A stretch of 64,000 nucleotides of DNA from a virus: the IMG/VR virus record IMGVR_UViG_3300044675_005263, positions 32,001 through 96,000 of that record. One strand, given 5' to 3'. The position numbers and the translations under genes are program-made. Position 1 is the first letter of the stretch. Each line of letters begins with the position of its first letter. Below are positions 1 through 64,000 of this stretch, one piece after another. Below the pieces are notes generated by a model. It was given only the letters and a program-made list of their open reading frames with translations. It had not been told where the DNA came from and did no database searches.

Positions 1-64
1 CCTGACTTCCCTCGGGGGGGTTTTTCTTTTCCCGACACGCCGTAAAAGCTTTTTTCTTTCAATT

Positions 65-93
65 TTACAAAAGTCAGGAAGATAGGCTACACT
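65..93 (+). promoter_or_regulatory. sigma70-type early promoter with conserved spacer box
   Basis: TTACAA-17bp(AAGTCAGGAAGATAGGC)-TACACT upstream of ORF 146; same box in ~20 other promoters. Confidence 0.75.
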
Positions 94-145
94 TTATCTA
101 AGCGGTTAATCACAGGGAGAACACCGCACAACAAGGGAGAACAAA

Positions 146-523
146 ATGAACAACAACGACACAATGACAATCACAAAGACTTTCACAGTCGGTCAACTAT
201 GGGAGGCAGTTTTCGGTTCTGACGGTTCAGGAATTGTCTACTGGTCTCCAAAGATCCGCAAGCAAAATGGACACGGCATTGACCTATGGAAGACAGTTGA
301 CGGAGAACTTCAACCAAACCCACAAGATTTCAAGATCTGGGATATCGAAGAAAACAAGTGGCACTTTATAACCGTAGAAGACCTCCGCACAGGTTTTGAG
401 AAGGCTTTAATCGCAAACCAAACCCACTGCGGTGGATACCCTCTAGACCTTGAAGATTATGACGCTTGCTTCTGCGATATGGTTATCCAATACGCAGTCT
501 TCGGAAAACTGGTTTATGGCTAA
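146..523 (+). CDS. hypothetical early phage protein
   Basis: 125-aa ORF, GGGAG RBS, own promoter and terminator. Confidence 0.8.
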   Translation: MNNNDTMTITKTFTVGQLWEAVFGSDGSGIVYWSPKIRKQNGHGIDLWKTVDGELQPNPQDFKIWDIEENKWHFITVEDLRTGFEKALIANQTHCGGYPLDLEDYDACFCDMVIQYAVFGKLVYG

Positions 524-537
524 GAAACTCCCGCAAG

Positions 538-567
538 AAACCCCCTGAGAAATCGGGGGGTTTTTTG
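538..567 (+). terminator. intrinsic terminator
   Basis: AAACCCCC-TGAGAAATC-GGGGGGTTTTTT. Confidence 0.8.
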
Positions 568-579
568 TTGGGCGTGTCG

Positions 580-608
580 TTGATTAAGTCAGGAAGAAGG
601 TTTATAGT
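580..608 (+). promoter_or_regulatory. early promoter with spacer box
   Basis: TTGATT-AAGTCAGGAAGAAGGTT-TATAGT, preceded by GGCGTGTCG. Confidence 0.8.
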
Positions 609-747
609 TTTCCTAGTGGTTCAGGGAGAACCGCAGGAAGAAAGGGAAAGCAAATGTTAATAGCCTCAATAGCAATAGTTGCAGGGATTATAGGAACTGC
701 AATCGCTTTAATTCAAGACCCAATCGAACAAGAAAGGAAATAGGGAA

Positions 748-888
748 ATGGCAAAAACTGTAGAACTAGTCAACAGCAAGACAGTCGAACAAATAACAAA
801 ACAACTTCTAGAGGCACTGTCAGAAGGCAACACCGCAAGGGCTGAACTTCTAGAAATGTGGCTAACAGAATTAAAGAACTCTAAGTAA
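748..888 (+). CDS. small hypothetical protein (46 aa)
   Basis: MAKTVELVNSK...LKNSK after AGGGA RBS; below ORF-track cut-off. Confidence 0.6.
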   Translation: MAKTVELVNSKTVEQITKQLLEALSEGNTARAELLEMWLTELKNSK

Positions 889-900
889 ATCCGTCAAACA

Positions 901-936
901 AAAAACCCCTCAACCGTAAAGGTTGGGGGGTTCTTT
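901..936. terminator. bidirectional intrinsic terminator
   Basis: A-tract, CCCC..GGGG stem, T-tract between convergent genes. Confidence 0.8.
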
Positions 937-946
937 GCTTTCAGAA

Positions 947-1222
947 TTAAGAAGATTTTCTTCCTTTATCAACCAAAGCAAATGCTTCGTCAATTTCTGC
1001 CGTAGTTAGTTTTCCGTCTGCAAGGTAGGCACGAGCCAAAGCCTCTAAGACAGTAGCAACACCAAGAGCACCCGCAAGGGTTACTGCTTGAGTTAATTCA
1101 ATACCAACAATAGAACCAGCGCCGATCACTGATAATCCTGATGCAGCGAAAACCGCAATGACTCTAGAGACAATCATTTTAGTTTTCTCGAACTGCTTAT
1201 TCTTTATTTCCTTTACTGCCAT
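947..1222 (-). CDS. small membrane protein with DGKLT-E (EF-hand-like) tail
   Basis: two hydrophobic helices then ADGKLTTAEIDEAF; start at 1222 chosen from AGAAAGGA RBS. Confidence 0.7.
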   Translation of the reverse strand: MAVKEIKNKQFEKTKMIVSRVIAVFAASGLSVIGAGSIVGIELTQAVTLAGALGVATVLEALARAYLADGKLTTAEIDEAFALVDKGRKSS

Positions 1223-1331
1223 AAGTGCTGTGTCCTTTCTATGTTCACACTTAGGCGCTAGAAATACCAACGCCCAGCCTCTCAATTTTACTTGAGCGAC
1301 TGGGCGCTGATCAGAATTGGAGAGGTAGCTA

Positions 1332-1754
1332 CTACGCTCCAACTCCTACATCTAAACCATCAAAAAGATATGCAAGGACTGCTTCATCAAAGCAACCGCA
1401 CTCCTCTAAGCCTACTGACTTGCGATAAGCGTTGATAGCCTCAACACTTCCTGCTCCTAGTCTGCCAAACTTATCTCTAACAACTGCGTCAAAACCTAGA
1501 TCTTTTAGACGCAACTGAACAGTCTGAACAGAAGAAGAGTTGCCAGCCATAGCGTTAACCTTAAGAGCAGAAAGAGAAATAATTGTGTTTGCTTCTCTCT
1601 TTACCTTTGGTGCTGACTTGCTTTCCTTCTTTACTTCTTTGACCTCTACAACTTTAGGCTCTTCTGCGAGCGCAGGTGTTGCCTTAGGCTCTTCCGTAGG
1701 TGGTTCCATAGGCTGAAACATTGAACCTACTAGGGGTCTGAGTTCTTGGCTCAT
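1332..1754 (-). CDS. protein with C-terminal peptidoglycan-binding-like domain
   Basis: VQTVQLRLKDLGF...G.LG..S..AI..Y....GL pattern; follows the SLT gene. Confidence 0.55.
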   Translation of the reverse strand: MSQELRPLVGSMFQPMEPPTEEPKATPALAEEPKVVEVKEVKKESKSAPKVKREANTIISLSALKVNAMAGNSSSVQTVQLRLKDLGFDAVVRDKFGRLGAGSVEAINAYRKSVGLEECGCFDEAVLAYLFDGLDVGVGA

Positions 1755-1759
1755 TTTTC

Positions 1760-2335
1760 CTACTTTCCTTCGGGGAACTTCTTAAGCCACATTTGAAACC
1801 TAGGTTCCGCCGTAGCACTATTATAGTCGCTCTTTGATATCTTCCAAGCGGAGAAATCTTCTCCACCCTTGCTCATATGGTGAGCAATCTGAGCATTAAC
1901 TACTGGATTGAAAAGGTCTGAGTTTGAGTCAAGCGAGAATTTAATTCTGCGCTCCGGGCCTAGGTCGCCAATCATATTGATCTGATAGACACCATAGGAA
2001 CTATCGCCTGTCTTTGCGTTGCCATTGAAGGCAAGCGGGCGACCATTAGACTCCTTCTTTGCAATAGCCCACGCAATGCGAAGAGCCTTGCCTTCAAAGC
2101 CTACGGCAATGAGAAGGTCTCTCAACTCTGTATCTGTAAGAGAGGTCTTGTTCTCAAAATCTGAAAGCTTCGGTTTTACTTCTACTACTATTGGTTCTTG
2201 AATTACAACTGGTTTAACAGGTTCCATTTGCTCTGGACTCTGCGCTACTGCTATTGCGGTAGATGCTAGAACTACTGTCAAAGACATTAGCGCTATCAAC
2301 TCTTGCAAATGGCGTTGCTTAAGAGATTGCCTCAT
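1760..2335 (-). CDS. membrane-anchored/secreted lytic transglycosylase (SLT/lysozyme-like)
   Basis: N-terminal hydrophobic segment; AIAKKESNG catalytic Glu motif, SYGVYQIN, NP..NA..A, final W. Confidence 0.85.
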   Translation of the reverse strand: MRQSLKQRHLQELIALMSLTVVLASTAIAVAQSPEQMEPVKPVVIQEPIVVEVKPKLSDFENKTSLTDTELRDLLIAVGFEGKALRIAWAIAKKESNGRPLAFNGNAKTGDSSYGVYQINMIGDLGPERRIKFSLDSNSDLFNPVVNAQIAHHMSKGGEDFSAWKISKSDYNSATAEPRFQMWLKKFPEGK

Positions 2336-2789
2336 TTGGGTTCCTTCGTTTGGGGACAGGGACAGGTTGCTCGACTTGCCAACCTTGCTAACCCACTTGG
2401 GGGTGAGCCTTACTTCAAGTGTCTAATCCGTAGATCTCCTTACGTCACTTGTCTTGCTTGAATAAACTATACCGCAATGTCAGGTTAATCCGACACTGAT
2501 TTAGCCTACCAAACTAGGATTTATTTCACACCGTGAGCGTAAAAGCCCTGCTGATAGCCTTAAATCTATAATAAAACCTAAATGCTCCATAAAAAATGCA
2601 GGGAGGTGAGTTTTTCCCCTCCCCGCACCTTAAAGCTTTAGCGTTTCTCTCTAGCGGATAGAGTTGCTGATGCTACTGAGGTTAGACCAAAGGCGAGCGC
2701 CATTGAGTCATTACCTTGATAACCTGCCACGAGGCAAGCCACTCCAAGGGCTAGGGAGATTACTGCTGTCCAAACTATGTTCTTTGTAT

Positions 2790-2984
2790 TCATATGCTCA
2801 CTCTCTTATCAGGTCTAGTTCTGCCTACCAAACGAGCAGAGGGGTCTCTAGCGACCACTCCAGCCCCGTAGACAGCCTTTCTAGCGGTTCGGTAGGCAAC
2901 GCCTAGTTCTTTGGCTACTGCCTCTAGAGATAGCCCACTTTCGTAAAGGCGGACTGCCTCTTCTGTAATCTTTTCGATCTTCAT
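2790..2984 (-). CDS. small helix-turn-helix DNA-binding protein
   Basis: LYESGLSLEAVAKELGVAYRTARK HTH pattern. Confidence 0.75.
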   Translation of the reverse strand: MKIEKITEEAVRLYESGLSLEAVAKELGVAYRTARKAVYGAGVVARDPSARLVGRTRPDKRVSI

Positions 2985-3759
2985 TACTTAGTTACTCTCT
3001 TTTCTTTTAGTAGTTCGGCTTGGAGAAATCTAATCTTGTCGTTCTTTTGGTTGATGACTCGGTGCAACTGACCCTGCGCTCTAATACCAACAACCATAAC
3101 AAAGCAAGAGCCAGCGAGCGCAATTACTATTCCAATCAAGGTTCCCGTATCTAAATACATTTTTACCCCCTCTCTTTTATAGTGTAAGCAAAAGTAAAGA
3201 CAGAGAAACAACCAACCCAATCGCCCCACCTTTTGCCAAAGTGAAAGGTTCTCCAGTTAGTAGCCACAATGTTAAGCCAAAGGGTATAGCGACCAACCCC
3301 AATAGTTAGATGAGCTAAGTAAGTCGGTAGCCCAAAGCCAAGATCAAACATCATTTTTTACCCCTCGTATTCGGCTCTTATTAGTTGTAGTTCCTCGTCA
3401 ATGCGCTGTTGTTCTTCGGCACGAGCGTAATACTCGATAGCAATTTTGTCGTAAGCGTTTTTTATTAGTTCTAGTTCATAACCTGTCGGCTTCCACTTAC
3501 GAACTTTAGGGTGTCGAAATGTTGCTAGCATAACCGCATAGAGTTCGTCATCACTTAGCAGAATTGGTTGAGGTTTTCTAAGTCTAGGCATTTGCTCTCC
3601 CCCTTATGGATACAACAGGTCTAGGCAGAATTGGTTCATCTGCTCTGTTGGAACTTTGCACATTTCAGGTGTTGTAGCGTCCATAGCCCAAGCGAACAGA
3701 GCCAACAAGATAACTGCAACTGCGATACGGCGTCTAATAAACTTTGCTTCTGTTTTCAT
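2984..3759 (-). CDS. four short coupled hypothetical genes (2984-3160, 3163-3354, 3358-3591, 3604-3759), two with TM helices
   Basis: tightly packed ORFs with GGGG(TAAAA)/GGGAG RBS, downstream of promoter at 3800-3828. Confidence 0.7.
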
Positions 3760-3799
3760 CTTCTCCCTGCTTCCTTTGGCTCCCTTAGCCAATAAGTAA

Positions 3800-3828
3800 A
3801 TACTAACAGACCTTCCTGCACTTTGCAA
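3800..3828 (-). promoter_or_regulatory. early promoter with spacer box
   Basis: TTGCAA-AGTGCAGGAAGGTCTGT-TAGTAT. Confidence 0.8.
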
Positions 3829-3837
3829 CTTCTCTAA

Positions 3838-4053
3838 CTATTCGGCGTGTTGCTTCTGCTTCTCGATAGTTAGACGAGCCATAGCCAAGAGTTCCTCGAA
3901 ACTTCTAGGGTCTTGATTGAAACACTCCCACGATTGAGCAAGAGTTATTGAGTGAGGCTTTGGCTTTGCTACGGCACTACTTCTATTTCCACCCTTGCGA
4001 CCCTTTAGACTTTTTACAGTTCCCAAGATTGCGCTATCAGGTAATCCCCACAT
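3838..4053 (-). CDS. hypothetical protein, paralog of 42584..42775
   Basis: shared TLAQSW..F.QD.RSFEELLA.ARL..EK. Confidence 0.7.
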   Translation of the reverse strand: MWGLPDSAILGTVKSLKGRKGGNRSSAVAKPKPHSITLAQSWECFNQDPRSFEELLAMARLTIEKQKQHAE

Positions 4054-4085
4054 TTTGTTTTCCTTTCCCTATTCCCTATAAATAA

Positions 4086-4114
4086 ATAATAACAGACCTT
4101 CCTGCATTTTGCAA
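4086..4114 (-). promoter_or_regulatory. early promoter with spacer box
   Basis: TTGCAA-AATGCAGGAAGGTCTGT-TATTAT. Confidence 0.8.
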
Positions 4115-4172
4115 GTATCGGCATAAAATAAAAGTGGAGAGGAGCGCCCTTGCGAGCGCCCCTCTCAGAGCG

Positions 4173-4412
4173 TTATGCGAGTATGTCGCACTCGGCTGAC
4201 TGTCGGTCTTTCAAGTATTCAGAGCGTTCCTGCTCTGTCTTGAATTCCCAACCAATCATTGCGACATCTGTGTGTCGCTTCTTTTTTGAGTCTTTAGTGT
4301 GTTTTTGAAATTCATCGTTAGCGTAGAGCTGTTGCTCGTGCCACTCGGTGAAATACCAACTACCGACCCAACCACAAACACAAATGTGTTTGACGATCTT
4401 TCCGTATGAAAT
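4173..4412 (-). CDS. 79-aa hypothetical protein with apparent ATT start
   Basis: open frame ISYGKIVKHICVCGW...DILA; GGAGGTAAAAAA precedes ATT; in-frame TAG just upstream. Confidence 0.5.
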   Translation of the reverse strand: MSYGKIVKHICVCGWVGSWYFTEWHEQQLYANDEFQKHTKDSKKKRHTDVAMIGWEFKTEQERSEYLKDRQSAECDILA

Positions 4413-4458
4413 TTTTTTACCTCCCTACTGTCGGCTCCCTTTCCGACCTAGTAAAACA

Positions 4459-4540
4459 ATCTTACCACACCTTCCTGCATTTTCCTAATCACGGCGTGTC
4501 GTAGGCTCAATTAGGTTTTGTCAGGAAGGTGTGCTATAAT
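4459..4540. promoter_or_regulatory. divergent pair of boxed promoters around GGCGTGTCG
   Basis: minus: AATGCAGGAAGGTGTGG-TAAGAT; plus: TTGTCAGGAAGGTGTGC-TATAAT. Confidence 0.8.
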
Positions 4541-4581
4541 AGGATTACCGAACAAGGGAAACGGTAGAAGGGAGAAAACAA

Positions 4582-4773
4582 ATGCCAAAGTTTGATGTTG
4601 AAGTTTCAAGCAAAGGTTGGGGCGACCCTAGATTTATTCTTATAGATGTCGCAAACGCTATCCGCAAGGCTGGCGCAACAACTGAAGAACAAGACCAGTG
4701 GTTTAACGAGGCTACCTCGGGCGACTCTGAAAATGTTCTTCGCACCGCAATGAAGTGGGTGAAAGTCGCCTAA
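4582..4773 (+). CDS. small conserved phage protein
   Basis: GD..FI...V..A.RKAG....F.EATSGD...L.T.MKWV pattern; strong RBS. Confidence 0.75.
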   Translation: MPKFDVEVSSKGWGDPRFILIDVANAIRKAGATTEEQDQWFNEATSGDSENVLRTAMKWVKVA

Positions 4774-4836
4774 CTGATTGAGGGCAAGGACTTCCCCCCT
4801 TGTCCTCTCTCGGCGACACGCCAAGAAAAGTAAATG

Positions 4837-4865
4837 CAAGAAATGTCAGGAAGGTATGTTAGACT
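4837..4865 (+). promoter_or_regulatory. early promoter with spacer box
   Basis: ATGTCAGGAAGGTATGT-TAGACT; CGACACGCC upstream. Confidence 0.75.
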
Positions 4866-4897
4866 TACTACAACAAGCCAAACAAGGGAGAAAGAAA

Positions 4898-5202
4898 ATG
4901 GCTAAGAAAGTTCAGATGATTTTTATTCATTGTTGGAAGTGTGGTCGTAGGTTTCAGATTGCAGAGCGTGATTACAACCACGGCGCAGTTTGTGAGGATT
5001 GCTAATGATTAGGTGGAGCAAAGCCGAAGTGGATAATCGTTTGGGGATTATGTCCTCGAACGGAAAATACTTTATAAGCGCAAGAGGCTGGCTTGCTGGT
5101 GGTGTCCTAAATTGGTTCCTCTATGATTTTAGTGATAACACTTACCAAGACGGATTTCGCTATCAAAGAGATGCGAAAGCATTTGCAGAGGAATTAGGTT
5201 AG
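4898..5202 (+). CDS. two small proteins (Zn-ribbon 4898-5005; hypothetical ~5005-5202)
   Basis: CWKC...CEDC; TAATG coupling. Confidence 0.6.
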
Positions 5203-5768
5203 TCTCGGTATTGAGTCAAGAGGTAAAAAGGTTCCGCAGTCTTGTTATCAAACTTAGAAGAAACGGCGAGCGCAGTTTTGATCGTAGCTCTTGCAGTTGT
5301 GAGAGTTCTATTCTTGCCCTCTGATAAAGCATTGAGCGCACCCAAAGCAAAGTCCGCACCTGAACCTATCGCATAGAGACCAGTCGTATCGTGGCACCAA
5401 GAATAATCTTCGCCTATCTCATAGATAGTTCCATTTATTAAAACCATAATCTGACTTTCTTGGTCGCCATCTTTTGAGTAAGAGGCTTCTTCAAAACATT
5501 TTTTTAGTTCGGGGATAAACACCGCAGTCATAAACTTATCTAGTTTTACTCCTAGAGTTGATCCTGTGCAAGGCGGTGCCTTAAAAACGTGAGTCATTAA
5601 GTTGATAGCTCGAACATCTCCCGCAACACCTAAAACATAATTACCACTCTTAAAAACTTTACCTGAGTCCTTCGGCAAGACATAAGTTCTGCCATCTTCT
5701 TCGGTAACTCTTGAGTCATAACCAACAACAGCCCAGCCATCACCTTGAACGCTCGCTATTGTTGTCAT
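5199..5768 (-). CDS. Ntn-hydrolase, proteasome beta-subunit/HslV-like protease
   Basis: N-terminal MTTI (Thr nucleophile), DSR, K, AIGSG motifs. Confidence 0.85.
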   Translation of the reverse strand: MTTIASVQGDGWAVVGYDSRVTEEDGRTYVLPKDSGKVFKSGNYVLGVAGDVRAINLMTHVFKAPPCTGSTLGVKLDKFMTAVFIPELKKCFEEASYSKDGDQESQIMVLINGTIYEIGEDYSWCHDTTGLYAIGSGADFALGALNALSEGKNRTLTTARATIKTALAVSSKFDNKTAEPFYLLTQYRD

Positions 5769-5780
5769 AGTTTTTACCCC

Positions 5781-6023
5781 TTAGTAACGATTATCCCACA
5801 GCTCATCACGCAAAGCGTATTCATAACGCTCGGCGTAACTAGAGTTCTTCTCTGAAATGTCTTCATCTTGGATAAGACCATCAAGAGAGAACACCGCAGT
5901 GCACTCGGGTTCTTCAAACATAATAACTAATTTAGTATCTGACTCGGCAGGGTCATCAACGATAGCCACAACAAACGGAGCTGAACTCCCATTTGAGTGA
6001 TAAACCTTCTGAACTATTTGCAT
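5781..6023 (-). CDS. hypothetical protein
   Basis: 80-aa ORF, YHSNG.S.APF.V motif. Confidence 0.7.
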   Translation of the reverse strand: MQIVQKVYHSNGSSAPFVVAIVDDPAESDTKLVIMFEEPECTAVFSLDGLIQDEDISEKNSSYAERYEYALRDELWDNRY

Positions 6024-6115
6024 ACCTCTAAAGATACCTTGATCGGTGAACCCTGATTTTTACCCCCATACAATAGAAAAACCCCCACCTCTCGGCAGGG
6101 GCTTCTCTCTACAAG

Positions 6116-6451
6116 TTAGGCAAGGTTTTCGAAGTAATGCCCTTCGTGCTTCCAAACTGTCTTATTCGCTAGAAGGCTACTCGCCCAGTAATCGAAATTA
6201 AAGTAGCGAGCTAGAGTTTCTATCTGACCATTTCCGCCTGAATTGAGTAGCCCAATTCTGTCGGCATAGTTCTCGGCGAAAGTTCTATCGCTTCCGTAAT
6301 AACCTAGATAGGTATTCTCTGCGTCTTGTGCAAAGCTTTCCCAGTTCGCTAGAGATAATCCGTATCCCATAGCGTAAGTGCTTAGAACCGCAAGACTCTT
6401 GTCTGCTTGTTCGATTGCTTCTTCAATCGCTTCAAGATTTGCAACTGTCAT
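6116..6451 (-). CDS. ardA: ArdA-like antirestriction (DNA-mimic) protein
   Basis: Y.G.Y.S...FAE.Y....G......L..YF.FD.W...L......EGHYF matches ArdA C-terminal region. Confidence 0.65.
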   Translation of the reverse strand: MTVANLEAIEEAIEQADKSLAVLSTYAMGYGLSLANWESFAQDAENTYLGYYGSDRTFAENYADRIGLLNSGGNGQIETLARYFNFDYWASSLLANKTVWKHEGHYFENLA

Positions 6452-6583
6452 TTGTTTCCCTTGTTAAGTGGTTACTAGAACCAAGTAGATTTATTGTAGT
6501 CGATTATCCTGACATTTGCAAAACGACACGGCAAAAGAAAAACCCCGCATTCCTGCGGGGCTTCTCCTTGATCCTTTTTACCT

Positions 6584-6892
6584 CTAGGCGTATTCCTTAA
6601 GTTCGGATAGTCGGCGAGGTGTCCAGTTAATATCACGCTCGACCGCAGGAATTTCAATTCCACCCATTGAAAGTTTTAGACTCTGCAACTCGCTAAGGCT
6701 GAAATACCCCAGCTCTTTCTCAAAGCCGTGAACCATTCCGAAGAATAAATCTTCTCCATCAAACTCCATAGCAAACCAAGTCCAGCCACTTCCCAAAGCA
6801 AAAAACTTAGCGATAATCATTGGGTCTTTTACTTCTTCATTTGAGTAAAGTGCTGGCAACTTCTTGCGTAGTTCTTTAGTTAGTAGTTCCAT
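6584..6892 (-). CDS. DUF2958 family protein
   Basis: LP.LY, KFF...GWTW...E.D...FFG.V.G.E.ELGYFSL.EL, ERD. Confidence 0.85.
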   Translation of the reverse strand: MELLTKELRKKLPALYSNEEVKDPMIIAKFFALGSGWTWFAMEFDGEDLFFGMVHGFEKELGYFSLSELQSLKLSMGGIEIPAVERDINWTPRRLSELKEYA

Positions 6893-6964
6893 TTTTTAAC
6901 TCCCTAGTTCTCCAGCTCCCTGCTGGTGTCTTAAGTGTAACACATCTTCCTGACTTTTTCTTCC

Positions 6965-7219
6965 TTATCGGGGCTCTTGATTTTCCTCGATTAAAAACGC
7001 AAACCCTGCGCCATTTCCTTCCTCATCTTGAGAGAGGACTAAACCTAGTCCATTATCAAATTCAAGAATAGGAACAGCGTGGTGATTACTAAAATCCCAG
7101 CCCATAAGTTCTTCGGCTTCTTCTTCGGTAGCGCTTCTAATACTTACGAGCTTGGCACCTACCAATTGTCCCCACTCTTTATTTAAATACTCGGTGAGCT
7201 GAATTGTGTTATTCGTCAT
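6965..7219 (-). CDS. hypothetical protein
   Basis: LVG.K...R......E..GW, SQDEEGNGAG motif. Confidence 0.75.
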   Translation of the reverse strand: MTNNTIQLTEYLNKEWGQLVGAKLVSIRSATEEEAEELMGWDFSNHHAVPILEFDNGLGLVLSQDEEGNGAGFAFLIEENQEPR

Positions 7220-7277
7220 TTTTTTACCCCTCTTGTCGGTTTAGGTCTAGCTTATCTGATCTCTATAATAATTCAAA

Positions 7278-7384
7278 ATAGACACACCGCACCCTTGCTA
7301 GGGAGAGCAAGGGACGGTGCGATAAGCACAAGTGCTTATCTCAACGGGGAGCAGAAAGGGAAGTTCGCTCGACCCGGTGATCTA
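7278..7384 (-). ncRNA. candidate ~105-nt three-hairpin small RNA with C/U-rich loops
   Basis: intergenic, follows TGA-TAAGAT -10; three stems; loops CUUCCCUUUCU and CUCCCU. Confidence 0.5.
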
Positions 7385-7419
7385 ATCTTATCATAATCGG
7401 TGTAACTACTTTTTTACCC

Positions 7420-7725
7420 CTAGCCATTAAAACAATCGGGACACTCTACTTCTCTAGTAGTCCCAGCTAGTTCTGCTTTCATTTTTCCAGCACCGTAACA
7501 AGTCTCGCAGTTCGGGTCGCCTTCATCAAGAATTCCTATATGGTTTGAAACAGACTCAACGTCCCAACCGTAGTGCTCCCTCATCAACTGACTAGCTACT
7601 CTAAGACAAGCGTCCTCGTAGACTTCGCCATCTTTTACCCCTTCTTCGGGAACGCCTACCGTAACCATCATTGAGAAATAATCCCCAATAAACATAACGG
7701 TGCGAGTATCCATAACCTTATCCAT
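7420..7725 (-). CDS. hypothetical protein with C-terminal CxxC.G.G...CxxC Zn finger
   Basis: CETCYGAG...CPDC. Confidence 0.75.
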   Translation of the reverse strand: MDKVMDTRTVMFIGDYFSMMVTVGVPEEGVKDGEVYEDACLRVASQLMREHYGWDVESVSNHIGILDEGDPNCETCYGAGKMKAELAGTTREVECPDCFNG

Positions 7726-7749
7726 TTTTTACCCCTACCTAATTAGTGT

Positions 7750-7775
7750 GAGCAGTTTAGCAACTTACTCAGGTT
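7750..7775 (-). ncRNA. H-type pseudoknot element, copy 1
   Basis: CAAC-CU-GAGUA-A-GUUG-CUAAAC-UGCUC; covaries with copy at 33031. Confidence 0.6.
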
Positions 7776-7815
7776 GTTGAGACGGCGACTAGTCTAGTGT
7801 GCAACCGCCTCAAAC

Positions 7816-8136
7816 TTATGCGTAGTCCTCGTCTGTCCCATACCCTGCGCTCGCAAGAGTATCGGCATCTGCTTCTACGTCATTCATTTCGTAAGCCTCT
7901 TCGTCCATTCCGAAAGCAATCTCAGCGCTGTGCCATTCTCCCGTTGCTTCGTCAAGGATATTCTCCTCAATACTCCAATCGGCTTCGTCCCAGCGAACCT
8001 CGTCCTTCATAACCTCGGCGATTTTATCTACGAACCTCTGCATAACCGCTTCGGCTTCTTCGGCACTATTAGCAATAATCTCTACCATTGAGATAGTAAG
8101 GGCTTGCCCTGTGCAGTAATACTTATTTTTGTTCAA
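7816..8136 (-). CDS. acidic hypothetical protein
   Basis: EIIANSAEEA motif; C-terminal DADTLASAGYGTDEDY. Confidence 0.75.
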   Translation of the reverse strand: MNKNKYYCTGQALTISMVEIIANSAEEAEAVMQRFVDKIAEVMKDEVRWDEADWSIEENILDEATGEWHSAEIAFGMDEEAYEMNDVEADADTLASAGYGTDEDYA

Positions 8137-8195
8137 CTTCTTCTCCCTTGTTTGTTGTATCGGTATCCTATCATACCTTCCTGCATTTCGTTAAA

Positions 8196-8780
8196 TTAGA
8201 AACCTCTCGGTGGTCTTTTAAACTCTCGATCTAAAACTTCTAGGCTGAGCAACCCACCTTTAGAATAATCTCGGTCAAGTCTTGTCGTTCCTTTTTTTCT
8301 TTTGAGCCTATTTTTCTCACTGTTGGCTCTATTACAAGTTATGCAGTATCTACCTTTATAGAGTTTTCCAGTAGGTTGAGTGCTCCAAGTAGAAAGAGAA
8401 AACCCTGTATTTCTTGAATTGTATTCGTGTCCTTGAGGGCAGTGAGTGATTTTTGCGTATCTTTCTTTTGAAACTATTGCGGTGCGAATAAAACCTTTTT
8501 TGATCGCTTCTTTTCTAACCAACTTTTCTAAGTGATAAGGATTAACACACTCGGCAATACCGCAGGTCGGCATTAGTATTTCTAACTTAGTGGGGTAATT
8601 TTGGTCTGAATTGTATGCTTGCCAGAAAATAAATCTCGGGTTCATTCTATAATTATGGTCTTGATAGAAAGGAACATTGGTGTTACTAGTCATAGCCCCT
8701 AGCCATAGCCAGCAATTTTCGGTTGTCCATTTATTCGGTATTAAAACTTTTTGTATTAACTCTTTACTTCTAGTAGGCAT
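8196..8780 (-). CDS. HNH-type homing-endonuclease-like protein (possibly degenerate active site)
   Basis: CWLWLG, TCG..ECVNPYHL, THCPQGHEY...NT...RYCITC; catalytic His position reads P. Confidence 0.75.
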   Translation of the reverse strand: MPTRSKELIQKVLIPNKWTTENCWLWLGAMTSNTNVPFYQDHNYRMNPRFIFWQAYNSDQNYPTKLEILMPTCGIAECVNPYHLEKLVRKEAIKKGFIRTAIVSKERYAKITHCPQGHEYNSRNTGFSLSTWSTQPTGKLYKGRYCITCNRANSEKNRLKRKKGTTRLDRDYSKGGLLSLEVLDREFKRPPRGF

Positions 8781-8850
8781 CTTTTCCCTTTTCTCTCACT
8801 CCCTTAGTGAGTCCCTTTGAAAACCAAGTTTATCATACCTTCCTGCATTT

Positions 8851-10490
8851 TCATACTTTAGGGCAATCGGCATAAGGGTTTTCACTTCCCTCGTTGTCCT
8901 CGCAACCGCACCAATTAAATCTTTCTACCTGCGTGGCGTGAGTTAGTTCTGCCAACTCTCCCCAACTTATAGAGTCTTGACTACATTTATGATCGTGTCC
9001 CAAGTTTAGTAGCGTTGTATTTTCATCGGTGTTTAGCTCTTGATCACACTTACCGCATAGCGGAATAATTTTTTCCCTCACTGCGCCACCTCGCAATCGT
9101 GTCCGTAAGCGTATGCTTCACGAGTCATACTTACGCCACACTCTACGCATTTTATTAGCCATACATCTTTAGCGTAATCATAGTCGTCCGTTATTTTCAT
9201 TTTTTACCTCTCCCTAGTTATGGACTCGGTGGGGAGTCGTATTGTTTCCGACCCTCTAGAGTTCAAGCCGTTCAGGTGTCCAGCGACTTCCCCCCACCGA
9301 GATACCTCAATCCTATCATACCTTCCTGCAAAAACAAAACCCCCACGCCATAAGCGTGAGGGCTTGCCGTAATCTTTTTACCCCGCTAAATAAACTCGGT
9401 CAAGTCCCTATCACTTATCTCGCTTACATCTACGCCTTCGGCTTCAGCGATAGCGTCCCAGAGATCAGCTTCGGTAAAGTCCCCCTCGGGCTTCCACTCC
9501 ATAAGTATAGATAGATAATCTTTCCCCACTTTTTTACCCCTCTCCCTCTTCATCTTTTATAAGGGTGAACGAAAACCCAGCGCAATACTCGTCGTGGCTT
9601 GCTCGTGTTGCCGTAAGAACGGTGCCTTCTTGCTTGAACCGTAGAGTAAAGTCCCCGTTTATCTTTAGTGTGTCTAACACTTTATCGAAAGACACTACGG
9701 CTTCCCCTCTAACTTTGTCCCAATTCATATTGCTTCCCGTAATTCTTACGGTATTCCAATCCACGCCAACCGTCTTACGCCAAGTGTTCATCATATCTTT
9801 GAACAACCATACCGAGTCCTGCCAGCAATCAAAACAATCGGCGCTAGGCGTGCCGTCCTCGTTGGTGCAAGTGCAATCGCTTTTCATCTCAAGCGTAATC
9901 TTTTCCATTGTGTCCATTATCTTGCCTTTCCCTAGTTTGTTTGAACAAGATAATCCTATCATACCTTTCTGCAAATAGGGCTCTTCAACTCCATATTGTT
10001 TTTTCCGGGTCCTCTAGCTTCTCGGCCTGGATCCTTTTTTACCCCTCGCCACAAAAAAGAAAAACCCCCGCCGTAGCGAGGGCTTCTCTTACTTCCGTTA
10101 CGCCTTGCCACCTCGTTTGCGATAGCGACCCAACGCTTCATCTAGTGTTGAGCAGTAATCACCGTTTTGAGCAACGAACCCGTTTTCAGTAGCAAGGACA
10201 TTCCATACTACGAACGGCATACCTTCGATAGCAAAATTGACGAATACCGCTACCCAAGAGGCATACAATCCCTGTGTCCGTTCGCCTGTCTTTGTAACCG
10301 CTATGGCAATACGCTCGTTGATAAACTCGCCAGCCTTGAACTCAATCAAGTCTTTAGGCACTTCATTTTGTGTAAGCATTTCTCCCTTTCTTACTAGCCG
10401 TCTTGCTAGTGGAGCAAGCCTATCATACCTCTCTGCACTTTCATAATCGAACCGCTTCCTGGATCCTTTTTTACCCCTGCCCCTTGCCAA
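8851..10490 (-). CDS. run of small early genes (8851-~9080, ~9079-9200, ~9387-9529, 9534-9917, 10098-~10379)
   Basis: each unit has boxed promoter, RBS and terminator; several Cys/His-rich. Confidence 0.6.
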
Positions 10491-10546
10491 AAGAAAAAAC
10501 CCCCACCTTTCGGTGAGGGCTTTTGCCTTGCTAAGTAATAGGGAGA

Positions 10547-10942
10547 TTACTTTGCGGTTAGGACAGGATACTCCGTAGTCTTTGCTACCAAGTCAAAAAT
10601 CTCTCGGTAGTCATTGAACAAAATATCTCCGTCAAAATCGGTGCGTTCCCTTAGGTCAATCTTGACTCGTTCCTCGCCAGCGACAAGCCCAACTTCTGCT
10701 TCGCCAACCCACTTATCTTTCTTATTGACCTTTATTTTTTCCCAACCCATAAGGGCGTAAATCTCTGCCTTGATTTTTTCCAACTCGGCAGTTTGCGCTG
10801 AAATCGTTTCAGAAATAGTTTTCTTTTTTGCGATTAGAGCGAGGACATTAGTTTCATCTAAAACTACTGCCTTCTTTGTTGTTGTTGTTGTTGCTACTGA
10901 CTTTACTTCTACTACTTCGTATGATACTTCGGTGTTAGCCAT
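10547..10942 (-). CDS. hypothetical coiled-coil protein
   Basis: start MANTEV after AAAGGAAA; own promoter TTGCAT-17-TATTGT. Confidence 0.7.
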   Translation of the reverse strand: MANTEVSYEVVEVKSVATTTTTKKAVVLDETNVLALIAKKKTISETISAQTAELEKIKAEIYALMGWEKIKVNKKDKWVGEAEVGLVAGEERVKIDLRERTDFDGDILFNDYREIFDLVAKTTEYPVLTAK

Positions 10943-11062
10943 TTGGCGTTTCCTTTTTCTCTTTGTCTTGTGTAAGTCCGAGCGATTTACCCGAACAAGT
11001 AGAACAATACACTCATCATAACCTTTATGCAAATCGTGGTGAGCGTGTCGTCAAATTATTTT

Positions 11063-14000
11063 TTATTGAGCCTCTGCGTGTTCGTAGAGTCCAGTATAGA
11101 TAATTACCTGACCTTCATTATCGTAGTCATATCCCACTCTTTGAGATAGGGCTTCTACTAGGTATGAGGTAGAGATAGCCCAGCGTGAGAACGCATAGCC
11201 AATTCCCCCACCAATAATCATCATCAGTAAAGTGAAACCATTGAAAAACATTTTTACCTCTTTCCCTTCGTCATTTGGTATTGCTAGGCAAGCCTATCAT
11301 ACCTTCCTTCAATTTTCGACAATCTCCACCTCAAACTCGGTAGAGCGTGCAAGGTCGTGTCCATACTCGTTTTGTAGCCAATCAAGGGCTTTTACCTCTG
11401 CCTCTCTTTGAGTATCGGCTTCTAGCTCCGTTCCAAAATGAGATACATAAGTAGCCTTCCAACTCTTACTCATTTACAACCTCATTTACTAAATCAACAA
11501 AAAGTTCGGCGGCATCACTCTGAAAACTCCACTCGCCGTCATCATACTTAGCAACAACTTCTCCCCATTGAGTATCCGTTAGTTCTTTCAGTTCGTCAGT
11601 TTCGTGGTCGTAGGCATAGTCCTCTACCGTTTCCTTATCCCAATAGGCGACTATCAACTCTTGCTCGCCGTCATACGCTTGCAACTGCTCAACCAAGTCT
11701 TTGACCTTCATGCCGTTACTCCCTTATCTTGATCCGTTTTTACCCCCAGCGTGTCTCGCCGTGTAGGTCTAGGCTCGTGTGCGGAGTTTGTTCCATCCCA
11801 TCCGCACACATCACCACCCGTTAGGTCTACCCACCAGCCAGCCTTATCTAGCCGTATGCCGTAGCCACAGAACTTGCATAGTCTCATTAGTAAGAGGCTC
11901 CTAGTTTGTCGGGATTATTTACTGCGTATTCCACGCCGTTATCGTATCCAGCATAATAAAGACTCTCTAGCCGTTCGGCTAGAACCTTTACCGCCTTATC
12001 CATATCGGACATGCTTGCCTCGAAATACATTATTTCCTCGGCTTGTTCTTTTACATCTTTACGAACTTGTTTTTTTGTTCTCATCTTTGTATCACCTCCG
12101 TCATTTGTTGAGCAAGTTTATCATACCTTTTGATTATTCTGTATCTTTTTCTTGACGGATAACATTTACTGCGTTCATAAAAGTTTCTGCTCGAACTTGA
12201 TTGAAAACAAAGTCGTTCGTCCAAAGTCTAAGAAACCTTATCCATTGTTCTTCCGTGATTTCATATCCGAGTTCAGCTTCGACATCTGACTTACACCAAA
12301 CGCCCCAATGAACAAGTTCATTTGGGTCAAACTCCTGAGCAATAAACTCAGCAACTTGATCAGCGGTGAGGAACTCAGCATCTTCTTCTAGTTCTTCATC
12401 ATCTATCTCTATGTTATTTTCATCTTCCATTTTTTATATCACCCCCTTTTTTTCATCTCAGTTTTACCCCTAGTTCGTGCCGACCCAAGTTATCTAAAGT
12501 TTCTTGGGCAATCTCGATAATCCGTTCTAGGATTTTCGGAGAAATCATATGTTCCAACACGACAGGCTCCTCGCCTTCTGTGTGGTCATGGACAAAGAGA
12601 ACAACATTTCCTGCTTCCGAATAGCCGAAGCCAATCGGATAGGTAGAGGTCATAAAATCTAAGTGCATGGTGTTATCAGACATTGGTGCTATCAGGGTTC
12701 CCTTTGGTAGAACCTGCTTTTTGACTTTTGCCATTTGGCTTTTTCCCTTCGTCATTTGTGGAAGTATCATAGCAGTTTTAGTGGTGGAAATCCACCGCAA
12801 CCATAAATTGTTTTTTTGGGTCTTTCTCAATGCGCTCGTGTAGGTATTGCAGATTTGCGGTGCCAGCCTCTAGGTCAAACATGGCACTATCGTAAGTCCA
12901 GTAGTCGGCAAGTGTTGAGCCAATGGTTCGCAAGTAATGACCGTCCATGCCTAGATTATAGTTATTGACTATGGGTTTGTAATCGGCAATTAGATCAGAA
13001 ATGTTCTCTCTACCTTCTAAGTAAGACAACGCTCTTTTCATATTGGCAACTCGGTATTCAGAGAACTCTTTTATCACTTCGTTCCACTTCTCAGGGTCGT
13101 TAGAATAAAGAATTACATCTGGCTCTCCTTCTCCAAAGAGTCCAGAGAAACGCCCACCTATCTCAGACCAATCAGACCAACTTGCCTCATCAAGTCTGCT
13201 ACCAACTGCGTCAATAGCGTCTTGGTGGTTCTCAGCTTCAACAAAAATCAACTGCACACTATGAGACATTTTTACCCCTACACCTTTCCCCAAGAACGGG
13301 CTTCGGTGTAAGGCTCTGCAACATACTCAGCCCACTTGATTAAATCACGGGGAAACTCACATAGGGCTTCTTGCTCTGCCAACTCTATCGCTTCGTCCTC
13401 TGTGTTGGCTTCGACTTCATAATAAATGTTGTTGTCCTCTGAGAGATACCCTCGCACTATCCATTTCTGCTTTTCCATTTTTACCCCTCTTGTTCGCTTT
13501 GTTCTAAGTTGGAAATGATTTCCTCAGGCGACATAAAATCTAAAAGGTCTAGGTGTGAAGTAAGTTCTACAACTTCGCACTCTCGGCACTCCTCTATTCT
13601 TTCCAGCCTTCTCAGCAGGGCTTCATCTCTTAGTGTTAGTTCCAAACCTTCCTCTATCTTGGAAAAAATAACTCTCATCTGTAAATGAAATCTTTTCATA
13701 TAGTCCAAAGAATTTTGGTATAACTCATTTGAAACTATGTCGTTTTCTTTGAGAATTTTCTCGTTGATTTTGCAGGTAGGTATCCACACAGTTTCATTAT
13801 CTATGATTAGTTGATAGCCATCATCAGAAGTTTTCTTTGAGATAGGTTCGTAACTGTGTCTGACTCTGCTAACTGCCATGCTGTGAATACGAGTTCTCTT
13901 TTTCATTTTCTCCCTTTCGTCGTTTGATAAAGCCGAGCCTATCATACCTTTCTGCTAATCCAAAACTAGAATTGCGTCTTTCTGCAAAATAGGTTTTCCC

Positions 14001-14849
14001 TCGTTCTCAATGTCGCAAACATTTACTATGTGTTCAGCGACAACCACCTTCGCACTTTCTACTGCTTCGTCAATGGTGTGGGTAACTTGATCTAAATGGT
14101 TGCCATTTTGGTAGAGGTCAAACCAGTTGTTATGCACCCAGTAGTAATCCTCATCGTCGTGGGTTGCTTCAAGCTTCTCGTCCGAGTCTAAGTCCGAGCG
14201 TATGAAATCATTTGGTGAGCAGAGGTCATAGTAGTAATCCTCACCCGCTTTGTATTTTAGGTGGGTATCCCCGTCAGCATAAACATCTACTTGGTATCCG
14301 TCTATCTCTATGCTTGCAACCCAACCACGGTCAAAGAACACGCTCTCTGTCCGTTTAGGGTGAGGTGTTTCGTTATAGACAATCTTGTATTCATACAGAC
14401 CCGACTCCACGGTTTTACCCCTCGCCGTTTGCTTGCCGTAAGAACTCGCCAATCTTGTCCGATAGGTCATAGTCAAGATCAACTTCGGCAGGGTCGTCAA
14501 AGTTAGTAGTTCTCCAAACCCCCTCACCAGTTTCAAGGTTGGTGTATTCATAGACCACGCCGTCTTGGAAGTGTGCGTTTAGTGTTTCGTCCTCGGCACT
14601 CCACTTCTTTGTTTCCGTGTTGTATGAAAGTAGAAAATGTATCTCTCTCATTTTTTACCCCCGCTCAATCGAATAAACGAGTTTAGTTAAATCTATGCTA
14701 TCTCTCTCGTCAGGGTGTATTAACTCTGCCCACTCATCTCGGCAATCAAGGCAGACCCAATCAATCCAATCCGAGCCTGTATCTATTACTAGGCAGTTCT
14801 CGGTATCGCACTCACGGCAAGTCAAGCCGTGAAAAACTCTTACCTGCAT
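11063..14849 (-). CDS. run of ~12 small, mostly acidic early genes (11063-11251, 11309-11473, 11466-11711, 11708-11887, 11887-12084, 12134-12430, 12453-12734, 12778-13269, 13278-13478, 13481-13906, 13955-14410, 14415-14651, 14655-14849)
   Basis: contiguous minus-strand ORFs with RBSs and stop/start coupling; no recognisable catalytic motifs. Confidence 0.7.
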
Positions 14850-15140
14850 TTTTTCCCTTTCTCTCTTTGTAGCCCAACCCTATCATACCTATCCAAATAA
14901 TCATAGTAGGAACTCTGAATTATTTTTTCCTAAATGCACTCCTGCACCTCACGCTCAAAAAATTAAAAAAGGTGGCGGTCTGCCCGGAAGTAATAATTCA
15001 CACTTGCCGTAAAGCTTCACGATCAAAATTTACCCCCACAAAGTGAAAAGCCCCACCGAGTAGGTGAGGCTTCTCTAGTTTCTAATCGGGGCGACACATG
15101 CTGGGAAAAATACATACCCAATTAGAAATCCTATTCTAGG

Positions 15141-16919
15141 TCAAGCGACCTGCCTTTGCCCTGCGGTTGAGAGGACTCGCTCTGCGGTTCGCCCAATAGC
15201 CAACGCCGACTCTGTGGGGCTGGTAATCCCTGCCACCACCTGAGCATTTACGCCCTTGCAGAGATACTCTGCCTGTGCGCCTGAGTCGCCAATCGGAAGC
15301 CATAGAACTGCTACGCCATTTCGGGTGCAAGCCTTTAGCCAACGCTGAGCCAATTCGCTTTCCTCAGGTGTGTAATGTCCGTCCGACACAACCACGAGTA
15401 AGCGAGCGCCAGTTCCATTGAGAAGGTTGAGTGAGCCGTCCAATGAACGAAATGCTCGGTCGAACTTTTCAGTTCCGTCAGGTGCAGAATAAACTGAAAC
15501 TTCTTTTAGTCGCTGACCTGCTTTGAGTGTTGGGAAAACATCTGAGCCGTAATAAACCATAGCGCATTGACCCTGAACTCTACGAACTGCCTCAGACATA
15601 ATCCATGCAGTAGAAGCCATTGGTTGCATAGCACTAGACATTGACCCTGAAATATCAACCATTACTCCAACTGTGAGTGTTGGTTCGTCTGTGTGCTTGC
15701 GAACTGTTTTGCGAAAAGCCTCTGCTTGCTTATGAACTCCACGAGAAGCAAGTGCCTTGCTCTGAATAATTGCACGAGTGCGTAATCTCCCCGGAGGTGT
15801 AATGCTATTTACTTCTGTAATGTCCTTCTCACGATACTTTGCCTTTTCCAATGCACGAGCAATCTTTACTGTCGCACTTCTTTCAGAAGCAATAGGCGCT
15901 CTTTTCTCAATCAACTTAGAGGCAGTTCGGAATTCTCCGGGACCTGAACTCTTTGAGAATACTTGACGAGAGATTTCCTCATTTTTCTTTTGCTCTTTAG
16001 AACTCATTGACTTCTTTTCAGCAGACTCTTTCATAGCCTCTGAACTCTGTTGCTCTGATAAATCATCTGCAACATTTTCAGAAACTTCTGAGTCCATGTC
16101 TGCCATGAGTTCGCTCATCATCTTTGCGAAGGCTTCCATTTCCTCAGGAGTAGGTTCTCCCTTTTCTTTCTTTGCTTCTCTTACCAACTCAGCCCACTCA
16201 ACTGCTAATGGGTAGCAAGGAGAAATATCATGGTGGCGAGTGTGGCTTTGGAACTTCTCAATAATCGCAACCAACTTCGCAACTAGGTCAGCACCTAGAA
16301 AATCATTTACTTGCTTGATTAAATCTGTCGCTTCTGTTTCTAGTAATGACCCTGCAACGATACGAGCATGAGCCAATCCCACCAACTGGCAAGCAGACCC
16401 AACGCTAGAATTCTCTGCAAAAGTTTCTTTCGCTTCGTCAATAATTAAACCCATAGCACTTGCTCGTAGAAAGTTCTTTGCTCTAGGCATAGCAATAATT
16501 CCCTGTGCCTCAATGCGACCTTCCTCTAATAACATCAAAGCCTGAAACTCATCTTGCTTTAGGTCTTTAATTCCCTGAGCCATATCCCAAGTAGAAAACT
16601 TTGCGTGGAAGGCTTCGTGCATAATCGCACCAATCGCTTTTGGAAACTCGAATTGGTTGCGTGGCTTTGTAAGGTCGTCAATCAGATTAGGTGTAATACC
16701 TTCTCCAAAAGCCTCAATCGTATTTACCTGCACCTCAGCAAGTGAAGGGATAAAGCAAGCAGGTGCGCCTTCACCTTTGTCTGTGCCAATGCAAGCAACA
16801 ATGTCGCTTCGCTCAGACCACTCATTAACGAGCAATCCAATTTCGTATCCAACTGGTAGCCACTCAGTAGGTGTCTTGACCCCTGAGCCTTTTGTTTCTA
16901 GTGGCTTAATGTGTGCCAT
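15141..16919 (-). CDS. vWA-domain protein (CobT/NorD-like) with N-terminal HExxH motif
   Basis: MIDAS DISGSM, T, VVSDG; HEAFH...EEGRIE. Confidence 0.85.
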   Translation of the reverse strand: MAHIKPLETKGSGVKTPTEWLPVGYEIGLLVNEWSERSDIVACIGTDKGEGAPACFIPSLAEVQVNTIEAFGEGITPNLIDDLTKPRNQFEFPKAIGAIMHEAFHAKFSTWDMAQGIKDLKQDEFQALMLLEEGRIEAQGIIAMPRAKNFLRASAMGLIIDEAKETFAENSSVGSACQLVGLAHARIVAGSLLETEATDLIKQVNDFLGADLVAKLVAIIEKFQSHTRHHDISPCYPLAVEWAELVREAKKEKGEPTPEEMEAFAKMMSELMADMDSEVSENVADDLSEQQSSEAMKESAEKKSMSSKEQKKNEEISRQVFSKSSGPGEFRTASKLIEKRAPIASERSATVKIARALEKAKYREKDITEVNSITPPGRLRTRAIIQSKALASRGVHKQAEAFRKTVRKHTDEPTLTVGVMVDISGSMSSAMQPMASTAWIMSEAVRRVQGQCAMVYYGSDVFPTLKAGQRLKEVSVYSAPDGTEKFDRAFRSLDGSLNLLNGTGARLLVVVSDGHYTPEESELAQRWLKACTRNGVAVLWLPIGDSGAQAEYLCKGVNAQVVAGITSPTESALAIGRTAERVLSTAGQRQVA

Positions 16920-17146
16920 GTCTTTTGTCCTTTTCCCTTTTAGTTTTGTATCGTGTGTCTAACGATAGGTCTATCATACATTTTTATTTATCTATATGCA
17001 ACTTTAGGTCTATCTGTGTCTAGGTCGGAAGGTGTGAATTTTGATCGTAGGACTCAAAGCTTCCCCTCGCTTTTACCCCCTTTGGTTATGGTGAGGACTC
17101 CACCCATGAAGCCCTCACCCAACCAAGTCAGCAATCTAATAGGGAG

Positions 17147-18205
17147 TTAGATTTTCGCTGGCTTATGCTCAGCGCCATAGGCACGAGCAATAACATCAAC
17201 CACCACATCTCTATCTAACTCAGGTGCGCTCGCAATCAAGTTAGCGATAGCAAACTCTGTGCCAAATAGTTCGGCAGTAGAACGGAAAGCAAGCAACTCT
17301 CTCATCTGAGGCGACCAAGAAATCTCGGCGCTATCGCCCTGAGTTCTCTTAAACAAGTTCTGAGCAACGCTCACCATTGTCTTTGGAACTCCCAACTTCT
17401 CAGCCAGTTTCCAATCTGTGGTGAGTTCTGCCTGAATTGCAAAACGAGATAGCAACGCTTCTGAAAGTCGAACTCCCGGAGCGTTAGGGTTGGTTGCACC
17501 CACTACGAAAAAGTTAGGGTGGATTTTGATAGTTCCTCTATCAGGGTTCATTGGAATTGTGAATTCCTTTCGTCCGTCCATAGCACCATAAGCAAATGAA
17601 AGAACTTTAGGGTCAATCAAACCAATTTCGTCAATCAAAAGTGGTTCGCCATTTTCTACTGCCTTTGTAAATTCTCCGTCAATCCACTCAAAGTTTCCAC
17701 TAGGTGTCTGAACGAAACTTCCCAAGAAATCTGAAACTTCTGTATCTCCACTTCCAATAATTGTGTGGAGAGTTTCATCAGCAAATGAAGCCTCAATGAG
17801 TGCAGTTTTTCCAGTTCCCGGAGCGCCATAGAGAAGGACGAACTGTGGGTCGCCAACTCCTTCTGAATTGTATTTTGAGGTGGCTTCTCTCGCTTTGCGG
17901 AGAACTGCTATGTCCTTATGAATTCCCCATTGGCGAGTGAAATACTTTTGTCCATTAGGACGAACATAAAATTCGTCAGCCTCGAAAGACTCGACATTTA
18001 CTTCACTAGGACTCATAGCACCAACTCTCTCTTTGGCTTTTCTGTCTGCGCCACTTGCTCGCTCAACGAAACGACCATTAGGTAATACTTTTGCATTTAG
18101 TCGGAGTGAAGTTTCCTCATGCACATTTTGCACTATGCACTCTGAAACGATATTCCAAAAGTCGCCCCCAATAGAAGCCAAACTCTCTTTGATAATTGTA
18201 TCCAT
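17147..18205 (-). CDS. MoxR/CbbQ/CobS-like AAA+ ATPase
   Basis: GAPGTGKT, LLIDE, ATNP, ALLSRF. Confidence 0.9.
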   Translation of the reverse strand: MDTIIKESLASIGGDFWNIVSECIVQNVHEETSLRLNAKVLPNGRFVERASGADRKAKERVGAMSPSEVNVESFEADEFYVRPNGQKYFTRQWGIHKDIAVLRKAREATSKYNSEGVGDPQFVLLYGAPGTGKTALIEASFADETLHTIIGSGDTEVSDFLGSFVQTPSGNFEWIDGEFTKAVENGEPLLIDEIGLIDPKVLSFAYGAMDGRKEFTIPMNPDRGTIKIHPNFFVVGATNPNAPGVRLSEALLSRFAIQAELTTDWKLAEKLGVPKTMVSVAQNLFKRTQGDSAEISWSPQMRELLAFRSTAELFGTEFAIANLIASAPELDRDVVVDVIARAYGAEHKPAKI

Positions 18206-18217
18206 TTTTATTGCCCC

Positions 18218-18673
18218 CTAAGCAATCTCAACAGGAAAGCCCAATGCTTTTCTGCTTTGGTTGATACGATAAACAACCTTGATAGGTGTTTCTCCCTTTG
18301 ATACTTCTGCCAAATCCTTCTGAGAAGTTTCGACTAGAAATGGCTCATTAACAATAGTCCAACCACCTTTAATAAAACCCTCGAAAATAGAAGTCAGATT
18401 TTCTATGCGCTTCTCAATGTAGGTTTCTCTATCTGAGTCAGCCAAATCCTTCACGCCAATTTCAGCGAGTTCTGTGGCTGGTCGTAGTGTTGTAGCAGAC
18501 CACAACTTCTTTGGTTTATCAGCAGATAACATGCGACGATAAACCTTTGCTGGAACTGGATTTCCTTCGGGAGAAAATCCGTCAGGAGTCATAAAGAACT
18601 CTGTGCGAAATCCCTCTTTAGAGAACTCAGCATAAACTGTGAGTCCTTGCACTTGCTTTGTTTTGTCTAACAT
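18218..18673 (-). CDS. hypothetical protein, first gene of the AAA-vWA operon
   Basis: ACGAAAGGA RBS, promoter upstream. Confidence 0.7.
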   Translation of the reverse strand: MLDKTKQVQGLTVYAEFSKEGFRTEFFMTPDGFSPEGNPVPAKVYRRMLSADKPKKLWSATTLRPATELAEIGVKDLADSDRETYIEKRIENLTSIFEGFIKGGWTIVNEPFLVETSQKDLAEVSKGETPIKVVYRINQSRKALGFPVEIA

Positions 18674-18833
18674 GGGTGTCCTTTCGTCGTTTCGCACCCC
18701 CAAAGTGCGATAAGGCAACTCTAGCAGAAAACATCATAGAGGCAAAATTAGCCTAAGCGTGTCGTAAAAATAGTTCTGCCCCAACGCTAAAACGACGAAT
18801 AAAAGCGTGGGGCAGAATCTTGTTTTGATCGTA

Positions 18834-19431
18834 TTAGGAAATAGAGATTTCCTTTACGATTTCAGGGTCAGGGGTAAAAACTGGCTTCTCCTTATGAAGC
18901 TTTAGTCCAAATTTCTTGAACTCTTTATTAAAGGCTTTATCCTTCTGTGGTCGTCCTGCTTCTACCCACTCGGAAATGACTCGAGCTGCTAGATACCTTT
19001 CCTCGTCCTTTGCTTCCATGACCATAAGGAAGTCCTCCCGGATCCACGCACCAGTTCCAATCACCGTTATCTGATTGGCGTTACCGTAGTTCCCGTCGAT
19101 ATCGAAATAATGTAATCTCATTTTTTACCTCTCTTGTATTCCCACTCCGTTAGGGTAGCACGCCCAGACATTTCCATCTGGGCACGCCGACCTCGAATTA
19201 TTTTTTCCGGGCTTTCTTCAGCATCTTGGATATTTTCTTGAGTTCGTCCTCGCCAAGTTCCACGCCGATTTCGTATGCAACATCTTTGGCGTATCCGTTA
19301 TCCATGGACTCTTCCAACTCCGCTTTATAGATTGGGTCAAGCCCGTTCATGTCCTCGTCGTCAAAGATATAGGCGGTGTCCGATAGGGCGAACCAAGTAT
19401 CCGTTCCAGTATGGCAAACATATAGGGTCAT
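18834..19431 (-). CDS. two hypothetical proteins (18834-19121, 19198-19431)
   Basis: ORFs with RBS, YFD.DGNYG motif in the first. Confidence 0.65.
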
Positions 19432-20033
19432 GCCGATACCTCCGCTTCCTCTTCCTCGTCCTCTTTATAGTTAGGGCAATCCGAGTAGTAAGAACATTCC
19501 TCGGGGTCTTCAACGCATGGACATTCCTCGCCCATCTTCTCCCAGCAAGCGTGGTCAATCTCGCCACCCTCTTCGCTGAACTCCTCGCCGTTCTGGTAAA
19601 TAACAATCCCCCAGAAGCACATGCCAGTCTCATTGTATTTGTGTTCAATACAAAGAGTAGGGAAGATTTCGGCAAGCCGAGCAATCGCTATATCTGGTGG
19701 AGACCAAGCCGAATCAAAAGAGTAGGAAAGTGAATCAGTAGATTCGCTGAAATAAACTGAGTCCTCGCCACAAACATCCCACTTAGTTCCCCAAGAGTTG
19801 ATGTGGTTGTGATACCAGTCCTCGTCTCCTTGAGACCTAAAAGCCTCTCCAATTCTTGGCTCTGCATCTTTTGTTGGAGTAGTGATGTTGTAAAGAGAAA
19901 AGATTGGATTTGCAATCTCTTCAACAGTTCCTTCAATGGTTCGCTTGATTGGGCGACCAACAAACTCCTTAAGATTTTTTAGAGTCTCTTGGTCCCCGGA
20001 AATGTTTATTGTATTTGAGCACCAGTTAGGCAT
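19428..20033 (-). CDS. DUF1281/YubB ferredoxin-like domain protein
   Basis: MPNWCSN, WY....NSWGTKWD, FDSAWSPP, Y.E.G..F.G. Confidence 0.85.
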   Translation of the reverse strand: MPNWCSNTINISGDQETLKNLKEFVGRPIKRTIEGTVEEIANPIFSLYNITTPTKDAEPRIGEAFRSQGDEDWYHNHINSWGTKWDVCGEDSVYFSESTDSLSYSFDSAWSPPDIAIARLAEIFPTLCIEHKYNETGMCFWGIVIYQNGEEFSEEGGEIDHACWEKMGEECPCVEDPEECSYYSDCPNYKEDEEEEAEVSA

Positions 20034-21212
20034 TGTTCTCCTCGTGTTCTATTACAGATTGAGTTATCTCTAACCCAAGAGCCTGAATCTCTTTTCCCAA
20101 ATCGTCAATCGCTTCATCTATGTTTTGACGAACATCAAAGTAATCCCATGGATTTTCGTCAGTCTTTGGTGAGCGAATGTATTGCAAATCAACTGCACAT
20201 GAGACAGCAATGTTGATTACCTTGATTGCGTTCTCATCACCAGCCAAATACTTTTCTGCTAGTTCTTGATACATGTTTTCCCTTTCGTCATTTGTAGTTT
20301 TATTATAGCGATTTACAATCGCTTATTCAACTTCCACCACTCGGAAGTTTTCATCTTCCAAGATAGAAACGCTGAAGTCCAAGTCAATCCCTCTATTGCG
20401 CTCCCCAACTTCAGGGAGGTCGTTGATGTTGATTTCATCATCCATTACTTGCTTTAGAAGAGCCTTTGCCTCTTCATCATTCTTTGCCTCAAACCAAACT
20501 TGGTTCATTGAGATTTCGTTGAATCTAAACGAGTATTGCATTTTTTCCCTTTCGTCATTTGTGGTGTTGGGGAACGAGTTTTTGTTCCTAGGACTTCAAC
20601 CCTATTCAGCATCAGCAAATAGAATCTGCCCCAACAAGCCAAACTTATCATACCTTTCTAGATAAGTGCAACAACACGCCAGAAAGTTTTTGACACTAGA
20701 CATCTTGGTAAATGAAATTGTTTTTTCCCGGCGACCTGGTCCCTCCACACTGGCAACAGCGAATTATTATTTCCGGGTCCAGGGCCTGGCCGCCGACGCT
20801 GTCGCTAAATTATATTTTCCGGGGTGTCATCATTTGCTGCATCAACGATTCTTGTGCGTGCAACTGCAACATCATAAAGTTCGTTGTACTTGACCAAGTT
20901 GTAGATGTCCTCGCAGAACATCTCGGCGGCAGCAATCTGGAGTTCGTCATCCGTCATTGTTATTTCCGGGTCTGTCTGAAGCTGGTCGAGATCGAACTCG
21001 AGTTCTATTTTCGTAACTAACTTTCTTGTCATCCGTTACTCCTCACACTCGCAGAGATGTCCACAGGTATAGCAGACCCACGCCGTTGTCAGGTGGGTGT
21101 AGTACCCATATCGTCTCTCGCCGTGAAATCCTTCAGAGTAGGCGTACCAACGCCCGTCATCTTCCTGAAAGGTGGCTCCGTCTATCTCTCGAGTCTTTTC
21201 TAATGAAATCAT
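20026..21212 (-). CDS. small acidic early genes (20026-20274, 20323-20541, 20805-21032, 21036-21212)
   Basis: ORFs with conserved leaders; last has C-terminal CxxC..CxC. Confidence 0.65.
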
Positions 21213-21301
21213 TTTTTACTCCGTTTCTATTAAAGATACGGCGCACCCTTGCCGTGTCACTGCACGAACTTAAAGGGCACGCCGTAATATCTATTTGTTT
21301 T

Positions 21302-21745
21302 TTAAATTGCTTCTTCCAAACTGAAAGGTGCGCTCGCCGTCAAGCCCGTTGCGTTGCGGTAGAGCCGTGCCCCTTCTTGCCAGTCAGCCCACGAGCCGTC
21401 CGAGCCGATGCTCACCAAACTTCCGTATACCTGCTTGAGGTGAATGAGGCAAGCCGTTACTACAGCGTCGTATGGTTTGTATGCCGTCTTTGTAAACCCG
21501 AAGCCCGATGAGTTGATAGACCAGTCAAAGGTCTCGTGTGAGTCTGGACCGTAGCCGTTGAAGCGGACACTTTCTTTTGTGCATTCCCACTGGCCGAGAT
21601 GGTCGCCCATTGCATCGGCAAGTTGAATCTTTTCCACGTTGGTGGCGTATTCAATAATGGTCCGAGCCCCGTTCATAAACATTTCAAATCTCAAAGCATC
21701 TTCTGGTGAGGTGCCTGTTTTTGTGTAGTAGTGCGTGTATCCCAC
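21302..21745 (-). CDS. conserved phage protein (MGYTHY family), first early gene
   Basis: GTG-GYTHYY, HETF, F.KTA.KPYD.VV.A.L, SDG; RBS GACGAAGGG. Confidence 0.75.
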   Translation of the reverse strand: MGYTHYYTKTGTSPEDALRFEMFMNGARTIIEYATNVEKIQLADAMGDHLGQWECTKESVRFNGYGPDSHETFDWSINSSGFGFTKTAYKPYDAVVTACLIHLKQVYGSLVSIGSDGSWADWQEGARLYRNATGLTASAPFSLEEAI

Positions 21746-21791
21746 GGTGTTCCCTTCGTCATTTAGCAGAGTGATTTCTGCTGCAGGATTT

Positions 21792-21821
21792 ATCATAGAG
21801 GGTCGTTTCTTTCTGTGTCAA
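21792..21821 (-). promoter_or_regulatory. near-consensus sigma70 promoter heading the early region
   Basis: TTGACA-18bp-TATGAT. Confidence 0.75.
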
Positions 21822-21873
21822 GTATTGATGAGAAGTATTTCTAGAGTCGACCTATATCCAAAACGGGCAAAAC

Positions 21874-22928
21874 AAATTGTTACTTCCGGGAGGAGGCGGC
21901 CATCCTGGATCCGTCTTCTTGAAGTTGTTTGTTCCGGGCTTGATGCACTGCAGCTGCGGGCTCTAACGTCACATTATATTTTCCGGGCTCCTGGATCCGA
22001 GCTCGGTCCCTCGGTTTTAAAGTTGAGTCGACATGACTCAAGTTTGCAGTACTTGCATTAATCCATCGATGAGATCTGAAGTGCAGCGCAGCTGTGATCC
22101 GCTGTCAAGTTGTTATTTCCGGGTACCGTATGTCCGCTTTGCGAGCACTTGCTCGCAAAGTCTAATCACCCTGTCAAGTGCTTGTCAAGCTACACGCACC
22201 GTTAAGTTATTTGTTCCAGGCATCGAGCTACAAGCTGCGTCCCATAACTCACACCGTTATATATTTGCGAGCGCTATACCCATGCCGCTCTTTGAATCCC
22301 AAGCCGTTTGCAAGCTGCAGCTGTAATCCCAAGCCGATGTTTTATTTTCCGGGCAAAATTCTTCGGGCCCGATCCGTCTTCACGTTTGTATTGTATTTTC
22401 CGGGACAGCTGGACCTGTTGGTCCCGTTGGTCCCGTTGGTCCTCGCCGCTGCGGGTTATATTATATTTTCCGGGCTTGATGCAAGCACGCCGCCTCCGCC
22501 TCCACCGCCGCCAGTGTATCTTGCCGCTGTCGTCAAATTATATTTTCCAGGCTGGAGGAGCTGCATCCCGGCCCTGGCAAATAGATTTGTTTTTTCCAGG
22601 TGATCCAGATCCATCCTGGCACGCCGCCGTGCTCAAGTCAAGTTATTAGTTCCGGGCATCGGATCTGCAGCTGCTGTTCCCATCTGAGTTGTTAGTTCCC
22701 GGACCAATCCGATCAATACGATCAATCCGATCAAAGTTCTCTATATAGAGTAATTTCTTATTTAGAATCTGGCCAGGTAACGAAGTTTAATCAAGTTAAT
22801 CCTATTGATCGGTTTGATCACGCTTAGTTGGATATCCGTCATCTATTCGATTCAGGCGTACAAGGTTAGAATTAAGTCTGTCCGTCAACTTCGGATCTGC
22901 AGCTAGCTACACCCGGAAGTAACAACTT
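21874..22928. repeat. non-coding array of ~13 copies of a 17-bp motif AARTTRTWWKTTCCNGG
   Basis: TTCC at 21884, 21932, 21981, 22117, 22214, 22347, 22398, 22468, 22545, 22594, 22650, 22696 and an inverted copy at 22912. Confidence 0.8.
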
Positions 22929-23085
22929 AGATAGATGGCGAGGAAGGCGAGGAAGGTTTTCAAAAAGCTCACCGTTATATATTCAGGCGTCCCTATCCCA
23001 CGCCGCTAGTTGAAACTTCAACTACTCGTGGGTAAATAACAATCTGCGATTCCCTTGCCGCTTGCCGCTTTGATACTTGACAACC

Positions 23086-23132
23086 GTTAATATAACTAAT
23101 ACGCTATCCGTTAGCGTATTGGTTATATTAAC
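23086..23132. repeat. 47-bp near-perfect inverted repeat
   Basis: GTTAATATAACTAATACGCTA-TCCGT-TAGCGTATTGGTTATATTAAC (1 mismatch). Confidence 0.9.
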
Positions 23133-23313
23133 TACAAGCGCACGCCGTTTCGGAAGTTAGAGTTGTTAGTTCCGTTAGGAGCTCTGCGGCAGCATTTGCT
23201 CTCGCCGTTACTCGGATGTGTTCTTCCCGTGTCTTGGCTAAATCAATATCCGCTTTCAAGCTCGCCGCTAGCTCTGCAGCTAGCTGCAACTGTAAGTTGT
23301 TATTTCCCGGCAT
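23128..23313 (-). CDS. small helical hypothetical protein
   Basis: overlaps end of TerS-like gene. Confidence 0.6.
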   Translation of the reverse strand: MPGNNNLQLQLAAELAASLKADIDLAKTREEHIRVTARANAAAELLTELTTLTSETACACS

Positions 23314-24238
23314 CTGGATCTGGCCCGTCTTCCTCTTTGGCTGCGGTTGTTATGTCATAGACATCCGATACCTCGGCGTCAATTATTTTTACCCCGTCGT
23401 TGGCTAAGTTGCTTGCCGTATGTGCAGCACCTGCCGCTAGCCGTTGCAAACGTTCAGCCACGATAACGTGAGCTGGCCGCTCCCCAGAAATATCAACTCC
23501 GATATCCAGCTCGGTCCCGCCTCGCACGCCAGCACGGTCAAGTAGTTCCGTTGCTGCTTTGAGCTGGACTGGTTCGGATACTGCGTTCTCCATCAGTTCC
23601 TCGAGCTTATCCACAGCGTAGCTTGCCGATTGCATAATCTTGATTCGTGCCCGTTCGACATCTGCGCCCGGCCGTCTGATGCCTTTAAGGTGGACACGAC
23701 ACAGACCGTCATCTTTAACACGACCTGAGCCCCACAACATACATCGGATGCCGTCTGACTTAATCTTGGTACAGCGATGAGGCATAGCCGCTGGCGCTCG
23801 CTTTGAGGATTTCGGGCCAGTCTCTTGTTCTGCTTGCCATGTTCGGGTGGCGCCGATAACCCAAGGTGGGCAAATCTTTATAGCATCGTCATCGAGGAGG
23901 AGCTCGAGGCCCGTCAGGAAATCCGAGTTATTATTTCCCGGATCTAACAATAACGGTTTCTTCTCGGCCAAGCTCATCAGCCGCCTTTCTTTGATGGCTT
24001 CTTGTGAGCGGGCGGCAATCAACCCTGTCGGGGCGCCTGACTGGTCATAGACCGAATCCCAGTTGAGCATCGCCTTTCGAAGGGCGGCTCGATTCTCATA
24101 AGTATCTTCTACAACTCCCTTTTCAACTTCGAGCATGCCAAGAGCCGAAAGGTCAGGGCGATAGTCGATGGGGGTATCTACAACTGGTGTTGTATCTTCC
24201 GGGCCATCTTCAGGATCGAAGGGGGAGATGTCTGTCAT
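23300..24238 (-). CDS. probable terminase small subunit
   Basis: RC.....G.RC.........LCRVH Zn-like segment followed by A..KL.EL.......V.L.AA.ELLDRAG helical motif typical of actinophage TerS. Confidence 0.55.
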   Translation of the reverse strand: MTDISPFDPEDGPEDTTPVVDTPIDYRPDLSALGMLEVEKGVVEDTYENRAALRKAMLNWDSVYDQSGAPTGLIAARSQEAIKERRLMSLAEKKPLLLDPGNNNSDFLTGLELLLDDDAIKICPPWVIGATRTWQAEQETGPKSSKRAPAAMPHRCTKIKSDGIRCMLWGSGRVKDDGLCRVHLKGIRRPGADVERARIKIMQSASYAVDKLEELMENAVSEPVQLKAATELLDRAGVRGGTELDIGVDISGERPAHVIVAERLQRLAAGAAHTASNLANDGVKIIDAEVSDVYDITTAAKEEDGPDPDAGK

Positions 24239-24421
24239 GGTTGGTTGCCTGTTAAGTCGAGGATTTGTTTGATGGCAAATTCCTCAGCGGCTTGTGCATC
24301 TGCCAAAGCTTTTGCTTGGGCTATCTCTGCTGGTGTTGGTTCTGTTGGTGTTGACATTTTTACCTCTCTATGATAAGGAAGCCCCTAGAGTTTTTACCCC
24401 TAGGGGACAACCTTTTTACCC

Positions 24422-24715
24422 CTACTTCTTTTTTGCTGGGGCTTTCTTCTTTGCGGCCGCAGCTGTGGAAATCTTCTTTGTTACTTCCGCCGTCGCTGTT
24501 TCAGCGATCAGTCCGAAGGCTGGGTCACTCTTCTTTGCGTATCTGATTACAACAGGAACTAAGGATGCCCAGAGAGCATTGGCTACAAGAAGCCATTCGC
24601 TTGAACCGAAGTTAGTTGGACTGCCTACTCCGCTTGTTTGGCTAACAATGGTGATTGCACCAATGATTTGACCAAGCAAGTTTCTTAAGTAGGAGTCGAT
24701 CATTGCTTTGTTCAT
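24422..24715 (-). CDS. putative holin
   Basis: two TM segments, SY.R, RY....DPAFG, basic C-tail. Confidence 0.65.
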   Translation of the reverse strand: MNKAMIDSYLRNLLGQIIGAITIVSQTSGVGSPTNFGSSEWLLVANALWASLVPVVIRYAKKSDPAFGLIAETATAEVTKKISTAAAAKKKAPAKKK

Positions 24716-24948
24716 GTATTACTCCATATCGTCAAACAGGGTGCTTGACATATGAACAATAGCACGATTAGGGGTAAAAAGATTTTTGCGCCCGTTGAGA
24801 GAGATACAAGGTGTTTTACCCTTTCATAAACAACACTTGGTTTGAGCGTGTTGAACTACGCACGGATTAGGGGTCTAATTACTGTTTCATCATAGAGGTT
24901 GTTGTACAGAAAGTTGTGTAAGTTGTTATATAAAAGTGCTTCTGAAAG

Positions 24949-25021
24949 CGCCCTCGGCAGGAGTCGAACCTGCGGCCAATCGGGTAGAAACCGAGTGCTC
25001 TATCCTCTGAGCTACGAAGGC
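24949..25021 (-). tRNA. tRNA-Arg(TCT), CCA not encoded
   Basis: cloverleaf: GCCTTCG/CGAGGGC acceptor, D-loop with A20, loop TTTCTAC, GGTTCGACTCC T-arm. Confidence 0.9.
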
Positions 25022-25129
25022 TAGTCTAAATCTTTCTTAGGGTGTTTGACTTTCCTATTATATTTCTTTTTGTTTTTGGTAGGGGTAGTTGCTGACGACC
25101 TACGCAGATCCATAAGTCGTCTAAGTTCC

Positions 25130-25369
25130 TCAGCTGTTTTGCTGAACCTGAACTTCATCTTGTCTCCAACCAATATAAGACTTCACATACACGACACCAT
25201 AAGCAATTGCAGCAATAATAAATCCATACTGCTTTGTTGTTAAAGCATAGACAATCCAAAGACATTCATTTAGAAAAAGGATTGGCCAACCCCAGATAGT
25301 CTTTCTGCCAACTAAGAATATTCCTGATACTCCTATGAGTGCCAGCAGATAAGACCAATACTCAGTCAT
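25130..25369 (-). CDS. short PnuC-like membrane protein
   Basis: WS..L..IG..G..L.GRK..WGW......LW..YA....QYGF. Confidence 0.65.
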   Translation of the reverse strand: MTEYWSYLLALIGVSGIFLVGRKTIWGWPILFLNECLWIVYALTTKQYGFIIAAIAYGVVYVKSYIGWRQDEVQVQQNS

Positions 25370-25474
25370 ACTTTGTTCTCCAGTTCTTACCATAGGCAAT
25401 ATAGCAACCAACTCGATTGAACCAATCAGCTGAGTCGTGAATAAACCAGAATGGCTTAGCTAATAACTTTCTCA

Positions 25475-26540
25475 TCAAATGTCTTCTACTACTTCATCGA
25501 GTTCAAACTCTTGACCTTCAACATAAGGCTTGTCATTGAAACCGTTTCTATCTGTTGCTAGTTCACCGTTTATTATATCTATAGCATGGCGTAGTCCAAG
25601 GGTGTAGAGAGTCTTGTCTTCATCACCATAAAGAGATTCCCAAAGGTTGATCTTGTCATTGAGTTGTCTTTGAATATCCATCTGGGCATCATCAATCGCC
25701 ACACCTAGGTGCGTTATGATTTTCATAGTTGCCTCTGTAGATATCTTACTTCCAGCCATCATAGAGTTAGTTACTTCTATAATTGGATTCGTAATATTGT
25801 CTTTAAGACTCATCAGACTTCCTCTCTACACTTTTGGCATAAAAATCTATCGTAGCCTTCCGAGGCTCCATCGAAAACTAACTTTCCAGTTTTGGTTAAG
25901 GGTACTGGATAAATCTGATGTTCGTCACCAGTAGCATCGCAACGGGCGCATGTTCGTTCGATCAACCACTCTGCAGTTGCTTTCTCTGGCATATTACGCA
26001 ATCCACGAATAAGTGCATGTAAAGCTCCACCACCCTCAGTTCGTCTAAGGAATGTTCGAGTATCACTTACAAGTAGAACAGGTAGAGGTGCTCTGCAAGC
26101 ACAACTCATTCCACCGTTAGGTTTACACAAGTAGCCGTCAGTTGGTCCTGACTTCCAAGGAATATCTTTTGGCTCAGCAGGTTTTTTGTGTTTGTTAATT
26201 GCGTGACCACAAATGCAGACTCTCCTATCTAGAGGTCCACCCTTTCGCTGTCTGTCATCAAACTCATCTACCTCATTAGGGTCAATACCCATCTGGGCTA
26301 GAAAATCATTGGGGCTACTCATAGATCGTCTCCCTCAGTTCTCAGTTGGTGGATGATTGAGGAAAACTTTTCTTCAGTCTCCATTTTCTCATGCATGTGC
26401 ATTAAGAACTCTTCCATCAACTTCATTTTCTTTCGTCGCTCCATAGCTCTAAATAAAAGCAAAGTTAGGTAGGTTGTCATAGAACAAACCCCACCCATAA
26501 CAGATCCCAATACAATTAAGTCCATCTGTGTCAATGTCAT
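25475..26540 (-). CDS. three hypothetical genes (25475-25813; Cys-rich Zn-binding 25813-26322; TM protein 26319-26540)
   Basis: coupled ORFs; CICGH, C.C, CARC, CQKC in the middle gene. Confidence 0.7.
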
Positions 26541-26744
26541 TCCGACTCCTCAACTAGTTCTAGAAAGGTTTTAAAAACTCCAACCAACTCTTTGACATCA
26601 TCTCTGAGCTTCTTACTTTCAGCCGTTAAATCTTTTATATCCTTTTGCATTCGCTTAATCTCTAACTCAACTCGAGTCAGTCGCTTTGCAATCTCTTCGT
26701 CTTTCGTCATTACTTCCTCACTTTCATCCTAGAGCCTATAGCAC

Positions 26745-27098
26745 CTGATAGTCCATAGTCAATACTAAAATCAACTAAAACCATCCTTTAACTACTTTAC
26801 TATACACTATATACTATACAAGGTATACCCTACTATCTTTTGTGGGACCCTCATGTGTACGCACATAGCGTAAGACTATTTATAGTACAGTATACATAGG
26901 ATAGTGTATACTAACCATAGTAATACTATTGAAGACAATTTAGTTTGACTTATTTTTTTAGAATAGTATCTTTTGAAATACAGACTTTCCTGCACTTTTA
27001 GGGATCCCCTTTTTATCATAGAAAAAACAGCTTTTTAGACCCTACTCAGGTTTATAGTAAGGTATACTCTTAAACTGTATAGTACATAGTAATATCTG
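26745..27098. other. AT-rich non-coding tract of TATAC/GTATA/ACTAT words
   Basis: no credible ORF; repeated TATAC and GTATAC palindromes. Confidence 0.55.
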
Positions 27099-27758
27099 TC
27101 AAACTTGGTAAACAGTCTCCTTATGGTGGAGAACCCTGACCAAGGGGTCAACCCAAATCTTATAGCCAGCTTTCTTGGCATTATTGCAGAAAGAATAGTC
27201 CTCCCCAACATTGGTGTCAAAAGTCATGTCGTCCCAGCGAACCCTATCGATCAAGAACCAAGGTCGCTTCATGTTCTCTAGAACCTCAGCCTTCATAGCC
27301 ACAAAGCCAAATCCTACCCCACCCACCTCAACTGGCTCATCATCTAGCATAAAGTCAGTCTTATTGACCTTCATAGGTCTTCCTAGAAAGTCAGGCTTAT
27401 TCACAGCCACAGTCCCATTAGGATGGGTCTGATAGAGCCCTGAAATAATATCTAGGGGTGACTCAAGCAGCTTCAGGAAATCACCCACCTCCCACTCAAT
27501 GTCTGAATCAATCCAGAAGATCTTTCCACAGGTGAATGCCCCGGAACCAATAACTCGAGTTTCCCAGTTATGCGAGTAGGTATCCGTTGCGGTTAGTTCT
27601 CTGGCACTAGGGACAAAGGATGAATACTTATTGAGCCAAATATAGGAGATTCCCTCACTATCTAATCTGGCACAGGTTTTTACTAACGCCCTGACATATT
27701 CAGCTTTCATTGAATGTCCGGGGGTTGCTATTGCTACATCATAATGTTGCACACTCAT
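27099..27758 (-). CDS. GT-A fold glycosyltransferase-like protein
   Basis: IFWIDSD (DxD), G.GFGF, GEDYSFC, H.K. Confidence 0.8.
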   Translation of the reverse strand: MSVQHYDVAIATPGHSMKAEYVRALVKTCARLDSEGISYIWLNKYSSFVPSARELTATDTYSHNWETRVIGSGAFTCGKIFWIDSDIEWEVGDFLKLLESPLDIISGLYQTHPNGTVAVNKPDFLGRPMKVNKTDFMLDDEPVEVGGVGFGFVAMKAEVLENMKRPWFLIDRVRWDDMTFDTNVGEDYSFCNNAKKAGYKIWVDPLVRVLHHKETVYQV

Positions 27759-28173
27759 AGAGCATAGTCTATAGCAAGATAGTAAAATAGTCGATATGGT
27801 CAATAGTCATCTTGTAGAGTGCAGTTGGGACGACTGTCCTTCCCACAGCACCTTTGACCCATCAGATGCAATTGTTTTAACTTGGCCTAGAGCCCTTCAA
27901 AAGGTAAGATATTTTCATTCAACAGAATGCTTATCAGGGTATGCAAAAACCTTTCCTAATAACTTCGTAACGAGTGGGGAACTAGATGTCTAGAATTGAT
28001 GACGCATTCGATGCCATAGAAGAACTTGGTTACTCGGTCTCATACATCTCCTGTGGCGAATGCGATGGAGATGACCTTCTAGTTGAGCTTCACAGTTGCC
28101 ATCTTAAAGAGGTAAACGTATTGTTCGACAGAGATGGATTGCATCCCACCACTGATCTAATTTAGGAGAGACT

Positions 28174-28398
28174 ATGTCTGATGTTGCTGTTTACTGGAGT
28201 AATTACGAACAACATAAAACAGAAATTGAATCAACTATCCGTCATAAGATTTATATTGCCATACAAGATGCAATTGAAGAAAGCAAATCTAAAGCACTTC
28301 CTGAACAATTTATTGCAGGGTTACAGTGTGCACAGGCGCTCACTTTAGATATGACATCTCATACTGTGGACAAGACCCAGCAACAAGAGCTTTTCTAG
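28174..28398 (+). CDS. hypothetical protein
   Basis: AGGAG RBS, 74 aa. Confidence 0.65.
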   Translation: MSDVAVYWSNYEQHKTEIESTIRHKIYIAIQDAIEESKSKALPEQFIAGLQCAQALTLDMTSHTVDKTQQQELF

Positions 28399-28477
28399 AC
28401 AAGATAGACTTAATCCCCTAGGGTAATCCAGTAGTTTTCTTTACCTTTATTTGTAACCCCTTTTATCGAATTGGAGC

Positions 28478-30532
28478 ATGTCAATGTCATTTGTTTTCTC
28501 TTTTAAGTTATCCGAAGATTTCTTAGCAACCTATAAGGATAAGAAGGCTCCTTTCGGATATAGAGATGCAGGTGGCAACTCAGTAGGTGAGATTACTTTC
28601 CTTCGCACATACTCTCGTAAAAAAGAAGATGGAACCAAGGAGACTTGGCTTGAAGTTTGCGAGCGAGTAATCAATGGCATGTACTCAATTCAAAAAGATC
28701 ACTGCAAAACTAATCGTCTTCCTTGGTCTGACACTCGTGCAGCAGCTTCAGCTAAAGAAGCATTTGACCGTTTATTTAACTTGAAGTGGACACCACCGGG
28801 ACGTGGGCTTTGGGTTATGGGAACTCCACTTGTTAATGAGCAAAAGAACTCTGCAGCACTACAAAACTGTGCTTTTGTTTCAACACGAGAGATGACAAAG
28901 AATGATCCAGCAAAACCATTTGCATTCCTTATGGAAGCATCAATGCTTGGCGTTGGTGTTGGCTTTGATGATTTAGGTGCTGATAAAGATTTCACTATCT
29001 ATAAGCCAAACCCAGAAGTTGTTACAACAGTAGTCATTGAAGACTCCAGAGAAGGTTGGGTTACTTCAACTTCACAACTTATTAATTCATATTTGAAATC
29101 AGATCAAGTAACTCTTGCATTTGATTACTCACTTGTTCGTCCAGCTGGTGCACCAATTAAAATCTTTGGTGGAACTGCTGCAGGTCCAGATCCACTTATT
29201 AAACTCCACAACTACATTAGAAGGTTATTTGATGGCCGTGAAAATGAAAAAGTCACTCGTACTGATATCGCCGATATTGGTAATCTCATTGGCGTGTGCG
29301 TTGTTTCTGGCAATGTTCGTCGCTCTGCTGAACTCCTTATCGGAAGATTAGGCGATGAAACATTCTTAAACCTTAAGAATCCAGAAGTATTTCCAGATCG
29401 CAACTCATACGATCCAGAGAATCCCGGCTGGGCTTGGATGTCTAACAATTCAATCTCTGCAGAGGTTGGACAAGACCTATCAGGAATTGTTGAAGGCATT
29501 GCACTTAACGGAGAACCCGGCGTTGTTTGGCTTGACCTATCACGCAAGTATGGTCGCTTAGCAGATCCAATTAACAATAAGGATCATCGCATTATGGGCT
29601 ACAACCCTTGCGCTGAACAATCACTTGAGTCATATGAAATGTGTACTCTTGTTGAAACTTATTTAAATCGTCACGATGACTTGGAAGATTTTAAGCGCAC
29701 ATTAAAATTTGCTTATCTTTACGCAAAGACTGTCACTCTTCTACCAACACATTGGGAAGAGACCAATGCGATCATGCAAAGAAATCGCAGAATTGGCACG
29801 TCAATATCTGGAGTTGCTAACTTTGCAGATCGTATTGGATTACCAATCCTTAAGGACTGGATGGATAAAGGGTACAGCGTAGTTAAGAGTTATGACGTGA
29901 CTTACTCAGAATGGCTAGGTATTCGTGAGTCAATCAAGACTACAACCGTTAAGCCATCAGGCACAGTCTCAATCTTAGCTGGAGAGTCTCCAGGAGTTCA
30001 CTGGACTCCGGGCGGAAAATACTTCAATCGTGCTATTCGCTTTGCTAACTCAGATCCAATGCTTCCACTCTTTAAGATGGCTAACTACAGAGTTGAACCA
30101 GCATCAGAGTCACCTGACACAACTTCAGTTGTATTCTTCCCAATCGAATCAATGGCAGAGCGTGCAGAGAAAGATGTAACTATCTTCGAGAAGATGCACT
30201 TAGCTGCAGCAGCTCAATACTACTGGTCTGATAACTCGGTGTCAGTAACAGTTTCATTTGACCCAGAAACAGAAAAGCAACATGTTGGAACTGTATTACA
30301 TATGTTTGATGGCCAGCTAAAGACTGTTTCATTTTTACCATCTGGAAACTTTACATATCCCCAAATGCCTTACACGCAAATAACTCAGGAAGAATATAAT
30401 GAAGAAGGAGTTAATAAACTCTTCCCAATTGATTTTTCAGGAGTTTATGCAGGTATGGGAGCCGATGCTATCGGTGAGGCTTATTGCACAACCGACGCTT
30501 GTGAGGTTAAACTAATCGCAAATAATCAGTAA
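28478..30532 (+). CDS. nrdJ: adenosylcobalamin-dependent (class II, monomeric RTPR-type) ribonucleotide reductase
   Basis: RTYSR, PPGRGLW, LQNC, GNVRRSA, NPCAEQ.L...E.C, TVKPSGT, C-terminal CTTDAC. Confidence 0.95.
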   Translation: MSMSFVFSFKLSEDFLATYKDKKAPFGYRDAGGNSVGEITFLRTYSRKKEDGTKETWLEVCERVINGMYSIQKDHCKTNRLPWSDTRAAASAKEAFDRLFNLKWTPPGRGLWVMGTPLVNEQKNSAALQNCAFVSTREMTKNDPAKPFAFLMEASMLGVGVGFDDLGADKDFTIYKPNPEVVTTVVIEDSREGWVTSTSQLINSYLKSDQVTLAFDYSLVRPAGAPIKIFGGTAAGPDPLIKLHNYIRRLFDGRENEKVTRTDIADIGNLIGVCVVSGNVRRSAELLIGRLGDETFLNLKNPEVFPDRNSYDPENPGWAWMSNNSISAEVGQDLSGIVEGIALNGEPGVVWLDLSRKYGRLADPINNKDHRIMGYNPCAEQSLESYEMCTLVETYLNRHDDLEDFKRTLKFAYLYAKTVTLLPTHWEETNAIMQRNRRIGTSISGVANFADRIGLPILKDWMDKGYSVVKSYDVTYSEWLGIRESIKTTTVKPSGTVSILAGESPGVHWTPGGKYFNRAIRFANSDPMLPLFKMANYRVEPASESPDTTSVVFFPIESMAERAEKDVTIFEKMHLAAAAQYYWSDNSVSVTVSFDPETEKQHVGTVLHMFDGQLKTVSFLPSGNFTYPQMPYTQITQEEYNEEGVNKLFPIDFSGVYAGMGADAIGEAYCTTDACEVKLIANNQ

Positions 30533-30567
30533 AGGTTATTTGTTCAACCAAAACTTAATAGGAGATT

Positions 30568-30882
30568 ATGTATTTTAAAAACACACCATCATGTCTAGGA
30601 CTAGATATAAATTTGTTTTTTGTTGAAGATGATTCAGGTAATGCTAATTACACGAATCTAAATCACATCAAGCGAATGTGTAAAAATTGTCCAGCATTGA
30701 TGGAGTGTTTTGAATACTCAAGAGACAACCTAGTCCATGGGATATGGGCTGGAACTACTTTCAACGAAAGAGATACTTACAGACGTAAGAACGAAATAGT
30801 TGGTATACCTGTTGTACCGATCTCTTTAGTTAGAGATCACATAGACGCTTTAGAGAGAGAAGACAATGACTGTAGTAAGTAA
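30568..30882 (+). CDS. whiB: WhiB-family transcription factor (divergent)
   Basis: C...FF...C..CP...C, GIWAGT...ER. Confidence 0.85.
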   Translation: MYFKNTPSCLGLDINLFFVEDDSGNANYTNLNHIKRMCKNCPALMECFEYSRDNLVHGIWAGTTFNERDTYRRKNEIVGIPVVPISLVRDHIDALEREDNDCSK

Positions 30883-31168
30883 AGCTTTAAAACCAGTCCA
30901 CGACCAATGGGAGTGGCAGTATCAAGGCGCATGCAATGGCGTTGATACTGATGAGTTTTTTCTTGAAGAAAATATGCGTGGTAAAACTAAAAGAACTAGA
31001 GAGCTTAATGCTATTGCAATCTGCAACACATGTCCTGTAAAACAAGCATGTCTTGATCACGCTCTTAAAGTTCCAGAGGTCTATGGCGTCTGGGGCGGGA
31101 TGAATGAAGAGAGCAGACATGCACTCGCAAAAAGGCTAGGTATTGTTTATGGCATTATACGGATTTAA
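30866..31168 (+). CDS. whiB: WhiB-family transcription factor (WhiB3-like)
   Basis: W.WQ..GAC, FF, AIAICNTCPV...CL.HAL...E.YGVWGG. Confidence 0.92.
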   Translation: MTVVSKALKPVHDQWEWQYQGACNGVDTDEFFLEENMRGKTKRTRELNAIAICNTCPVKQACLDHALKVPEVYGVWGGMNEESRHALAKRLGIVYGIIRI

Positions 31169-31328
31169 GTGTCAAACTTGTTCAGTTGAGAGTGACTTAG
31201 AGTTCCCTATAGGAACTGCTCCGAGCACTTCTGTATGCTCCCAGCAAAGCTGTGAAGGGGAAATGACAAGAGTTTTTACTGCCAACCCAACAATATTTAA
31301 AGGAACAGGCTGGGCAGGGAAACGATAG
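31149..31328 (+). CDS. FmdB-family zinc-ribbon protein
   Basis: Y.FKC..C...C...C...M.RV......FKG.GW. Confidence 0.8.
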   Translation: MALYGFKCQTCSVESDLEFPIGTAPSTSVCSQQSCEGEMTRVFTANPTIFKGTGWAGKR

Positions 31329-31448
31329 AATTGTCCTAATGAAGGACAACCTTGCTCAATGGCGTTGTGATTGGTGCAAGAAACTTTATGTCGTGTCTAG
31401 TCTGGCACGAGACTGTGAAGACAGACATCTAGAAGGAGATGACGAACA

Positions 31449-32243
31449 ATGTCAGTAAAAGGATCAGTAGAGGCAATCATCGAGGTTGCTAAAAAAGAAG
31501 TTGGAACTGTTGAAGGTCCAAAAGATAACGAGACAAAATACGGTAAATGGACTGGAATGAACTTCCAGCCTTGGTGTCAATCTTTTGTTTCTTGGTGTGC
31601 GTTCACATCAGGTTTGGATCCTAAAAAGTATCCAAAGTCAGCATCAACTATTGCAGCATCAGATTTCTTTAAAAAGAATAACCGATGGGCAGATGCTCGC
31701 AATGATGACCCAACTCCAGGAGATTGGATCTATTTTGATTTCCCAGATGATGGTGTCAACAGAATTTCTCATGTTGGTATCTGTATCAAGAACAATGGAA
31801 ACGGAACCATTCAAGTTATTGAAGGAAATACATCTGGCACTGCAAAAGGAGATCAACGCAACGGAGGTATGTGCGTAGAGAAAACTCGTGCATATGTTAA
31901 GGATAATAAGTTAAAACTTCTTAACGGAATTGTTGGTTGGGGTCGTCCAGTTTATGCTGGAGAAGACAACCTTCCACTTCTTTCTAAGGTTGGATCATCT
32001 GATGCTCCAGCAGCAAAATCTGTAGCACCTAAGAAGCCAGCAGCATTCGTACCTTTGAAAAAAGGATCTAAGGGTCCTAAGGTTAAAAAGATTCAAGAAG
32101 CTCTTAAGCTAAAGGCTGATGGAGATTTTGGATCAGCAACTGAAAAGTCTGTCATTGCATGGCAAAAAGCTAATCCAGCTTTTGGCGCAGCAGATGGCGT
32201 AGTTGGCCCTAAGACTTTTGCAGAGCTAAGTAAGGATAAGTAG
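31449..32243 (+). CDS. endolysin: CHAP amidase + peptidoglycan-binding domain
   Basis: PWCQSFVSW, HVGI, IEGNT; C-terminal L..GS.G..VK.IQ..L...DG.FG..T. Confidence 0.9.
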   Translation: MSVKGSVEAIIEVAKKEVGTVEGPKDNETKYGKWTGMNFQPWCQSFVSWCAFTSGLDPKKYPKSASTIAASDFFKKNNRWADARNDDPTPGDWIYFDFPDDGVNRISHVGICIKNNGNGTIQVIEGNTSGTAKGDQRNGGMCVEKTRAYVKDNKLKLLNGIVGWGRPVYAGEDNLPLLSKVGSSDAPAAKSVAPKKPAAFVPLKKGSKGPKVKKIQEALKLKADGDFGSATEKSVIAWQKANPAFGAADGVVGPKTFAELSKDK

Positions 32244-32408
32244 ATGCTCGAAGTATTAGCAGTCTATTTAGCTCTATCTATTGTCATTGCTTACTATGCA
32301 ATTAAGGATGACAAGATTGCAAAAGGCTACAACCCAAACGCAAGAGATGGCGACAAAGACGGGCGAATCCAAGATGGAACTCGTTGGGAGCGTAAAGCAA
32401 AGAAATAA
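32244..32408 (+). CDS. 54-aa membrane-anchored protein with DGDxDG.IQDGT.WER motif
   Basis: translated by hand; TM then Ca-binding-like loop. Confidence 0.7.
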   Translation: MLEVLAVYLALSIVIAYYAIKDDKIAKGYNPNARDGDKDGRIQDGTRWERKAKK

Positions 32409-32499
32409 TAAGTTTCTAGGGACGCTACCCCTAGGATGGTGAAGAGGCAGCTTTATTCTACGGAATAGACTGCCTCTTCTTTTTGTTACAATATATACA

Positions 32500-32548
32500 G
32501 TCACTGCCGAACGGGGTGACATTAACCGTTACTGCCTTAGGGGGTAAC
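32500..32548 (+). promoter_or_regulatory. tandem twin-hairpin 5' leader of hsp20
   Basis: GTCAC-TGCCGAACGGG-GTGAC and GTTAC-TGCCTTAGGGG-GTAAC after TG-TACAAT -10. Confidence 0.7.
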
Positions 32549-32564
32549 AGAAAGCGAGACAGTC

Positions 32565-33020
32565 ATGTCTAGATTAGTACCATCAAATCAAACATATACA
32601 CCAATAACAACAACTTGGTCTCTACCTCAAATAGATAGTTGGACAGTTGGTTTTGATAGACATTGGAAGTTATTGGAAGATCTTCATAGTTCCACAACAA
32701 AGAACACTTATCCCCCATACAACATCCTCAAAATGAGCGATGAAAGTTATGGTGTAGAGCTTGCTTTGGCTGGCTTTAATAAAGACGAGATCGAGATTGT
32801 TCATCATAACGGAATCCTAAAAATCTCTGGAAAGAAAGATGTAGAGGTTTTAGGAAGCTTTGTTCATAAAGGTATAGCTACTAGAGACTTCGAGCATCAA
32901 TTTGCACTCGCAGATTATGTTGAAGTTAAATCAGCAACCTTTGAAGATGGCATCCTAAGAATTTATCTCAAGCAGGAGCTTCCAGAAGAAAAGCGTCCTA
33001 AGACAGTAAAAATCCAATAG
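32565..33020 (+). CDS. hsp20: small heat-shock protein Hsp20 (IbpA-like)
   Basis: YPPYNI, ELALAGF, HKGIA.R.F...F.LAD, A.FEDGIL. Confidence 0.95.
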   Translation: MSRLVPSNQTYTPITTTWSLPQIDSWTVGFDRHWKLLEDLHSSTTKNTYPPYNILKMSDESYGVELALAGFNKDEIEIVHHNGILKISGKKDVEVLGSFVHKGIATRDFEHQFALADYVEVKSATFEDGILRIYLKQELPEEKRPKTVKIQ

Positions 33021-33030
33021 CATCCCCATC

Positions 33031-33056
33031 GACCTGAGCACGTCTTTAAACTGCTC
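33031..33056 (+). ncRNA. H-type pseudoknot element, copy 2 (3' of hsp20)
   Basis: GAC-CU-GAGCA-C-GUC-UUUAAAC-UGCUC. Confidence 0.6.
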
Positions 33057-33084
33057 CATATCCTTTTTCTGATAGGCTGACACA

Positions 33085-33498
33085 ATGACAGAACTACAAC
33101 GCCCCCACTGGGATGCTTACTACACAAACATAGCCGTTGCAGTTTCCTTGCGTGGAGACTGTGTGCGAGCGCAACATGGTGCTGTAATTGTTAAGAATCA
33201 TAAGATTGTCTCTACTGGATACAACGGATCACCACCTGGAAGTGAAAACTCCTGTGGAGATACAGGTCAATGTCCTAGAGCTTTAGATCCAAACGCTAAA
33301 CATTCAGAGGGACAATATGATCTCTGCTGGGCAACTCATGCTGAAGCTAACGCAATCATTCGTGCATCGTGGGAAGAACTTCAAGGCTCAACCATCTACA
33401 TTACTGGTGCTCCATGTCCCGGATGTAGTAAGTTAATTGCTTCATCTGGAATTGAAAGACTTGTTTATTTTGATCCAGAAGGTGAAGAAGAAAATTGA
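33085..33498 (+). CDS. dCMP deaminase
   Basis: TGYNG, HAEANAI, PCPGC. Confidence 0.92.
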   Translation: MTELQRPHWDAYYTNIAVAVSLRGDCVRAQHGAVIVKNHKIVSTGYNGSPPGSENSCGDTGQCPRALDPNAKHSEGQYDLCWATHAEANAIIRASWEELQGSTIYITGAPCPGCSKLIASSGIERLVYFDPEGEEEN

Positions 33499-34283
33499 TA
33501 GTAGATACATACAAAGACATCTCTCCAGAGATTGTCAGCGCAATGAAACCTCTAATTAAAAAGTCTGACCACTACCATCATGGCCACGCTCGTCGCATGG
33601 CAAGAACTCTCCAAGTGATTCTTGACCAAAAACCTCAAGGTAGTTTTTTAGAAGTAGGAACAACAACACTCATACCACTCGTTCTTAGCAAGCTTGCTCC
33701 AGATCTAGACCTAACCGTTACTGACTTTAATCTAGATAAGCCTAAGCTTGGTGAAGACACCTTCACACTTCAAGATGAATCTATCAACCTCAAAGTTGGT
33801 CGTGTCAATATTGAAGATGAACCTCTTCCCTTCGACGATAATTCCTTCGACTTCATACTCCTCTCGGAAGTTATCGAGCACATGGAGGTCGACCCCATGT
33901 ACATGCTTTCAGAGATCAATAGAGTTCTTAAAGTCGGAGGAACCCTTTTAGTTACAACACCCAACTGTGCTAGCACTTGGGCAATTCATAAAATCATCAA
34001 TGGCATTGAGCCATACTTTTATATGCAATATCGCCACGATAGATCACGCTATAGGCACAACTACGAATACAGCATCCATTCCCTTACAGCCGTTCTTAAA
34101 GCTGCAGGGTTTGATGGATCAACTTGGACTGAAGATTCTTTTGAAGAACCGCACACAGCCATCGGTCTTCGTCTTGAGATGATAGGAATAAAACTTCAAC
34201 ATACAGGTGACAACATTTTTGCAGTTGCTAAGAAAGTAAGTGGCGTCGTTGATAGATATCCAAAGGTAATCTATGTTGATTGA
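33495..34283 (+). CDS. class I SAM-dependent methyltransferase
   Basis: LEVG, LPF.D.SFD....EVIEH, EI.RVLK.GG.L..TTPN. Confidence 0.88.
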   Translation: MIVDTYKDISPEIVSAMKPLIKKSDHYHHGHARRMARTLQVILDQKPQGSFLEVGTTTLIPLVLSKLAPDLDLTVTDFNLDKPKLGEDTFTLQDESINLKVGRVNIEDEPLPFDDNSFDFILLSEVIEHMEVDPMYMLSEINRVLKVGGTLLVTTPNCASTWAIHKIINGIEPYFYMQYRHDRSRYRHNYEYSIHSLTAVLKAAGFDGSTWTEDSFEEPHTAIGLRLEMIGIKLQHTGDNIFAVAKKVSGVVDRYPKVIYVD

Positions 34284-35208
34284 AAACGAAAAAGACGCTC
34301 CTACTATCCACCGACTAGGTGGAGAGATTAAGAATGTTCGTCGCTTAGCTGACCCTGATATTAAAGAGTGGTCTGCTACTAACTTATCTATTGGCTACCA
34401 TGAATCAACTGGCTACATTGGAATGCTTCGCTCTGGTAACTATGTCATTACTCCTCTAGGTCAGTATCAAGTTGTTACTGGTGACATAATTCGCAGCAAG
34501 ATTTATATTTCCGAACTTGATCCAGATACATATAAACTTACTAATTTACGAATGCTTGATGTCGAAAACATTTCAAAAGAAGGACCGATTCGTAGAGGGC
34601 TAGAAGATCCAAAACTTTTCTATCGTGATGATGCTTGGCACTTTACTTGCGTAACTATGGAGAAAGGTCATACAGAGAAGGCTCGTATGGCTATCTGCCG
34701 TCTTAGCGATGATCTCAAATCAATAGTTTCTTTTGAGAAGTTTGCTGGAGTTGATGCTCATAGACCAGAAAAGAACTGGATGCTCTCCCCTGACCCTAAC
34801 GAGTTTTTTGATTGGATCTATGGTCCTACATCTACTATTAGAAATAATAAGATGATCACTCATATGAATGATAACCAACAAATTGCAAGTCTTAGAGGCA
34901 ACAGTAATCTTCATCCATTAGAAGATGGAACATACTTAGCAGTTGTTCACAGACTCTTTACACGAACTATTACTAACAACACTCATAGATTTTATGTCCA
35001 CTACTTTGCAAAGTATGATAAAAGAGGAAAAATCATTGCTCTTTCACGAGGCTTTATCTTTGAGAATCGTGGTACAGAGTTTGCAGCAGGGTTAACAACT
35101 CAAGGTAATAACTTCCTTATTAGTTACGGAAGCAAAGATGTTTCATCTCATATAGCGATACTGCCACAAGAGTTAGTACTTAAATCATTACTGCCAATAC
35201 AGGAGTAA
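34273..35208 (+). CDS. beta-propeller glycoside hydrolase/phosphorylase-like protein (GH130/GH43-like fold)
   Basis: GLEDPKLF, EKNW, LRG.S, EFAAGL, ISYG..D. Confidence 0.65.
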   Translation: MLIENEKDAPTIHRLGGEIKNVRRLADPDIKEWSATNLSIGYHESTGYIGMLRSGNYVITPLGQYQVVTGDIIRSKIYISELDPDTYKLTNLRMLDVENISKEGPIRRGLEDPKLFYRDDAWHFTCVTMEKGHTEKARMAICRLSDDLKSIVSFEKFAGVDAHRPEKNWMLSPDPNEFFDWIYGPTSTIRNNKMITHMNDNQQIASLRGNSNLHPLEDGTYLAVVHRLFTRTITNNTHRFYVHYFAKYDKRGKIIALSRGFIFENRGTEFAAGLTTQGNNFLISYGSKDVSSHIAILPQELVLKSLLPIQE

Positions 35209-35217
35209 AATAAGACC

Positions 35218-35457
35218 ATGAGCGAACCTCTCTATGACACGATTCTCGATACACAACTGTCTTATGGAGATGGTGACCATGAGAGGTTTGCTCACTATGT
35301 TGATAAAGCAGAAGCTGTAAAGTCCATGGTTGAGGGAACACCTGTGATAGCTTTGTGTGGAAAGAAGTGGGTTCCATCAAGAGACCCAGAGAAGTTTCCT
35401 ATTTGCCCAACATGTAAGGAGTTGTATGGAACCTTTAACTCCAACCCCGACGCTTGA
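35218..35457 (+). CDS. DUF3039 actinobacterial protein
   Basis: GDHERFAHYV...G.PV.ALCGK.WVP.RDP.KFP.CP.CK..Y. Confidence 0.9.
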   Translation: MSEPLYDTILDTQLSYGDGDHERFAHYVDKAEAVKSMVEGTPVIALCGKKWVPSRDPEKFPICPTCKELYGTFNSNPDA

Positions 35458-35635
35458 ACCTATCAAAGCAATCGGTCCACAAGACCGCTGCGATAGCTGT
35501 CAAGCTAAAGCATATTACTTAGTTCAGTTCCCTTACGGGGATTTGTTCTTCTGCAACCATCATTTTGTTAAGTACGAAGATGCGCTTGTCGAAAAAGCAA
35601 CTGACATCTTTGATGAGTCAGATTTTATAGAATAA
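35426..35635 (+). CDS. small actinobacterial Zn-binding protein
   Basis: DRCD.C.A.AY......L.FC.HH. Confidence 0.75.
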   Translation: MEPLTPTPTLEPIKAIGPQDRCDSCQAKAYYLVQFPYGDLFFCNHHFVKYEDALVEKATDIFDESDFIE

Positions 35636-35636
35636 C

Positions 35637-35912
35637 TTAAACAGTTTCTTCTATAGACTCTGGAGCTAGAAGCTCAGCTGGTTGAACAATAACTAAATCT
35701 TCAGTTACAGCTGGGACATCGAATTTTCTAAATACAATGTTATCCATAACATGATCGCCTTCTTCAGGCTCAGATACGATAACAAATTCAGAATTTCTAA
35801 AGACCGTTATAACATCCTCGTCTTTAACGTGGGAGCATGACTCGACATGGCGAATAAGCTCATACACGCTGTCTGGCTTTGATTCAAAACCACATACATC
35901 GATACATCTCAT
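35637..35912 (-). CDS. hypothetical protein
   Basis: C...C...H...C, AGGAGG RBS. Confidence 0.65.
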   Translation of the reverse strand: MRCIDVCGFESKPDSVYELIRHVESCSHVKDEDVITVFRNSEFVIVSEPEEGDHVMDNIVFRKFDVPAVTEDLVIVQPAELLAPESIEETV

Positions 35913-36004
35913 TGGAAGTCCTCCTTAGACTAAACCTATTGTACAGGTAAGATCCTCCCCTGTGTTGCCTGGACTTTTAGTCGATCTTGGCATATCATTA
36001 GGTT

Positions 36005-37078
36005 ATGACAGAATATAAGCGTCTCGAGAGGGCAAGGAAACCTCTTGAGTCTGTAGTTCAAATGGACGACTTACTGTGGGATGTAATACGTCCATTTGAC
36101 TATTCGACAGATGGAACAGAGAAGTTTTACCCTTTTGAAGTTCCAGAAGATCTACCTAAAGATTATTCAATAGGAGTTATTGTTGGAGCTTCAGGCACAG
36201 GAAAATCTACTCTTCTCAAAGAGTTTGGAAAAGCCACTCCAGTTGTTTGGGATACCAAGAAAGCTATTGCTTCTCACTTTGAATCTGCAGAGGATGCAGT
36301 AGAGCGCCTATCAGCAGCAGGTTTGATGAGTGTTCCAGAGTGGGCTAAACCATTTCAAGCTTTATCTAATGGACAGCAGTTTAGAGCAGGTCTTGCTCGA
36401 TCTCTTCATAGTGGAGCAGTCCTAGACGAGTTCACATCTGTTGTAGATAGGAATGTTGCTAAAGCAGCTTCTACTTCAATGGCTAGATATGTAAGACGAA
36501 ATGGACTTAAGCAAATAACAATTGCTACTTGTCATAGAGATGTTTTAGAGTTCCTCGAACCTGATTGGGTAATTGATACTGATCGTGGTGAGTGGACCTC
36601 GGGAAGGTATCTTCAACGACCTCAACTGGTACTCGACATATATCCTTGCTCAAACTTACTTTGGAGTTACTTCGCTAAGCACCACTATCTCTCCGAGTCT
36701 CTCAACAAAGCCTCACACAACTACATGGCTATCTGGGAAGGAAAAGTAGTTGGGTTTTCATCCGTCATGGCTTATCCATCAGGAACCGTGCAAAATGCTT
36801 TCAGAGAGCATAGACTTGTCGTACATCCTGACTATCAGGGTTTCGGTTTTGGACCACGCATCTCCGAAGCAGTAGCTCGACACTACACAGAAAATGGAAA
36901 GCGATTCTTCTCAAAGACATCGCATCCACGACTAGGTGAGTATCGAGACCAATCACCAGTGTGGAAACCAACATCGAAGAACCATATGAGGAGGACAGAT
37001 GGCAAAGCAACGAAAAGTAGGTGGGAGCTCAACAACGAAAGGTGGAGTTATTCCCACGAATTTATCGGATCTGTCTAA
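36005..37078 (+). CDS. ABC-type ATPase fused to GNAT (Mom-like) acetyltransferase
   Basis: GASGTGKS, LSNGQ, LDEF, TCH; then HHYL and RLVVHPDYQGFGFG acetyl-CoA motif. Confidence 0.85.
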   Translation: MTEYKRLERARKPLESVVQMDDLLWDVIRPFDYSTDGTEKFYPFEVPEDLPKDYSIGVIVGASGTGKSTLLKEFGKATPVVWDTKKAIASHFESAEDAVERLSAAGLMSVPEWAKPFQALSNGQQFRAGLARSLHSGAVLDEFTSVVDRNVAKAASTSMARYVRRNGLKQITIATCHRDVLEFLEPDWVIDTDRGEWTSGRYLQRPQLVLDIYPCSNLLWSYFAKHHYLSESLNKASHNYMAIWEGKVVGFSSVMAYPSGTVQNAFREHRLVVHPDYQGFGFGPRISEAVARHYTENGKRFFSKTSHPRLGEYRDQSPVWKPTSKNHMRRTDGKATKSRWELNNERWSYSHEFIGSV

Positions 37079-39035
37079 GCATGCAATTGGTGAGCTCAGT
37101 CTTATCAAAGAAGACACAAAGATTATCCTTTGGTATGTCTCAGTTATTGAAGCATTCAATATTATGCAGCTTGGCCCTGAAGCAACAGACCATTGCATAG
37201 GAACTCTTAACCGCCTACTACGCTACGAGAATCTTGCTCCACTTACAGATGAGCCTAGAGAGTGGGTTCAAATTGGCGATGAACTGTGGCAAAGTATTCG
37301 CAATCGTGATGCTTTCTCCAATAATGGTGGAAAGACCTATAAACTTTACTCTGTCAATAATGACGTCGAGCATGAGACTATGAAGATGGAGCAAATAGAT
37401 GTTGAGTCCTAGATTTGCTAAAGTTATGTTGGCACACTACAGAAAGGAAAACCCAGTGGGAATAGCAGATAGCAGCAGGTTTGCAAAGTATTTAGAGCCT
37501 AAGTTCGGTTGGGGTCATGCTCAGTTTAAAAAAGATCTTGCAGATAAGATTGAAAAATCTAAAATTGATCCATCATGGAGACCTGACGAAGTTCTTCGCT
37601 ATGTTGCTAAGATGGTAAGAGATTCTTAATCTTCTAAGGGCATAGTTCGCACAGAAAAGCGTGGCTTCAAACTCTCGTCATAGTTAACATCTAGAAGTCC
37701 CAGCTTAAATAGTTCCATAAGACCATCATCTAGATCACGCATCCACAAATCATAAAATGGTGGACAGACTTCCTTCATTACAGGAGGATCCATAAAATAA
37801 AGATCTTTACCATTCTCATCAACTCCACCAATATAAAGAGCTCCAGCCTCTAAAAGCATGGCAACAAGAGCTTCCTCTTCAGGAGTTGGTTCTATCATTC
37901 GTCTTCGTCTTCGTCTGGAAATAAATTTGGGTCAGCGACAAATTCGATATTGGCTCCTCCATTACCACTTTCTTCAACGAGAAAAGCAACCAATTGGAGA
38001 GCTTGACGGTCAGTGAACCCAGCTCTTTTCAAGGACTCAAACATTTCATGCATGTTGGCAGCGTCTTGGTCTAAAGGGGTCATACCCTCAAACTCAAGAT
38101 CGTCCAGATTATCTTCTGGCATATCGTTCTCATCCATAACTAAAACTCTACACGCAAACCTAAACTTCTACTTTCTGTACGGGGGGACAAAACACACACA
38201 ACCCCCTTCCCGGATTTCTTCCGATTCGACTAATAACGGAGTGGACGCCGGGAAAATACAACTTCAGCTATAATCTCCATATGGCTTACTCACGATTTCT
38301 CGAAGCAGATGTCTATGTCTTCATGGCATCTGACTATCTTTACTGTTGCGCTTGCTGGTTAGACCCTCGATTGGAGCAGTCTGGTTTTGGTGCTACCAAT
38401 ACTCAAGCAATGATTGACCACCTCAAGGAGCACGAAGAGGCAGGTCACAGGGTTCCTCCCGCAATTTATGACGAACTTCTTGCAGATGATGCTGAAAACT
38501 TTCCAGTAAAATAGATGAGTGACTTCGACACTTGCTAAACTTATTGCTGTCTTTGGGCTATGCCTTGCGCTTACCTCTTGTGGCAAATATAACTTTGAGG
38601 ACATTTATCGCTATCCATGTCAGGATCCAGCGAACTGGGAAAGCCCAGAGTGTCTACCTCCCGACTGCGAAGCATTTGGAGTTTGCACTAAAGATGTAAT
38701 GAGGGGAACACCGCTTTATGATGAAGATTCTGAAAGAGAGGCTGCAGAAAATGCAAATGCCAAGTAGACGACCACGTTATACAACAGACGAGATTAATGC
38801 TCGCTTACGATTCTATGTTGGCCTCATGCTTGCTCTTACTGTTTTTGGATCAACAATGGCAATTATCTATGCCGTTACCTTTGTAACTCAGCCACTAGGC
38901 GAAGTTCAATCAGAAAATGACAAAGCTTTCTTTACCCTTCTTTCAACCACAGTCTCGTTTCTTGTTGGTGTTATTTCAGGCTTCATGCTCAATGGAACAT
39001 CTGCAGCTGGAGTTAAGAAAGATGAAGACGAATGA
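37071..39035. CDS. small hypothetical genes (+ ~37071-37412, 37399-37629; - 37626-37898, 37895-38137; + 38281-38514, lipoprotein 38519-38767, 2-TM protein ~38750-39035)
   Basis: ORF track; LTSC lipobox and RYPCQDP.NW...C.PP.C...G.C in 38519. Confidence 0.65.
38187..38264 (+). repeat. dispersed bipartite repeat copy 1 (others 40712-40790, 42436-42510)
   Basis: CACAACCC-N~28-TAACGGAGYGGRCGCCSGGAAAA. Confidence 0.8.
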
Positions 39036-39343
39036 GAGAGACCTCATCCAAAGATTTTGCAAAAGACGTTCTTACCTCTAAGGGTAAGGTCGCAGTTGAC
39101 TTTTGGGCCGAGTGGTGCGGACCATGCAGAATAGTTGCCCCTATCCTTGAAGCCCTAGCAGAGGACTTTCCAGAGCAGATCACCATTTATAAGGTTAATG
39201 CAGATGAAAACTCAGGTTTGACTGCAGAGCTTAAGATTAGCAGTATCCCAACCATTATCGTTTTTGAAGATGGAAAAGAAACTAAGAGAATCACAGGAGC
39301 AAAGCCAAGAGGAATCCTCATGGATGAATTTGGCTTAATTTAA
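39032..39343 (+). CDS. trxA: thioredoxin
   Basis: DFWAEWCGPC, SIPT. Confidence 0.95.
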   Translation: MRETSSKDFAKDVLTSKGKVAVDFWAEWCGPCRIVAPILEALAEDFPEQITIYKVNADENSGLTAELKISSIPTIIVFEDGKETKRITGAKPRGILMDEFGLI

Positions 39344-39344
39344 T

Positions 39345-40580
39345 ATGCCAAACAGAAACGCTCACAACAAAGTTGCAAACGTAGCCCAGCATGGTTATGA
39401 AAGCTTTCGTACCGACATGTTTGGTCGGATCAAGGTCTCAGAACCATACACACTCTTTGACTCCACTCACAGATATGAAAGATCTGGTGACTACAGCGAA
39501 GAGATATCTGGTGGCGGAACTGTTACCTATTTAGATAATGAAAGCAGTCTTTCTCTTAATGTTGGGACAGCTTCAGGAGACAAAGTAACTTTAGAGTCAT
39601 ACAAGGTATTTCCATACCAACCCGGTAAATCTCTACAAGTACTTCAAACTTTTGTTTTTGCACCGCCTAAAGCTAATCTTCGCCAGCGAGCCGGGTATTT
39701 TTCTAGGCAGAATGGTTTCTACTTAGAGCAGGATGGTTCTGCAGTTTATTTAGTTAAGAGAAGCTATATAAGTGGCTCAGTTGTTGAAACAAGAGTCCCA
39801 CAATCTCAATGGAATATTGATGCACTAGATGGAGATGGTCCGAGCGATATTGTTTTAGATCTTTCAAAAGCTCAAATTATGTTTTCTGAATATGAATGGC
39901 TAGGAGTTGGCTCGGTACGCTTGGGCTTTGCTATAGACGGCTACTTTATCCCTGTTCATATTTTCAATCATGCAAACAGCATTAGCTCCGTTTATATAAC
40001 TACAGCTTCCCTACCAGTAAGATATGAAATTGAAAACACAGGAGCAACTGCATCTGCAAGTAGTTTTAAGCAAATTTGTGTAAGCGTCGTCTCTAATGGT
40101 GGATACAGCCACGACGAGTCAAAAATATTTGCTGCAGTTAGAGAAACAGAAGTAAATGTAGGAACAACTCGATATCCTCTTGTAGCTATAAGAATGAGGT
40201 CAGGTAGGACAGATTCTGTAGTTATGCCAACATTAGTAGATATTGCATCTGGAACGGCTGGAGCAGGTATATGGGAGATTATTGAAAATCCTACAACTTT
40301 AAATGGTGGAACTTGGTCTACTACGAATTCTAGTAAAAATGTTGAATATAGTATTAATATGACAACAATATCTGGAGGAACAGTTCTTCGTCGCAGACTA
40401 TTTTCTACTTCAAACCAGTCTTCTGCAGAGTCTTCTTCAGAAGATCTTGCTACTTGGGATCTCCAGCTTGGAAGAACAAATTCAGACACCCCAGTAAGCG
40501 ATGTCTATGTTCTTACATTTAGAACATTTAAAAGTACTATGGATATGCAAGGAATGCTTGGCTGGCACGATCTACTCTAA
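39345..40580 (+). CDS. probable virion structural protein (beta-rich)
   Basis: D.FGR.KVSEP.TLFDS, YQPGKS, WLGVG.VR.GF motifs recalled from phage virion proteins. Confidence 0.55.
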   Translation: MPNRNAHNKVANVAQHGYESFRTDMFGRIKVSEPYTLFDSTHRYERSGDYSEEISGGGTVTYLDNESSLSLNVGTASGDKVTLESYKVFPYQPGKSLQVLQTFVFAPPKANLRQRAGYFSRQNGFYLEQDGSAVYLVKRSYISGSVVETRVPQSQWNIDALDGDGPSDIVLDLSKAQIMFSEYEWLGVGSVRLGFAIDGYFIPVHIFNHANSISSVYITTASLPVRYEIENTGATASASSFKQICVSVVSNGGYSHDESKIFAAVRETEVNVGTTRYPLVAIRMRSGRTDSVVMPTLVDIASGTAGAGIWEIIENPTTLNGGTWSTTNSSKNVEYSINMTTISGGTVLRRRLFSTSNQSSAESSSEDLATWDLQLGRTNSDTPVSDVYVLTFRTFKSTMDMQGMLGWHDLL

Positions 40581-40792
40581 GGAATCAAATGACTAAGCGT
40601 GAACGACTAGATCATAAGGTTCTACAGGAATCTCAAGACTATAAAGATCAACTAGATCAACTAGACATTAAAAGCCTGTGGGAAGAGCTAGACCAGCTAA
40701 TCCCACAAGACACAAAACAAACACACACAACCCTCCCCGGATAATCTGCCCCTCCCTCTCTTAACGGAGTGGACGCCCGGAAAAAACGAGTT

Positions 40793-41326
40793 TTACTCAG
40801 GTTTAAATTGCTCCATCACAATGTATGGAGGATGACTGTATATGTCATTCTTTACTGCCAAGTCCATCGCAGTCTTCCAATCAGCTCCCACCATCATTGC
40901 ACCTAGCGCAAAGCGAGAACCGCTACCAATCCCATAGAAGCCATCGTCACGGAGCATGACTGTATAGCTCTCATCTACCTCAAACAAAGTCCCACGAATA
41001 GCAATCAAAAAGAAAAAGCCAGCATCAGGATCATCTTTTGGAATCTCATACCCAGCTTCCTTAAGACACTTCTTAATGCTTGGAGCAACCTCAGTAATCA
41101 TAAACCGATATAGATCAACACCCTCTGGAACCTCTGGCGCTTCCCATGTGTACTGAATTAAGTCACAGGCATCAGCATCTCCAGAACCAGCAACTAAGTA
41201 CTCTCCAACCTGCGAAATCTTCTTCATATCAGGATGCGAGTAAGGTCTTCCCTTATAGTCCGTGGTACGAGAGTCAGCCACAATCATGCAGCCATGGTCG
41301 TTCTGAATGCCGATAATTGTTGTCAT
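40793..41326 (-). CDS. second Ntn-hydrolase, proteasome beta/HslV-like protease
   Basis: MTTIIG, ADSR, K, GIGSG. Confidence 0.85.
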   Translation of the reverse strand: MTTIIGIQNDHGCMIVADSRTTDYKGRPYSHPDMKKISQVGEYLVAGSGDADACDLIQYTWEAPEVPEGVDLYRFMITEVAPSIKKCLKEAGYEIPKDDPDAGFFFLIAIRGTLFEVDESYTVMLRDDGFYGIGSGSRFALGAMMVGADWKTAMDLAVKNDIYSHPPYIVMEQFKPE

Positions 41327-41391
41327 AGCCAGATCCTAGCATTAAGATCCTCTACCTGTTACTATTTTTGCATATAGAAAGGATCGTACAT

Positions 41392-41856
41392 ATGAAAGAC
41401 CCTCAGCAGCTTGCTATTTTTGATTACTACCAGCCACAGATCGACGATATCGCTGATGAACACGGGTACGAATCCCCTGAGTTTATCAAGCTAAGTGGTT
41501 GCCCCTGCGAATCAAATCATAGAACTTTACTTGCTTGGTATAAGTGTAATTTTGTAAAGTATGAGTGGAATGGTGAAAACTCTCATAAAACAGTTGTCGG
41601 AGTGCGTGAAGTAGGGGGACCTAACTCTCCTTGGGCGGTCTATACAAGGATTTATTCTGGTGATTACTACACTGAATACAATGGTAAAAAGAACAACTGT
41701 GGATATTATGAATATCAGTTCTTTTGTTTTGATACTCAAAAGGATGCTCTTAACTACTATCACGAGCTAAGAACTACCACTTGCATGGATTGTTGTCCTT
41801 ATGGAACACCTTGCAAAAATGTTGCTCCAATACTTATATATGTTGCAAGATTTTAA
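41392..41856 (+). CDS. hypothetical Cys-rich protein
   Basis: ORF track. Confidence 0.55.
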   Translation: MKDPQQLAIFDYYQPQIDDIADEHGYESPEFIKLSGCPCESNHRTLLAWYKCNFVKYEWNGENSHKTVVGVREVGGPNSPWAVYTRIYSGDYYTEYNGKKNNCGYYEYQFFCFDTQKDALNYYHELRTTTCMDCCPYGTPCKNVAPILIYVARF

Positions 41857-41879
41857 TGATTCTAAGATAGGTTAGTTTT

Positions 41880-42587
41880 GTGAAAGTAGACAAGCTTGAA
41901 ATGAACGAAAGTCGCCTTCAACGATTCTGGGAGAAGGTAGCCATCAAAGGCGAAGACGAGTGCTGGCTTTGGCTTGCTTCAGCAAACAGCAGAGGGTATG
42001 GATGTTTTGCTTACGAGAAAAACAATATCCAAAGCGCCCATAAGATGTCTTGGGCCATGGCAAAAAACAAAAACAAGATGTCAGACCCATCTATGCACAT
42101 CATGCATACCTGCGATGTCAAGCGCTGTGTCAACCCCAAACATCTCGAGATTGGAACACCCAAGCAAAACCAAAACGATGCCATCAATCGAGGCATTGCT
42201 AGATCTATAGGCGATATTGTTGGAAAGCCTAGCGAACAGAAACTTTGCAAAAACGGCCACACAAGAAGCCCAGAAAATACAACTTACCGATCCTACCCAG
42301 ACAGGAACGGAATCAAAAAAACCTACCCTCTTTGCAAGACCTGCCACCTAGAACAGCATCGCAACCATGTGGCTCGTATCCCTAAAGAGGTAAAAGCTGC
42401 CTACCAGAGGGCATATAGAGCCAGACGCAAGGCAGACACACCCACACCCACAACCCTCTCCCCCCTCACTCTCGTCCCGCCTTTAACGGAGCGGGCGCCC
42501 GGAAAATCACGTTTTGACACTAGACAAAACCAGAAGGCAGCCTCTAGAATAAGAAAAGGAGGTAAGACAGCCTCCCCGAAGGAGTGA
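41880..42587 (+). CDS. HNH homing endonuclease
   Basis: RFW.KV, CWLW, GYG.F, AH, MHTCD...CVNP.HL..GT..QN..D, C.NGH, C..C. Confidence 0.9.
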   Translation: MKVDKLEMNESRLQRFWEKVAIKGEDECWLWLASANSRGYGCFAYEKNNIQSAHKMSWAMAKNKNKMSDPSMHIMHTCDVKRCVNPKHLEIGTPKQNQNDAINRGIARSIGDIVGKPSEQKLCKNGHTRSPENTTYRSYPDRNGIKKTYPLCKTCHLEQHRNHVARIPKEVKAAYQRAYRARRKADTPTPTTLSPLTLVPPLTERAPGKSRFDTRQNQKAASRIRKGGKTASPKE

Positions 42588-44174
42588 CGATGGTTTTAGG
42601 TTTAGCAGTTGCCTATCTCTTGGGAAAGAGTAAAGGCATTAAAGTTGTAGTAGAACCAGAAAAAGAAGTTCCCACTGAAACAACTCTTGCACAGAGTTGG
42701 TCAGCTTTTGATCAAGACACTAGAAGTTTTGAAGAACTACTAGCAAATGCTAGATTAAGGTTAGAGAAAGAATGACAACTACTACAAGAAATATAACTTG
42801 CCCACTATGCTCGCAAGAAGCAGAGCTTCGCAGAGCAAACCATTGGACTAGATCCCCACGCTACCTAAGACAACTCAACCGACCAGCTTTTCTTAGATAT
42901 AACTCAAAAGGTCGCACAGATACTTATTTCAATGACGGACACGACTGTAAGGGAGATACAGGTGAGTAACGGAGTAAAGATGAAGAACAAGGCTGTTATA
43001 TGTCCTGTTTGCAAGGAAGAGATCGAAGTCCGATCAGCCTTTGCTTACATGACTCTTTCCAACCATATGAAAGGACATAAGGATGTTGCACTCGACGAGA
43101 AATAAAAAGATTGGAAGGTTCCTTGTCGGAGCTGGCGTTTGGGACAGTTGGGGATTTGGCTTGGACTATTGCCACTACTCAAGGGCAATCACCATCAACT
43201 TTATCCATTGGTATGCCTATGCAGAGTATTGGACTAAGCAAGAGGTTGTAGATGCAAAAGAGCGACAGGAGCACCCAAGTGAGTAGACCTATCGATCAAA
43301 CTAAGTATTACGACATCATGGATGATATTCATATCTGTTGTGATGCCCAGCAGTTTCGCTATGTCTGCAAAGCCCACGGAGAGTCCATGGGCTGCTACTT
43401 CTGCACATTCGACTACACGGAGCCTTGCGGGTGCGACGAATGAGTAAAAACCCAACTGATAAAGAACTTCGGGCTAGAGGCTATATGACCACAGACGAGT
43501 TTGTGGATAGGCTTGTCCCCGGCTTGATGGCGTATCTTCAAGGCAATCACTCTGAAAGCCTTTGCCACCCAGAGGACTTAATTGGGGACACTCTTTCTTA
43601 TATTGAAACTGCCTATCTTGTAATCTCTGACTTTGGAGCAAGCCCAGCTAAGAAACCAAACAAAACTACAATTGAAGCCATATTGGAGGCAAAGTGGATG
43701 CAATGACCCAATTCTCATACTTTTGCTCTCAATGCCCTGAAAGTGCTAGAGGCATCGTAAATAACAAAACTTTCCTAGATAGCGACGACTGGTGCTACGC
43801 CTGTGGCGCTTCTTGGGAAAAGGTAATGATTGTACGGTCCATAGGCTGAAAAAGGCATATGAAGCTTATAAAACAGCTCTAAAAACCATACATAGTTAAG
43901 TCTAAGTCTGTACATGTGATAGGCTTATTTACACGGGGAATTACCCCAGAAACGAGGAAATATGGACATCAACTGGAAACTACCGTTTGAACTAGCATTT
44001 CAGATCTCACTATGGGCAGTTGGCTGGATTTTAGTAGCAATCATCTGCATTATTACTTTTGCTGCTTTTTTGGCTATCGTTAAGGCTTCAATGACATTCT
44101 TCAAGAAGAGTGATGAGGCAGCAGCAAAAGCAAAGGCAAAAGCAAAGCTTCGTTCTGTTAAGACTGGGGAGTAA
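42584..44174 (+). CDS. run of small hypothetical genes (42584-42775, 42772-42969, 43083-43286, ~43279-43443, 43440-43706, 43962-44174)
   Basis: coupled ORFs, several Zn-finger-like or TM. Confidence 0.65.
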
Positions 44175-44900
44175 TTGGACCTCACCTTTCGATCAGATGT
44201 AGTCGTCGAATTGGTAAAGCACAGTGCTTCAGACCATGACGTGGCTTTTGCTGCAAAGGTATCTACCCAAGGTGAGAGGTCTTTTCATGGCGCAGATGGG
44301 TTCTCAGTAGAAGGAAACGAGAAGCTTGCTGGCTTGATTAACTTCTTAGCCAGAGAGCGTCATGGTTCTCCCTTTGAGCACTCTATCTTTACCTTCTATG
44401 TGAAGGCTCCTATCTTTGTTTGGCGTGAGCATATGCGCCATCGAATGGCTTCTTACAACGAAGAGTCAGGTCGTTATCGAGTCTTAGAACCAGAGTTCTA
44501 TGTTCCAAGTCCAGATCGCAAACTGGTCCAAGTTGGCAAGACTGGCGCCTATACTTTTGAAGAAGGCAGTTCAGAGCAGATGGCTATCACCATGGTTTCA
44601 TATAGGAGAACCTGTAAAGAGGCTTACTCTAATTATATGGACATGCTAGCAGCAGGTGTTGCTAGGGAAGTTGCTAGAGGAGTTCTCCCAGTCAATATCT
44701 ACTCTTCTGCTTATGTAACTATGAACGCTAGAGCTTTGATGAATTTCCTATCTTTGAGAATGACTGCTGAAGGATCACACTTTCCAAGTTATCCTCAAAG
44801 AGAGATCGAGATGGTTGCCGAAAAGTACGAGCAGATCTTCAAAGAGATTATGCCTCTTACCTACGATGCTTTTGTTAAGAACGGAAGAGTAGCCCCGTGA
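44175..44900 (+). CDS. thyX: FAD-dependent thymidylate synthase
   Basis: H.SPFEH, RHRMASYNEESGRY, REVARGVLP, N.R.L.NFL.LR. Confidence 0.96.
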   Translation: MDLTFRSDVVVELVKHSASDHDVAFAAKVSTQGERSFHGADGFSVEGNEKLAGLINFLARERHGSPFEHSIFTFYVKAPIFVWREHMRHRMASYNEESGRYRVLEPEFYVPSPDRKLVQVGKTGAYTFEEGSSEQMAITMVSYRRTCKEAYSNYMDMLAAGVAREVARGVLPVNIYSSAYVTMNARALMNFLSLRMTAEGSHFPSYPQREIEMVAEKYEQIFKEIMPLTYDAFVKNGRVAP

Positions 44901-45556
44901 GTGAAGGTATTGCATATTGCTATGCACGAGTATCTACTCAAATGCAAGCAGAAGATGGCATGAGTCTTGGCGCTCAAGAGAAGCAGTTAATTGCTGCAGC
45001 AGAGGCTGCTAACTATGAAGCTGTGATTCTTCGTGAAGAAGGTCGCTCTGGTAAAAGTATTCAAGGTCGTCCTGTCCTAAGAGAAGCTTTAGAAGATTTA
45101 GATGCAGGTAAAGCTCAAGCACTTTATGTAACTCGTCTTGATCGTCTTGCTCGCTCTACAAGAGACTTTTTAAGTATTGTTGATCGCTCACACAAGAACA
45201 ACTGGCGACTTGCAATGCTAGATCTTGGTTTAGATACTGCAACTTATCAGGGAAGATTTGTTGTAACAATTATGTCTGCTATGGCTGAAATGGAACGTGG
45301 AATGATCTCTATGCGTCAAAGAGATGTTCACGAAGATAGAAGACAAAACAAAAAAGTCTGGGGAGTAGATTTAGGACCACTCCCACAAGTACAAGAAATA
45401 ATTACAGAAAGAATCTTTTTAGAAAGAGAAGCAGGTCTTTCATATAAAATGATTGCTGATAACTTAAATAATGAAGCAATTCCAACAGTACAAGGTGGAG
45501 CTAAGTGGTACGCCTCTACTGTACGACACGTTTATTTAAGGAAGCAAAACGCTTAG
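44897..45556 (+). CDS. serine recombinase (resolvase/invertase type)
   Basis: YARVST, SG....RP, RLDRLARS, AEMER..IS.R, short C-terminal DNA-binding domain. Confidence 0.92.
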   Translation: MSEGIAYCYARVSTQMQAEDGMSLGAQEKQLIAAAEAANYEAVILREEGRSGKSIQGRPVLREALEDLDAGKAQALYVTRLDRLARSTRDFLSIVDRSHKNNWRLAMLDLGLDTATYQGRFVVTIMSAMAEMERGMISMRQRDVHEDRRQNKKVWGVDLGPLPQVQEIITERIFLEREAGLSYKMIADNLNNEAIPTVQGGAKWYASTVRHVYLRKQNA

Positions 45557-45628
45557 TTTATAATTAGTTCTGCAGGTTGGCGACACTAACTTGTAGGAAC
45601 TATCTACCCTACGCTGGGGGTTTACTAA

Positions 45629-48600
45629 GTGCGTCCTCGTTTACGCAAAATTAAAGTAAGGATTGGCGCTAAAGCCATCTCTTATATTCTTGCTGTCCCA
45701 ATAACCTCTGTTATCTATGGGATACTTAACCCATCAGCCGCTATCGCTGAGGACGCAACTCCTCAAGATCAAGGAGGTACTGGAAACACTAATGCAGTAT
45801 CCAGTGCGTCGTCGGAGGTGATCCCAACAGACACTTCAGTGGAACCAACGCAAGGTCCACTAGCTGAAGCGTCAACTGCTGTAGCAACAGCAGAATCTAC
45901 TGTAACAACACTAGAAACAAAAATCACTCAAATTACGGAGGTAGCAGCATCAATATCAGAACTTTCTCCAGTAGTCACAGAAGCTATTCAAAATGCGACT
46001 AGCTCAGTAACAGAAGCTGATAATGCTACGCAAACAGCAAGTTCAACAATCTCAGCAGCGGAGACAGCAGTTGCAACATCGGAAGCTGCCAATCAAACTT
46101 TGGCCCAAGCAACCTCCACAGTTGCGACCCAAACAGCAGTCGTAGAGACAGCACAGACAACTTTAACTCAAGCATCAACTGCAGTTGATACACAAGAAGC
46201 AGTAGTTACTCAAGCTGCAACAACTGCAACATCAGCTCAAGCAGAAGCAGATGCAGCAAACACATCTACAACAGTTACAGAGACTTTTGCTAATAACACA
46301 ACAAGCGTTGTCACTATTACAACTGGAACAACAACTGTAACATCATCTACAGGTAGTACAGGGGTTTCGATTGGTGGAAACTGGAATACTCCTCAAACTT
46401 CAGGATCTGGTCTTGTAATTATTAGTCCAGCAAACAATGTTGTTATTGATGTCAATCCATCTAACACTGGAACAGTCACACAAGTTGTAATGGGTGTCTA
46501 TGCTAAAAATGGCGACACACCAATCATAACAACAAATACTGATGGAACCACAACCACAACCGTTATGGATAACAACGTATCTCCCGAGCTTCAGTCTGTT
46601 AGCTACACTACAACAGAGACTGTTACTGGTACAAACATCGACACTGTTACTATTGTAAAAGACGCTGACTATTATGTCGTAGATAACATTGTAATTACAA
46701 AAACAACCTCAGACCCAACTCTTGTAGCAGCAGCTCAGTCAGCAGCTACTACTTTATCTACAGAGCAAGCAACTCTTACAACTTTACAAACAGCAGAAGC
46801 TACTGCTACTACAGCTTTATCTACAGCTCAAAACACACTTACTACTGCTCAAACAGAACAATCTACAGCTCAGATAGTTGCAGCAACAGCTGAAACAGTT
46901 GCTACGACTGCTACTACAACTGCAGTTGCATTAGTAGAACCAGCAGTTATTGCTGTAGCAGAAGCAGTAGTTACAGTTGCCGAGACTCAAATCATTGTGG
47001 CTGCAGCAGCAGTAGAGACCGTGTCCAACACATTACAGACAGTTGTTGCATCATCAGATGCTTTGCCACTACAGAAACCAGAAATAGTTGCAGTAGTTGA
47101 TGCTGCTGTAGATGCAGTTGTTGAAGCTCAGGAAGCAGTTGAAGCAGCACAGACTGCTATGGAAACAGCCACGACTCTTGCTCAGACAGCTCCTACAGTA
47201 GAAGCAGCAACAGAAGTAGTTGCAGACAAAACAGAAGTCCTAGCTCAAGCTCAAGAAGCAGTAGATGCCCAAGAAGTTGTAGTCGAAGCTGCAGCTACAA
47301 CAGAAGCAGCAGCTCAAGCTGTGGTTGATTCTGCTACCTCTGCAGGGCTTAAAGTAGAGGTCTATGACGTTAATGGGCAGAACAACGCACCAACTCTTCC
47401 TGCGAATGCAGTTCCAATTCATACCACTACAGATACAAATGGAATCAACGAGCAGTGGGGTAGTGGACCAGTTGCTGGCTCTAATAGATCAGAAGATGTC
47501 ATCGTCAAGTACACAGGTAATTGGACTCCTCAAACTACTGGAACTCAGTACCTACACGCATCAGCAGATGATGGGACAAGGCTTTATCTAGATGGAGAAC
47601 TTGTTATAAACGATTGGTATGACAAAGGTGGAGGTGGATCTACAGCTGATGTAGAGACAACTGCTGGAGTAGGTAAAGTTTTTGAGTTTTGGTACTACGA
47701 AAATGGTGGCGGAGCTGCTGTAATTTTAATGCGCTATACAGATACTGGATGGGAAGTAATTCCTGGTTCAGAGTTTAGTACTACATCTGCCACTTCAACA
47801 CAGCTAGCTACTTTGTCAGCAGCAGAAACCGTTCTTACTCAAGAGCAGGACGAGCTTGAAGTTTTAGATTTAGAGGAAGATGTTGCACAACAAAACCTAG
47901 CAGGAGCACAGCAGAATCTAGTCGTAGCTGAGCAAGCAGTTCAAGCTATGGAGACTGCAGTAGTTCTAGCTCAGATAGCAATTACAGAAACAGTTGAAGC
48001 AATTTCAGCTGTACAAACTGCACAGACAGTAGTTCAACAAGAAGTTATTCTTCAGAGCCCTATTGGAGCTCCAAGTAATATTGTTGTTACTCAACTAAGT
48101 AATGGTGATGTCCAAGTTTCGTGGGATCCACCAACAGGTGTAATCACACCAGAACGTTACGCAATCTCTTGGTCTATCGGAGGTAGCGGTTGGGGTGTAG
48201 CAACTGGTAACGCAGGAGATGCTAATGCTTTAAACACAACCATTGTTCTTTCAGCAGCTTTGTTTGAAAGCACTGGTGGGTTAGATAATACTTATCAAAT
48301 ATCTGTTAGATCAGATAACGATTCTCTTGCTAAATATTCAGACATAGTTGCTACTCAAGTTTTTGTTGATGACCTAACTCCTCCACCTCCTCCACCTCCT
48401 CCTGTAGAACCAGAACCTGAAGAACCACCAACTATTGACCCACCTGTGGAACCAGAACCAGAAGAACCTCCAGCTGAAGAACCTCCAGCTGAAGAACCTC
48501 CAGCTGAAGAACCTCCAGCTGAAGAACCTCCTGCAGAAGAACCTCCAGCTGAAGAACCTCCAGCAGAAGAACCTCCAGCAGAAGAGCCACCTGCAGAAGA

Positions 48601-49438
48601 GCCACCTGCAGAAGAACCTCCAGCTGAAGAACCTCCAGCTGAAGAACCTCCTGCAGAAGAACCTCCAGCTGAAGAACCTCCAGCAGAAGAGCCACCTGCA
48701 GAAGAGCCACCTGCAGAAGAGCCACCTGCAGAAGAACCTCCAGCTGAAGAACCTCCAGCAGAAGAGCCACCTGCAGAAGAACCTCCAGCAGAAACTACAG
48801 AAGAAGAGATTGATGCTGCTGTAGAAGATGTTATTAGTGATGGCAAGTTAAGTGCTGCTGACGCTGAAGAAATTCTTGATGCTCTTAATGCAGATGGAGA
48901 AATTACTAAAGACGAAGTTAACAATCTTTCTGATGCTTTAGCTGCTGATGGAAAATTGACAGAAGCTGAAAAAGACCTTGTCGCAGATGCTCTTATTGAG
49001 TCAGTTGCACCAGGCGAAACTTTGACTAAAGAACAGATCCAAGATGCTGGAATTGAGTATCAAGACCTACCTCCAGAGACTCCTGTCGAGGTACGTCAAG
49101 ACGAGAATGGTAACGAAATTATCATTATCGCTGAGGTAGCAGCAGCGCTAGAATTGATTGCTGATCCAGGCGCATTGGTAGATGCAATATTTACTGACCC
49201 TGCACAAGCGTTACTTGCATTGACAAGTCTTGGTGCAGATATGTCTGAAGAAGAACGTGAAGAAGCAGAGAAAATGGTTTTAGCTACAGTTGTTGTAGGA
49301 CAAGCAGTGGCAGCTGCTGTAGCGGTAGCAGGAACAGCTACAGGCGGTACTGGAGCACCTAGCGGTGGTAGCAGTGGCGGCGGGTCAGGCGGAGGAGCTC
49401 CGTCTGGAGGATCGGCAACGAGAAGGAGAAAGCCATGA
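45629..49438 (+). CDS. large secreted/surface protein: signal peptide, Ala/Thr-rich stalks, PA14 domain, FN3-like domain, (EEPPA)22 linker, hydrophobic C-terminus
   Basis: SADDG.RLYLDG...IN.W and YYENGGGA (PA14); P.N..V....VSWDPP (FN3). Confidence 0.8.
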   Translation: MRPRLRKIKVRIGAKAISYILAVPITSVIYGILNPSAAIAEDATPQDQGGTGNTNAVSSASSEVIPTDTSVEPTQGPLAEASTAVATAESTVTTLETKITQITEVAASISELSPVVTEAIQNATSSVTEADNATQTASSTISAAETAVATSEAANQTLAQATSTVATQTAVVETAQTTLTQASTAVDTQEAVVTQAATTATSAQAEADAANTSTTVTETFANNTTSVVTITTGTTTVTSSTGSTGVSIGGNWNTPQTSGSGLVIISPANNVVIDVNPSNTGTVTQVVMGVYAKNGDTPIITTNTDGTTTTTVMDNNVSPELQSVSYTTTETVTGTNIDTVTIVKDADYYVVDNIVITKTTSDPTLVAAAQSAATTLSTEQATLTTLQTAEATATTALSTAQNTLTTAQTEQSTAQIVAATAETVATTATTTAVALVEPAVIAVAEAVVTVAETQIIVAAAAVETVSNTLQTVVASSDALPLQKPEIVAVVDAAVDAVVEAQEAVEAAQTAMETATTLAQTAPTVEAATEVVADKTEVLAQAQEAVDAQEVVVEAAATTEAAAQAVVDSATSAGLKVEVYDVNGQNNAPTLPANAVPIHTTTDTNGINEQWGSGPVAGSNRSEDVIVKYTGNWTPQTTGTQYLHASADDGTRLYLDGELVINDWYDKGGGGSTADVETTAGVGKVFEFWYYENGGGAAVILMRYTDTGWEVIPGSEFSTTSATSTQLATLSAAETVLTQEQDELEVLDLEEDVAQQNLAGAQQNLVVAEQAVQAMETAVVLAQIAITETVEAISAVQTAQTVVQQEVILQSPIGAPSNIVVTQLSNGDVQVSWDPPTGVITPERYAISWSIGGSGWGVATGNAGDANALNTTIVLSAALFESTGGLDNTYQISVRSDNDSLAKYSDIVATQVFVDDLTPPPPPPPPVEPEPEEPPTIDPPVEPEPEEPPAEEPPAEEPPAEEPPAEEPPAEEPPAEEPPAEEPPAEEPPAEEPPAEEPPAEEPPAEEPPAEEPPAEEPPAEEPPAEEPPAEEPPAEEPPAEEPPAEEPPAEEPPAETTEEEIDAAVEDVISDGKLSAADAEEILDALNADGEITKDEVNNLSDALAADGKLTEAEKDLVADALIESVAPGETLTKEQIQDAGIEYQDLPPETPVEVRQDENGNEIIIIAEVAAALELIADPGALVDAIFTDPAQALLALTSLGADMSEEEREEAEKMVLATVVVGQAVAAAVAVAGTATGGTGAPSGGSSGGGSGGGAPSGGSATRRRKP
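48461..48790 (+). repeat. 15-bp coding tandem repeat x22 (EEPPA)
   Basis: GAAGARCCWCCWGCW units. Confidence 0.95.
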
Positions 49439-49611
49439 AGGACTTCCTAAGAGATGTCATTGATCAGGTCTGGACCTTGCTAGGCATGTTTATTGCTTGG
49501 CTAGTCCTTGATGGATCTGCAAAGACAATCGTGGGCTATGCCATCATTTTTGCGATGGTTGTTTGGTGGGCCACATACCCACTCCGCAACGCTCGTGATG
49601 ATGACGAATAG
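49435..49611 (+). CDS. 58-aa two-TM membrane protein coupled to the surface-protein gene
   Basis: ATGA overlap; QVWTLLGMFIAWLVLDGSAK. Confidence 0.75.
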   Translation: MKDFLRDVIDQVWTLLGMFIAWLVLDGSAKTIVGYAIIFAMVVWWATYPLRNARDDDE

Positions 49612-49685
49612 CCCTACTTGACTTATCCTACTACTTATGTCTAGAATAGACTCTGACACATGCCAGAGACATAATTGGAGACATA

Positions 49686-50144
49686 ATGAACGCAGAGCTT
49701 GTACAAGAGTATAAAGCAAAGATCGAACCAATCCTACCTTTGGCCAAAAAAGCTTTTGGCTCAAGAGAGCAAAAAACCCCCGCTCACGATGCAAGTCGTG
49801 AGTATACGAGACTGTTAATTGAGTTTCACAAGCGTGGCGGAAGCCTTCCAAAGCTAGCAAAAGAACTTAAGGTTGCTTACGCTGGAGTGCGCCGTCGTGT
49901 TGTAATGGATGATGTTGCTGTATCACGAGAGAAGACTTCTATTCGTTTGACACCAGAACAAGTTCAAGAAGCAGCTAAACGTGTAGTAAACGCAAAAAAT
50001 GAAAGCGTAGATGCTTATCACGATCAATTAGCTAAGGAATACCAATCTGGTATTTCTCTCTCAAATCTTGCAAAAGCAATGGGCTTAAGTTCCGCAGCAC
50101 CTCTATACTATGGAGTACAAAGAAGTCTTCAGCGCATAGGTTAG
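49686..50144 (+). CDS. tandem HTH DNA-binding protein
   Basis: G.SL..LAKEL.VAY and G.SL.NLAK.MG repeats. Confidence 0.7.
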   Translation: MNAELVQEYKAKIEPILPLAKKAFGSREQKTPAHDASREYTRLLIEFHKRGGSLPKLAKELKVAYAGVRRRVVMDDVAVSREKTSIRLTPEQVQEAAKRVVNAKNESVDAYHDQLAKEYQSGISLSNLAKAMGLSSAAPLYYGVQRSLQRIG

Positions 50145-50150
50145 GTAGTA

Positions 50151-51560
50151 ATGGCTAAAAGCATGATGGAGCACATTGCTCTTCTTCCAGAAGAAGAACG
50201 CAATGCAATTTTGGCTGATCTTGATATGGAACACGTTAAGTGGGACTGGCGTATGTGGGGTCGACCAGAACAGATTGCTCCTGAAGGCGATTGGAATATT
50301 TGGATTTATCTTGCAGGACGTGGAGCGGGTAAGACCCGCTCTGCGTCCGAATGGGTAAGAGAGCAAGCAAGATACACAACAACAGGTCAACGACGTTTTG
50401 CATTAGTTGCTCGTACTGCAGCAGATGTGCGTGACGTTATTGTTGAAGGTGAATCAGGAATTATGAATGTGACGCCACCAAGTGAGCGTCCATTATACGA
50501 ACCATCAAAGCGCCGACTAACTTGGCCTAATGGGAATACCGCAACATGTTTTACCGCAGATGAACCAGACTCACTTCGTGGTCCGCAGTTCACTCATGCT
50601 TGGGGCGACGAGATTGCAGCATGGAGACAAACTCCAGATGCTGCTGGTATGACTGCTTTTGATAACTTGCGTGTTGGTACTCGTCTTGGAGCATCTCCAC
50701 AGATTATGGTCACTACAACACCAAAGCGTGTTCCACTTTTGTACTCACTTATGTCAGAAGCAGAAAAAACTGGCAAGGTTGTAATTAGTCGTGGTAGCAC
50801 AATGGATAACGCTGGAAACCTTAGCTCAACATATCTTGACACAATTACTGGCGTATATGCTGGAACTAGACTTGCTGCTCAGGAACTTTACGGCGAAATG
50901 CTTTCAGATGTTGAAGGTGCTTTGTGGACTATTGAAATGATCGAAGCATCACGGCACGGAGTCCTTCCACCGCAAGCACCGTTGCGTGTTATCGGTGTTG
51001 ACCCGTCTGTTGCAGAAAATCCACGAGATGAATGTGGAATTGTAGTTTGTGCTTCTACTGCAGATAGAGATCTTTATAAGCGTCACGCTTGGGTACTTGA
51101 AGACGCATCTGTTTTAGGTTCACCTGAAGTTTGGGCTAATAAAGTTGTTGAGATGGCTAGACGTTGGGGTTGTCCAGTAGTAGCTGAAGTAAATCAAGGT
51201 GGAGCGCTAGTTCGTCAAGCGATTAATGCTATTGATCCAAATGTTAAAGTTTTAGAAGTCCATTCGAAGTATGGTAAGGCACTTCGTGCTGAGCCTACGG
51301 TTCTTGCATATGAGCAAGGTCGTGTTCATCACATTGGCTACTTAGCTGATCTTGAGTCGCAAATGACAGCGTGGATTCCAGGAGATTCAAAATCTCCAGA
51401 CCGTGTAGATGCACTAGTACATGCACTCACCGCATTAATGATTAAACCACCTGAAGGTTTTACTGGTGGCCGCATTACCGCAAAGTCTCCATCCGCAAGA
51501 AGACTTCCACCGTTTAGAGGTGGCGGAGGTGGAGCTAGGGTGTTTAGTCCTAAAGGCTAG
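50151..51560 (+). CDS. terL: terminase large subunit
   Basis: AGRGAGKT Walker A, LRGPQF...WGDE, TTTP, GVDP nuclease motif, SPDRVDA. Confidence 0.95.
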   Translation: MAKSMMEHIALLPEEERNAILADLDMEHVKWDWRMWGRPEQIAPEGDWNIWIYLAGRGAGKTRSASEWVREQARYTTTGQRRFALVARTAADVRDVIVEGESGIMNVTPPSERPLYEPSKRRLTWPNGNTATCFTADEPDSLRGPQFTHAWGDEIAAWRQTPDAAGMTAFDNLRVGTRLGASPQIMVTTTPKRVPLLYSLMSEAEKTGKVVISRGSTMDNAGNLSSTYLDTITGVYAGTRLAAQELYGEMLSDVEGALWTIEMIEASRHGVLPPQAPLRVIGVDPSVAENPRDECGIVVCASTADRDLYKRHAWVLEDASVLGSPEVWANKVVEMARRWGCPVVAEVNQGGALVRQAINAIDPNVKVLEVHSKYGKALRAEPTVLAYEQGRVHHIGYLADLESQMTAWIPGDSKSPDRVDALVHALTALMIKPPEGFTGGRITAKSPSARRLPPFRGGGGGARVFSPKG

Positions 51561-51961
51561 TTAGATAGTTTTCTTTTAGCTGCAAGCTCTTCAAAGTTTT
51601 TAACTTTTGTATCTCCTAGATATCCCCAAGCATAGCCATCGGCAACAAGAGCTTCGTTAACAGACTTCTCTGCACCATCTAAAAAGATCCAACCAAGAAT
51701 GCGCCCATATTTTTCTGAGCTATCTGGGAGCTCTGTTCTAATAACAACTAGCTCAGCTTTGCTAAGCACATCTTTAAGACGCTGCTTTGACTCAAGACCA
51801 AGAGCTTTTTCCATCTTGTCTTTTGTTCGTGACTCTGGGGTATCAATTCCAGCAAGGCGAACCCTCTGCGAGTAGGAAATGTTAAACCCTAGATCAAGCT
51901 CGACATCAATGGTATCCCCATCAACAACGCCAGTTACTTTCTTTACACGGTATTCATACAT
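51557..51961 (-). CDS. thermonuclease (SNase-like)
   Basis: VVDGDT, RLAGIDTPE, KYGRILG. Confidence 0.92.
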   Translation of the reverse strand: MYEYRVKKVTGVVDGDTIDVELDLGFNISYSQRVRLAGIDTPESRTKDKMEKALGLESKQRLKDVLSKAELVVIRTELPDSSEKYGRILGWIFLDGAEKSVNEALVADGYAWGYLGDTKVKNFEELAAKRKLSN

Positions 51962-51994
51962 ACCATAAAAGATACAGTAACTGGCAAATGGTGA

Positions 51995-54652
51995 TTATCT
52001 AATATATCTAGTTGCTTCCATCCAATTGACGTCTCCATGGATGTTAGTAGGGACTGGTGCTGGAGCTTTATACATTCCATGCACAACTGCCTTAGCACCG
52101 CTTCCTTCAACTCTTAGATTACGCTCACGGAGCTTACGGTCAAATCCAATCTGAGTAAGTGGACGCTCTCCACGATCCTCACTCCAGTTACGATAATGGA
52201 GGAATAGTGCCTTAACTAGGATACTTGTACCCTCAACTTTAACAGTTTCCTCATCTAAGAATAAAGCAATTCGATCCTCATTCTTACGATACATCTCTGC
52301 AGCTTCAGATACGACTTTGCACCAACCAAGACCATCTCTTTGACTAGAGCCAAGAACCTTCATCGCTCCTTCTACTGCCCACGAGAAGATTGCTGGGAGA
52401 CCACCTTCTGGATCGAATAAGTATTCTTTTAAGGTTGGGTCTGAGTGCTCAGGAGTTTTTAACATCGGGATTGGTCGGATACGACGCCACATAGCATCAT
52501 CAGTAATGATTGGTCTGTGGTTAGTTGTAATCCATACTTTAATTTGAGACTTAAATGTAAATGGCTTTTCTCCTGGAGAACGAGCAGTAATTTCTTCTGA
52601 ACCAGTTAGTTTCTTAACCGAGTTCTCTTTTAACCGTTCGTTGTCTGGAAGCTCATCTACCCAAGCTAATCTGCGTCCACGCATTTCAGCCCAGTGGTAA
52701 AGATCTGTATTGTGATTAGAGCCACCATCTGCTGCTAGAACTCCAGAGTCCATAGCGTATGCATACTGACTACTACCCAAACACTTAACAATAGACTCGA
52801 CAAGAGTGTTTTTACCAGAACCTGCAGGACCGTAAACTAAAAACATTAAGTCATATTGATTGTGACCTGTCATTGAATATCCAGCAGCACGCTGGAGCCA
52901 ATCCTGAAACTCTTTATCTCCATCTGTAGCAAAGTCTAAAAATTGTTGCCAACGCATATTAGTTAAGCCACGAGTATATGCAACAGGTGCACGCTTTGTT
53001 ATATAAAGATCTGGACGACCCTTAAGCAACTCTCCAGTACGAAGATCAACAACACCATTAAGAGTTCCAATTAAATTAGGATCGGCATCCCACTTCTCAA
53101 CATCTACACGAATTCGTGGATCTGAGTTTGCATTCTTGACAGCAGCTTTTAGTCTTGCTTCAGACTTTGCTTGAGCAGCCCACGCAATTACTTGAGTTTG
53201 ATCTTCTGGCTTATAGCGACCAGTCTCTGTTGCAACTAATGCACCAAGTTTTTTAGCAGTCTCTTGCATATGCAGTTCTTCTGCATCTGGCTTCCAGTAA
53301 CCATTGCTCCACACAAACCAACCAAGGCTAGGTGTGTAGCGAAGTGCTTGACCAAATGAGTCAATTAAACGACGACCGTTACCAGTGTCGGATAGCGAAC
53401 GACCCTTCCAATCAGGTCCTCTATCTTCTTCATTAATTGCATCTTGATCGAATACAGCTCCCATATTACGATTAGATGATGCTTCTTCTAAAGACATTCC
53501 ATCTTTGATTGATTCAGAAACCTTACCGCCAATAGTTCCCGGCAAATTATAAGTATCGCTATCAGAAGAATAAACATCAATATTATGCTTTGGTCCTGGA
53601 TATACAACTCCAGTAAGTGCAGTCAGTCCAGTATTTTCAGAAGAGTTCTTCTCTCTTTCAGTATTTTCAACCATAAGACGTGCATGGTCCGAAGCACCAG
53701 GCCAAATCTTATCAATCATGGGGTGCTTTATAACAAAATCAATAGCTCGCTCGGTGTGCATGATGACAGAGTTCTTTCCATCTAATGGCATCGGTGGACG
53801 AACCTTTTCGCCATTGAAACGAATCATAAATGAAATAAGAGCTTCACGACCTACTGGTGTATGTACTGGAAACTTATTAGCAAGGGAGCAAGCAAGTTGA
53901 AAAAGCTTTACAGCTCTTTCACCTTCATCTATACCCGAGTTAAGAATCCCATCTACATCTACTCCTTGACTCACTGAATCTTCTAAAAGCGAATCCCAGT
54001 CTGCAGTTTGGTATTTGTTGCTACCAGAAACTTTTCTATTTTTTCTAATAGGTATAAGTAGTTCTTCTGGTGCCTCTGCCATGGGAATTGCCCAAGGTTC
54101 TTTACCTTCTACCCATTCATATGTAATCCCAGAAAAGTGACGTGATGGAGATATAAGAACATATCCGTTATGTTTTACGTCAATACCTTTAAATCCAAGA
54201 GAAGACAGATTTCCAATTAAAGATTCACCTTCATCACATTTGTAAAACAAATGACGACCACGAATTATTTTCCCACCAATTTCATATTGACCTGTAGTTG
54301 CCTCAACTGTTGGAGGAAGCGCACCATCTACATATGCTTCAAATTTGTCATATGCAGTATCTCCACCAGAACGTGGATCAATATCAATTACAAGAAAACC
54401 AGAAGCTTTACAATTTACGCCAACATTGTATTCAGCATTTGTTTCCCACCAAGTATGTACTTTTGCTATGTCAGAACTTGATTCAACATTCCAAGCATTA
54501 ATAGCTGGGTGTTTTCCAATATCTTTGGATTCCATGTGAGACTGACCGCATGTACAGCGACCATCAACAATGCCGTGACAAGGAAGAATTTCCCAACCAT
54601 TTGCTGCATACCATGCAGTTGCCTTCTTAAATCTATCGGCGTTTGTTGTCAC
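51995..54652 (-). CDS. bifunctional primase-polymerase + SF3 (D5/P4-like) helicase
   Basis: GKHP, DID, GRH.F N-terminal Prim-Pol; D5_N; GPAGSGK, WVDE, TTNH.P. Confidence 0.93.
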   Translation of the reverse strand: MTTNADRFKKATAWYAANGWEILPCHGIVDGRCTCGQSHMESKDIGKHPAINAWNVESSSDIAKVHTWWETNAEYNVGVNCKASGFLVIDIDPRSGGDTAYDKFEAYVDGALPPTVEATTGQYEIGGKIIRGRHLFYKCDEGESLIGNLSSLGFKGIDVKHNGYVLISPSRHFSGITYEWVEGKEPWAIPMAEAPEELLIPIRKNRKVSGSNKYQTADWDSLLEDSVSQGVDVDGILNSGIDEGERAVKLFQLACSLANKFPVHTPVGREALISFMIRFNGEKVRPPMPLDGKNSVIMHTERAIDFVIKHPMIDKIWPGASDHARLMVENTEREKNSSENTGLTALTGVVYPGPKHNIDVYSSDSDTYNLPGTIGGKVSESIKDGMSLEEASSNRNMGAVFDQDAINEEDRGPDWKGRSLSDTGNGRRLIDSFGQALRYTPSLGWFVWSNGYWKPDAEELHMQETAKKLGALVATETGRYKPEDQTQVIAWAAQAKSEARLKAAVKNANSDPRIRVDVEKWDADPNLIGTLNGVVDLRTGELLKGRPDLYITKRAPVAYTRGLTNMRWQQFLDFATDGDKEFQDWLQRAAGYSMTGHNQYDLMFLVYGPAGSGKNTLVESIVKCLGSSQYAYAMDSGVLAADGGSNHNTDLYHWAEMRGRRLAWVDELPDNERLKENSVKKLTGSEEITARSPGEKPFTFKSQIKVWITTNHRPIITDDAMWRRIRPIPMLKTPEHSDPTLKEYLFDPEGGLPAIFSWAVEGAMKVLGSSQRDGLGWCKVVSEAAEMYRKNEDRIALFLDEETVKVEGTSILVKALFLHYRNWSEDRGERPLTQIGFDRKLRERNLRVEGSGAKAVVHGMYKAPAPVPTNIHGDVNWMEATRYIR

Positions 54653-54849
54653 TAACTGATCCTTTCCCTTGGTCTATGGCGTCACCTTATCAATAGAACC
54701 ACAATAGGTAAAGGACCCAAGGTCTAGGATTTTCTGGCGTAAGAATAAGTATACATCAGACCCAAAGAAAAACCTATGTAGGCTCAAAAGCAGTTATACT
54801 ATATCTACTATACCCTTCTATATAGTCTTCTTAGGTCTGGAGAGATTCC

Positions 54850-55185
54850 GTGTCTGATATGTCTGTGCTTACTACTATCATGTTAGTTATTGGAACTGTC
54901 ACGGCAGTAGGCGCTTTTATGTTCAGCATCTATAAAATTGCTAAGAGGGTAGATCAAGCAATTGGCGTAGATGCTCAAGGAAAAACCCTTTCTGAGCGTA
55001 TGTCAAGAGTAGAGCACCAGCTTTGGGAAAATGGTGGCGGATCGCTTAAAGATCAGGTAAATGATGTACAGAAATGTCAGACAGAGATGAATGCCAAAAT
55101 GGGTGTAATTGAGGGATTGCTTTTAGCAATGGTTGAGCCTAAGCCAAAAAGGTCTCGTAAAGCAAATTTAAATATCGTAGAGTAA
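54850..55185 (+). CDS. membrane-anchored coiled-coil protein
   Basis: N-terminal TM, NGG.SLKD motif. Confidence 0.7.
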   Translation: MSDMSVLTTIMLVIGTVTAVGAFMFSIYKIAKRVDQAIGVDAQGKTLSERMSRVEHQLWENGGGSLKDQVNDVQKCQTEMNAKMGVIEGLLLAMVEPKPKRSRKANLNIVE

Positions 55186-55341
55186 AACAATACTTTTTTA
55201 AAGCACTTTTATTTTAAGTGCGACACGCCAACTTCCCATAGTCAAACTCTAAAAGTAGTGGTAATGTTATCTGCTATCTAACCTGTCGAGTTATCTTTTA
55301 CTTTAGGGTTAGTACAAACTCTACTTTATAGGAGATAAATA

Positions 55342-55632
55342 GTGAGTCTAGCGGAGAAGTTAAAAGAAGCAACTAGGTCCTCACCAGGGCTCCCTTGCGG
55401 TATAGCAAAGCTTATGGCTTCTGTAAATGAAGAAGACAGAGAAGCTTTAGAAATTGTATTTTCCACTAAGTCAGTTAAAGGGACTATCTCCAATGTCCAG
55501 CTCCATGAGCTTCTTTTAGGTGAAGGGCATGACATTGCTTTTGCTTCAATAAGACTTCACAGAGGGCAGAGATGTCGTTGTTATATAGGTCAAGAAGCTC
55601 GCCAAGCGGCTGAAGCTAAGGCCAAGAAATGA
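55342..55632 (+). CDS. small protein with C..H...CxC motif
   Basis: coupled to phosphoesterase gene. Confidence 0.7.
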   Translation: MSLAEKLKEATRSSPGLPCGIAKLMASVNEEDREALEIVFSTKSVKGTISNVQLHELLLGEGHDIAFASIRLHRGQRCRCYIGQEARQAAEAKAKK

Positions 55633-56867
55633 CGCAGAAAAAACAACCAGTAGAAGATCCAAAAGCCTCTCTTACACAAAAATTAGTAGACCTTGTTAGC
55701 CCTGGCGCAACAGGCTCAGACCGAAAGATAACCAAGACCCCAGAGAACTGGACCCCTAATTTAGAGATGACTCCAGATGGAGGAATCTTAACTTCCAATG
55801 CAAAGCCAGTAAATAATATGCCAGAGGCTAGAGACCTCCTAATTGAGTTTGGGCTTAACCCAGATGAGTGGCATGTAACCAATCTAGGTATGTCTAGATG
55901 GCAAAGATATGATGGAGAGCTTTTAGAGTCAAAACGACTTAAGCTTGTGCCACTAGCAGCCCTTGCTGAAGACAGAGCAGATATAGAACTTTTATGTAAG
56001 GAACTGTCTAAGTGGAAGCCACAAAAACTTACAGAGTCAATTACAGGTCCTCTTGCTTATCTTGTAGTCGTGAGCGATCAGCAGATAGGTAAAAAGGTAG
56101 GAGACTCTGGGACAGACGACATTGTTCAAAGAATCTTAGATACAACATCAGAAGCAGTTCAAAGACTTAAAGATCTACGCAAAATTGGCAGACAGATAGG
56201 AACTATTGTCCTTGCCTTGCCCGGCGATCACGTTGAAGGAAACGTATCTCAGAACGGACGACTACAGGGTCAAGCAGCCTCTGACTTAGGAATCACAGAA
56301 CAGGTGCGAGTTGCACGAAGAGTCCTTCTTGCTCAGATTAAGGCTTTTGCCCCTCTATGCGAAGAACTCATTGTCCCAGTGGTAAATGGAAACCATGATG
56401 AGTCAACTCGTCAGGTGGCAGCCGACCCAGCTGATGGCTGGAACACTGAGATTGCCAGCGCAGTTCAAGACATTTGTGCAGAGGTAGAAAGCCTTTCCCA
56501 CGTTAAATTTAGATATCCTGCTAAGGGAAATCAGAATCTATCTATCAATATCAATGGTGTAATGCTTGGACTATTCCATGGACATCAGATGGGTGGAGTT
56601 AACCCAATCAAATATCTAGAAGGTCAATCTTTAGGTATGACTGATTTAGGCCAGTGCGATGTATGGGTTTCTGGTCACTTCCACCATTATCGTGCTATGG
56701 ATATTGGTCACCGTTTTTGGGTACAAGCACCTACCTTAGACGGAGGATCTAACTGGTTTAGAGATAAAAAAGGTTTAGATTCGCATCCAGGCTTACTTAC
56801 AATGGTTATTGGAAAGAATTATGACCCTCGAAAAGACCTTAGTATTATCCGTACCTACCGAGTCTAA
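55629..56867 (+). CDS. calcineurin-like metallophosphoesterase (Mre11-like nuclease family)
   Basis: SD.Q.GK, GD.VEG, GNHD, HGH, GHFHH. Confidence 0.85.
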   Translation: MTQKKQPVEDPKASLTQKLVDLVSPGATGSDRKITKTPENWTPNLEMTPDGGILTSNAKPVNNMPEARDLLIEFGLNPDEWHVTNLGMSRWQRYDGELLESKRLKLVPLAALAEDRADIELLCKELSKWKPQKLTESITGPLAYLVVVSDQQIGKKVGDSGTDDIVQRILDTTSEAVQRLKDLRKIGRQIGTIVLALPGDHVEGNVSQNGRLQGQAASDLGITEQVRVARRVLLAQIKAFAPLCEELIVPVVNGNHDESTRQVAADPADGWNTEIASAVQDICAEVESLSHVKFRYPAKGNQNLSININGVMLGLFHGHQMGGVNPIKYLEGQSLGMTDLGQCDVWVSGHFHHYRAMDIGHRFWVQAPTLDGGSNWFRDKKGLDSHPGLLTMVIGKNYDPRKDLSIIRTYRV

Positions 56868-56966
56868 ACACGGTATTCTAAAGGTCAATGTTTTAAAACT
56901 ACCGTAAAATAAGACTTGGTCCAAATAGGTGTTACCAGTGCACCTTTTTCACTCAAGTTTTGATGA

Positions 56967-61742
<4,776 letters not shown>

Positions 61743-61775
61743 TGAGAACTAATATAAAAGAAGGAGGTAACTAAC

Positions 61776-62477
61776 ATGCCAGCTATTGACTTCCCAAGCG
61801 GCCCAACATTAAATCAAGAATATACAAACGGCACTCAAACATATCGTTGGAACGGTACCTCTTGGCGTTTAGTTCGCACTAGCGCAGTAGGACCAACAGG
61901 TCCAACAGGACCAGCTGGTCTTGACTCAACTGCTATTGGTGCTACTGGACCTACAGGTCCTACAGGTCCTGCTGTAACTGGACCGACGGGTGCAGCAAGC
62001 ACAGTAACAGGTCCAACAGGTGCAACAGGTGCAACTGGAAGTTTTGCATTTGCAGCTTGGCAAGCATACACTCCAACTTTATTTGGAAGCGTAACAAATC
62101 CAACTATTGGAAATGGAAGTGTTTCAGGAAGATACGTTACTTTAGGTAGAACTGTTGTAGGTGAAATCCGTATTATTGCTGGAACTGTAGGATTTAATAG
62201 AGGCTCAGGTACATACTCTGTATCTCTTCCTATAGCTGGTGTTATTGAAAACTATCAACCAGTAGGTCAAGTAGTTATGAGAGATGAAGGTCCAGGTATT
62301 ACATACTTTGGAACTGCAATATTTAACAACAACCTTAATACAAGAGTAGAACTCTATATGCATTCTCAGAGCGCAACCTTCGTTGAAGGTGCTGCAGTTA
62401 CAGAGAGCAGTCCATTTTTGTTTGCTGCAAACGATAAAATTTTAATTCAAATTACATACGAAGCTGTAGCGGAATAG
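61776..62477 (+). CDS. short collagen-like fibre protein
   Basis: MPAIDFP..P N-terminus, GPT repeats, beta-rich tip. Confidence 0.8.
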   Translation: MPAIDFPSGPTLNQEYTNGTQTYRWNGTSWRLVRTSAVGPTGPTGPAGLDSTAIGATGPTGPTGPAVTGPTGAASTVTGPTGATGATGSFAFAAWQAYTPTLFGSVTNPTIGNGSVSGRYVTLGRTVVGEIRIIAGTVGFNRGSGTYSVSLPIAGVIENYQPVGQVVMRDEGPGITYFGTAIFNNNLNTRVELYMHSQSATFVEGAAVTESSPFLFAANDKILIQITYEAVAE

Positions 62478-62487
62478 GTGACTAAAT

Positions 62488-64000
62488 ATGGCAGCCATTG
62501 ATTTTCCTAACTCGCCTCAAGTAAATGATGTATTTACCTCTGGTCCTCAAAGTTGGATTTGGACAGGTACATCATGGAACTTAGTTATTTCTTCTGTAGT
62601 AGGAGCAACTGGTCCTACAGGTCCGCAAGGTGCAGCAAGTACAGTTACTGGACCAACAGGTCCAACTGGTGTTTTTTCAACAGTAGCTGATACACCACCT
62701 GGATCTGCAGATCAAGGAGATTCTTGGTTTAACTCTGCAACTGGAAAAATTTATGTTTATTACGATAGCTATTGGGTAGAGTCGGCATCTAGCAATATAG
62801 GTCCAGCAGGACCAACAGGTGCTACTGGAGCGACAGGTGCAGCAAGTAATGTATTAGGACCTACAGGTCCGACTGGTGTAACTGGTGCTACAGGACCTCG
62901 TGGACAAACAGGTCCAACAGGCGCAGGTAATACTGGAGCTACAGGTGCAACAGGCGCACAAGGACCTACAGGTATGACAGGACCAACTGGCCCAGATGGA
63001 GAGCGTGGAGTTACTGGTCCACAAGGACCAATAGGACCAACAGGTGTGGCTGGTGCAACTGGCGATCTTGGTCCTACAGGCGCTACAGGTGCACAAGGAT
63101 TAGCTGGACCAACTGGTCCAAGAGGATTTGTTGGCCCTACAGGAGCAGCAGGTACAGTAGGTGCTACAGGTCCATCTGTAACTGGCGCAACTGGTCCGCA
63201 AGGTCCAACTGGTCCATCTGGTGGACCTACTGGTCCTACAGGTGCAACTGGACCACAAGGTGAAACTGGTCCTCAGGGAGACGTAGGTCTTCGTGGTGCT
63301 ACTGGTGCAACTGGTGCAAACGGTGCTGCTTCAACAGTTCCTGGCCCTACAGGACCACAAGGTGCTACTGGTGCAAACGGTGTTACTGGACCTCAAGGAC
63401 CTGCTGGACCTCAGGGACCTGCTGGAGCTCAAGGTAGTCAAGGTATCCAAGGACTTGTCGGACCTACTGGTGCAAACTACTCCAACACAACTTCTTCTAC
63501 TTCTAGAACTATGTCACTTGGCAATTTAGTCTTTACCGTTAATTTAGTAAATGCTTATGCAGTGGGAGATAGAGTTAGAGTGTTTAACACTGCAGCTCCA
63601 ACTATCTGGCTACAAGGTGTAATTACAACAATTGCAACTACAAATATAACTGTAAATGTTGATTTACTTAATGGCTCTGGAACCTACAACACATGGAAGT
63701 TCGGTCTTGCAGGTGAAAGAGGTGCACAAGGTGCACAAGGTACACAAGGTGTATCTATAACCTTAAAGGGATCAAGATCAACGGCATCAGCTCTTCCTAC
63801 ATCTGGAAACGCTATTAACGACGCATATATTGTTGATGACGATGGCGATCTTTATGTATGGAATGGTAGCTCTTTTACTAACGCAGGACAAATTGTTGGA
63901 CCTACAGGTGCGACTGGATTAACGGGAGCACAAGGATTACAAGGAGCACAAGGTCCAACTGGTGCGACAGGTGCTAACTCAACAGTTCCTGGCCCTACAG
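62488..64000 (+). CDS. collagen-like fibre protein, truncated by window end
   Basis: [10 protein letters not shown] start, GXT repeats, no stop before 64000. Confidence 0.8.

Follow-up and report, generated by a model that had tools for sequence, protein, structure and literature searches.

A repeat-bearing non-coding region at the head of the early genes

We analysed a window of 64,000 nucleotides from IMG/VR record IMGVR_UViG_3300044675_005263, which derives from an uncultured, actinophage-like virus of ~135 kb. A non-coding stretch of ~1.4 kb (window positions 21797-23127) lies between a small-terminase-like (TerS-like) gene and the early genes, and is both the longest ORF-free gap in the record and its sole large non-coding region. 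The local genes are on the minus strand, as are all genes, hairpins and promoters located below. The TerS-like gene (23300..24238) encodes a protein of 312 amino acids and is directly followed by a family-conserved ORF of 61 amino acids (23128..23313). A hairpin with 21-bp arms (23086..23132), followed by TGTCAA, keeps its position in relatives and covaries in sequence; it probably terminates transcription of the TerS-like operon. Beyond it lies a family-conserved, operator-like partial palindrome of the type GTACA-N3-TTAG..CTAA-N3-TGTAC (22858..22883).

The main array of repeats (21874..22702, minus strand) comprises 12 co-oriented copies of a 17-nt site separated by GC-rich, palindrome-rich spacers. 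The copies in plus-strand form, AARTTRTWWKTTCCNGG, start at 21874, 21922, 21971, 22107, 22204, 22337, 22388, 22458, 22535, 22584, 22640 and 22686; as the local genes are on the minus strand, the motif reads CCNGGAA(A/C)WWWYAAYWT in the sense direction. Exact matches to AARTTRTWWKTTCCNGG number nine in the window against 0.00 expected, and matches with up to three mismatches number 46 against 11.2 ± 3.3 expected. Across the whole 105-kb record, motif density peaks at 20.7-24 kb of the window. The 12 direct copies described in an earlier note on this sequence were thus confirmed, and there is an additional lone inverted copy (22912..22928, plus strand). The latter keeps 16 of its 17 positions in the close relative G001/L001, and distant relatives carry an inverted AAGTTGTT core at the equivalent spot.

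The satellite and outlier copies listed in the earlier note are also present. The satellites (20715..20970, minus strand) consist of a trio at 20715, 20761 and 20807, spaced by 46 bp, and a further copy at 20954, all of which lie upstream of an early-type promoter. Two intergenic outliers are likewise on the minus strand: one (19195..19211) overlaps a 77-aa ORF at its stop codon, with an extended -10 promoter 45 nt downstream of the copy, and the other (9993..10009) lies ~30 nt upstream of an early-class promoter. Further outliers occur at 14983 (on the opposite strand), 23294 and 23925. The last two are inside coding sequence, and the copy at 23294, which falls in the first codons of the 61-aa ORF, is not retained in the close relative. 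The claim that the array is phased was overstated, as only seven of 15 intervals measure 46-51 bp (46-49 bp being equal to 4.4-4.7 helical turns) and the others (56, 70, 77, 97, 133, 136 and 147 bp) are not clean multiples.

A conserved promoter is located inside the array (TTGACA-18-TAGACT; 22159..22188), with eight copies of the site upstream of it and four downstream. It scores 10-11 of 12 and is directed toward the early genes. At the predicted 5' end of its transcript is a hairpin (UUUGCG..CGCAAAG; 22136..22158) that covaries in relatives and is followed by the copy at 22107-22123 with an invariant AAYAACTT. A second promoter-like site (TTGACA-18-TATGAT; 21792..21821), which scores 11 of 12, overlaps the start of a 164-aa ORF (21302..21796), the first after the array. 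This ORF is lineage-specific, being found in the close relative only, and has no family match. The suggestion that the array sits where early transcription begins is borne out by these sequences, in that a conserved promoter of predicted sigma-70/sigmaA type points into the early genes.

Several readings of the repeats were rejected. A coding repeat would read K-L-(F/L/Y)-(V/F)-P-G on the plus strand or P-G-x-N-N-L on the minus strand, with the free positions mostly at third codon positions. We rejected it because copies occur in all three frames, each frame of the stretch contains 14-25 stop codons, and neither the ORFs of the stretch nor its indels (for example, one of 29 nt) are shared with L001. 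Structured RNA units were rejected after folding of 12 segments (the 11 inter-repeat units and the stretch after the last copy), for which z ranged from -2.5 to +0.9 and was mostly near 0; an Rfam search found only the tRNA and nothing for the inter-repeat units. CRISPR arrays have near-identical repeats of at least 23 nt and unique spacers of uniform length, whereas the 17-mers here are degenerate at six positions and the spacers range from 29 to 120 nt. For an ECF-sigma promoter (GGAAC-N16-17-CGTT), inspection by eye gave no consistent -10 partner, and searches turned up neither a sigma-factor gene nor a repressor gene. A silencing platform for Lsr2 was discarded as there is no Lsr2 gene in the three genomes searched, and the 164-aa neighbour was discarded as a binder as it has no family and no atlas lead. 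The neighbouring small ORFs gave no DNA-binding family match. A look-alike of an HspR operator (22018-22046) is not kept in L001. Finally, TCTAGAGTCGACCT and GAGCTCGG resemble cloning polylinkers; a synthetic origin was rejected, as palindromic hexamers are in excess generally and the sequences are conserved in metagenomes obtained independently, which together account for both.

The small-terminase-like neighbour and conservation among relatives

The 312-aa protein is predicted to begin with a beta-alpha-beta domain and to end in a helical hairpin resembling that of TerS, and it contains a Cys3His cluster. In a structural model (pLDDT 72), a beta-alpha-beta-beta-alpha domain and the Cys3His cluster appear instead of the N-terminal helix-turn-helix DNA-binding domain of a small terminase. 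The top two matches in a profile search against the PDB were small terminases (7joq, E=0.0045; 6w7t, E=0.26), and in an all-against-all structure search (VIA, 48,161 chains) the model ranked the NV1 small terminase first (7joq_I; Z 5.6, rmsd 1.8 Å over 53 residues). Foldseek returned no significant match for the model, the highest probability being 0.57 for the PaP3 TerS, and there were no Pfam or PHROG matches. In Microbacterium phages, a homologue occupies the physical left end as gene 1; it is annotated as TerS in one of them, Cece, in which the mapped end lies 62 bp upstream of the gene and the gene lies inside an 18,079-bp terminal repeat. As the earlier note suggested, we consider this neighbour plausibly small-terminase-like, on weak yet consistent support. 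At least 1879 homologues were found in metagenomes, none of them named.

The array starts ~600 bp downstream of the TerS-like gene, past the 61-aa ORF, and is retained in the close relative (81% identical). Differences between the two genomes include gain and loss of whole units, which fall exactly between repeats, and motif columns are 83% identical compared to 75% in other non-coding columns. A collagen-repeat fragment matching tail-fibre genes is present in different array units in the two genomes. Among relatives, a 10-mer repeated at least four times occurs within 3 kb after the TerS-like gene in 16 of 31, compared to two of 31 upstream control stretches. The repeated sequences themselves differ. 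In the complete genome G002 the repeated motif is TCCAAATAACT, six of whose seven exact copies directly follow the TerS-like gene, and the repeats of other lineages are AACWTCCAAATAACTT, AACTTCCAACGA and AACTTTTAACGA, none of which has CCNGG. AAYAACTT is the sole part of the repeats common family-wide. Ten lineages keep the same elements in the same order, namely the covarying hairpin, the palindrome, the promoter with its 5' hairpin and AAYAACTT, and the inverted core copy. G002 has no comparable early-promoter class that could be linked with its array motif.

Identity of the TerS-like protein ranges from 55 to 78% across 80 loci. A lineage-specific motif beside a protein conserved at 60-70% speaks against recognition of the CCNGG part by this protein. 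In some lineages (L058 and L011) copies of the repeat are found within genes and as single arms of small hairpins, and in L058 a terminator hairpin followed by a U-tract includes one copy; with repeats in hairpin arms and genes, a role at the RNA level or in recombination would fit too. A search of the prokaryote genome collection returned no relatives. The family is large and consists of uncultured phages, probably of actinobacterial hosts and probably freshwater actinophages.

Palindrome content, methylation and genome ends

Palindromic hexamers are in excess in the array (38 versus 24.8 ± 4.7 in shuffled sequences) and strongly depleted in the early block (59 versus 253 ± 15); a control block contains 188 versus 258 in shuffles. 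The resulting palindrome desert spans 16-18 kb (about 3000-18900) and does not adjoin the array, its edge being ~3 kb away. The same succession of palindrome island and desert occurs in G001 and G002. An octamer, RCGGCRWG, is strictly polar, with 28 sense copies versus one antisense copy in 14.5 kb scanned, and is confined to this domain family-wide. In 39 relatives, its looser form RCGGCNNG has a density of 2.8 per kb forward versus 0.3 per kb reverse and begins at the TerS-like gene.

The earlier note had proposed that CCNGG methylation gates the use of the repeats and that a C5 methyltransferase might be encoded elsewhere in the genome. No such gene (PF00145) is present in this record or in G001. 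PF01555 (N4/N6 methyltransferase) is absent from this record and from both complete relatives, G001 and G002, and PF02086 (Dam-type methyltransferase) from G001 and G002. CCNGG has been lost in two of 11 aligned copies in L001, in which GGAA alone is invariant, and the motifs of other lineages differ. Gating by a phage methyltransferase was thus not borne out, although a host methyltransferase may act on the repeats.

An origin of replication at the array, also proposed previously, did not gain support from strand skew. In G001, cumulative AT skew reaches its minimum at 57.7 kb, which is ~2.7 kb upstream of the TerS-like gene and ~4 kb from the array at 61.3-62.8 kb, and in G002 the minimum of cumulative GC skew is at 88.3 kb, ~8 kb from the array at 96.8-98.8 kb. 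The turn coincides with the strand switch in each case, and since skew tracks gene orientation this is a weak test of an origin. Contig ends did not serve to locate physical ends. The apparent terminal repeat of G001 is a 123-bp assembly overlap, the ends of the G002 contig are far from its repeat region, and contigs break 0.2-7 kb upstream of the TerS-like gene without a common sequence, several of them at tRNA genes. Cece, the only relative with mapped ends, was rejected as a model: its terminal repeat begins at the homologous gene, but it has neither an array, nor a palindrome desert, nor the octamer.

Possible functions of the repeat region

The repeat zone would most likely function as a protein-binding boundary or control region. 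We tentatively propose, as a possibility somewhat short of even, a family-conserved cis-acting region of putative lineage-specific protein-binding sites arranged around a conserved early promoter, ~3 kb from the palindrome-poor early block. We infer that the 17-nt sites would be iterated targets of a protein that binds DNA sequence-specifically and varies from lineage to lineage, with the CCNGG part being local and the AAYAACTT core a family-wide element. Occupied sites would assemble into a nucleoprotein complex where the early genes start. The palindrome-poor block would correspond to the DNA first exposed to host restriction after ejection, and the complex could regulate early transcription or shield it, could act as a mark or pause point at the limit of the first-entering DNA, or could do both, along the lines proposed for repeat region 3 of phage T5.

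The location of the array beside the TerS-like gene invites a reading in which the repeats are a platform where the TerS-like protein assembles to start or orient packaging, which corresponds to the earlier idea without its methylation switch. Known pac and cos sites contain repeated binding sites for TerS and are located within or next to terS, as in SPP1 (pacL/pacR), lambda (the R sites of cosB) and P1 (the pac hexamers). The position of the homologous gene in Cece, 62 bp from the left end and within the terminal repeat, and the lack of any other large non-coding region in the record would also fit. We nevertheless regard a packaging site as unlikely, because a conserved reader should have a conserved site, whereas here the motif changes completely by lineage while the protein does not. 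Furthermore, the array is downstream of the gene but the Cece end is upstream, Cece lacks the array, and further copies are found at distances of 4-14 kb and in the other genome arm. Known sites contain 3-7 repeats within 100-300 bp, inside terS or upstream of it, and are far smaller than the array here, with its at least 12 sites over 830 bp. The methylation dependence of P1 pac, cited as an analogy in the earlier note, has no counterpart in a phage methyltransferase here. That the repeats are initiator iterons of a replication origin, with the internal promoter providing transcriptional activation, appears quite improbable. Like the iteron arrays of P1 (oriR/incA) and the lambda ori, the region has many direct repeats (17-19 bp in those systems), is non-coding and gains and loses units. 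Its sites alternate with AT-rich patches, it contains a strong promoter, it is again the only large non-coding region, and GATC-bearing 9-bp repeats with an inverted partner are located at 22702-22819. However, these GATC repeats are missing in the 81%-identical relative, and skew turns 4-8 kb away. Iterons are in helical phase (about 21-22 bp) beside an initiator gene and an AT-rich unwinding element, whereas the sites here are 46-147 bp apart, consecutive sites spaced by 46-49 bp face opposite sides of the helix, there is no initiator gene next to the array, the primase-helicase gene is 30 kb away, and neighbouring ORFs have no match to a replication family.

The orientation of the repeats bears on a further alternative, in which the 17-mers are transcription signals that act without a higher-order complex, either as weak tandem promoters (with YAAYWT as the -10 element) or as roadblocks or terminators like the L5 stoperators. 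Non-coding copies share the orientation of local genes in 17 of 19 cases across both genome arms, and dispersed copies fall between genes, either at gene ends or preceding -10 elements by 4-150 nt. The motif also shares CNGGAA with the early promoter box of this phage, CAGGAAGG-N5-TANNNT, and the U-tract terminator hairpin of L058 includes a copy. Stoperators of cluster A mycobacteriophages (the L5 gp71 sites) are similarly short, asymmetric, in one orientation relative to transcription and mostly intergenic, and differ in sequence between actinophage lineages. They are, however, dispersed at about 30 per genome rather than stacked in a non-coding array, they require an immunity repressor, and they have no sequence similarity to our motif except a chance TGTCAAG. 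With neither a repressor nor a sigma factor found, a poor fit to TANNNT (the first T is present in ~35% of copies and the last in ~70%), no TG extension, no fixed distance to start codons and no RNA structure signal or Rfam match in the inter-repeat units, we find this alternative doubtful; 12 tandem promoters or roadblocks without intervening genes would have no obvious purpose. The gain and loss of units exactly between repeats would also be consistent with an evolutionary residue, in which the 17-mers are scars of recombination or duplication, or boundaries of small mobile gene cassettes comparable to the promoter-stem-loop cassettes of T4-type phages, without a collective function. The tail-fibre-matching fragment in different units of the two genomes, the copies that mark gene boundaries in a region of small ORFs, and the variation of the motif by lineage agree with such an origin. 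It is very improbable, given that a repeat zone occupies the same place in 16 of 31 relatives with internal blocks in the same order, that motif columns are somewhat better conserved than spacers, and that dense phage genomes rarely retain 1.4 kb of functionless DNA across so large a family.

Our preferred reading, a protein-binding region around the early promoter, has its nearest parallel in repeat region 3 of phage T5, which is located in the left terminal repeat and is the injection stop signal (iss). The make-up of the iss resembles that of the array region; in both, order is kept among relatives while neighbouring ORFs vary, and both adjoin early genes that need to survive host restriction until protection is in place. 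The differences are that the repeat sequences are unrelated, the phages belong to unrelated families, and the palindrome desert here begins ~3 kb away. T5 also has paired DnaA boxes, whereas by eye we saw no copy of the actinobacterial DnaA consensus TTGTCCACA in the region, the nearest being a single conserved TTGTCAAG. That the array would lie, like the iss, at the inner margin of first-transferred terminal DNA is hinted at indirectly by the 16-18 kb palindrome-poor block nearby in three genomes. By analogy with T5, the genome might be delivered stepwise, with the palindrome-free block entering first, the array serving as a stop or anchor, and RCGGCRWG acting as a Chi-like sequence that restrains an end-processing nuclease of the actinobacterial host where a DNA end is exposed; we consider this full scenario rather improbable. 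To our knowledge, no Chi sequence is known for actinobacteria, and if the octamer were Chi-like it would indicate a host recombination signal so far undefined in this group.

The region represents a recurring, putative control element of abundant uncultured phages, as judged from the at least 1879 TerS-like homologues. If it is merely an array of lineage-specific regulator sites, it would be an ordinary, though large, example of phage cis-regulation. If it is a boundary of stepwise entry or a packaging start, it would provide a handle on DNA delivery, packaging and restriction evasion in these phages.

The repeat array and its genomic setting

The window comes from an IMG/VR record of 105,346 bp (linear, 79% complete according to CheckV), in which the minus strand carries the genes up to ~28000 of the window and the plus strand those that follow. 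One closely related genome, G001 (locus L001), is 135,031 bp long and 100% complete, but a 123-bp overlap closes it into a circular assembly and it is therefore uninformative on physical ends. Among named genomes, the closest is 'Actinomycetia phage DSL-LC01', assembled from a metagenome, whose counterpart of the 312-aa TerS-like protein is 57% identical; an actinobacterial host is predicted for it, and its authors reported WhiB genes (PMC10611076). Phages of Microbacterium and Arthrobacter, ~190 kb in size, are more distantly related.

The array of repeats that an earlier note had described next to the TerS-like gene is real. Its 17-nt pattern has nine exact matches (0 expected) and 46 matches with up to three mismatches (11.2 ± 3.3 expected), and a scan of the whole record placed these mainly at window 20.7-24 kb. 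The main array comprises 12 plus-strand copies (21874-22702), accompanied by an inverted single copy (22912-22928) and a satellite trio (20715/20761/20807); the outlying copies previously reported were also recovered. Read in the direction of the neighbouring, minus-strand genes, the motif is CCNGGAA(A/C)WWWYAAYWT. The claimed ~47 bp phasing is weaker than had been proposed, with 7 of 15 intervals measuring 46-51 bp and the remainder forming no clean multiples. A spacing of 46-49 bp corresponds to 4.4-4.7 helical turns.

The array stretch is non-coding and is the largest ORF-free gap of the record. Each frame contains 14-25 stop codons, the chance ORFs are absent in L001, and the L001 indels there are not multiples of three. 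A collagen-type fragment (22409-22442, minus strand) lies inside the array and shares exact 14-16 nt matches with collagen-like tail-fibre genes at ~60040, 60114, 61904, 62664 and 65769; L001 has a similar fragment in another of its repeat units. A 9-bp sequence, GATCAATCC, is repeated three times, together with an inverted partner, around an AT-rich centre (22702-22734 and 22796-22819); these repeats are not present in L001.

The TerS-like gene and a conserved order of elements

The 312-aa protein (23300..24238, minus strand) has no match in Pfam or PHROG and at least 1879 unnamed homologues, many of them 60-70% identical. A profile of 27 homologues had two small terminases as its top PDB matches (7joq, E=0.0045; 6w7t, E=0.26), matched over a helical hairpin, LKAAxxILDRAG. 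Foldseek with the AlphaFold model (pLDDT 72) returned nothing significant, the highest probability (0.57) being for the PaP3 small terminase. An all-against-all structural search ranked the NV1 small terminase first among 48,161 chains (Z 5.6, rmsd 1.8 Å over 53 residues), a short, helical match that is suggestive only. The homologue in Cece, a Microbacterium phage with mapped ends, is gene 1, which is annotated as a small terminase; the physical left end is 62 bp away, and the gene falls within a direct terminal repeat of 18,079 bp. The TerL-like ORF of the record (50151-51560) is 26 kb from the TerS-like gene, and the homologous Cece genes are likewise ~21.6 kb apart. Based on these profile and structure matches, Cece gene 1 and the TerS-TerL distance, calling this neighbour TerS-like is reasonable, although unproven.

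Upstream of a 40-aa ORF that overlaps the start of the TerS-like gene are three GGGGTAAAAA boxes and a CCCCTAGGGG palindrome (24360-24425); GAGGTAAAAAATG appears to be the usual ribosome-binding context of the phage. A tRNA-Arg (TCT) gene lies ~700 bp upstream of the TerS-like gene (24948-25021, minus), and contigs of several relatives break at tRNA genes near this gene.

In an alignment of ten lineages, the elements that follow the TerS-like gene come in one constant order. A conserved small ORF (61 aa in the window) is followed by a long hairpin of covarying sequence and then TGTCAA, an inverted AAGTTGTT core, an operator-like partial palindrome of the GTACA-N3-TTAG..CTAA-N3-TGTAC type (22858-22883), GGN tracts, and a strong family-conserved promoter, TTGACA-18-TAGACT (22188-22159, minus). 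Directly after the promoter comes a covarying 5' hairpin, UUUGCG..CGCAAAG (promoter and hairpin 22136-22188, minus), and then AAYAACTT; the promoter is probably the principal one for the early genes, with the hairpin as a stabilising 5' stem-loop. Eight of the window's 17-nt copies are upstream of it and four downstream. Many lineages have GGN/CCN low-complexity tracts in this non-coding region, and the tracts may point either way (22485-22511 in the window, e.g. GGCGGCGGTGGAGGCGGAGGCGG; equivalent places in L009, L011, L014, L024 and L037). Some lineages also encode a small zinc-ribbon ORF between these elements.

The repeats themselves differ between lineages. At the same place other lineages have AACWTCCAAATAACTT, AACTTCCAACGA, AACTTTTAACGA and others, and the sole common part is AAYAACTT, invariant at one syntenic position in the ten lineages. 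A 10-mer repeated at least four times was found within 3 kb downstream of the TerS-like gene in 16 of 31 relatives, compared with 2 of 31 upstream control stretches, and six of the seven exact copies of the own motif of G002, a complete genome of another lineage, lie just 3' of its TerS-like gene. These sequence comparisons indicate that the repeat zone is a family feature and the repeated word lineage-specific. In two lineages the repeat is one arm of small hairpins, AACTTC..GAAGTT or AAACAACT..AGTTGTTT, and is also present within genes (L058 9200-11500; L011 9280-10100); one repeat copy in these regions makes up the stem of a terminator that has a U-tract.

A polar octamer and a palindrome-poor early block

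In the record, the minus strand has 30 copies of the octamer RCGGCRWG and the plus strand six. Of the minus-strand copies, 28 are within 9370-23419, spread over both genes and non-coding DNA. The octamer is strictly polar there, with 28 sense copies and one antisense copy, where shuffles gave 1.5 ± 1.1; nine octamers are in the array region. Across stretches downstream of the TerS-like gene in 39 relatives (loci L001-L080), the looser form RCGGCNNG has densities of 2.82 per kb forward and 0.33 reverse, compared with 0.30 and 0.28 upstream. The polar domain starts at the TerS-like gene. The octamer could be a Chi-like, translocase-guiding or transcription-linked signal, each of which would fit.

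The array is rich in palindromic hexamers (38 versus 24.8 ± 4.7 in dinucleotide shuffles), and the early genes at 2500-20500 have about four-fold fewer than expected (59 versus 253 ± 15), a depletion that is sharpest at ~3000-18900. A control block has 188 versus 258, and outside the early block the genome has ~0.7 of the expected number. This desert is conserved in three genomes (63-78 kb in G001, 99-117 kb in G002), which share a layout where the TerS-like gene is followed by a repeat zone whose palindrome density is normal or high and then by a desert of 15-18 kb. The genomes do not avoid short restriction-type sites to the same degree, and this avoidance is lineage- or host-specific, as CGCG is absent from the record (~234 expected) but has 18 copies in G001 and 170 in G002. 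In the record CCGG reaches 0.25 of its expected number, with 16 of 58 copies within the array region. A block-wise lack of such sites is expected for DNA exposed before protective functions act, and T5 first-step-transfer DNA is a known example of early-exposed, site-poor DNA. This suggests that the palindrome-poor early block is the DNA exposed to restriction first. Promoters of an early class, CAGGAAGG-N5-TANNNT plus a TG extension (3818-11309 and 75-4847; 13 copies by our own pattern), have CNGGAA in common with the array motif, but its distance from the -10 element is not the same.

Possible roles of the array

The earlier note had proposed a packaging site or origin gated by CCNGG methylation, and as a whole this mechanism is not supported. 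No C5 methyltransferase (PF00145) was detected in the record or G001, no N4/N6 methyltransferase (PF01555) in these or G002, and no Dam-type enzyme (PF02086) in G001 or G002. Over the array region, where the window and L001 are 81% identical, the central base of CCNGG differs in five aligned copies, CCNGG is lost in 2 of 11, and GGAA is the only invariant part. A methylation gate is disfavoured because CCNGG is unconserved and the repeats of other lineages differ, sharing only AAYAACTT. An origin at the array is improbable, since cumulative skews turn where gene orientation switches and not at the array. In G001 they turn at 57.7 kb, which places the array ~4 kb away and the TerS-like gene ~2.7 kb downstream of the turn; in G002 they turn at 88.3 kb, and the array is at 96.8-98.8 kb.

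We consider it unlikely that the 17-mers form a terminase platform, as sites for the TerS-like protein, because the repeat does not co-vary with that conserved protein. The operator-like palindrome keeps its sequence among lineages whose TerS-like proteins are 57-68% identical, and it is a more promising candidate than the 17-mers as the site of a conserved protein. An equally doubtful reading is that the 17-mers, placed around the early promoter, are transcription signals in their own right; that they are a residue of recombination is slightly less probable even than an origin. No binder of the 17-mers was found among neighbouring ORFs, no Lsr2 gene was found in the three genomes, and Cece has no repeat array, palindrome desert or octamer.

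The array belongs to a family-conserved region, and our tentative preference is that it acts in cis as a nucleoprotein region, the 17-mers being iterated predicted sites for a lineage-specific DNA-binding protein. Such a region would resemble repeat region 3, the injection stop region of phage T5. The protein would bind the 17-mers around the first early promoter, and the complex may control or insulate early transcription, mark the edge of the first-entering DNA, or both.
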